Positions 1-44,618 of a stretch of DNA of 44,618 nt are shown here, piece by piece; the stretch's first letter is position 1; every line of letters begins with the position of its first letter. Under the pieces are notes generated by a model, which was not told where the DNA came from, did no database searches, and saw only the letters and a list, made by a program, of their open reading frames with translations. Source of the DNA: Nemertoderma westbladi (taxonomy: Eukaryota > Animalia > Xenacoelomorpha); NCBI GenBank assembly GCA_032718475.1, contig JAUCBJ010006425.1, forward strand, positions 1 to 44,618. The letters run 5' to 3'. Both the position numbers and the translations under genes were made by a program.

Positions 1-1390
1 CGCATTTGTTTCATTTGAAACAGAAATAAATTCGCATTTGTTTCATTTGAAACATAATTGAATTCGCATTTGTTTCATTTGAAACATAAATAAATTCGCA
101 TTTGTTTCATTTGAAACAGAAATAAATTCGCATTTGTTTCATTTGAAACAGAAATAAATTCGTATTTGTTTCATTTGAAACATAATTAAATTCGCATTTG
201 TTTCATTTGAAACATAAATATATTCGCATTTGTTTCATTTGAAACAGAAATAAATTCGCATTTGTTTCATTTGAAACAGAAATAAATTCGCATTTGTTTC
301 ATTTGAAACATAATTAAATTCGCATTTGTTTCATTTGAAACATAAATAAATTCGCATTTGTTTCATTTGAAACAGAATTAAATTCGCATTTGTTTCATTT
401 GAAACAAATATAAATTCGCATTAGTTTCATTTCAAACATAAATAAATTCGCATTTGTTTCATTTGAAACAGAAATAAATTCGCATTTGTTTCATTTGAAA
501 CAGAAATAAATTCGCATTTGTTTCATTTGAAACAAATATAAATTCGCATTTGTTTCATTTCAAACATAAATAAATTCGCATTTGTTTCATTTGAAACATA
601 AATAAATTCGCATTTGTTTCATTTGAAACATAATTAAATTCGCATTTGTTTCATTTGAAACAGAATTAAATTCGCATTTGTTTCATTTGAAACAAATATA
701 AATTCGCATTTGTTTCATTTCAAACATAAATAAATTCGCATTTGTTTCATTTGAAACAGAAATAAATTCGCATTTGTTTCATTTGAAACAGAAATAAATT
801 CGCATTTGTTTCATTTGAAACAGAAATAAATTCGCATTTGTTTCATTTGAAACATAATTAAATTCGCATTTGTTTCATTTGAAACAGAAATAAATTCGCA
901 TTTGTTTCATTTGAAACATAATTAAATTCGCATTTGTTTCATTTGAAACAGAAATAAATTCGCATTTGTTTCATTTGAAACATAATTAAATTCGCATTTG
1001 TTTCATTTGAAACATAAATAAATTCGCATTTGTTTCATTTGAAACAGAAATAAATTCGCATTTGTTTCATTTGAAACATAATTAAATTCGTATTTGTTTC
1101 ATTTGAAACAGAAATAAATTCGTATTTGTTTCATTTGAAACAGAAATAAATTCGCATTTGTTTCATTTGAAACATAATTAAATTCGCATTTGTTTCATTT
1201 GAAACAGAATTAAATTCGCATTTGTTTCATTTGAAACATAATTAAATTCGTATTTGTTTCATTTGAAACAGAAATAATTCGCATTTGTTTCATTTGAAAC
1301 ATAATTAAATTCGCATTTGTTTCATTTGAAACAGAATTAAATTCGCATTTGTTTCATTTGAAACAGAATTAAATTCGTATTTGTTTCATT
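1..1390. repeat. 32 bp tandem minisatellite (~43 copies, runs off the window start) with a palindromic core
   Basis: Unit TTCGCATTTGTTTCATTTGAAACAGAAATAAA; CGC recurs at 1, 33, etc. Core TGTTTCA-TT-TGAAACA is a 7 bp inverted repeat. Variation is mostly in the CAGAAAT/CATAATT/CATAAAT segment. Confidence 0.95.
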
Positions 1391-1504
1391 CAAATTAAAT
1401 TGATGGTACGGGGCATGGCTGCGTGGTGTATCAATATTACCTCAAAAATATATCACTAATTTTATAACAGTTTTACTTGACTCTTAATATTTAGGGAATC
1501 CCCG

Positions 1505-1578
1505 TTGTTTAGGATGTTCCCAATCCCCATTGTTTAGGATGTTCCCAATCCCCATTGTTTAAGATGTTCCCAATCCCC
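1505..1578. repeat. 25 bp tandem repeat, 3 copies
   Basis: TTGTTTAGGATGTTCCCAATCCCCA repeated three times with one substitution. Confidence 0.85.
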
Positions 1579-2775
1579 TTAAATTATTTCATTTCACTAG
1601 CATTCCATTGAACGCCATTATTGACGCCAAAGTTTCCCACAACTCTCCTACTTTGGTACAATGCAGCTAACTAAATGAGACAAAGTAAATTCTACTAACT
1701 TCTTCGCATTCAATTTAATACAACAGATTTTTTGGCTGTAAATTTAAACAGGGTAGATATATAGTATATAGATCATAGGGGGAGGTATAGATAGCTGTCT
1801 TGGTTTAGGTTGGCAAAGAGTAAAAAAAGTGCTGTATTCATCCTTGGGAATTAGTGTGGAATACTCCCTTCCATGCAGGTAGAGCCAAAGGTGAAGAGCC
1901 CTTGGTACACACCGGTGTTTCGTGGATCAGGTTAACGGATAACTTTATATGAGGCCCTACATATAGAAAACAAATGCGCTTTATTTTCACGACGACCTCG
2001 GAATATGTTGCCGATACAACGATTGTTAGCGAACGAGGTAAATTACAGTAGGCCTACAGTATAAATCAAAGGGCCATAAACAATTGAAAATATGAAAAAA
2101 TGAGTAACGAAAATACAGTACCTAACGAAGTAAAATACATATTTCTTATAAATATTTGCATTTATAAAAATAAAAAGCATTTTGAATTGATTTATATTTA
2201 CATTTTTATCTCACTACCCTATCATATCAATGTCCAACTAAAGTTAATGTAACAAAGTTAGTGTGACACGAGCGGGGCCTTCGTGAAGCAAAAGCTGCAA
2301 GTAATCTTAGCGAAAACTATAATTATACTATGGCTAGTTATATATTGGCTTCCGACAATTATGGCTTCCGTCACACACACTGACACCCCACCCCCCCCCC
2401 CCCCCCAGACACGCAAAAATTGTTGTTGCTTCTCAAACACAAACACTTTTGTTGCGCAATGTTTCTGAGTGTGGCCAGCAACTTATTGCTGACCACCCTC
2501 ACAAGGATCAACTTTTGTTTCAGAAATAGGGATGTGAGTTTTCCGAACATATGAGATAGGCGAAAAAAGGGGGTACTTTCATGTTACCCTTCCCCCCATT
2601 CCTGTTACCCCTCCCCCCCCCAGTCATGTTACCCCCCCCCCCCCAGTCATGTTACCCCCCATTCCTGTTACCCTCGCAGTGCTGTTAACCCCCATTCCTG
2701 TTAACCCCCCCCCCCCCCCCCCCCCCCATCACAGAAAATGATTCATGTTAGTAACCATTTTAGTTGTCAATTGAG

Positions 2776-2895
2776 GGAAAGGAGCAGGTTACCGAGACGG
2801 GTTTTTCTTACCAAAACAATAAACGATGTTGTTACCAATTGAGAGACGGAGGACGGAGCAGGTTACAGAGATGGATTTTTCTAACCAAAACACAA
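2776..2895 (+). repeat. Dispersed repeat fragment; a related copy lies inverted at about 29858-29972
   Basis: GGAAAGGAGCAGGTTAC...TTTTCT(T/A)ACCAAAACA occurs twice here, and its reverse complement (GTTTATTGTTTTGGTTAGAAAA...GTAACCTGCTCCTTTCC) occurs twice near 29.9 kb. Confidence 0.7.
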
Positions 2896-3028
2896 AAAAG
2901 GCACAACTCGGACAAATTGCAACAGAAATTAATTTAATATTTTCTAGGCCCAAATTTTATGCTTATCATCTTATCCAAATTCGGCCAAAATCGGGTTGTT
3001 GGAACTTGGTTATAAAGACCATTTCACC

Positions 3029-4070
3029 CATGGCAACAGAAAGTCATATATAAATCACCTCTTCCCTATAATCCTACGGAATTCTAACCTCGACCTAGCC
3101 CACCAAAATCATTCTCGAAGAATCCGATGGGTACGGTACTTTTTGAAACCCGGTTCATGGCAACAATGAGAAATACATCGCCAAACTTAATTGTACAGTG
3201 AATTTATGAAATTTTGGAAACGTATCCGTATTACGTGTTCCCAATGTTGCAAAACTAGGAAACGTTGGAATTATATTGTCTTTAAGCATAATTGTTCTTT
3301 TTTAGATGCGGCATTAAAGTGAAATAGCAGTTGGCCTGTAGCCTAGGTAATAAGAAAATAATATCACCTATAATCTTACTTCACACCAAATATGGTTACT
3401 ATCATTTTAAATAGAAACCAATTCGGGATCAAGTACCTCGCATGTTGCCATATTCAGACCTTAATTTTCCAGTCAATAATGTCTTTTCTAGTTACCATTG
3501 CAACCAAAAATATTATTTAATATGTGGAATTTCTATCTGAAACATTTTATATGTTCTTCAGATGCATATCAATATGGTACATAGTCAACGTTCATGATCA
3601 AAAGCGAAGTGATTATTCTGTTGTTACCATAGCAACGGGCAGATTTTATTATTTATGTAGTTTCAGTAACATATTTCGTATTTTATTGACATTAGAAGTT
3701 TATCATATTAAAGATTACTGAAAAAACTTCTGAGGAATCTGCTGCAGCAATTTTATTTAAAAAAGTCTTGAATTTTGACCATAGCAACGAGAGTTTTGAT
3801 CCTAATTCGGGAGTGACTTGTCGGGTGAGTTACAAGTGACAGTGACTTGTACTCCAAATTCGATTTTTTTTTTGTACATTTCAGTATTCAGTATTTTGTA
3901 GCATATGAGACTCTGTAGAAAATTACAAAATTATTTTCGAATTACATTTATATACTTAGCAACTAAATATTTCCTTAGCAACCGGCGACTTTTAGTACCA
4001 ACATTGCGTTTTTCAAAGTTTCCTTGGCAACGTTAAATTTTGTATAGCAACAGCGTGTTAGCTTAGCAAC
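3029..4070. promoter_or_regulatory. Cluster of RFX X-box-like palindromes, probably repeat-borne
   Basis: GTTACCATTGCAAC 3491, GTTACCATAGCAAC 3623, GTTTCCTTGGCAAC 4018, GTTAGCTTAGCAAC 4057, plus several CATGGCAAC/TAGCAAC half sites. Function is not demonstrated. Confidence 0.4.
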
Positions 4071-4636
4071 GAGTAGTACTAAGGCAAAGACAATACAGTA
4101 CTAAGTATTTAGAAGCGCTACATCAACGATGAGTCATACTTATTAATGACGAGTTTTCTATAGTAATATCGAGTTTACAATGCTTAATGATGGTTTCTCA
4201 AAAACAGTCGAATTACAAATTATGCAGCACATGCTCTGAAACAAAATGTGAAGAAATGATATGAAACTGTATATAATTTCTGGAAAAATGTCACCGAAAT
4301 TTCCGAAATTTTCCTCATGAAATTTCCTTACATTTCCGGACTCACCTATTCAGAAAAAAGTTGCAGCGACACAAGTTGCTCCGCCTGAAGGAGCCTATCT
4401 AATGTTATACCATAAAACAAGAATCGAAAGAATCAATTTTTGTCATTATTTTTAAATGAACGAAATTCAATTGTGTATAGAGTTTTTCACAATTAGGCAT
4501 GTTTTAGCGACGAAATATTTCTAGAACTATTACAATAGGTAGCTAGCTAATTTTTATAATGAAACTGAAACTCAACAACAATGTAACTGTAGTATAGGTA
4601 ACTATAACGTAAACTACCAAAAATCCACATCCAAGT

Positions 4637-5653
4637 ATGTCTCGAATTCGATGCAATAATCGTCGACTACTAGAAGCAGGGCAAACCGCGGAGGAAAAGA
4701 GAACTGAAATCCTGAAAAGATATTACATAGGTCAGGAACTGGAAAGACTTTCCGAAGACCTGGAAAGTTCATCATTTTGGGTTGTTTCCGCCGAGATGGT
4801 GTTAGAGGCCAACCTCTTAGAATTATCACTAGGAAAACGAATTTTAACTAAAAATTGTAAAAAGATAGAAAGTAGGCCTACAGACACTTATAATTCGCTG
4901 TCATATGTGCCATTTCGCACAATGTTTAGATTTGACAAAAAGGAGGACGAAAGAAGGAGGACAGAAGACAGAAGTGCGACGCCGACGAATTGGGCAATTG
5001 TTCACTGGTTATGTAAAGTATTTGGAAGTTACCCCCTCGAGGTGTATAGAACGAATCGATGCGATCGCGCATACCTTGAATTAGAAGGGATGAAATATCT
5101 TCAACCAGGCCTTGGTGGTGGACTTGTAATCTATCAGGAGTTTAAGAAAGAGAAACAAATTTATTTCATACACGCCGCTGATAAAGATGATGTTGACATT
5201 CTGTTCAACTTCTTTGAGAAATACAACACAAGTACCAAGAAATCATATCAGTTGGTTAAGGAAGGACTCATATACCTGTACAAAAAGGAAAAGATGAAAC
5301 CGTTTTGGGGCGAAATGATCTACAATCTGAAGAACCGAATGGAGTTGAGATTGACCCCAAGCATAGAGAAGCCTGAAATTCGAGTACAATTTGTAAAGGT
5401 ATACGACCTAGAAACGTTTGTAGCAGCACCTCTTACACGAGAGGAAGATACCCTTAATGGTTGTTTGATGATAACATCTGGGATTAGGTTGAGAAATTCG
5501 GGTCAGAGTCGAATTCAAGGTATGTACAATCTCTTAGGCTGGAAGAGCAAGCAGGTCATCAAGGATATCTGGTTTGAAAGTGTAGCAGAAAGGGATGAAT
5601 GGCTGGAAGTTATTTTGGACTATAGTGTTGATTCCATTACTATCAGTGAATGA
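4637..5653 (+). CDS. Intronless 338 aa hypothetical protein with a C-terminal PH-like domain (possibly tandem PH)
   Basis: 1 kb open frame in AT-rich DNA. VKEGLIYLYKKEKMKPFW resembles PH beta1-2 and IWFESVAERDEWLEVIL resembles PH beta7 plus the helix with its conserved Trp. IYFIHAADKDDVDILFNFF may end a degenerate first PH domain. Confidence 0.65.
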   Translation: MSRIRCNNRRLLEAGQTAEEKRTEILKRYYIGQELERLSEDLESSSFWVVSAEMVLEANLLELSLGKRILTKNCKKIESRPTDTYNSLSYVPFRTMFRFDKKEDERRRTEDRSATPTNWAIVHWLCKVFGSYPLEVYRTNRCDRAYLELEGMKYLQPGLGGGLVIYQEFKKEKQIYFIHAADKDDVDILFNFFEKYNTSTKKSYQLVKEGLIYLYKKEKMKPFWGEMIYNLKNRMELRLTPSIEKPEIRVQFVKVYDLETFVAAPLTREEDTLNGCLMITSGIRLRNSGQSRIQGMYNLLGWKSKQVIKDIWFESVAERDEWLEVILDYSVDSITISE

Positions 5654-6370
5654 TCAACAGTATTAAATTATTTGCTACCTTTTCATAAAAAATTATAAGA
5701 ATAATATTATATCTGAATCAACTGAAAATTTTTAAGAATTACGTAGCCTGTAATTAAACTAACTCATTCCTGTCTAATTGACTTTGTCTGTATTCTCTAT
5801 GAAAAATAATCGCAATATATATACAAATGAAATGTAATTGTTAATTAATAATACTTTATTAAAATAATGTTTTTCCACTCATTATACGAATTTAGTCTTA
5901 TATTAAACAATAATTCAATAATTCTAATATATTCAAACAAGTTAAATTATAGTTAGAACTGCGGTCAGGTCAGCCTCCTCCGCCAATCCCGCAGCATGAA
6001 TGTTTTACTTACTGAAGTACACCTCTGCCAGGTATCTGCAAAAAAATTATAAACAATGAAATGGGAGAAGGACTTCACAACGCCCCCTAACAGCAGACAG
6101 GATAACTGCAAAGCTGCCTTTGGTGTAGTAGACCTCTGCCAAGTATCAGTGGCTCACAACTACCAGTAATGAAAACAAAGAGCAGGACAGAAAACAAAGA
6201 ACAGGGCAAAATACAAAGAAGTCAAGGCAGAAAACAAAGAGCAGGGCAGGACGGAAGGATTCCGAACTTTGCTCGACCATGAAAATAATATCATCCCGGA
6301 TTGGCGTCAGACAAAGTCATACATACATGTACGCAATATAATAAATAGTTAGTATACTGTGAGGCTTTAT

Positions 6371-6465
6371 AGGCCCGTTTCCGCGAGATTTTTTTATGTG
6401 CGGTTTCTGAGCCTTTTTTAAGCTGTATTTCGAGATTTCAAAAAAAGCCGCGCGGAAACGGGCCT
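6371..6465. mobile_element. ~95 bp MITE, PIF/Harbinger-like
   Basis: 15 bp perfect TIR AGGCCCGTTTCCGCG ... CGCGGAAACGGGCCT with TA-rich flanks. Confidence 0.7.
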
Positions 6466-7720
6466 TAGTTTTTTATAAAATGCTAACAATGCGAAAGTTA
6501 GGAGGACCATGTAAATAAAGTTAATTACGGTCAGTGGTTTTCATAAAGGACTAAATGTTAGGATTATAGTTATATGTTCTTCCCAATGAGGTCGCTATAG
6601 GAAACATAGAATCTGTGCATTTTTTCTCATAAGTTGCGATTTGGCGAAAGTGGGATCATACCCTTTTGACCTCAAAAATATATAAATTTGACATTGAGGA
6701 TTCATTTTCTGAGTGGTGTTAGCACTATTTTGGTGTTATCACTTTGTATAGAAACTTCTCACTTAAAGTTAGCGTGCTAGGTAATTCGTAAACACACACA
6801 CCCCCACCTATACGGGTTAACTATGGATTCTGTGGACAAGCTCACAACCAAGGGATCTGTGGACGTACTTATTTATTAAATATCTAGAGAACTATCCAAT
6901 GAAAATCCTTCAAATTTTCAAATTAGCTTCCTAATAAGTAATGGGAAATGTTTGCTTTTCAAAATTTAAAATTTTTCCAATATTTCAAAAATCATTTTTT
7001 TACATTCACTGTGCGGACATTGCTTTTGGTGACGTCATAATTATGTGTGTTGTGCCTGAGTGTGTTCAGTGATGTCCACAAACCCCAACTGGGGTCAAGA
7101 CACATACGAAAATTAATGTCCACATTCCACAACTAGTGTAACACATACAGTATATGGGAAAGGAAACTGAAATGCTTTGTTTTTATGCAACTTCATGGAT
7201 ATGATTCTAGTAATTGGACTACTTGGTCGGGTCAGTCCATAGAGATAATGTTCTTTTATTGTTTTTATACACTCGTGAATAATTATTGTAAAAGTTAATA
7301 TTTTCCTATTAGTTACCTAAGGACTACTTGTGGTACAAGTTTCCTTAGTTTACTCAGTTACTATAACAATGGGTTTTCACTTAGTCGATAGCGATAGCGC
7401 TGAACAATCCCGCCTGTAAAGCAATGCATACAAGTTAGCATGTAGCAATTTGTTTTGAAAATACTTGCAGTCTCAAGAAATATACCGTAATACTGCCATC
7501 ACTGCTAAAAATATTATTTTTTTCTGCGGGAAGACTAATTAATTTTAGGTTGTATATAAATACAAATAGAGTGGCGCACAACAATTAATGATATAGCTCT
7601 TATCATTCAATTATATTAATTATGAATTTTATGCTTTAAAATTATTTGGACCCTTCTACAGTACGTATTGTAAGAGCAATAGACGCTAAGAATATGTCTT
7701 ATATAATAAATTAACGAGAA

Positions 7721-8280
7721 CACACCGTTCCAAATACTGTCCCTTGCGCACATCTGGGGACATTAGTTTTTGTATTGTTTTTTCTGCAGGCCATACGGTA
7801 TGTAGTTGCAATGGACATTAAGAAATGTTTTTATATATTGACGAAAACACACCGTTCTAAATACTGTCCCTTGCGCACATCTGGGGACATTAGTTTTTGT
7901 ATTGTTTTTTCTGCAGGCCATACGGTATGTAGTTGCAATGGACATTAAGAAATGTTTTTATATATTGACGAAATCACACCGTTCTAAATACTGTCCATTG
8001 CGCACATCTGGGGACATTAGTTTTTGTATTGTTTTTTCTGCAGGCCATACGGTATGTAGTTGCAATGGACATTAAGACATTTTTTTATATATTGACGAAA
8101 ACACACCGTTCTAAATACTGTCCCTTGCGCACATCTGGGGACATTAGTTTTTTTAGTGCTTGGAGTATTATAATAGGCCCTACGTATAGTTGCAATGAAT
8201 GTTAAGAATATTTAATATATTTAGCAAAAACATACCATTGAAAATACTGTCCTTTACGCACATCTGGGGACATTGGTTTT
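7721..8280 (+). repeat. 127 bp tandem repeat (~4.5 copies), left arm of the foldback
   Basis: CACACCGTTC(C/T)AAATACTGTCCCTTGCGCACATCTGGGGACATTAG... starts at 7721, 7848, 7975, 8102 and (diverged) 8231. Confidence 0.9.
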
Positions 8281-8600
8281 TCTATAGGTGAGATAGGCTC
8301 TACGTGAACCATGTCCTGGAATATAGTGTCGTCATACAGGCACCTGACCCCCCCCCCCCAGGGTTTTTTCTAAATTCTGTATGTTAGGGAAATTTCTAAA
8401 TGAAAATAGCGATTTATAAATTTTTATACTTGTTTAGAAATTGGTCACATAGAGACTAACCAATTCGCGCGGGAAGGTTTTAAACTTTACATGCATTTAA
8501 CTCAGAATATTATTTCTCATTTTTTCCTTCACTCAAAACCTATCTACACCGTCATTTTTTAATGAATTCGTTTGAAATTTTCAGTGAATAATCAACTAAG

Positions 8601-9025
8601 GAAGGTCGATGACTTCCAGTACCTTGGATCATGGATAGAGTAGCAAAAAGGACATACAAGTTAGGAAAGCAAAGGCTTGGCTAGCTCTATCAAAAATGGA
8701 TACCATCTGGAAATCAGATCTCTCCAGGCACCTGAAGACTAAGTTCTTTCGAGCCACAGTGGAAAGTGTATTTTTATACGGGGGTAAGACCTGGACACTG
8801 ACGAAATCACTTTAACAACGAATTGATGGATGCTACACAAGACTTCTAAGGGCAGCCCTAAACATCAGCTGGAGACAACACATGACAAACGCCGAGCTTT
8901 ATGGTACAATACCACCTGTATCAACCACCCTCCGTGAACGCTCGACCTAGTAGTAGTTGGAGAATCGGGAATCCTGGAAGGATCTCATTTCCCCTGTCCG
9001 AGTTTGCCCGACCTAGTAGTAGTAG
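8601..9025 (+). mobile_element. 5'-truncated, degenerate RTE/RTEX-type LINE 3' end with (TAG)n tails
   Basis: Translates, with a stop and a frameshift, as KVDDFQYLGSWI..KKDIQVRKAKAWLALSKMDTIWKS..KTKFFRATVESVFLYG..WTLTK..RIDGCYTRLLRAALNISWRQHMTNAELYG, the post-RT region of RTE-clade ORFs. CGACC(TAG)n occurs at about 8943 and 9009. Confidence 0.85.
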
Positions 9026-9540
9026 CATTCATTGCAACTATACGTAGGGCCTATTATAATACTCCCAGCACTACAAAAACTAATGTCCCCAGATGTGCGC
9101 AAGGGACAGTATTTAGAATGGTGTGATTTCGTCAATATATAAAAACATTTCTTAATGTCCATTGCAACTACATACCGTATGGCCTGCAGAAAAAATAATA
9201 CAAAAACTAATGTCCCCAGATGTGCGCAAGGGACAGTATTTAGAATGGTGTGATTTCGTCAATATATAAAAACATTTCTTAATGTCCATTGCAACTACAT
9301 ACCGTATGGTCTGCAGAAAAACAATACAAAAACTAATGTCCCCAGATGTGCGCAAGGGACAGTATTTGGAACGGTGTGTTCTCGTTAATTTATTAATATT
9401 ATTATATATTCTTAACGTCCATTGCAACTACCTACATAAGTAGAACGTCGGGCATAATATAATACTCTCAGCACTAAAAAACTAATGTCCCCGGATGTGC
9501 GCAAGGGACAGTACACTATTTAAAATGGGTGTGTTTTCGT
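9026..9540 (-). repeat. 127 bp tandem repeat (~4 copies), inverted right arm of the foldback
   Basis: CTAATGTCCCCAGATGTGCGCAAGGGACAGTATTT is repeated and is the reverse complement of the 7721-8280 unit. Confidence 0.9.
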
Positions 9541-10959
9541 TAATTTATTATAATGTCTATTTCCACTACAGTACGTAGAAGGGTCTAAAAAATTAAAGGT
9601 ATAAAATTAATGATATAATTAATATAATTGAATGATGTGAATGTAATTTGAATGATAAGAGTTATATCATATATCGTTGTGCTCCACTTTGTTTGTTTAA
9701 ACATGAATTTAATTAGTGCCCCCGCAGAAAAAAAAAGTAGCAGTGGCCGTATTACGATATTTGTCCACATATTTTTTAAAAGATTTATACATGCTTGTAT
9801 GCATAGTGCATGCGGGATTGTTTAGCACTATCGACTAAGTGAAAATCCATTGTTATAGGAACTGAGGAAAGTTGCACCACAAGGGGTGCTTAGGTAACTC
9901 ATAAGGAAATATTAACTTTTACAATTATTCACGAGTGTATAAAAACAATAAAAAAACATTATCTAGGGATTGCCTGAGCTGCATTGACTCAACGACAGAC
10001 CTGACTAACTAATCCATAAATAATTGAACATAACACATAACATACTTAATTTCAACCACAAACCGGGGTCGTTAAAAATTAAGCTCACTGGGGACATTGT
10101 GACGTCACAAAATGACGTAGATAATGTGTGTATACTTATCACTGTTATAGTGGGGACATCAATATTTACACCCCATACACACCGAACACATACGAGTGCG
10201 GCTTAACACAAACAAAGTGGGGACTGAGCCTAAATACGGTGAAATTTCATATTTAGACTAATTTGGCAATGAAGATTTCGAATTTCCAGTCAGAACGTTC
10301 TGGGGACGTCCCCAGTTCGCGAAAGGTCCCCAGAACGTGGGTATTGTATGGCACTTACGTCCACAGTATGTAGCGTTAACCAGTGCACACCCTCTTGACT
10401 TTTAGAAAACAGCCATAGTATAATTAACAGATGGCTAATGGCTCGCAGTTTTGACTCGTTCCACATTAATTTTGACTCATTAACTTATAAATACATTAAG
10501 TTTGTATTGTACATAGGCAGGTGAGTAGTAGGGCGGTGATTTTTTTACTTTTTTTTTCGATTTCATTGTTCTACCGATGCGCAAAAGTTTCCAAATGGTA
10601 AAAAATGAAGGAAAAAAAAATATCTCTAAATTTCGTAGATATCTTGACGGATCCCAAGGGAGTTGAAATATTGAGCCATCGCGATGCACCATAATGATAT
10701 TTATAGCATTATAACACATTAATGAAATATCAATGACTCAAGAAATAACTTCCTACATGCCTCAAATGTCATCAAATGGGTCCAAACTTAGTTAGATACC
10801 AAAATTATTTTGTTTTTGGGATTAAGGTAAGTAGTGCCACAGATGACCAGAACCTACTCTTTGGCGCAAATGACTCTTATTCTACTGTAAATTATCGTGA
10901 TGGACAACTTTTAGTTCTCGTAACTGCATTAATTGGATGTACCAACATGGTGTGCATAA

Positions 10960-11020
10960 ATATTTTAGAGTCCATTGACAAATGTGCAACTGGCACATTT
11001 GTCAATGGACTCTAAAATAT
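10960..11020. repeat. Perfect 28 bp hairpin with a 5 nt loop
   Basis: ATATTTTAGAGTCCATTGACAAATGTGC-AACTG-GCACATTTGTCAATGGACTCTAAAATAT. Confidence 0.95.
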
Positions 11021-11312
11021 CAAACGCGTATTTTTCAGCACTAATTCTATGACTAATATTAACACAAAATATGTCTGTACAATTAATACAAGCATCAGTA
11101 ACTGAATCATTACTTAAATTGCCTAAAACATTACATAATTTATTCTTAAACAACCGTTGCTGGTCGGTCGATGCACGAATAAAATTAATATTACTTTTAC
11201 GGGTAGCAGTGCAAGAATGTTCCCCGACATGTAATGTATCAGTTAATTGTAGCTTTAAGAAAATGGGGCTATGTCCCGATAAATTAGCACCAGAATGAAT
11301 AACACCGGCGTA
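10988..11312 (-). mobile_element. LINE ORF2 fragment (end of APE endonuclease, CR1/L2-group-like)
   Basis: Minus frame AGVIHSGANLSGHSPIFLKL...CINCTDIFCVNISH...ILESIDKCA resembles the SDH motif region of APE endonucleases and the Cys/His-rich linker that follows. Confidence 0.5.
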
Positions 11313-11693
11313 AGGCCCCCCTCACACGGAGCAACTTGTTTCCGCAACTTGTTTCTGTGTGTGAGGGAGACCAGCAACAAGTTGCTGGAAGTTATATTCC
11401 CAGCAACTTTTTGAAAAACTTTTATTACATTCCATTTTTTGATACTAGCTAATATTAGATAATTTGAGTGATGTGATATTATATATAAATGACTGGACTT
11501 GTTAGCTATTTATTTGCAAATAATTGTTATTTTCTTCAGCAACAAGTTTCTGTGTGTGAGGGGGTCCAGCAACAAGTTGCAGAAACAAGTTGCTGAAACA
11601 AGTTGCAGCAACAAGTTTCTGTGTGTGAGGGGGTCCAGCAACAAGTTTCAGAAACAAGTTGCAGAAACAAGTTGCTCCGTGTGAGGGGGGCCT
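11313..11693. mobile_element. ~380 bp MITE, PIF/Harbinger-like, with subterminal repeats
   Basis: TIR AGGCCCCCCTCACACGGAGCAACTTGTTTC / GAAACAAGTTGCTCCGTGTGAGGGGGGCCT; TA(A) duplicated on both sides; internal CAACAAGTT repeats. A related right end is at about 4360-4397. Confidence 0.9.
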
Positions 11694-12767
11694 TAAACAC
11701 ATCACATGTTCATCAACATGTTAGCTATTATTTTTATAATTCTATTACATTTTTTAAAATAGTTCAACATTAATATAGTAGCAGAGCTAGTTTTTGTTAT
11801 TTTTAAATTGTTGTTCTAGAACATGCTTGCTGGTTTATAAAAAATGTACTGTTTTACGCATTGTAGAAGGAGACTTACTTTATGTACAGAACCAATATAT
11901 AAAATTATCTGATCCGCCCAAGATCAGTAAAAATAAAATATATAATAAATATACAGGGAAAAAACTAATAGTATAAAGAATAAAGTACAAGTTCATAGTA
12001 TCAGCTGGTTTCAATATTTCGCTCGTTCGAGTAAATATTAACACTCGGGACCTACATTATACACAATATAGTAAATAGTTAGTAATTCAACAGTTCAATA
12101 TTGCAATAATATATTCTGTAGTGGAGTACCTTACAGTATTATTGTACATACTGTATTATTTAATAAGTTATGTAATAAACCAGTTTGTACAGTAGAAGTA
12201 AGCCTACATTGTTCTCCATTCCTCATTCAGCTGACAGGGTGCATTGACCAGCCAAATAATAACACAATAATAAGTCAGTTACATGTTAGTATACTATACT
12301 ACAGGTATTATGTACGTATAAAAATGCTTCTAAATAAACCAATCAACAATCACATTCGTATTTTTTGTATTGTATAAACAATTATATTTCCCCAGCCTTC
12401 ACCGCATTGGACAATATTAAACTCTGACGTAGTTTGTTTTTGTAGCAACTGAACTACTAACCAATACTCGTTTAGTGGAAAGCGATTGACTGAATGTGTA
12501 CAGCTGCACGTTTACGAGTGAAGTTCGCTCGTAGGAATAAGTAATACTTAAAGAAATCGATCAGTTCCATCACCATTGCAAATGGAAGCCTGGATCAGAA
12601 AACGAAACTATTGAGTTTAATTGATGAGGCGAAGTATCTCCATTAGGGTTGTGGTGCTTAAAGTCTAGGTTAATAATTCAATAACTGAATTTCTTCAGCA
12701 GTTTCTTCTAACTTGATATGCTCAAGATACACAGGCAACATATAAAGATCTTGAGAATCAGACTAAA

Positions 12768-13310
12768 GGCCCGTTTATACACAGTGTGATGTCAGACGCG
12801 TCTGAGGTCTGAAGACCCGTCTGATATCAGACAGGCATCTGATACAGACACACCCGTTTATACTATACATAAATAATATTACTGGCTTCAAACTTTATTT
12901 ATATTGACAATAATTTATAAGTTTGTAATATTTTTTGTATTCATTTTATGTACTTAATTTCACACTTTTTGCAATTATTAATATGCAATGAAAACGCGCA
13001 ATAAGTTGCTAATTTGGTTGTTTCTGTAATTATAAAAGATACAGTAGGCCCTACGTGTGAAGCATTATGGCGTAACCTTAAAGATTATATTAAACGGCCA
13101 TCACAATCCAATTTAATTAATGAGATCGCTGATAACTTTTGGAGGCTGTGGCACTTTCCCAACTGTATAGGCGCTCTGGATGTGAAATATGCTGCCAAAA
13201 AGGCACCATCCAATAGCGGCCGACTTTATATTACAACTATAAAGGTTTATTTTCAATTGTACTCATGGCAATTGCTGATGCAAATTATAAGTTCACATTT
13301 GTGGACATGG
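12768..13310 (+). pseudogene. Harbinger transposon remnant: putative left end plus frameshifted HARBI1-type DDE transposase fragment (13014-13310)
   Basis: WHFPNCIGALDVKY..APSNSG, then after a frameshift YYNYKGLFSIVLMAIADANYKFTFVD, matching the Harbinger nuclease pattern (FPNCIGAIDGKH..YYNYK..SIVL.A..DA.YKF..VD). GGCCCGTTTATAC at 12768 is TIR-like. Confidence 0.85.
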
Positions 13311-13347
13311 CCTAGTCAGCCACAAAGTGTAGTTGGCTTCATTAACA

Positions 13348-13882
13348 GTTGTTGTTGGTTTTTTAAATAGTATATTTATTCATTTATTACAAGATTTGCT
13401 TTGTTATATCGAGAATGACAAAATGAATGGGATAATCTTTTAGGCACGTTAAGACAAGGAATGCCTGTTCACCACCATGGGTGATCTTCCACAGTAAACC
13501 CTTCCACTCTGTTTCCTAAAGGAATGCCTATTCACCACCATGGGTGATCTTCCACAGTAAAACCTTCCACTCTGTTTCCTAAAGGAATGCCTGTTCACCA
13601 CCATTGGTTATCTTCAACAGTAAACCCTTCCACTCTGTTTCCTAAAGGAATGCCGGTCCACCACCATAAGGTGATCTTCCACAGTAAACCCGTCCACACT
13701 GTTTTCTAAATGAATTCCTGTTCACCACCATGGGTGATCTTCCACAGTAAATCTTTAGTAAACATCAGTAAACAATTAAAGAACTGCACCCAAACAGTGA
13801 GGCAGCACTGCCCCATCCAGGGATCGAACCAGGGCCTCCTGATTGGAAGGTCAGGAATGTCACCACTAGACCAAGCTACTGC
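13348..13882 (-). mobile_element. tRNA-Gly(TCC)-derived SINE with an internal 63 bp minisatellite and a short (CAA)n tail
   Basis: Minus-strand head (13882-13809) has A-box TGGTCTAGTGG, arm CCTGA-CCTTCCAA-TCAGG and B-box GGTTCGATCC; the acceptor stem does not pair. The 63 bp unit starts at 13458, 13521, 13584, 13647 and about 13710. GTTGTTGTTG lies at about 13348. Confidence 0.75.
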
Positions 13883-14644
13883 ATCGTCTAGTGAGTGAGA
13901 ATTACAAAATGTAGACTTAGTTATACCCGAAACAATAATACAGCTTTAATTTTGCTTGTTTATTTTACATCTAAAACATTGTACTCTCTATAAAAAAAGT
14001 CTAACTAGATGTTTTCAAAATTTTAACAATCATTACCCCACCATATTGGGACACTTTCAGAATTTCGGGAGTGGGGGGTGCCACCTAGCCCCCCACCCCT
14101 CCCCTCTCCCGGAAACGTACCTCTCTTTATGGGAGCGGGTATTTAACAAACAGTCAATGAACTAAATCGAATAGTAGAATATCACTAATCATTTTAAATA
14201 TTCCGCTTTATTTATATGTAAGTTTGAGCACCGGAGCTCTTGTGTAGTGGGAATTGTGCACTGTTGCACAACCCCCCCCCCCCCCCCCCCCCAAAAAAAA
14301 ATACGAGTCTTTTAGAGGTCGCACACACACACATAGACAGCGGCTGATGTATTTGAGCACCGGAGCTCTTTAGAGGTCGCACACATACATAGGCAGCGGC
14401 TGAAGTATTTGAGCACCGGTGCTCAACTTAAGGCATCCGCATTAAGTGCTAACCACGCCATATTAGCTCCACACTACAGTGTTGCATAGGTCATGTTCAC
14501 CGGTGCACAATCCGCTGCTAACGTGTTAAAAACGAAAAAGGCGAATACGTTTAAATGTTGAAACTCTTGTAAATACAAAACACAAACGAGCACCAATCAT
14601 TAAAATATCAGCAACAAACACCTAAAAGCCCACCTAATTAATAC

Positions 14645-15810
14645 CTATTTAATCTGAGTTACAACCCCCGCGGCTATAGTTGACCCTCCATAACGCAGCA
14701 TAAACCTCCCAAGGTCCTTATTGTCGCTGTACAGTTCCACGCATATCGGTTTGTTTACTGTAATCTGAACCAACGCGTTACACGACTTCCCCAAACACTT
14801 CGGGCGTTTCTTCACCACCTCACCCGAACTGCGACTCAACAAACTGATGAGTTTACTGATAACGGCGGGTTCAATGACGTTCTGGTGATGGAACACCACG
14901 GGGAACCCGGGGGTGATGGGAACGGTGATAGGGAACACAAGCAACCTAGCTATGAACCGCGCTGTGCAGGGCACCAAAGAGGCGCCTCTGCGGCACACGA
15001 CGCTCCCGACCCCCACCTTATTGGGATCGACGCCGAGGAGCGTGAGGTCTGCCTGATCCCCGGCCTCCGCAGCGGGTTTGGCCACGCCGTAGACCGCGAT
15101 CTGTTTCACGGTGCCGGACTCCGCGGCCGGCAGCACCACCAGTCGGTCCCCGACATCCACGCGTCCCGAGGAGAGTTTCCCGGCTACCGAGATCCCGGAA
15201 CCGAGTCCTTTATAGACGTCGGACACGCCGAAACGCAACGGGCCGTCCACGGGCCGGGGTGGCAGCGAGAACGCGTTAATGGCGCCGAGTAAGGAAGGCC
15301 CGTGAGGGTACCAACTGGTCAACGCCGGCTCCTCCGCAGGGCGAGTCAGATTAATCCCGTTCAAACCGCTACACGGTAAGTACTTAACGTCCGACTCTTT
15401 AAACCCCGCCTGTTTGAGGAATTGTCCCAGTTTACCGACTATACTAGTAAACCGGGATTCCTGCCAACCAACTAAGTCGAGTTTATTAACAGCGACTACC
15501 AACTGAGTGACCCCGAGAGAGCGGACTAACAACGCGTGTTCGCGCGTCTGTCCCCCGGATTCGAACCCCGCTTCGAACCCTCCCGTTGACGCGTCCACCA
15601 CCAGCACTGCCACATCTGCAGCAGAAGCTCCGCTTATCATGTTGGGTATAAAGTCTTTATGTCCCGGGGCGTCTAACAGGTTTATTATGTATTTGTCCGT
15701 CTCGAACTGCGATGTCGCGATGTCCATGGTGATCCCACGAGTTCTCTCCTCGCCAGTCTCGTCCAGCACCCACGCGAATGCGAAGGAAGATTTACCCAAC
15801 TTACGAGATT
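14645..15810 (-). CDS. HBS1L: HBS1-like translational GTPase, coding exon 2 (switch I through domains II/III and stop)
   Basis: Acceptor TTTGTTTCTCGCAG|AATCT gives ESRKLGKSSFAFAWVLDETGEERTRGITMD, followed by LDAPGHKDF (G3), NKLD (G4), CSGL (G5) and GRFMLRYGGSTIAAGVV. Phase 1 matches the exon-1 donor. Confidence 0.95.
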
Positions 15811-18800
15811 CTGCGAGAAACAAATTACAATTATGTACATTTTCACTATACAGTGTAAATATTATTCAAATAATTCAATGCAACTTCAATTTAATAATTT
15901 TTACCGTCATTTTAGCTGGTCGGTACAATATGATGTGTATCGCCAATGTGAAGAATACTAGGTTTTAATTTTTCTGTCGAATTTTAATTGGAATTTTATA
16001 TGAAGAGTCGGTATTTTTTAAATTTTTTTATTATTATAAAGGGTGCTTTATAGCGCTGATTTCTCCATTGTAACCTGTACAGTACAGATGCGAATTGGTT
16101 TATTGCTTTGGTTAGATTCAGCCCTTCTGAAACCTGGGTATTTTAAAAAATTGCATTCTTCAAATTGGGGTAAACTACAAAGCGAAATATAACAGCAGGT
16201 AGTGTGGTAAACTTCACATGGGCCATCTGCATTAAAACTTTAATATAACTCATAGTTATAAGTAAGTACTTTCATATCCTTTAAATATGGGCTGGGCACC
16301 CTTGTTCCTTTCTCGTACTTATGCATTGTCTTCATATTAACGCATCCCAGCTGGTACAACACGTGACCCATTAACCGAACACACCACCTACCTGTCTCGT
16401 ACTTATGCATTGTCTTCTTATGAACGCATCCCAGCTGGTACAACACGTGACCCATTAACCGAACACACCACCTACCTGTCTCGTACTTATGCATTGTCTT
16501 CTTATGAACGCATCCCAGCTGGTACAACACGTGACCCATTAACCGAACACACCACCTACCTGTCTCGTACTTATGCATTGTCTTCTTATGAACGCATCCC
16601 AGCTGGTACAACACGTGACGCATTAACTGAACACACCACCTACCTGTCTCGTACTTATGCATTGTCTTCATATTAACGCATCCCAGCTGGTACAACACGT
16701 GACGCATTAACTGAACACACCACCTACCTGTCTCGTACTTATGCATTGTCTTCTTATGAACGCATCCCAGCTGGTACAACACGTGACCCATTAACCGAAC
16801 ACACCACCTACCTGTCTCGTACTTATGCATTGTCTTCATATTAACGCATCCCAGCTGGTACAACACGTGACGCATTAACTGAACACACCACCTACCTGTC
16901 TCGTACTTATGCATTGTCTTCTTATTAACGCATCCCAGCTGGTACAGCACCTGACCCATTAACCGAACACACCACCTACCTGTCTCGTACTTATGCATTG
17001 TCTTCTTATGAACGCATCCCAGCTGGTACAACACGTGACCCATTAACCGAACACACCACCTACCTGTCTCGTACTTATGCATTGTCTTCTTATGAACGCA
17101 TCCCAGCTGGTACAACACGTGACCCATTAACCGAACACACCACCTACCTGTCTCGTACTTATTTATTGTCTTCTTATTAACGCATCCCAGCTGGTACAAC
17201 ACGTGACCCATTAACCGAACACACCACCTACCTGTCTCGTACTTATGCATTGTCTTCTTATGAACGCATCCCAGCTGGTACAACACGTGACCCATTAACC
17301 GAACACACCACCTACCTGTCTCGTACTTATGCATTGTCTTCTTATTAACGCATCCCAGCTGGTACAACACGTGACGCATTAACTGAACACACCACCTACC
17401 TGTCTCGTACTTATGCATTGTCTTCATATTAACGCATCCCAGCTGGTACAACACGTGACGCATTAACTGAACACACCACCTACCTGTCTCGTACTTATGC
17501 ATTGTCTTCATATTAACGCATCCCAGCTGGTACAACACGTGACCCATTAACCGAACACACCACCTACCTGTCTCGTACTTATGCATTGTCTTCTTATTAA
17601 CGCATCCCAGCTGGTACAACACGTGACCCATTAACCGAACACACCACCTACCTGTCTCGTACTTAATTATTGTCTTCATATTAACGCATCCCAGCTGGTA
17701 CAACACGTGACCCATTAACCGAACACACCACCTACCTGTCTCGTACTTATTTATTGTCTTCTTATTAACGCATCCCAGCTGGTACAACACGTGACCCATT
17801 AACCGAACACACCACCTACCTGTCTCGTACTTATGCATTGTCTTCTTATTAACGCATCCCAGCTGGTACAACACGTGACCCATTAACCGAACACACCACC
17901 TACCTGTCTCGTACTTATGCATTGTCTTCATATTAACGCATCCCAGCTGGTACAACACGTGACCCATTAACCGAACACACCACCTACCTGTCTCGTACTT
18001 ATTTATTGTCTTCTTATTAACGCATCCCAGCTGGTACAACACGTGACCCATTAACCGAACACACCACCTACCTGTCTCGTACTTATGCATTGTCTTCTTA
18101 TTAACGCATCCCAGCTGGTACAACACGTGACCCATTAACCGAACACACCACCTACCTGTCTCGTACTTATGCATTGTCTTCTTATTAACGCATCCCAGCT
18201 GGTACAACACGTGACCCATTAACCGAACACACCACCTACCTGTCTCGTACTTAATTATTGTCTTCATATTAACGCATCCCAGCTGGTACAACACGTGACC
18301 CATTAACCGAACACACCACCTACCTGTCTCGTACTTATTTATTGTCTTCTTATTAACGCATCCCAGCTGGTACAACACGTGACCCATTAACCGAACACAC
18401 CACCTACCTGTCTCGTACTTATGCATTGTCTTCTTATTAACGCATCCCAGCTGGTACAACACGTGACGCATTAACCGAACACACCACCTACCTGTCTCGT
18501 ACTTATGCATTGTCTTCATATTAACGCATCCCAGCTGGTACAACACGTGACCCATTAACCAAACACACCACCTACCTGTCTCGTACTTATGCATTGTCTT
18601 CTTATTAACGCATCCCAGCTGGTACAACACGTGACCCATTAACCGAACACACCACCTACCTGTCTCGTACTTATGCATTGTCTTCATATTAACGCATCCC
18701 AGCTGGTACAACACGTGACCCATTAACCGAACACACCACCTACCTGTCTCGTACTTATTTATTGTCTTCTTATTAACGCATCCCAGCTGGTACAACACGT

Positions 18801-21800
18801 GACCCATTAACCGAACACACCACCTACCTGTCTCGTACTTATGCATTGTCTTCTTATTAACGCATCCCAGCTGGTACAACACGTGACCCATTAACCGAAC
18901 ACACCACCTACCTGTCTCGTACTTATGCATTGTCTTCTTATTAACGCATCCCAGCTGGTACAACACGTGACCCATTAACCGAACACACCACCTACCTGTC
19001 TCGTACTTATTTATTGTCTTCTTATTAACGCATCCCAGCTGGTACAACACGTGACCCATTAACCGAACACACCACCTACCTGTCTCGTACTTATGCATTG
19101 TCTTCTTATTAACGCATCCCAGCTGGTACAACACGTGACCCATTAACCGAACACACCACCTACCTGTCTCGTACTTATGCATTGTCTTCTTATTAACGCA
19201 TCCCAGCTGGTACAACACGTGACCCATTAACCGAACACACCACCTACCTGTCTCGTACTTATTTATTGTCTTCTTATTAACGCATCCCAGCTGGTACAAC
19301 ACGTGACCCATTAACCGAACACACCACCTACCTGTCTCGTACTTATGCATTGTCTTCTTATTAACGCATCCCAGCTGGTACAACACGTGACGCATTAACC
19401 GAACACACCACCTACCTGTCTCGTACTTATGCATTGTCTTCATATTAACGCATCCCAGCTGGTACAACACGTGACCCATTAACCAAACACACCACCTACC
19501 TGTCTCGTACTTATGCATTGTCTTCTTATTAACGCATCCCAGCTGGTACAACACGTGACCCATTAACCGAACACACCACCTACCTGTCTCGTACTTATGC
19601 ATTGTCTTCATATTAACGCATCCCAGCTGGTACAACACGTGACCCATTAACCGAACACACCACCTACCTGTCTCGTACTTATTCATTGTCTTCTTATTAA
19701 CGCATCCCAGCTGGTACAACACGTGACCCATTAACCGAACACACCACCTACCTGTCTCGTACTTATGCATTGTCTTCTTATTAACGCATCCCAGCTGGTA
19801 CAACACGTGACCCATTAACCGAACACACCACCTACCTGTCTCGTACTTATGCATTGTCTTCTTATTAACGCATCCCAGCTGGTACAACACGTGACCCATT
19901 AACCGAACACACCACCTACCTGTCTCGTACTTATTTATTGTCTTCTTATTAACGCATCCCAGCTGGTACAACACGTGACCCATTAACCGAACACACCACC
20001 TACCTGTCTCGTACTTATGCATTGTCTTCTTATTAACGCATCCCAGCTGGTACAACACGTGACCCATTAACCGAACACACCACCTACCTGTCTCGTACTT
20101 ATGCATTGTCTTCTTATTAACGCATCCCAGCTGGTACAACACGTGACCCATTAACCGAACACACCACCTACCTGTCTCGTACTTATTTATTGTCTTCTTA
20201 TTAACGCATCCCAGCTGGTACAACACGTGACGCATTAACCGAACACACCACCTACCTGTCTCGTACTTATGCATTGTCTTCATATTAACGCATCCCAGCT
20301 GGTACAACACGTGACCCATTAACCGAACACACCACCTACCTGTCTCGTACTTATGCATTGTCTTCTTATTAACGCATCCCAGCTGGTACAGCACCTGACC
20401 CATTAACCGAACACACCACCTACCTGTCTCGTACTTATTTATTGTCTTCTTATTAACGCATCCCAGCTGGTACAACACGTGACCCATTAACCGAACACAC
20501 CACCTACCTGTCTCGTACTTATTTATTGTCTTCTTATTAACGCATCCCAGCTGGTACAACACGTGACCCATTAACCGAACACACCACCTACCTGTCTCGT
20601 ACTTATTTATTGTCTTCTTATTAACGCATCCCAGCTGGTACAACACGTGACCCATTAACCGAACACACCACCTACCTGTCTCGTACTTATGCATTGTCTT
20701 CATATTAACGCATCCCAGCTGGTACAACACGTGACCCATTAACCGAACACACCACCTACCTGTCTCGTACTTATTTATTGTCTTCATATTAACGCATCCC
20801 AGCTGGTACAGCACCTGACCCATTAACCGAACACACCACCTACCTGTCTCGTACTTATGCATTGTCTTCTTATTAACGCATCCCAGCTGGTACAACACGT
20901 GACCCATTAACCGAACACACCACCTACCTGTCTCGTACTTATGCATTGTCTTCTTATTAACGCATCCCAGCTGGTACAACACGTGACCCATTAACTGAAC
21001 ACACCACCTACCTGTCTCGTACTTATGCATTGTCTTCTTATTAACGCATCCCAGCTGGTACAACACGTGACCCATTAACCGAACACACCACCTACCTGTC
21101 TCGTACTTATGCATTGTCTTCTTATTAACGCATCCCAGCTGGCACAGCACGTGACCCATTAACCGAACACACCACCTACCTGTCTCGTACTAATGCATTG
21201 TCTTCTTATTAACGCATCCCAGCTGGTACAACACGTGACCCATTAACCGAACACACCACCTACCTGTCTCGTACTTATGCATTGTCTTCTTATTAACGCA
21301 TCCCAGCTGGTACAACACGTGACCCATTAACCGAACACACCACCTACCTGTCTCGTACTTATGCATTGTCTTCTTATTAACGCATCCCAGCTGGCACAGC
21401 ACGTGACCCATTAACCGAACGCACCACCTACCTGTCTCGTACTAATGCATTGTCTTCTTATTAACGCATCCCAGCTGGTACAACACGTGACCCATTAACC
21501 GAACACACCACCTACCTGTCTCGTACTAATGCATTGTCTTCTTATTAACGCATCCCAGCTGGTACAACACGTGACCCATTAACCGAACACACCACCTACC
21601 TGTCTCGTACTTATGCATTGTCTTCTTATTAACGCATCCCAGCTGGCACAGCACGTGACCCATTAACCGAACACACCACCTACCTGTCTCGTACTAATGC
21701 ATTGTCTTCTTATTAACGCATCCCAGCTGGTACAACACGTGACCCATTAACCGAACACACCACCTACCTGTCTCGTACTTATGCATTGTCTTCTTATTAA

Positions 21801-23363
21801 CGCATCCCAGCTGGTACAACACGTGACCCATTAACCGAACACACCACCTACCTGTCTCGTACTAATGCATTGTCTTCTTATTAACGCATCCCAGCTGGTA
21901 CAACACGTGACCCATTAACCGAACACACCACCTACCTGTCTCGTACTTATGCATTGTCTTCTTATTAACGCATCCCAGCTGGTACAACACGTGACCCATT
22001 AACCGAACACACCACCTACCTGTCTCGTACTTATGCATTGTCTTCTTATTAACGCATCCCAGCTGGTACAACACGTGACCCATTAACCGAACACACCACC
22101 TACCTGTCTCGTACTTATGCATTGTCTTCTTATTAACGCATCCCAGCTGGTACAACACGTGACCCATTAACCGAACACACCACCTACCTGTCTCGTACTT
22201 ATGCATTGTCTTCTTATTAACGCATCCCAGCTGGTACAACACGTGACCCATTAACCGAACACACCACCTACCTGTCTCGTACTTATGCATTGTCTTCTTA
22301 TTAACGCATCCCAGCTGGTACAACACGTGACCCATTAACCTAACACACCACCTACCCGTCTCGTACTTATGCATTGTCTTCTTATTAACGCATCCCAGCT
22401 GGTACAACACGTGACCCATTAACCGAACACACCACCTACCTGTCTCGTACTTATTTATTGTCTTCTTATTAACGCATCCCAGCTGGTACAACACGTGACG
22501 CATTAACCGAACACACCACCTACCTGTCTCGTACTTATTTATTGTCTTCATATTAACGCATCCCAGCTGGTACAACACGTGACCCATTAACCGAACACAC
22601 CACCTACCTGTCTCGTACTTATTTATTGTCTTCATATTAACGCATCCCAGCTGGTACAACACGTGACCCATTAACCGAACACACCACCTACCTGTCTCGT
22701 ACTTATGCATTGTCTTCTTATTAACGCATCCCAGCTGGTACAACACGTGACCCATTAACCGAACACACCACCTACCTGTCTCGTACTTATTTATTGTCTT
22801 CTTATTAACGCATCCCAGCTGGTACAACACGTGACGCATTAACCGAACACACCACCTACCTGTCTCGTACTTATTTATTGTCTTCATATTAACGCATCCC
22901 AGCTGGTACAACACGTGACCCATTAACCGAACACACCACCTACCTGTCTCGTACTTATTTATTGTCTTCATATTAACGCATCCCAGCTGGTACAACACGT
23001 GACCCATTAACCGAACACACCACCTACCTGTCTCGTACTTATGCATTGTCTTCTTATTAACGCATCCCAGCTGGTACAACACGTGACCCATTAACCGAAC
23101 ACACCACCTACCTGTCTCGTACTTATTTATTGTCTTCTTATTAACGCATCCCAGCTGGTACAACACGTGACCCATTAACCGAACACACCACCTACCTGTC
23201 TCGTACTTATGCATTGTCTTCTTATTAACGCATCCCAGCTGGTACAACACGTGACCCATTAACCGAACACACCACCTACCTGTCTCGTACTTATTTATTG
23301 TCTTCTTATTAACGCATCCCAGCTGGTACAACACGTGACCCATTAACCGAACACACCACCTAC
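15811..23363 (-). other. HBS1L phase-1 intron (7553 nt if donor 1 is used), over 90% tandem array
   Basis: GTAGGT at 23363 ... CAG at 15811. Joining gives KYET-E-SRKLGK, collinear with the HBS1L family (human KYEQESKKAGK). Predicted product is 710 aa. Confidence 0.85.
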
Positions 23364-23430
23364 CTGTCTCGTACTTATTTATTGTCTTCTTATTAACGCA
23401 TCCCAGCTGGTACAGCACGTGACCCATTAA
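16311..23430 (-). repeat. 84 bp tandem array (~84.8 copies) of the HBS1L exon-1 end plus 5' splice site
   Basis: Unit = 67 nt exon ([23 protein letters not shown]) + 17 nt GTAGGTGGTGTGTTCGG. First donor 23363, last donor 16391; the difference is 6972 = 83 x 84, so there are no net indels. Confidence 0.97.
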
Positions 23431-24330
23431 CGTGCTCTTCCCGGCGTCCACGTGACCGATCACAACAAGGTTTAGCAACCCCTTCCCGCCCCGAGGCTCC
23501 CGCGGTTTCGGATTCGCCGGCGGGGCATCTCTAGTAACTAGTTTCGGTTTGACCACGGTATCCGGGGCCCCGGAACATTTCAGTTGACTCTCCGGAAGTT
23601 TCGGACCTTCCGAGTCGATTTTAATCGCGGCGACAGAAGCGGTTATACCGCCGTTTATATGTGGTTTTGCGTCGTGGTGTTCGGGCAGATTCCCATTGGA
23701 TGCCACGGGATCCGGCAATAGTCCGTCTTCTTCCATGGGCACAGGACCTAGTACACGCCCCTCAACGCTCAGACCGCGCCCTACTATGCCCACGCCGCGC
23801 CCTACTTCGCCAATCTTTCGCCCTCGACCTACGGAGTCTCTGGCTGACGGACCTAGCGGGTCGTTTGGAAACACGCGGCCAGTGGGACTCGGATTATGTA
23901 GCGAGTCGATCGCTCGCTCCGTGTTGTAGTTACATTCGAGTAGAGTTCTAACCAACACGCTCTCCGGGATGGTGTCGCCGACGATGGAACCGAGTTCATC
24001 CAAGCCTTCCATAAGGCGAGCGAACTCCGCGTCGTTGAGTCCAAGACTGCGGAGGTCCAGGGATTCAGCGAGCGGGTCGGAGAGATCGTCATCTAACGAG
24101 TTCCGCGGGGATTCGATGCGTGACGGTTGGATCCCTCGGGAGTCAACGCCGTCGATAAAGTTTGATAAATTCGGTCGTTTGTCGACGCTGCGAGACAGGA
24201 GGAACTGTTGCGCCGTTAGCGGAGAAATTGCGTAGTCGCAATCGGGAACGGACAAACCGTACTCGTCATCGTAGCTAACAGCGTATTCCTCGCTGTGCGC
24301 TGCGTTACGGATATCTCTGTGACGCGACAT
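23364..24330 (-). CDS. HBS1L: HBS1-like translational GTPase, coding exon 1 (HBS1 N-terminal domain to P-loop)
   Basis: [25 protein letters not shown] matches the HBS1L N-terminus (MARHRNVR..YGQSV..YCISPSTAAQF). [19 protein letters not shown] is G1. The exon ends ACAG|GTAGGT. Confidence 0.95.
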
Positions 24331-25079
24331 TGTTAGTCAGTTAGTCGTAAATCCTGAAATCTGTAAATCTTGAAAATAATTCTGTAGGGCCTAGTTCAGT
24401 AGTTTGATTAGCCTACTGACAGACTTGACTGACTGAGATTGGGATCAAATCCTGAAATCTTTAATAAGGTATCGGTAATACAGTGATAGGCCTACGTCAG
24501 TACTGCAGATCGTCTGTACGTGCGTGATACTGTGATAGGCCTACTACTGTACTAGGCCTACGGTAACTGTGGAACTGTGATATCGGTAGGGGTAGTCCGG
24601 CTGTCCGGTTACAGGGTTAGCCAGTTAGCGTAGCGGCGGTAGGCCTTTTTTGTCATGCTTCACTTTGCTGCTTTGACGTTCTGTCTGTATGTATGACAGC
24701 AGATGGCTCAACAAAAATTATACAACATATAATTCATTTTGGCCCGTTTGCTGGAAGATTTTGCCGGAAGACGGTTAGGCAATCATAGGCGAGTATTCGG
24801 TTCCGACAGAGTCGCTTGTCTATTAAAAGGCTGTTCACCAGGAATATCATGAACTGCTTGAAGGAACAGTAGATAATGACATGGAGATACGCGAGATACT
24901 GTAATTATTTTAGGTGATCTCTTTACGTATATTACTTTACGTAATATTTATGCCTAGGGTAAGCGGATTGTGAGCTTCAATGCGTGGTCAGTTATAGGTA
25001 CTGTAGACCCTTTCTGCCTTTGACCTTAAGTAGTAGTAATAAGTATTAGTACTAATAAGTAGCAGAGTAGTAGTAGTAA

Positions 25080-26189
25080 CCCTAGACTAGCGACTTTACG
25101 AATCTGCCAAGATCTATACGGATCATGCTACATATGTGCTTGATTCATCTGCACTGATCATATAATACATTGTAAATCTGCTACGATCATAGAATGATCA
25201 TACAAAATCTTTTAAGAATTTACATATACAAAATATTGAAAAAATATTTATTGTTTGTATGAGTTATTGAATGTATGGTTGCAATTTGTTAAATATCAAA
25301 ACCATTATTACATTAAACATTATAATTATTGTCTTGGAAAGTAACAACATGGCTATTATATCTGCTACGATCAGACTACGATCAGGATAAGATCAGGCCA
25401 GATAATGAGGCTGCCCAAATTTTAAAACACCAGAGGCAGAGGCCAATGATAATTTTTTTTTTCGTATTTGACCGACCATAGTACTCTCTTTCACAGCGTT
25501 GTACATAAGATTACATATTATACGAAGATCTTTTTAGATCTTATCATGATAATATCAAGTTAGAAATTAACAATCAATAATTAATTATAAATTATCATTT
25601 AATAGGTATAGAAACAAAGAAATTTATAAATCTACATCAATATGAATTATCTAATTTGGTGGCCAAGTAGAGTAATTATATTAATTTATATGAATCTAAT
25701 ATAAATTTATTGATATTAATGCAAAGTTAAATTGGCTTATCTTAAAACCAAATTGAAATTTGTTCTGCTTAAATATAATACCATTTACCACACAATAGAT
25801 ATACAGATAGGGACAATAGGAAATGTTAGGTGTGTAGGTGTTACAGTAGTTGTACATTAGGATATGTAGGTAAGATGTGTTAGGTTAGTTCTACATCCCC
25901 CACTGCCATATCCCCATAGTAACAATCCACAGCGCAAACAGAAGAATGCTTCAAATTTTGCTTAATTATTGATTGAGAACTATTACGATCTTTGCAGAAC
26001 TTTGTTATATATCATTAATTCTGCAAAGATCTACACTGATCTTACTAAAACTCCAGAAATCAGCAAAGATCTGCACTGATCGTTACCAACCCTGCTAAGA
26101 TCATAGAGCAAAGGTGCCAAGATCTTACCAAGACATATAAAGATCTTATGCTAAGATCAGTGCAGATTGGTGATGTTGCAAGTCTAGGG
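25080..26189. mobile_element. ~1.1 kb non-autonomous CMC/EnSpm-like element
   Basis: Imperfect TIR CCCTAGACTAGCGACTTTACGAATCTGC / GCAGATTGGTGATGTTGCAAGTCTAGGG; CCC..GGG termini; AA on both flanks (2 bp TSD); many AAGATCT/ATCTGC subterminal repeats. Confidence 0.75.
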
Positions 26190-26219
26190 AAGTACTGTAG
26201 TAGTAGTAGTAATTATTTA

Positions 26220-26672
26220 GAGCATCAGTAGTTCCAGTACTCCTCTATGGGAGTCCATGCTGGGCTCTAACTGCTGAGGACACCAAATCTCTGGATGGCA
26301 CATTCACAAGAATGCTACGCCGGGTTCATTGTGTCAAGTACAATGCACACATCTCCAACCAGACACTATATAACATTGGAGGTGTCTCATTGGTTCCCCC
26401 AAGCTTGACACTAGAACAAAATCGCCTACGCTTTGCAGGACATTGCTTTCGCCGTGAGGACCAGCCAGTGCATAATCTTGTACTTTGGCAGCCTCATGGA
26501 GTGAATAAGCATGGTGGACAGCCCATTACTTTCTTGAGACGCATCCTAAAGGAAACTGGCCTTGAAGATGCGGATGATCTAGCAAATGTCATGGGTGATG
26601 GAGTTGTGGCGGCGCAATTTTGTCGACAAGCCGGCACTGCATTCTTAAAAATGCCGATCCTAGTAGTAGTAG
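26220..26672 (+). mobile_element. 5'-truncated RTE/RTEX-type LINE 3' end with (TAG)n tail
   Basis: ASVVPVLLYGSPCWALT..LDGTFTRMLRRV..HISNQTLY..RLRFAGHCFRREDQPVHNLVLWQP is a typical RTE-clade C-terminus. TAGTAGTAGTAG lies at about 26660. Confidence 0.85.
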
Positions 26673-27592
26673 TTAAGACTGATAGAGGCAGAGAGCTCTA
26701 GCAGGATAGTAGTCCTATTGTTTTTAAATAAGAATACGTCTGCTTGTCACTGCTGCACTGTCCGTACAGTACTCACTGACATTGACATACTGTATGTACT
26801 GTATATAGGCCTAATAACTGAATAAGCAAGTTGACTACTGTACCAATCAGTAACATTTAGAACAATTAGTAACATTTAGAAAGTAACATTAAAAAATTAT
26901 TAGTAATCTTTTGCAAACGAATAATGTGAATTGTTTTTATATTCCCAAGGTTTTGAACCGACTGATAAACTACTGTACTGTAAGAAGTCGAGGTTGTTTA
27001 ATGTTTAGACATTTCACCCGCTAGCGGTGGTTAAAATCACATATTTTGATCGTATTTAATGTCTAAATATTACAAACTTTAAAGATTTAAATCAAACTCA
27101 TTAGTTATTAAGTAAAAGGCGACAAAAACTAATCACAAGTATTTCCCTTTATTGACCCCACACTCCACCCACCCCCCCCCCCCCAAACACTGTCAGGTTA
27201 CAAATGCTTCGGCTACTACTGTACGTGGCTCGAGGAAATATTATTGTGAATTAATATATAATATAATTATATATGGCAGTAGTATTTGTTAATAAACTAA
27301 ACCCAATACAAATGGTGTGGTAACAAATAACACCAGACATTAGTGAATATGACAATATAATTGTGATTTACCTGTATAATACGGAAGGAGTAGGAAGGCC
27401 TAAGTAAAATTACAAGTAATAAAAGTGATTTTCCCCAAGCGACACCCCTTCTGGCAATTGGGCTGAACCGACACACCTTTTGGCTATGTGAGAGTGTTAG
27501 CCAATGAGGTGAGCTTATTGAAGAAACAACCAATTAGAAGCCCAAAAATACTTCCATAGCCTGAAACGACACCCCAATTTGAAATATGCTTA

Positions 27593-28940
27593 CGGGTCTT
27601 TATCAAATACCGAAATGCTCTCACTCACATACAGCACAAAATCAATCAGTCTAGTAGAATTTAAATTTACCGCCAATAAAACTTACAAACCAAAGAATAC
27701 AGTAGGGCCTAAACCGTAAACATACTACAATTTATTAATCAGTTCGAATTCAAATTTATGTAATTTAACAATTTGTCATAATCTAACCAATATCTATGAA
27801 TAACTAATTTAAATTAAATAGCGCTACTTTGTCACAATAGTAATGTAGATATGTCAATAAATTGAATAGCACCAAATCATAATTAAATTAGCAATATTTG
27901 AGACGTAATGTAAATAATACTGTAGATATATCAATAGTACTGAATAAATTTATGAAATTTAACAACTTATAAAAAATAAATGAAATAGCGCTACTTTGAC
28001 ACAATAGTATATGTCAATTAATTTAATACCACAAATTCGTCATTATATTCTCAATATTCGAGATGTAATGTCAATGATACTGTAGATATGTCAAATAGTA
28101 CTGAGAAAATATGTAATAAGGGATTAATTGAATTAAAATATAAAAAAAAGAATAACTCAACACTAATTAGCCAATACTACAATTATTAATTATATTGGCA
28201 ATAATAGTTGATATGTAATGTACCGTTTACAGGATACTGTGTAGATATGTCAAATAGTACTGAGTAATACGTAATAAGGGGTTAATTAGATTAACCCACA
28301 GTATCATCTACATTACAACAAATATTGTCAATATAATTACTAATAGTAGTATTAGCTAAGTAGTGCTGAGTTATTGCTTATTAATTTAATTAACCCCTTA
28401 TTACATATATTCTCAGTACTATTTGACATATCTACAGTAGTATCTACATTACATCTCGAATATTGCCAATATAATGACGAATTTGTGGTATTAAATTAAT
28501 TGACATATACTATTGTGACAAAGTAGCGCTATTTCATTTACTTTTTATTAGTTGTTAAATTTCATAAAATTATTCAGTACTATTGATATACAGTATCTAC
28601 AGTATTATTTACATTACATCTCAAATATTGCTAATTTAATTATGATTTGGTGCTATTCAATTTATTGACATATCTACATTACTATTGTGACAAAGTAGCG
28701 CTATTTAATTTAAATTAGTTATTCATAGATATTGGTTAGATTATGACAATAATTGTTAAATTACATAAATTTGAATTCGAACTGATTAATAAATTGTAGT
28801 ATATTTACGGTTTAGGCCCTACTGTATTCTTTGGTTTGTAAGTTTTATTGGCGGTAAATTCAAATTCTACTATCAGACTGATTGATTTTGTGCTGTATGT
28901 GAGTAGGGTTTAGAGCATTTCGGTATTTGATAAAGACCCG
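27593..28940. mobile_element. ~1.35 kb near-fully palindromic foldback/MITE with TA TSD (Tc1/mariner-like)
   Basis: TA|CGGGTCTTTATCAAATACCGAAATGCTC ... GAGCATTTCGGTATTTGATAAAGACCCG|TA. Arms of about 650 bp pair inwards to about 28241/28297. Confidence 0.9.
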
Positions 28941-30197
28941 TAATGGGCCGAAATATAATATAGCTTTCTTTAAACTGACAGTTGTTATTCGCAGTGGTAG
29001 TTCCTTTGGCAACATATAATATATATATATATAAATATATAATTATTATATTTATTTATATAATATAATATTATAATATTATATATTTATTATTATAATA
29101 TATATATATATATAAATACTTATACAGTATGTATAATTACATATATTGCATACAGTAGGACTATATACTGTATAAAATAATTGGTTTTGATTATTACTTT
29201 TCAGATAGGTCAAGAGTTTAATTTACTCACAAGGAAAGAACTTTCATGGGATAACTTTGATAAATATATAGGAATTATTATATTCTTACTGTAAAATGCT
29301 GAAAGTGACAACGCCACATCATAAACGGGTTTGTAGGCCTATTGAAGGAATAAACTGTGCAAGCGGCCAATCTTAGATCTCGTGACCAAGTTATACTTCG
29401 ACTTAGTGTGTATTTTGACTCGAAGTGCCTGGTTCTTCATGACCCAGAATCAGACCCAACAGTTGGGTGTACCATCAAAACCTCTTCTGAGGGTGATCAG
29501 TTTCTGAAGATTATGGTAGTAAACCATGGATCACTGGACGAATTAGAAGAAGTGGCTTTATTTTTTGAAGGAGATAAAAGGTCGAAATTGCTTATCCATT
29601 TGTTGTTGGTAATTATTAACCATCAAATGTAGTGAACGAAGTTGTATTATTTAGCATTGGCATTTTATCCATCCAATCCAATCAAAGAGCGCGAAAACAG
29701 TACTACGCAAACGTTTGTTTAACAATTATTAAACCTGTGAACAAGGATTACCAATCGATAATTAGTTATAGCAGTATAGTTCATATCCGTACCTGTGGTA
29801 TTTTCGTATTGCAAAAATAAGACTATAAGTATGAAATACCCTATGTTATTGAGATATTGTTTATTGTTTTGGTTAGAAAAGCCCACCACTGTAACCTGCT
29901 CCTTTCCGTTAATTAAGTAATGGAGATTAGTTTATTGTTTTGGTTAGAAAACACCACCACTGAAACCTGCTTCTTTTGCCACAGGTACGCATATGAATGA
30001 TAACCCATTTTTTACGTAGGCCGTAGACTACCATTGGCAGGCTGGCAGGGTGTTGTTTTGCCCGGAATAAATACGGTATTCCCTCTGCTGCTCGGAGAAG
30101 GAAAGCGTAATTTGAGGAAAATTCATGCACGGATGGATGCACGCACAAACTGACAAACTAAAAAGTGTCCCTTTCAGCCTTTGGTGGACACCAATCG

Positions 30198-30253
30198 TCA
30201 GTATGTACGACACGACAGCGACAGCGACATCGCTGTCGTGTCGTACATACTGA
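30198..30253. repeat. Perfect 24 bp hairpin with an 8 nt loop (miniature MITE-like)
   Basis: TCAGTATGTACGACACGACAGCGA-CAGCGACA-TCGCTGTCGTGTCGTACATACTGA. Confidence 0.9.
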
Positions 30254-30290
30254 TTTGTCATATTTGTACAAGAATTCGGCTGACATTTAA

Positions 30291-31645
30291 GGGGGGCACT
30301 CTGTAATTGAATGACGTTTTTATTTTCTTAATTTTGGCGCGGGACTATGTTCAAAAATATTAATATTTGACAAACCTATGTAATATAGATCCAAAAAACT
30401 GAAAATCGCAAAAAAAATTTTTTTTAATTTTAATTTTGCTAATTAACATAATTTATTGAAATTTTTAAAAAAAGGCTTCTAGAACCGCAATTTTGATTCA
30501 AATTGTTCAAAATTTGGTTCGAATGTCCGGAAAAATGTTATAAAACGATGCAATTGACAGAATTTAAACATCTGTCTTACTTTTAAAATTATTCAATTTT
30601 TTCGAAATTTGTCACCAAAAATAACTAAAAAACTCGAAAAAGTCACAAAAAATTTCGAATTTTGACTATAACTTTGGTTAAAATCAAAATTTCAAAATTT
30701 TGTCAATTGCATAGTTAAAACACTTCATCAAGACCACGCATGCCAAAAATCAGCCAGTTTTGACCAATTCCCTACAAGTAGTAGCATTTTAAAATATAAA
30801 AAAGTGCAAAAAAATGAAATAGGAATAAATCCAATTTAAAGTTTGAAAGCAGATTAGTTTGATAAAAATATCTTAGTTTTGCAATATTTTCAGTTAAAAT
30901 AACTCAATTTACGAATTTTTTTTTTTAACATGTAGTGCTCCATATGCTACATGCGGAATTTTCGGTTTTAAGTAAAGATCGCCAATAATAATGCAAATAA
31001 TGCAAATCCGTCCCTGTGATTTTGACATTTACGTTCTGGGTATATACTACTGCAATATTGTAATTCGTGTAATCAGAATTTCAGAATCCTACTGTCCTAG
31101 GCTAACCTAACAGCTGTGACTGTTCTAGCTACCATGAGCTAGGGTTAGGCAGACGGTTCCAGCTAGGATTAGGGAGCAAACGGGTAATATTGGGGTTAGG
31201 GTTAGATTACAGTTAGGTTGGGGTTCTAACTATGTTGACCCTAACCAAAAAAAATTAACCCACACTACCGGTACTGGCAGTGTGGGTAGGGACAGATTTG
31301 CGTTAGAGCCGAATTCACAGTCAGACAGTACAAGGGAAAGGGACTAATGTTCACAGATACTCGTTTAAATTTACCGCCACTGATGCTTAGATACAGTTGC
31401 TAAGCAACATTACACTGGATACACCAGAAAACCGAAAATAAACTTCTTATGAGTGAAAATACGAAAAATTTGGATATTTTTGTGCCAGATTAAGGTGTAC
31501 GAAAGTCCATATATCTCGAAAACTAAAAGTCGCTCTGTCAAACCGTTTGCATATTTGGAATCTCCATTAAAAATCGGCTTAGAACAAAAAATAAAAAAAA
31601 TGACCAAAATTCTTCAAAAAAAAATTTAATTACAGAGTGCCCCCC
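30291..31645. mobile_element. 1355 bp non-autonomous Kolobok-like element
   Basis: TTAA|GGGGGGCACTCTGTAATT ... AATTACAGAGTGCCCCCC|TTAA: 18 bp perfect TIR, TTAA TSD, RR..YY termini. Confidence 0.85.
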
Positions 31646-32547
31646 TTAAAGAAAAATGAAATTCCATGACTATTCCAGGCAGCCGGCTGGCCGGGGTTTC
31701 CAGGTGAATGGGCTGGCAACTTTGTACTTTTCAAGTTTCAACATGTTTTGCTAATGCCAGACTGCCAGAATGCATGCAAATACAGCTTTGTTTTTGAAAA
31801 TATGCAAATATAACTTTGTTTTGTTTTTGTTTTCCAAATTTCTTTTTGAAAATTTTGAAAAAAATTAAATTTTGAAAATTTTTGTAAATTCTGAAAATTT
31901 TTTCAAAAAACTTTTGACTTTTTTCCCAGAAAAATACTTAGGCCTAGGCCTATATTAGTAGTAACTTATATTTTGTAATTTTATAAGTTTTTGTAAGTAA
32001 TCAGTAATAGAAAAACTGCAAGAGTAGGCCTACTGGCTGACTGGTTCTAGTGCTAGTGGCAGAGTGGAGTAGCATGGCCTACTATATATACGGCCTAACA
32101 GGCCACCTTACAGCCTTAAGAGGCCTAGAAATTTAAGGCCATTCATTCATTACCTGCCTGCCTGCAGACCTGATTCCAGTCACAGCTTACTACACGCTGA
32201 CAGCCACAGCCACCGAACCGATGTGGGTACCATACAGCCGTACTGCCGTATGCTGTACAGCTGTACTGGCAGACTGGTATATCTCTATAAGCTCTACCTA
32301 CCCGTACTGTACCACTGCTTGTTTAACGTTTAGCTACCGGTACTGGTTACCTTATGTGGTTTAGGTGTTCGGGTTAGGCCATTTCTGATTTCAGCATTAC
32401 CTGATTACGTGTATGTAAGGCCCAGGTTGGAAGTTAGGAAGAGTTTGCTCAACATGCTGACATGTGGAGCGCATCCGAAGGTGCGTGTGGCGCGCATTTA
32501 GATGTCTTGTCTGGCGCGCATACAGGCTGACAGGATAATTATGGTCA

Positions 32548-32746
32548 TTGTCGCCTATTCCAACCATTCCTGCTGTTACTGATACACCGCCATCCATGGT
32601 GCCTTCAGTCAAGCGGCCTCGGCGAGAGCCTATTGATCGCCCATTTCAGCAAGATCAACTTGCTGAATTTAGCAATCGATATGCCGTCTCATGTTTGTCT
32701 GATATCACTGAGGATTTTTGTCCAACTGGTTACCATTTTGACATTT
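32548..32746 (+). pseudogene. P transposase N-terminal remnant (post-THAP region)
   Basis: SPIPTIP.. resembles the THAP AVPTIF box, followed by PRREPIDRPFQQDQLAEF..CPTGYHFD. It is in frame with the 35194 fragment once the nested insert is removed. Confidence 0.55.
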
Positions 32747-35193
32747 GGGTCCTACTAATTACCCCAACCTACCCCAACCTACCACAAACTACCACAATCT
32801 AATTAATTACATCTAATTACCACAATATTATTTTACAATGGCATCTAATTACCACAATATACAGAATGCAAGAGTGTCTAATTACCACAAGGCTATACTG
32901 CGTCTAATTACCACAACACTATACTGCGTCTAATTACCACAACACAACACTGCGTCTAATTACCACAATCTATTTACCACAAGACTACACTGCATCTAAT
33001 TACCACAATATTATTTTACAATGGCATCTAATTACCACAATATACAGAATGCAAGAGTGTCTAATTACCACAAGACTATACTGCGTCTAATTACCACAAT
33101 CTATTTACGAACAAGACTACACTGCACACTGCATCTAATTACCACAATATTATTTTACAATGGCATCTAATTACCACAATATACAGAACGCAAGTGTCAG
33201 AGTGTCTAATTACCACAAGACTATACTGCGTCTAATTACCACAACACTATACTGTGTCTAATTACCACAACACAACACTGCGTCTAATTACCACAATCTA
33301 TTTACCACAAGACTACACTGCATCTAATTACCACAATATTATTTTACAATGGCATCTAATTACCACAATATACAGAACGCAAGTGTCTAATTACCACAAG
33401 ACTATACTGCGTCTAATTACCACAACACTATACTGTGTCTAATTACCACAACACAACACTGCGTCTAATTACCACAATCTATTTACCACAAGACTACACT
33501 GCATCTAATTACCACAATATTATTTTACAATGGCATCTAATTACCACAATATACAGAACGCAAGTGTCTAATTACCACAAGACTATACTGCGTCTAATTA
33601 CCACAACACTATACTGCGTCTAATTACCACAACACAACACTGCGTCTAATTACCACAATCGATTTACCACAAGACTACACTGCATCTAATTACCACAATA
33701 TTATTTTACAATGGCATCTAATTACCACAATATACAGAACGCAAGTGTCAGAGTGTCTAATTACCACAAGACTATACTGCGTCTAATTACCACAACACTA
33801 TACTGTGTCTAATTACCACAACACAACACTGCGTCTAATTACCACAATCTATTTACCACAAGACTACATACACTGCATCTAATTACCACAATATTATTTT
33901 ACAATGGCATCTAATTACCACAATATACAGAACGCAAGTGTCTAATTACCACAAGACTATACTGCGTCTAATTACCACAACACTATACTGTGTCTAATTA
34001 CCACAACACAACACTGCGTCTAATTACCACAATCTATTTACCACAAGACTACACTGCATCTAATTACCACAATATTATTTTACAATGGCATCTAATTACC
34101 ACAATATACAGAACGCAAGTGTCTAATTACCACAAGACTATACTGCGTCTAATTACCACAACACTATACTGCGTCTAATTACCACAACACAACACTGCGT
34201 CTAATTACCACAATCGATTTACCACAAGACTACACTGCATCTAATTACCACAATATTATTTTACAATGACACAAAAAGCTGCATTACTGTAATTATTTTT
34301 CGTATAATCGTATAATTGTTTCCCCGTTGTGGCAACTATAACATCTGTTGATATAACTCCGTATTCCACCGTTTGGGTTCGTTTGGGTACCGTTTGGGTT
34401 TTTAGTCCTACCCGTGATTAGACACTTGAGTTCTGTATATTGTGGTAATTAGACGTTAGTGAAGTCTTGCGGTAATTAGACACTGAATATTAATAACTAC
34501 CGTACTGTATATTGTGGTAATTAGACACTCTTGCATTCTGTATATTGTGGTAATTAGATGCCATTGTAAAATAATATTGTGGTAATTAGATGCAGTGTAG
34601 TCTTGTGGTAAATAGACACTTGAGTTCTGTATATTGTGGTAATTAGATGCCATTGTAAAATAATATTGTGGTAATTAGATGCAGTGTAGTCTTGTGGTAA
34701 ATAGATTGTGGTAATTAAACGCAGTGTTGTGTTGTGGTAATTAGACGCAGTATATTGTTGTGGTAATTAGACGCAGTATAGTCTTGTGGTAATTAGACAC
34801 TCTTGCATTCTGTATATTGTGGTAATTAGATGCCATTGTAAAATAATATTGTGGTAATTAGATGCAGTGTAGTCTTGTGGTAAATAGATTGTGGTAATTA
34901 GACGCAGTGTTGTGTTGTGGTAATTCGACGCAGTATAGTGTTGTGGTAATTAGACACTTGCGTTCTGTATATTGTGGTAATTAGATGCCATTGTAAAATA
35001 ATATTGTGGTAATTAGATGCAGTGTAGTCTTGTGGTAAATAGACACTTGAGTTCTGTATATTGTGGTAATTAGATGCCATTGTAAAATAATATTGTGGTA
35101 ATTAGATGCCTGTATCGAATTGTTGGGGTAGATTGTGGTAGATTGTGGTAGTTTGTGGTAGGTTGGGGTAGGTTGGGGTAATTAGTAGGACCG
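32747..35193. mobile_element. Nested ~2.45 kb foldback element built from CTAATTACCACAA satellite arrays
   Basis: TIR GGTCCTACTAATTACCCCAACCTACCCCAACCTACCACAAACTACCACAATCTA at both ends. Left arm (to about 34268) has ~181 bp higher-order units; right arm (from about 34415) is inverted. Flanked by the direct repeat GGTTACCATTTTGACATTT(GG). Confidence 0.9.
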
Positions 35194-35790
35194 GGTTACC
35201 ATTTTGACATTTGGCTAGTGGATGAATTTGTGTCGGTAATGAAAGATGTATGTGATGCTAAATTGCACATTCGTGCTATTGGTTGTGATGATTCACCCGT
35301 TAATACATCTACTTATACTAAGTTGTATACTCGCTTTGGCCGTGCTGGATCAAATGACAATGACGAGAAGAATCGCATTATTTATTACAATGGAATGAAG
35401 ATCTGTTTACTATACGATCCTGTACATATTATAAAGAACATCCGCAATAGCCTTGCAAATGGAAAACATTTTAGCTTTCCTGAATTCATATTTATTGCCT
35501 TCAAAGATACAATTTGTGTTACTGAAGGTAGCTGCCATTGGAAAGATCTTCTAGATCTTTATGACCGAGATTTCCAATTGGATGCTCATTTCTGCATTTA
35601 CGCATGGCCAAACAGCTCACATACCAAGCTGTGCATCCTGGCAACAACAAACAATCCGTTCCTATTGCCCTAGCAATATTCAATGAATCAACCAGCGCGG
35701 CATTGGAGAGATATTTTCCGAATCGATATCCCACACAGCTCAGTTTCTTAGACTCATTAATGACTGGTGGGTCATAAATAATTCCAAGCA
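35194..35790 (+). pseudogene. P-element/THAP9-like transposase core fragment, frameshifted
   Basis: IRAIGCDDSPVN, LLYDPVHIIKNIRNSL and WKDLLDLYDRD, then after a frameshift LTYQAVHPGNNKQSVPIALAIFNESTSAAL. D..H..KN.RN and Q.V..A...F are P transposase hallmarks. Confidence 0.88.
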
Positions 35791-36607
35791 ATTGCTAATT
35801 TGCTAATACTAATTTAATAATCGAAGTAATTAATTTTAATTGATTTATTGTGCTCAATTTAATTTTAATTGATTTTTTGTGCTGTACATCAATTTAGTTA
35901 GTTTAATAGTTATTTCAGAGTTTTTAGTTTTTTTAATAGATATTTTTTACATAAATGGGATGTAGGCCTATCTGTAAATTTAATGTTTTAGAAATAGTAA
36001 AATTCAAAAGATATTCATAATTACAAATGTAGTTAAATAGGTAAATATTTTAGTTTTTTTAATAGATATTTTTTACATAAATGGGATGTATCTGTAAATT
36101 TAATGTTTTAGAAATAGTAAAATTCAAAAGATATTCATAATTACAAATGTAGTTAAATAGGTAAATATTTTACAAAAACTTTAATAAAATATCTTGAAGT
36201 GCAGTAACTCGAAAAATATCCAATCTTTTTAGAAATAGGTATCACTTCTAGATTCGTCACAAAATTTAAGTTCGAAAACAGTTGTTAAAAAGGATTTTCC
36301 GTGCAATAATCCATGTAGAATGTAGAAACTACAATGGCCTTAAATTTTAAGGCTTCTCAAGGTGGCCTGTTAGGCCGTATATATAGTAGGCCATGGGAGT
36401 AGTGATCAGGCAGTCTGGCTGTCTGGTAATAGCAGAATAGTAAGTCTAATCTAATCGAGTCAGAACATCCTGCAGTAGACAGGTAGATGGTGGTATACAG
36501 AGAGGCTGAGGGGACCGGTACCAATAGCTGAATAGGCCTATTTGGTTTGTTTAAAATACTGAAATAGGATGATAGGCCTACCTGAAAGCTGAAGCCTGTG
36601 ATCAGTT

Positions 36608-38755
36608 ATGGAAGTTATTGAGGTTGAGGAGAAACCTGCGACTGCGACGGAAGTTGCTGACAATAATGACGCGGGAGTCTCAGAAATTGCCTCAGGAGTT
36701 ACTGAAACATTTACCGACGTTTCTCCTGGAATTTCTACGCTTTGTGATTCGTTGTTCGATAAACCAGAATACAAATATTTGGACGGGTGTGGATTTACCT
36801 CCGAGGTGTTTAAGCTCAATGTCCACAACATCCACAGACTCGTGGGGTTCAACCAGTTCCGTAAAATCGTAATAAAACTCGGCTTGAAGCCTCACAAAGT
36901 CATCATATTGGAGGATAAGAAGGCTAGGTGTAGCTATGGTTACCTCACGTTTAAATCGGAAACGGATCGCGACAACGCATTGAAGAAACTCGACGGTTTC
37001 GAGTTGCGCGGCCGGGTGCTATCGGTGGGTTTGGCGAAGCCGTCAGCCGACCCGCTAGTCGTCCGGAAGCGACGTGGTTCAGATACCGGTAGCCAACCTA
37101 CCGGAAGTAAAAGTCTGAAACTCGATACTCAGGAGGAGATCGAACGAGCTCTGTTGCAGACTGTGACTCCGTTAACGGATCTAACATACCAGGAACAACT
37201 GGAAGAGAAACAATCGTTAGTCGAGGAGTTCCATCTGAAGTTGATCAAGTTAATTAGAAAGTCGCACGGTAAAGGGTCGAATACTTCCTATAGTCACCCA
37301 GACTGCTCTATCGGATTCATTAAATCTTCTCCGGTTTACCGCGAATACCGGAACAAATGCGAGTTCGGAATCGGAACGAGTCCAGCTGGAGATCAGAAAA
37401 CAGTCGGATTCCGAGTCGGCAGCTTCCGAGAGGGTTTTATGAACGTTATCCAACCCGATTGCTGCCACAACGTGCCCGAGTCGATGAAACGCATTGCGAA
37501 CCGGTTCCAGACGTTCATCCGGGGTTCGCCGCTGGAGGCGTACGACACGAGACTGCACGGCCATTGGTCGGAGTTGCACGTCCGTACGACCCGTAGTCGC
37601 GATACGATGGTCATCGTTCGGTTCAATAAAGGGCCGCTATCGGATACAGAGTTGGGCGAGGTCCAGTCCAAGGTTGTGGGGTTATTCGTGGAAGGAGATG
37701 CTAAGGGTTGCGGGGTCACCTCCGTCTATTGGCTCCCCGTTCCCGGCAAGGGTGTGGAACACACCGCGGATTACCAGTTCCTCCACGGGGAACGGAATAT
37801 ACAGGAGACCGTTGGCGGTCTCAACTTCCTTATCGGTCCGGGGGCCTTCTTCCAGCCTAACACATCGGGGTGCGAGGTTCTGTATGGGGTGGTGGGAGAG
37901 ATGTGTGCTAAGGATTGTTTTACTGTTGGGGGTGCTAATAAGGGTGTTGCAACTATTGGTGGTGGTAATAAGGGTATTGCAACTGTTGGGGGTGCTAATG
38001 AGGGTGTTACAACTGTTGGGGGTGCTAATGAAGGTGTTACAACTGTTGGGGGTGCTAATGAAGGTGTTACAACTGTTGGGGGTGCTAATGAGGGTGTTAC
38101 AACTGTTGGGGGTGCTAATGAAGGCGTTACAACTGTTGGGGGTGCTAATGAGGGTGTTACAACTGTTGGGGGTGCTAATGAGTCTGTTACAACTGTTGGG
38201 GGTGCTAATATGAGTGTTAGAGAAGGAAGTGCTCCTAGTGTAGGTGTCAGTGTGGACGGGAGTGTCGAGGCTGTTAACACCACTAGAACGACGTTACTGG
38301 ATATTTGTAGCGGCACCGGTACTATAGGAATATCTCTCGCCTCCAAGTTTAGCCGGGTAATCGGGATTGAACTGATCCAGGAAGCGGTCACTAACGCAAC
38401 GTCCAACGTTAGGTTGAACGGGATCCCCAACGCTGCGTTCCATTGCGGCCGAGCGGAGGCCATTCTACCGTCGCTCACTCGCCTACTAACGGCAGACCGG
38501 GTTATCGCAGTGCTGGACCCCCCGCGGTGTGGGGTGCACCCTAAGGTAATCAGGGCAGTCAGGGAGTCCTCCGCTATTTCTCGAATCATCTATCTGGCTT
38601 GTAATCCGAACGCCGCTATTAGTAACTTTGTGGATTTATGTAAACCCTCTTCTGGCACAATTAGGGGAATTCCGTTTACTTTATCTCAACTACAACCAGT
38701 CGATATGTTTCCATTTACTAGGCAGTATGAATTAGTCTTATTGTTTGAGAGATAG
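36608..38755 (+). CDS. TRMT2A: tRNA (uracil-5-)-methyltransferase TRM2 homolog A, intronless, 715 aa
   Basis: N-terminal RRM-like region (YGYLTFKSE), VTPL..LTYQEQLEEK, YRNKCEF, FFQPN, LLDICSGTGTIG (SAM motif I), LDPPRCG, YLACN (catalytic Cys) and VDMFPFTRQYE. Confidence 0.95.
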   Translation: MEVIEVEEKPATATEVADNNDAGVSEIASGVTETFTDVSPGISTLCDSLFDKPEYKYLDGCGFTSEVFKLNVHNIHRLVGFNQFRKIVIKLGLKPHKVIILEDKKARCSYGYLTFKSETDRDNALKKLDGFELRGRVLSVGLAKPSADPLVVRKRRGSDTGSQPTGSKSLKLDTQEEIERALLQTVTPLTDLTYQEQLEEKQSLVEEFHLKLIKLIRKSHGKGSNTSYSHPDCSIGFIKSSPVYREYRNKCEFGIGTSPAGDQKTVGFRVGSFREGFMNVIQPDCCHNVPESMKRIANRFQTFIRGSPLEAYDTRLHGHWSELHVRTTRSRDTMVIVRFNKGPLSDTELGEVQSKVVGLFVEGDAKGCGVTSVYWLPVPGKGVEHTADYQFLHGERNIQETVGGLNFLIGPGAFFQPNTSGCEVLYGVVGEMCAKDCFTVGGANKGVATIGGGNKGIATVGGANEGVTTVGGANEGVTTVGGANEGVTTVGGANEGVTTVGGANEGVTTVGGANEGVTTVGGANESVTTVGGANMSVREGSAPSVGVSVDGSVEAVNTTRTTLLDICSGTGTIGISLASKFSRVIGIELIQEAVTNATSNVRLNGIPNAAFHCGRAEAILPSLTRLLTADRVIAVLDPPRCGVHPKVIRAVRESSAISRIIYLACNPNAAISNFVDLCKPSSGTIRGIPFTLSQLQPVDMFPFTRQYELVLLFER
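37922..38218 (+). repeat. In-frame 30 bp coding minisatellite, 10 copies (TVGGANEGVT)
   Basis: ACTGTTGGGGGTGCTAATGAGGGTGTTACA x10 inside TRMT2A. Confidence 0.95.
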
Positions 38756-39804
38756 ACTGTTAGTTAATACTGATATTAGGGGGTCTACTTAGTCATTGAG
38801 ATGGAATTTTATATAAGTTGTAAATTATAGCGTGTAGCGTTTGCAATCAATTGTCCATCGTTTTCGGCCATGTCCAATCATCCACCCACCTTAATGGGGG
38901 GGGGGGGGGGGGGGGAATCCATAGCTAAAGGTTATTTTTAATTTGTAAATATCTCGAAAGTGGTTACAAAATGCATAGAAATTGATCTACCACCGAAAAG
39001 AAAATCATCAAAGTAATAAAGAATGTGAAAAGAGTTTTTTTGGTGGTCCCTAGCGGTTGGCGAGATTTCACTAAAAACACTACTACATTCCTTGTTAAAT
39101 TTGTAAAATAAATAAAAAACCTAAATTTTTTATAATTTTTTTCTTAAAACAATTGTGGAAATATTAATTACGAATTTCAGAAATTTATCGAAGCTTACGA
39201 AATTACCTCTCATATCTAAAGATAACGAGGGCTAAGAAATGGCAGACGAGTTGTGATATTAGCTTGAAAAATATCATTCCCAGATAATTACCTTCAATTA
39301 ATACATTCCCACTTGAAAGTGTCTGTCTGGGATGTGGTTGGTTAATAATGTCTGGCATGAAGGAACCTCTTAGATGACATTTCCATTGTGGGTATATGTC
39401 AGTGTTAATATTTGGTGGAATCTGGTATTTTAATTCATAGGGACATCGATAACTCATGAACTAGAAGGAATCTCGCGTTGTCGTTTGCTTATGTGCTCAA
39501 TATTTCGATTATTTCCAACTGAAGTATTTCATTACAATAAAAAGCATAAAGACAATCAATCAAAATGTTCTCGAAAAAATTCGTGCATATTTTGAAAAAC
39601 ACATAAAAATTCAAAGTTTAGAAATGGTAATCTAATCAAATTGCTCTAGAAAAATTCTTGGATTTTTTGAAAAAAACAATTATTTAAAGTCTAGAAGTTT
39701 GACCAAGGTTAATACTTAATATTATTACTTGAATTTCATAAAACCATCGGAAAACATTCAAAAGGATTAAGTATTTAAAAATATATTCTGTAAATAAAAT
39801 ATCA

Positions 39805-39937
39805 GGGGGCAATAGTCCGGAGGGCAATTGTTCGGGGGGGGGGGGGGGGGGGGGTGTCGGTGGATTGGTGCAATTTATTGTCCTCGGGGGCAATTGTCCG
39901 GCGGGCAATTGTCCGGCGGGCAATTGTCCTAGTTCCC
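39805..39937 (-). mobile_element. Probable transposon terminus with GGCAATTGTCC subrepeats
   Basis: About five GGCAAT(T/A)GT(C/T)C repeats ending CAATTGTCCTAGTTCCC. No partner end was found. Confidence 0.4.
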
Positions 39938-40317
39938 TTTCATAATTACCGCCTAAGTACCTGTTGAGGTTCCTACTACCCCCCCCGTCCCTACTCGAAT
40001 ATTACGGTGAACATACACAACTCATCCTTCATTGGAAGAAATTATTAATATAATTAATTATCGCTTTTGTTTATCGAAGGAATACAAAAACATTAGTAAA
40101 AATAACATAAAACATGCACGTACGTACTTAACCAAAATGTATAAATGACCAAATTAGTAACGTCTAATCGTTGGTATAGAAGCAAAAACCCATTTAACCG
40201 AAAACAGTGTAAGGTAACTTCATTCATAATTTTGTAGGTAAAACACAACAACATGTATAAATTATTTTACTAACTAATAACGATGAAGGACGGGTCTATA
40301 ATAAAAGTTAAACTTCA

Positions 40318-42114
40318 TTAAAATTTATTGAACGCGGGTAGGAATGGTATAAATGTAGCCCATTTACCCCTTAAATATTTACCCACTAAGGGTAAATCGT
40401 AAGTCGTATCAGAAGTGTTGTCTAATCCACGTTGCGTCATCGTATCACCGGCCCTCCACGATATTATACCGCGTTCCTCTAAGGTTCCTGGCACCGTGTT
40501 ATCTAGGACGAAGCCCAGAACGCCCCCAACAAGGACGGATGTAGACAACAACACAGTAAGAACCTGATCGAAACCTGGAGATCCGCTGTTTATGGCTTCA
40601 GGGTGGGATTTCAGATAGTTGGGAATCACTAAACCCATAAACAGGGAAAATCCCGTGATGAAAACGTTTCGAGACGAGTTCATATCAGCGAACTGTAGAT
40701 TGGATAAACCCACCGCCGTAATCATAGCGAAAGTAACGCAAAATATACCACCGATGATTGGGTCTGGGATGGTCGTGAATACGGCCCCGAATTTACCCAC
40801 CACCCCGAAACAAATCATTAGTACAGCCCCGTACTGTATGACGCGTCTAGACCCCACCTTGGTTATTCCGATGACACCAATATTCTCGCTGTACGATGTG
40901 GTTCCGTTACCGGTACCGAATGCCCCCGCTAGCAGACAGCCCACTCCCTCCGTCAGTATGCCCCGGTTGATTGCGTGTGGGGGTGGGGGCGCCGCCCCGG
41001 ACAGTCTAGCCGCGGCGTAATAATCCCCCACGGATTCCAGCATAGACGCCACAACGCCCCCGGCCATTCCCGCAATGCTAGCCACAGAAACTGTCGGGGT
41101 TCCCCACTGTCCGGGATAGATAAACCGGAACCACGACGTCTTCCACAGAACGTCGGAACGCGCGTCAGTTCGCGCGAAGTAATCTGGGGCCTTGGGATCC
41201 TCCGAAAAAACACCAGCAGCCGTCAAAATTGCGGACAAAGCCCATGCTATAATTATCGCTAAAATAACAGGAAAGATTTTAAATATAGGTGGCCATGACC
41301 ACTTAAACTGAAACTTTTTTTGGGCGTTTCGTTTAAATGCCAGGGATGGTAGAGGTACACGCCATTCCGCTATGTACAGGCTGAAAATCACGACGAGCAT
41401 TATGGTGAATATAGCGATGCCCCATTGTTTGGAAGCAAAATTCGCGGCTGGTTCGAACAGACTGAGTCCAACCAGAGCTATACTCGGCGTGATACTCAAA
41501 GGGCCGATGAAACGCAATAGAAACCCTATTGCTCCCGTCGCGCCAACCAAAATTTGTAGCACACTGGACACCATTATTGCGCCTTGAATTTCGTTCATAC
41601 GTGAATGCCAAAGCGCGTCGCTGGCTGACTGGGTAAGATTGGAGAGAACCTCAGGTTTGGGACATTGCCACTGTGCGGTCGAGAGAATAGCGAATGTGGG
41701 AACTATGAACGTGTAGGTACCTCCTTGTACGATAGGTAAACGAATACCTATAGTCGTTTGTAACAGAGTTACTATACCGCACACTGTGAATATGGTAGAG
41801 ATTAAATTGCTCAAGGCAACGGTATTGTTACCGATACACAGTGGGCCTGCTAGAATAAACGGAAGGGTAACCGTTGCTCCGAACATACACAAGTAATGTT
41901 GAAACCCGAGGATTAAACACATATTCCATGGTGGATTATCATCAACACTGTAAATTAATTCCGCTTTTTTCGGGGCAGTATCCACCTCATCATCGTCTTT
42001 CTTATCATCTTTTATTTCATCATTATCAACATCTTTCCTATCTTCTTTGACAACAAACATACGGCCATCGTCTATGATGCAAATATCCACTTCCTTCAAA
42101 CCGTCTACATTCAT
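40318..42114 (-). CDS. SLC23: SLC23/NAT-family nucleobase transporter, intronless, 598 aa
   Basis: LIYSVDDNPPW, GFQHYL (QH motif), LQTTIGIRLPIVQG, ESVGDYYA, NRGILTEG and the NAT signature SYSENIGVIGITKVGSRRV; multiple hydrophobic segments; CCACCATG start context. Confidence 0.95.
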   Translation of the reverse strand: MNVDGLKEVDICIIDDGRMFVVKEDRKDVDNDEIKDDKKDDDEVDTAPKKAELIYSVDDNPPWNMCLILGFQHYLCMFGATVTLPFILAGPLCIGNNTVALSNLISTIFTVCGIVTLLQTTIGIRLPIVQGGTYTFIVPTFAILSTAQWQCPKPEVLSNLTQSASDALWHSRMNEIQGAIMVSSVLQILVGATGAIGFLLRFIGPLSITPSIALVGLSLFEPAANFASKQWGIAIFTIMLVVIFSLYIAEWRVPLPSLAFKRNAQKKFQFKWSWPPIFKIFPVILAIIIAWALSAILTAAGVFSEDPKAPDYFARTDARSDVLWKTSWFRFIYPGQWGTPTVSVASIAGMAGGVVASMLESVGDYYAAARLSGAAPPPPHAINRGILTEGVGCLLAGAFGTGNGTTSYSENIGVIGITKVGSRRVIQYGAVLMICFGVVGKFGAVFTTIPDPIIGGIFCVTFAMITAVGLSNLQFADMNSSRNVFITGFSLFMGLVIPNYLKSHPEAINSGSPGFDQVLTVLLSTSVLVGGVLGFVLDNTVPGTLEERGIISWRAGDTMTQRGLDNTSDTTYDLPLVGKYLRGKWATFIPFLPAFNKF

Positions 42115-44182
42115 GGTGGTCTGATCTACAAAAGAAAGTAAATAATCAACAATTAAATTAAAATATAAGATACTAAGTTTAAAAAAGTTCTTTACTGGAA
42201 GCTTTACTGAAAAAGTAATGTAATGTTCTCCGATAAGAAAAAAAGTATGGGAAATAAGTACTTATTACTGTATCAGTAATTTTAATTGACCGAAATTTAA
42301 TTATTCTGTCAAGAGTGTGTTAGGTTTTGCACGGGTTGGCAGGTTTTGAATGCCAAATTAAAATCACACCAAAATTAATGAAAATTTCAAAAAAATATTA
42401 TATAACACCAATTTAATTAATGTTACCACAAAAAATTATTAAACACCAAATAAAATAAAATCACTTAAATTATTCAAACTCCAAAATAAATTTTTCAACA
42501 CCAAAAATAATTATTCAACACCAAAAATAATTATTCAACACCAAAATAAATAAATGCTCCCCAAAACCAATTTTATACAACAATTGAAGACACAAGTTGG
42601 ATAAATTCGTTGCATTAAATTTACATCCTTCTGGTTCGTGGGTTCGATCATCTGTGCCATGCATCCCCATTTAAATGTACATAAATGAGTACCGGTGTTT
42701 CCTCTGGGGAGTACAGTTCTGGGGAGGGGGGGGGGGGGGGGGGGGACTGGAAATTAGTCGTCAAAGTTTGTGCGTCCCTGGCCGAAGATAAGCCGAAGAA
42801 AACCTTACTTTTTCTATTTCGACGGACACCAATTAATTATTATTAGATAAGGTATCTGTTAGCCAATCATAGCACCCGCTCTAAGACACCCTGCCTTAGG
42901 TAATTTCCAGGAAGATTTAATTGCGGATTAATAACTAGCTTATAAAAATTACTAGCTATTATATTTCTACCAGAAGGTCAACTATTTGATCTAGAACAAA
43001 ATCTTCAAGATTAAAGACATCTTCACATGAAAAAAAAAATGTGTTAAAAAGTGGTCGTGGCATTGTAATGCCCTGTTCCCAATAATGATTGCGTGAAATA
43101 GTTTAAATAAATAAATAAATATTTATTTACGTAATAACGCAAAAAAACCACAGCCCCGGTACTATCTATCACGATAAACTACCAGTAATTGTTTTCCTTC
43201 ATTTAACTTGCTTTTGTATTACTAATTCATAGCTATTTATAAAATAAATAAATTATTCCAGAATTCTGTGTATTTATAAAATAGAATAAAATAGCCCAGT
43301 GCGGATGCAAATACATGTAACTTACTAGTAGCGCCTTTATCTCAGCAATTTCTCAACCAAATTCAAATATTTTTACATTTTTGGAATCCATGCACTAAAT
43401 GCACTAAATTAGTACTAACAAATAATAATAAGGTTGAAGAATAACTGTGGTGTAACTGGTGCAATTTCGCCTATTTTAAAAAGAGCTTTTAGCTAAAGAA
43501 TGAAAGCAAAAATAAAAATTCTGGCTCACCCAGTAAGGAGGAGGGAGATTCGAATTCGTGAAACAGATTCGATCTGGTTGTTGTACAAATAGAGTTAATA
43601 ATATAGAATTGAATGATATAGACTTTAATAAACTACAGTTACCATGGTAACTAGATATTTCTGAAAGTTTTCTGTTTACAATAACTTCCAAATAGGAGTC
43701 CAGATAACACATAGGCCACCCAGTTTCGGGATTCTATCGTAAAGTGTATGTTCAAAATGAACTATTTTTATGTCAAAACATCTGTTCACTGCGGTTGCCA
43801 TGGCTACTGAAAAATAGAAAAATGTAATTCGGATGCAGAATAAGTGATATAGTAGGGGTAGGGGTTGATCCAAAAAGGTAACTGAATTTTCTAGTTAACC
43901 TCAATCGGCTCTGCTGTGGACCTAATAGTTGAGTTGAGAATCCCCAAGTTTATATCTACTACAGTTTTCCTACAAATAGAGTTAAAAGTATTGACTTGAA
44001 ATACATAGACTTATTTTGAAGTCCGTTGCCATGGAAACCAGATTTTCCCAGACATGAGACCTATTCCACACGACGCGCCTTAATGAGAGTAGTATATACA
44101 TGCAAAATTTCAGGGTATTTTTAAAGGCTAGATTTGGCCGCAATTAAATAAAACCAATTCTGCCCCACACAAGTTAAAGGGG

Positions 44183-44618
44183 TAACCACCCTGGTCTATG
44201 TGAGTAACCTCCCTGGTCTACATGAGTAACCTCCCTGGTCTACGTGAGTAACCTACCTGGTCTACGTGAGTAACCTACCTGGTCTACGTGAGTAACCTCC
44301 CTGGTCTACGTGAGTAACCTCCCTGGTCTACGTGAGTAACTTCCCTGGTCTACGTGATTAACTTCCCTTGTCTACGTGAGTAACCTCCCTGGTCTACATG
44401 AGTAAGCTCCCTGGTCTACGTGAGTAACCGAGGTGTACATGAGTAACCTCCCTGGTCTATGTGAGTAACCTCCATGGTCCGCATGAGTAACCTCCCTGGT
44501 CTACGTGAGTAACCTCCATGGTCCGCGTGAGTAGCCTGGTCTACGTGAGTAAGCTCCCTGGTCTATGTGAGTAAGCTCCCTGGTCTACATGAGTAACCTA
44601 CCTGGTCTACATGAGTAA
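44183..44618. repeat. 22 bp tandem minisatellite (~20 copies, runs off the window end)
   Basis: GAGTAACCTCCCTGGTCTACGT unit; GAGTAAC at 44202, 44224, etc. Confidence 0.95.

Follow-up and report, generated by a model that had tools for sequence, protein, structure and literature searches.

We found that the single intron of an HBS1L gene in Nemertoderma westbladi opens with an 84-bp minisatellite lying across the splice donor of exon 1, and that splicing in the single spliced transcript observed starts from the first donor; with good confidence we consider the other 83 copies to be removed as intron, likely without selection at the protein level. Within the window, i.e. the whole analyzed stretch of 44,618 nucleotides, the array occupies 16311..23430 on the minus strand and consists of 84 full units (the assembly's figure, no listed contig crossing the whole array) and a 64-nt partial unit 85, which ends at 16311 and lacks a donor. 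TRF, run on the window, reported a period of 84, 84.8 copies, 97% matches and 0% indels over 16307-23431. Each unit consists of 67 nt of exon end and 17 nt of intron start, with an intact splice donor in all 84 full units (23363 to 16391, minus strand) and a spacing of exactly 84 bp in 83 of 83 gaps. Mean pairwise identity between units is 97.3%, and by direct reading all 84 donors match U1 at eight of nine positions. Recomputation returned the same 84 in-frame donors, unit composition, lack of net indels and acceptor at 15811 as the initial annotation.

Exon 1 (23364..24390, minus strand; ATG at 24330) is about 1 kb long and encodes the HBS1_N domain and the P-loop, its outer limit at 24390 being the start of a spliced contig from run X3. 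The exonic part of unit 1 (23364..23430, minus strand; 67 nt), the coding template of the repeat, supplies 22 codons located after the P-loop and before switch I. At donor 1 (CAG/GTAGGT, 23358..23366, minus strand), which is used in the X3 contig, the intron starts from 23363, and the 83 extra donors follow from 23279 to 16391. The 3' part of the intron outside the array (15811..16310, minus strand) holds high-copy repeat fragments and the acceptor, with a 65% pyrimidine tract and an AG ending at 15811, while exon 2 (14546..15810, minus strand) encodes switch I onward and domains II and III, with the stop codon at 14647-14645 and a non-templated poly(A) end in run X5 at 14546.

The locus is an expressed HBS1L, as seen from an open 710-aa frame, the X3 contig and the X5 poly(A) end, and the domains and a structure match bear out both the proposed identity and the placement of the repeat between P-loop and switch I. 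For the HBS1L family, whose members act in ribosome rescue, it is established that they bind Pelota and have GTPase activity. The domains found, HBS1_N, GTP_EFTU, II and III (eEF1A-like G, II and III), are those of animal HBS1L, from which this haplotype differs by Ile-Asn in place of Met-His; HBS1_N scored 25.3 bits, slightly below the 26.4 cut-off. The closest solved structure was human HBS1L chain 5lzw_jj (E 1e-15 over 41 aa). Best protein identities across animals were 57-63%, and a search of proteins from 212 to 2000 aa in length brought up no close relative (63% at most). In the HBS1/SKI7 alternative-splicing system, according to passages of PMC5389692, a SKI7-like short isoform carries an exosome-binding RxxxFxxxL motif and PFDF-SPDD motifs. 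None of these was found at this locus: PFDF and SPDD occur in none of the window's six frames, and RxxxFxxxL in no minus-strand frame of the gene outside the array. Among 240 homolog entries, 12 carry F..[PA]SPDD.

Translation agrees with the earlier statement that donor 1 yields a normal 710-aa protein, the reading frame being intact through the acceptor. The accompanying expectation that donor n would add (n-1) x 28 aa holds for donors 1-18 but fails, owing to stops, for 66 of the 84. An in-frame TAG occurs in five of the 84 full units, first in unit 19 (21862..21864, minus strand) and then starting at 21696, 21528, 21444 and 21192 (units 21, 23, 24 and 27, minus strand). Since the first TAG lies in unit 19, only donors 1-18 leave the frame open, and donors 19-84 give one identical, truncated product of 822 aa.

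The initial annotation had offered two alternatives, namely that the donor furthest from the acceptor is chosen or that array length tunes the amount of functional HBS1L. In the latter, donors would compete, 2-18 giving 28-aa insertions and 19-84 truncated or degraded products, and the equal match of all 84 donors to U1 would suit such competition. The transcript data instead favor the former. Runs X3 and X5 carry a 'DNA?' label, no run listed being recorded as RNA, and we read them as RNA from their profiles because of a spliced junction, exon-limited depth and a poly(T) end. One X3 contig (1,911 nt, depth 837.4) runs from 24390 to 23364 and then into the start of exon 2, linking unique exon 1 and exon 2 without a break by way of a single unit. 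The X3 unit-bin depths of 703.1 and 572.2 are accounted for by that contig alone (703.10 and 572.22), with zero residual, and no loop (unit-to-unit) contig was found in X3; about 41.5 extra units per transcript would be expected if all 84 donors were used uniformly, and about 8.5 if the first 18 were. Neither contigs nor depth in X3 thus give any signal of an 84-nt isoform ladder, and units are not retained in the X3 mRNA as they would be in a coding VNTR. That the contig is a collapsed ladder, its 5' half from unit 1 and its 3' half from a later unit, was rejected, as this needs a loop depth of at least 837x where the residual is zero.

The donor-1 junction comes from one run (X3, sample S2) at contig level, and the S2 animal may have a short array or none. 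Assembler contigs drop weak branches and so hide low-level leakage; with default settings this would apply to anything weaker than about a quarter of exon depth. Donors 2-3 may therefore see minor use, which is compatible with the contig data, as in CBS and 6-16, where two extra donors are used according to passages of PMC1557585. This precedent, the chance that the X3 animal has a short array or none and the presence of array RNA in X5 speak for donor competition. Against it stand, besides the unbroken X3 contig, the lack of X5 coverage at 14970-16270, which ladder mRNAs must include, the duplicated segment in 0 of 240 homologs, and a variant spectrum that looks neutral, with five stop units. 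The frame could moreover be kept without selection, as a period divisible by three is a one-in-three outcome and 22 of the 28 codons were inherited stop-free. We regard tuning of HBS1L by array length as quite improbable, and a regulatory isoform ladder is not supported.

The X3 junction would also be the end product if downstream donors were used and the retained units later spliced out as GT-AG mini-introns, yielding the same mRNA as donor 1, and AG does directly precede GT in each unit (positions 67 and 71). However, pyrimidines make up just 30% of the 20 nt preceding the unit CAG versus 65% at the real acceptor, a composition unlike that of a recursive splice site despite the AG/GT, and other AGs lie just upstream of the unit CAG, making such re-splicing very improbable. 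A fold of six units gave similar stems in each unit, with no hint of an RNA structure that would mark out donor 1.

Three DNA-like runs from two samples (X1, X2 and X4), examined like all runs as assembler contigs, indicate that the array was not invented by assembly. Unit-bin depth is far above that of the flanks in all three, and X2 and X4 show the tandem junction as a go-back joint. Depth-based counts are 35-88 units by one calibration and, for X4, 128-237 by direct loop depth. Apart from the missing spanning contig, an artefact might be suspected from the 3' edge of the array, bridged in an X4 contig with just 23 letters on the unit side; but X2 carries a variant absent from the window, indels are lacking and the variants are clustered. 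As an explanation of the locus, an artefact in the array or in unit 1 has a negligible probability, and for the array as a whole the chance is equally minute.

The 11 exonic variants across the units comprise two synonymous, eight missense and one nonsense (expected synonymous 18.7%, p = 1.0), two of them altering Gly and His positions that show no change in any of the 235 scored homologs, and the untouched GT in all units is expected by chance (p 0.69). Unit variants thus look neutral, with no sign in the sequence of purifying selection or of a frame kept open across units. In span tests three of eight variants were clustered and five were not; clustering was found for the stop variant (p 0.00025) and the C36 variant (p < 5e-5), and the AA variant is enriched at the coding end, in nine of the first 12 units (p 0.0004). 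Judged by this pattern, the array appears to undergo concerted evolution, or local homogenisation. A test for higher-order repeats gave no significance, five units being reached in 31 of 500 shuffles. The C36-type path makes up an estimated 28% in X4 versus 7 of 85 units in the window.

The coding unit of the window itself carries a two-base variant of array type (23379..23380, minus strand), which turns Met-His into Ile-Asn, replacing the invariant His, and creates AATAAA. This variant is also found in 23 intronic units. By deduction it is missing from unit 1 of the X3 mRNA, whose 1,911 nt show no other difference from the window, and this suggests either array-to-exon conversion or assembly error. 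Ile-Asn in unit 1 is confirmed by no run; on the other hand, polishing to the majority type would move unit 1 toward the common allele and not toward a 28% allele, and we rate the chance that this particular state is an assembly artefact as low, if appreciable. Tolerance of the change is plausible, eRF3 and eEF1A having Ile-Glu at the Met-His position. A cryptic intron from unit 1 to a later unit was rejected as the source of the two X3 letters, no AG/GT or AG/GC being present between positions 16 and 50. No precedent for such conversion of a coding exon was found in the literature covered, and one may exist outside it.

AATAAA is present in 22 of 85 units, the coding unit included, where it is joined by a GU-rich tract and, 13 nt on, a CA. 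Such units might cause cleavage inside the intron and cost alleles rich in them a share of their transcripts, HBS1L dose then being set by array composition. Splicing and intronic polyadenylation do compete, according to passages of PMC13322065. X5 is cDNA-like, with its non-templated poly(T) at 14546 and coverage of only 14546-14969, and contains a circular array contig with a go-back-84 joint at 334x, above the 134.5x of its true 3' end, which first-donor use with removal of the array leaves unaccounted for on its own. Genomic carry-over is unlikely, as X5 depth is zero at the high-copy intron element, which reaches 5,000-8,500 times the flank in DNA runs; in X3, whose unit 1 is deduced to be free of the variant, no array contig was seen. 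Against this, none of the three X5 loose ends listed is an array poly(T) end, the X5 array path is one letter off unit 85 and therefore not of AA type, and the 3' UTR of the true poly(A) end has no AATAAA. Units also contain up to seven A in 10 nt, enough for oligo-dT to prime internally on RNA not yet spliced. Dose control by intronic cleavage is accordingly unlikely. One X5 contig joins a unit to unrelated sequence absent from the window.

Under the favored reading, a minisatellite spliced from its first donor, the array would have originated by tandem duplication spanning the donor and grown by unequal exchange or slippage, with the 3' edge lost later. Commitment to donor 1 might rest on oriented scanning or on a U1 tethered to Pol II, in the manner of human cells (passages of PMC8316553). 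As the coding unit is an array member, conversion or unequal crossover could copy intronic variants into the exon, and the haplotype probably has its Ile-Asn coding unit because array variants were written into it. An origin of the intron from a duplicated exonic AG/GT was rejected, as the 17 bases of intron in the unit are no copy of exon sequence.

First-donor use has precedents in passages of PMC1557585, PMC3087553 and PMC3902484. Human junction-spanning minisatellites in the first of these are F7 IVS7 (37 bp, 5-9 copies), PDGF intron 4 (81 bp, 16-18), LMNB2 (100 bp, 10-15), CBS IVS13 (15-20 copies) and 6-16 intron 2 (25 pseudo-sites), where likewise the first unit lies over the exon-intron boundary, identical donors are repeated and the most upstream is used. 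The present locus shares a junction-spanning first unit, confirmed by X3, reiterated donors and use of the most upstream one (one run, contig level). It differs in donor number, with 84 spread over 7.1 kb where the human cases described there have no more than 25 extra ones, in the position of the array in the gene's only intron after a 1-kb first exon, and in the exonic share of the unit, 67 of 84 nt compared to four of 37 in F7, which leaves a long stretch of coding sequence open to conversion. The amphioxus 'mirage' minisatellites (Adh3, troponin C, globins BflGb6 and BflGb9, PGBD5), as presented in passages of PMC3087553 and PMC3902484, are also invertebrate tandem copies of an exon-intron boundary with intact splice signals, reported to be length-unstable, in concerted evolution and normally spliced. 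Copy number is far higher here than the 3-6 units of BflGb6, and cluster edges are reported there to lie outside homogenisation, whereas here the coding edge unit has a locally enriched variant. The earlier remark that no case at this scale is described thus stands for scale, the largest in these passages having 25 pseudo-sites, but not for kind (PMC1557585, PMC3087553). Larger donor VNTRs were not found in the literature covered and may exist outside it, and the unit-junction pattern had no match in metagenome contigs. New here are the scale and two leads, i.e. Ile-Asn in the coding unit and AATAAA together with X5 array RNA.

The array is the most extreme donor array we found described, judged against the at most 25 extra donors in passages of PMC1557585, and offers a natural test of first-donor commitment, all donors being transcribed kilobases ahead of the acceptor and unit variants serving as barcodes. 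A bolder and doubtful reading is that of a mutation reservoir rewriting the HBS1L coding exon, in which exon conversion and intronic polyadenylation would let composition, rather than length, determine the sequence and dose of HBS1L. One array-born variant would then have entered the coding unit, replaced an invariant His and seeded 22 canonical poly(A) signals, while nonsense and P-loop-helix missense variants would be waiting in the array. If exon conversion does occur, such arrays would come at a cost, as neutral intronic variants, stops too, could enter an essential coding exon.

Tandem repeat analysis with TRF of the minisatellite at 16311..23430 gave a period of 84, 84.8 copies and 97% matches, with no indels. 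On the minus strand, which encodes HBS1L, 84 donors were found from 23363 down to 16391, with a spacing of 84 at all 83 intervals, each unit combining the final 67 nt of exon 1 with 17 nt of the intron, in agreement with the position and composition described in the initial annotation. The 710 aa protein inferred there is likewise obtained when the acceptor at 15811 is joined to the most upstream donor (donor 1). According to Pfam, the G domain is split between the exons, its beginning lying with HBS1_N in exon 1 and its remainder alongside domains II and III in exon 2 (14546..15810). Mammalian HBS1L is the nearest solved chain, and identity was at most 63% among the homolog matches listed, so that the organism is an animal to which nothing in the protein collection is closely related. 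The SKI7-like isoform motif, as given in PMC5389692, was absent at HBS1L. In every unit, the main donor is followed 4 nt downstream by a further, weaker AG|GT site, and splicing there would shift the frame. Unit 85 is partial and lacks a donor; the break at the 3' edge of the array (16307-16311) almost coincides with the donor of this unit, and the sequence expected after the 17 intronic bases is missing, which implies a later deletion or insertion.

Eight runs, none recorded as RNA, were listed with the search, and part of the stretch was present in five (X1-X5), of which X1-X4 were compared with exon 1 plus one unit and X2-X5 with exon 2 plus one unit. DNA-like behavior was seen in X1 and X2, both from sample S1, and in X4 from sample S3. 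The tandem unit junction was present in X2 and X4, at a depth of 3,813x in the latter vs. 18-33x in the flanks, which supports the array against an assembly artefact; no listed run piece spans it, and the count of 84 is that of the assembly. Since S1 may be the source of the assembly, S3 is the sole clearly independent DNA sample. Rough copy estimates were 35-88 units (by calibration on the window's own k-mer graph) and, for X4, 128-237 units (by direct loop depth).

Elsewhere in the window, a tRNA U5-methyltransferase (Pfam PF05958), which we take to be TRMT2A-like, occupies a single open frame (36602-38752, plus strand), in which 9.6 copies of a 30-bp coding repeat precede the catalytic domain in frame (37922-38209, plus strand). 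The uninterrupted frames of a xanthine/uracil permease family protein (PF00860; 40321-42111, minus strand) and of a 337-aa protein lacking Pfam matches (4640-5650, plus strand), together with the single-intron HBS1L, point to an intron-poor animal genome. A very high-copy element, with a depth above 1 million in DNA-like runs, lies at 26209-26500 and is overlapped by a 162-aa frame that resembles a retrotransposon tail but gave no Pfam hit. Further minisatellites (32, 127, 63, 26/181 and 22 bp; at 1-1390, 7706-8285, 9072-9435, 13456-13751, 32760-35180 and 44182-44618) indicate that the region is generally prone to tandem amplification.

Run X3 (sample S2), labeled 'DNA?', was read as RNA, because it contains a spliced junction and its depth, 837 on the exons, is near zero over most of the intron. 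A single contig of 1,911 nt starts at 24390, crosses one unit and continues into exon 2; its depth alone explains both X3 unit bins to the first decimal, so there is no loop contig in this run. In this one run, at contig level, the cell thus picks the donor furthest from the acceptor, one of the two outcomes initially envisaged. By calculation, a transcript would carry ~41.5 extra units with uniform use of all donors and ~0.25 with a leak of 20% at each donor. Assemblers drop weak branches, with a cut-off near a quarter of the neighboring depth; given this pruning, the contig data rule out a major donor ladder in X3 and are compatible with minor use of donors 2-3; the S2 animal may have a short array or none. 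The envisaged series, in which donor n inserts (n-1) x 28 aa, is curtailed by in-frame TAGs in five of the 84 full units (19, 21, 23, 24 and 27): the series holds for donors 1-18 only, and donors 19-84 all lead to one truncated product of 822 aa. The other envisaged outcome, tuning of functional HBS1L by array length, had no signal in X3.

The array may have arisen by tandem duplication across the donor, followed by expansion through unequal exchange. Donor 1 would be committed first, either by oriented scanning, as demonstrated for F7 (PMC1557585), or through Pol II-tethered U1, for which PMC8316553 offers a mechanism precedent, and the remaining copies would be spliced out as part of the intron. 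The unit CAGs lack a pyrimidine tract, which makes re-splicing there unlikely. PMC1557585 describes five human genes with junction-spanning donor arrays, three using the first donor only and two also the next two, with at most 25 extra donors compared with 84 donors here, and in the amphioxus 'mirages' splicing is undisturbed (PMC3087553 and PMC3902484). The arrangement is therefore already known, contrary to the initial impression, which stands as regards scale: the size is unusually large, and no paper with more donors was found in the literature searched, which comprised main texts and few subscription papers.

The 11 exonic unit variants comprise two synonymous, eight missense and one nonsense, the expected synonymous share being 18.7%, a spectrum that looks neutral. 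Two of the missense variants strike Gly and His positions, each invariant in 235 of 235 scored segments from a teleost-heavy homolog set (240 fetched, four without match and one of other length; 51 distinct segments). The GT is untouched across units, which equals chance expectation (p 0.69). Clustering along the array, which local turnover would produce, was seen for three of eight variants tested, and a higher-order-repeat test on the array was not significant.

The coding unit of the window reads Ile-Asn, from a two-base variant (23379..23380, minus strand) that creates AATAAA, at a dipeptide where Met occurs in 232 and His in all of 235 homologs and where the array consensus is also Met-His. 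This variant is found in 24 of 85 units, nine of them within the first 12 (p 0.0004). The X3 unit is two letters off unit 1 and two off unit 85, which differ from each other at four sites, so the difference between X3 and the window is confined to the repeat; outside those letters the two are identical over 1,911 nt. The two adjacent bases are the sole fit of the change tables, from which Met-His is deduced for X3. The simplest reading of Ile-Asn is a recent conversion or unequal crossover from array to exon, and an assembly error at unit 1 is possible. Ile-Glu is found at this site in the paralogs eRF3 and eEF1A, so the change may be tolerable. Unlike that of X2, the X4 exon-1 contig ends exactly at the limit of unique k-mers (window 23402-23415), a hint that the X4 coding unit matches its array at synonymous position 15, which would be a possible further exchange between exon and array. 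No report of conversion into the coding exon was found in the same literature.

In X5, a non-templated poly(T) end lies at 14546 and mRNA cover is limited to the last 424 nt (134.5x), yet a circular array contig is present at 334x. Genomic carry-over is unlikely, since an intron element thousands of times above flank depth in DNA runs had zero depth in X5; 14970-15810, a stretch that ladder mRNAs would cover, was empty. A loose 5' end of 24 nt occurs on the 3'-end contig at 14969, and a 358-nt contig (37.6x) joins a unit (16358-16387) to unrelated sequence absent from the window. Two explanations remain for the array RNA, namely internal priming on unspliced RNA, in line with units reaching 7 A in 10 nt, and intronic polyadenylation within the array, for which 22 units offer AATAAA, CA and a GU-rich tract. 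The X5 array path is not of the type carrying the two-base variant, and none of the X5 rows listed shows a poly(T) end within the array. Improbable as we consider it, the composition of the array, and not its length, might set the sequence and dose of HBS1L through exon conversion and intronic polyadenylation.
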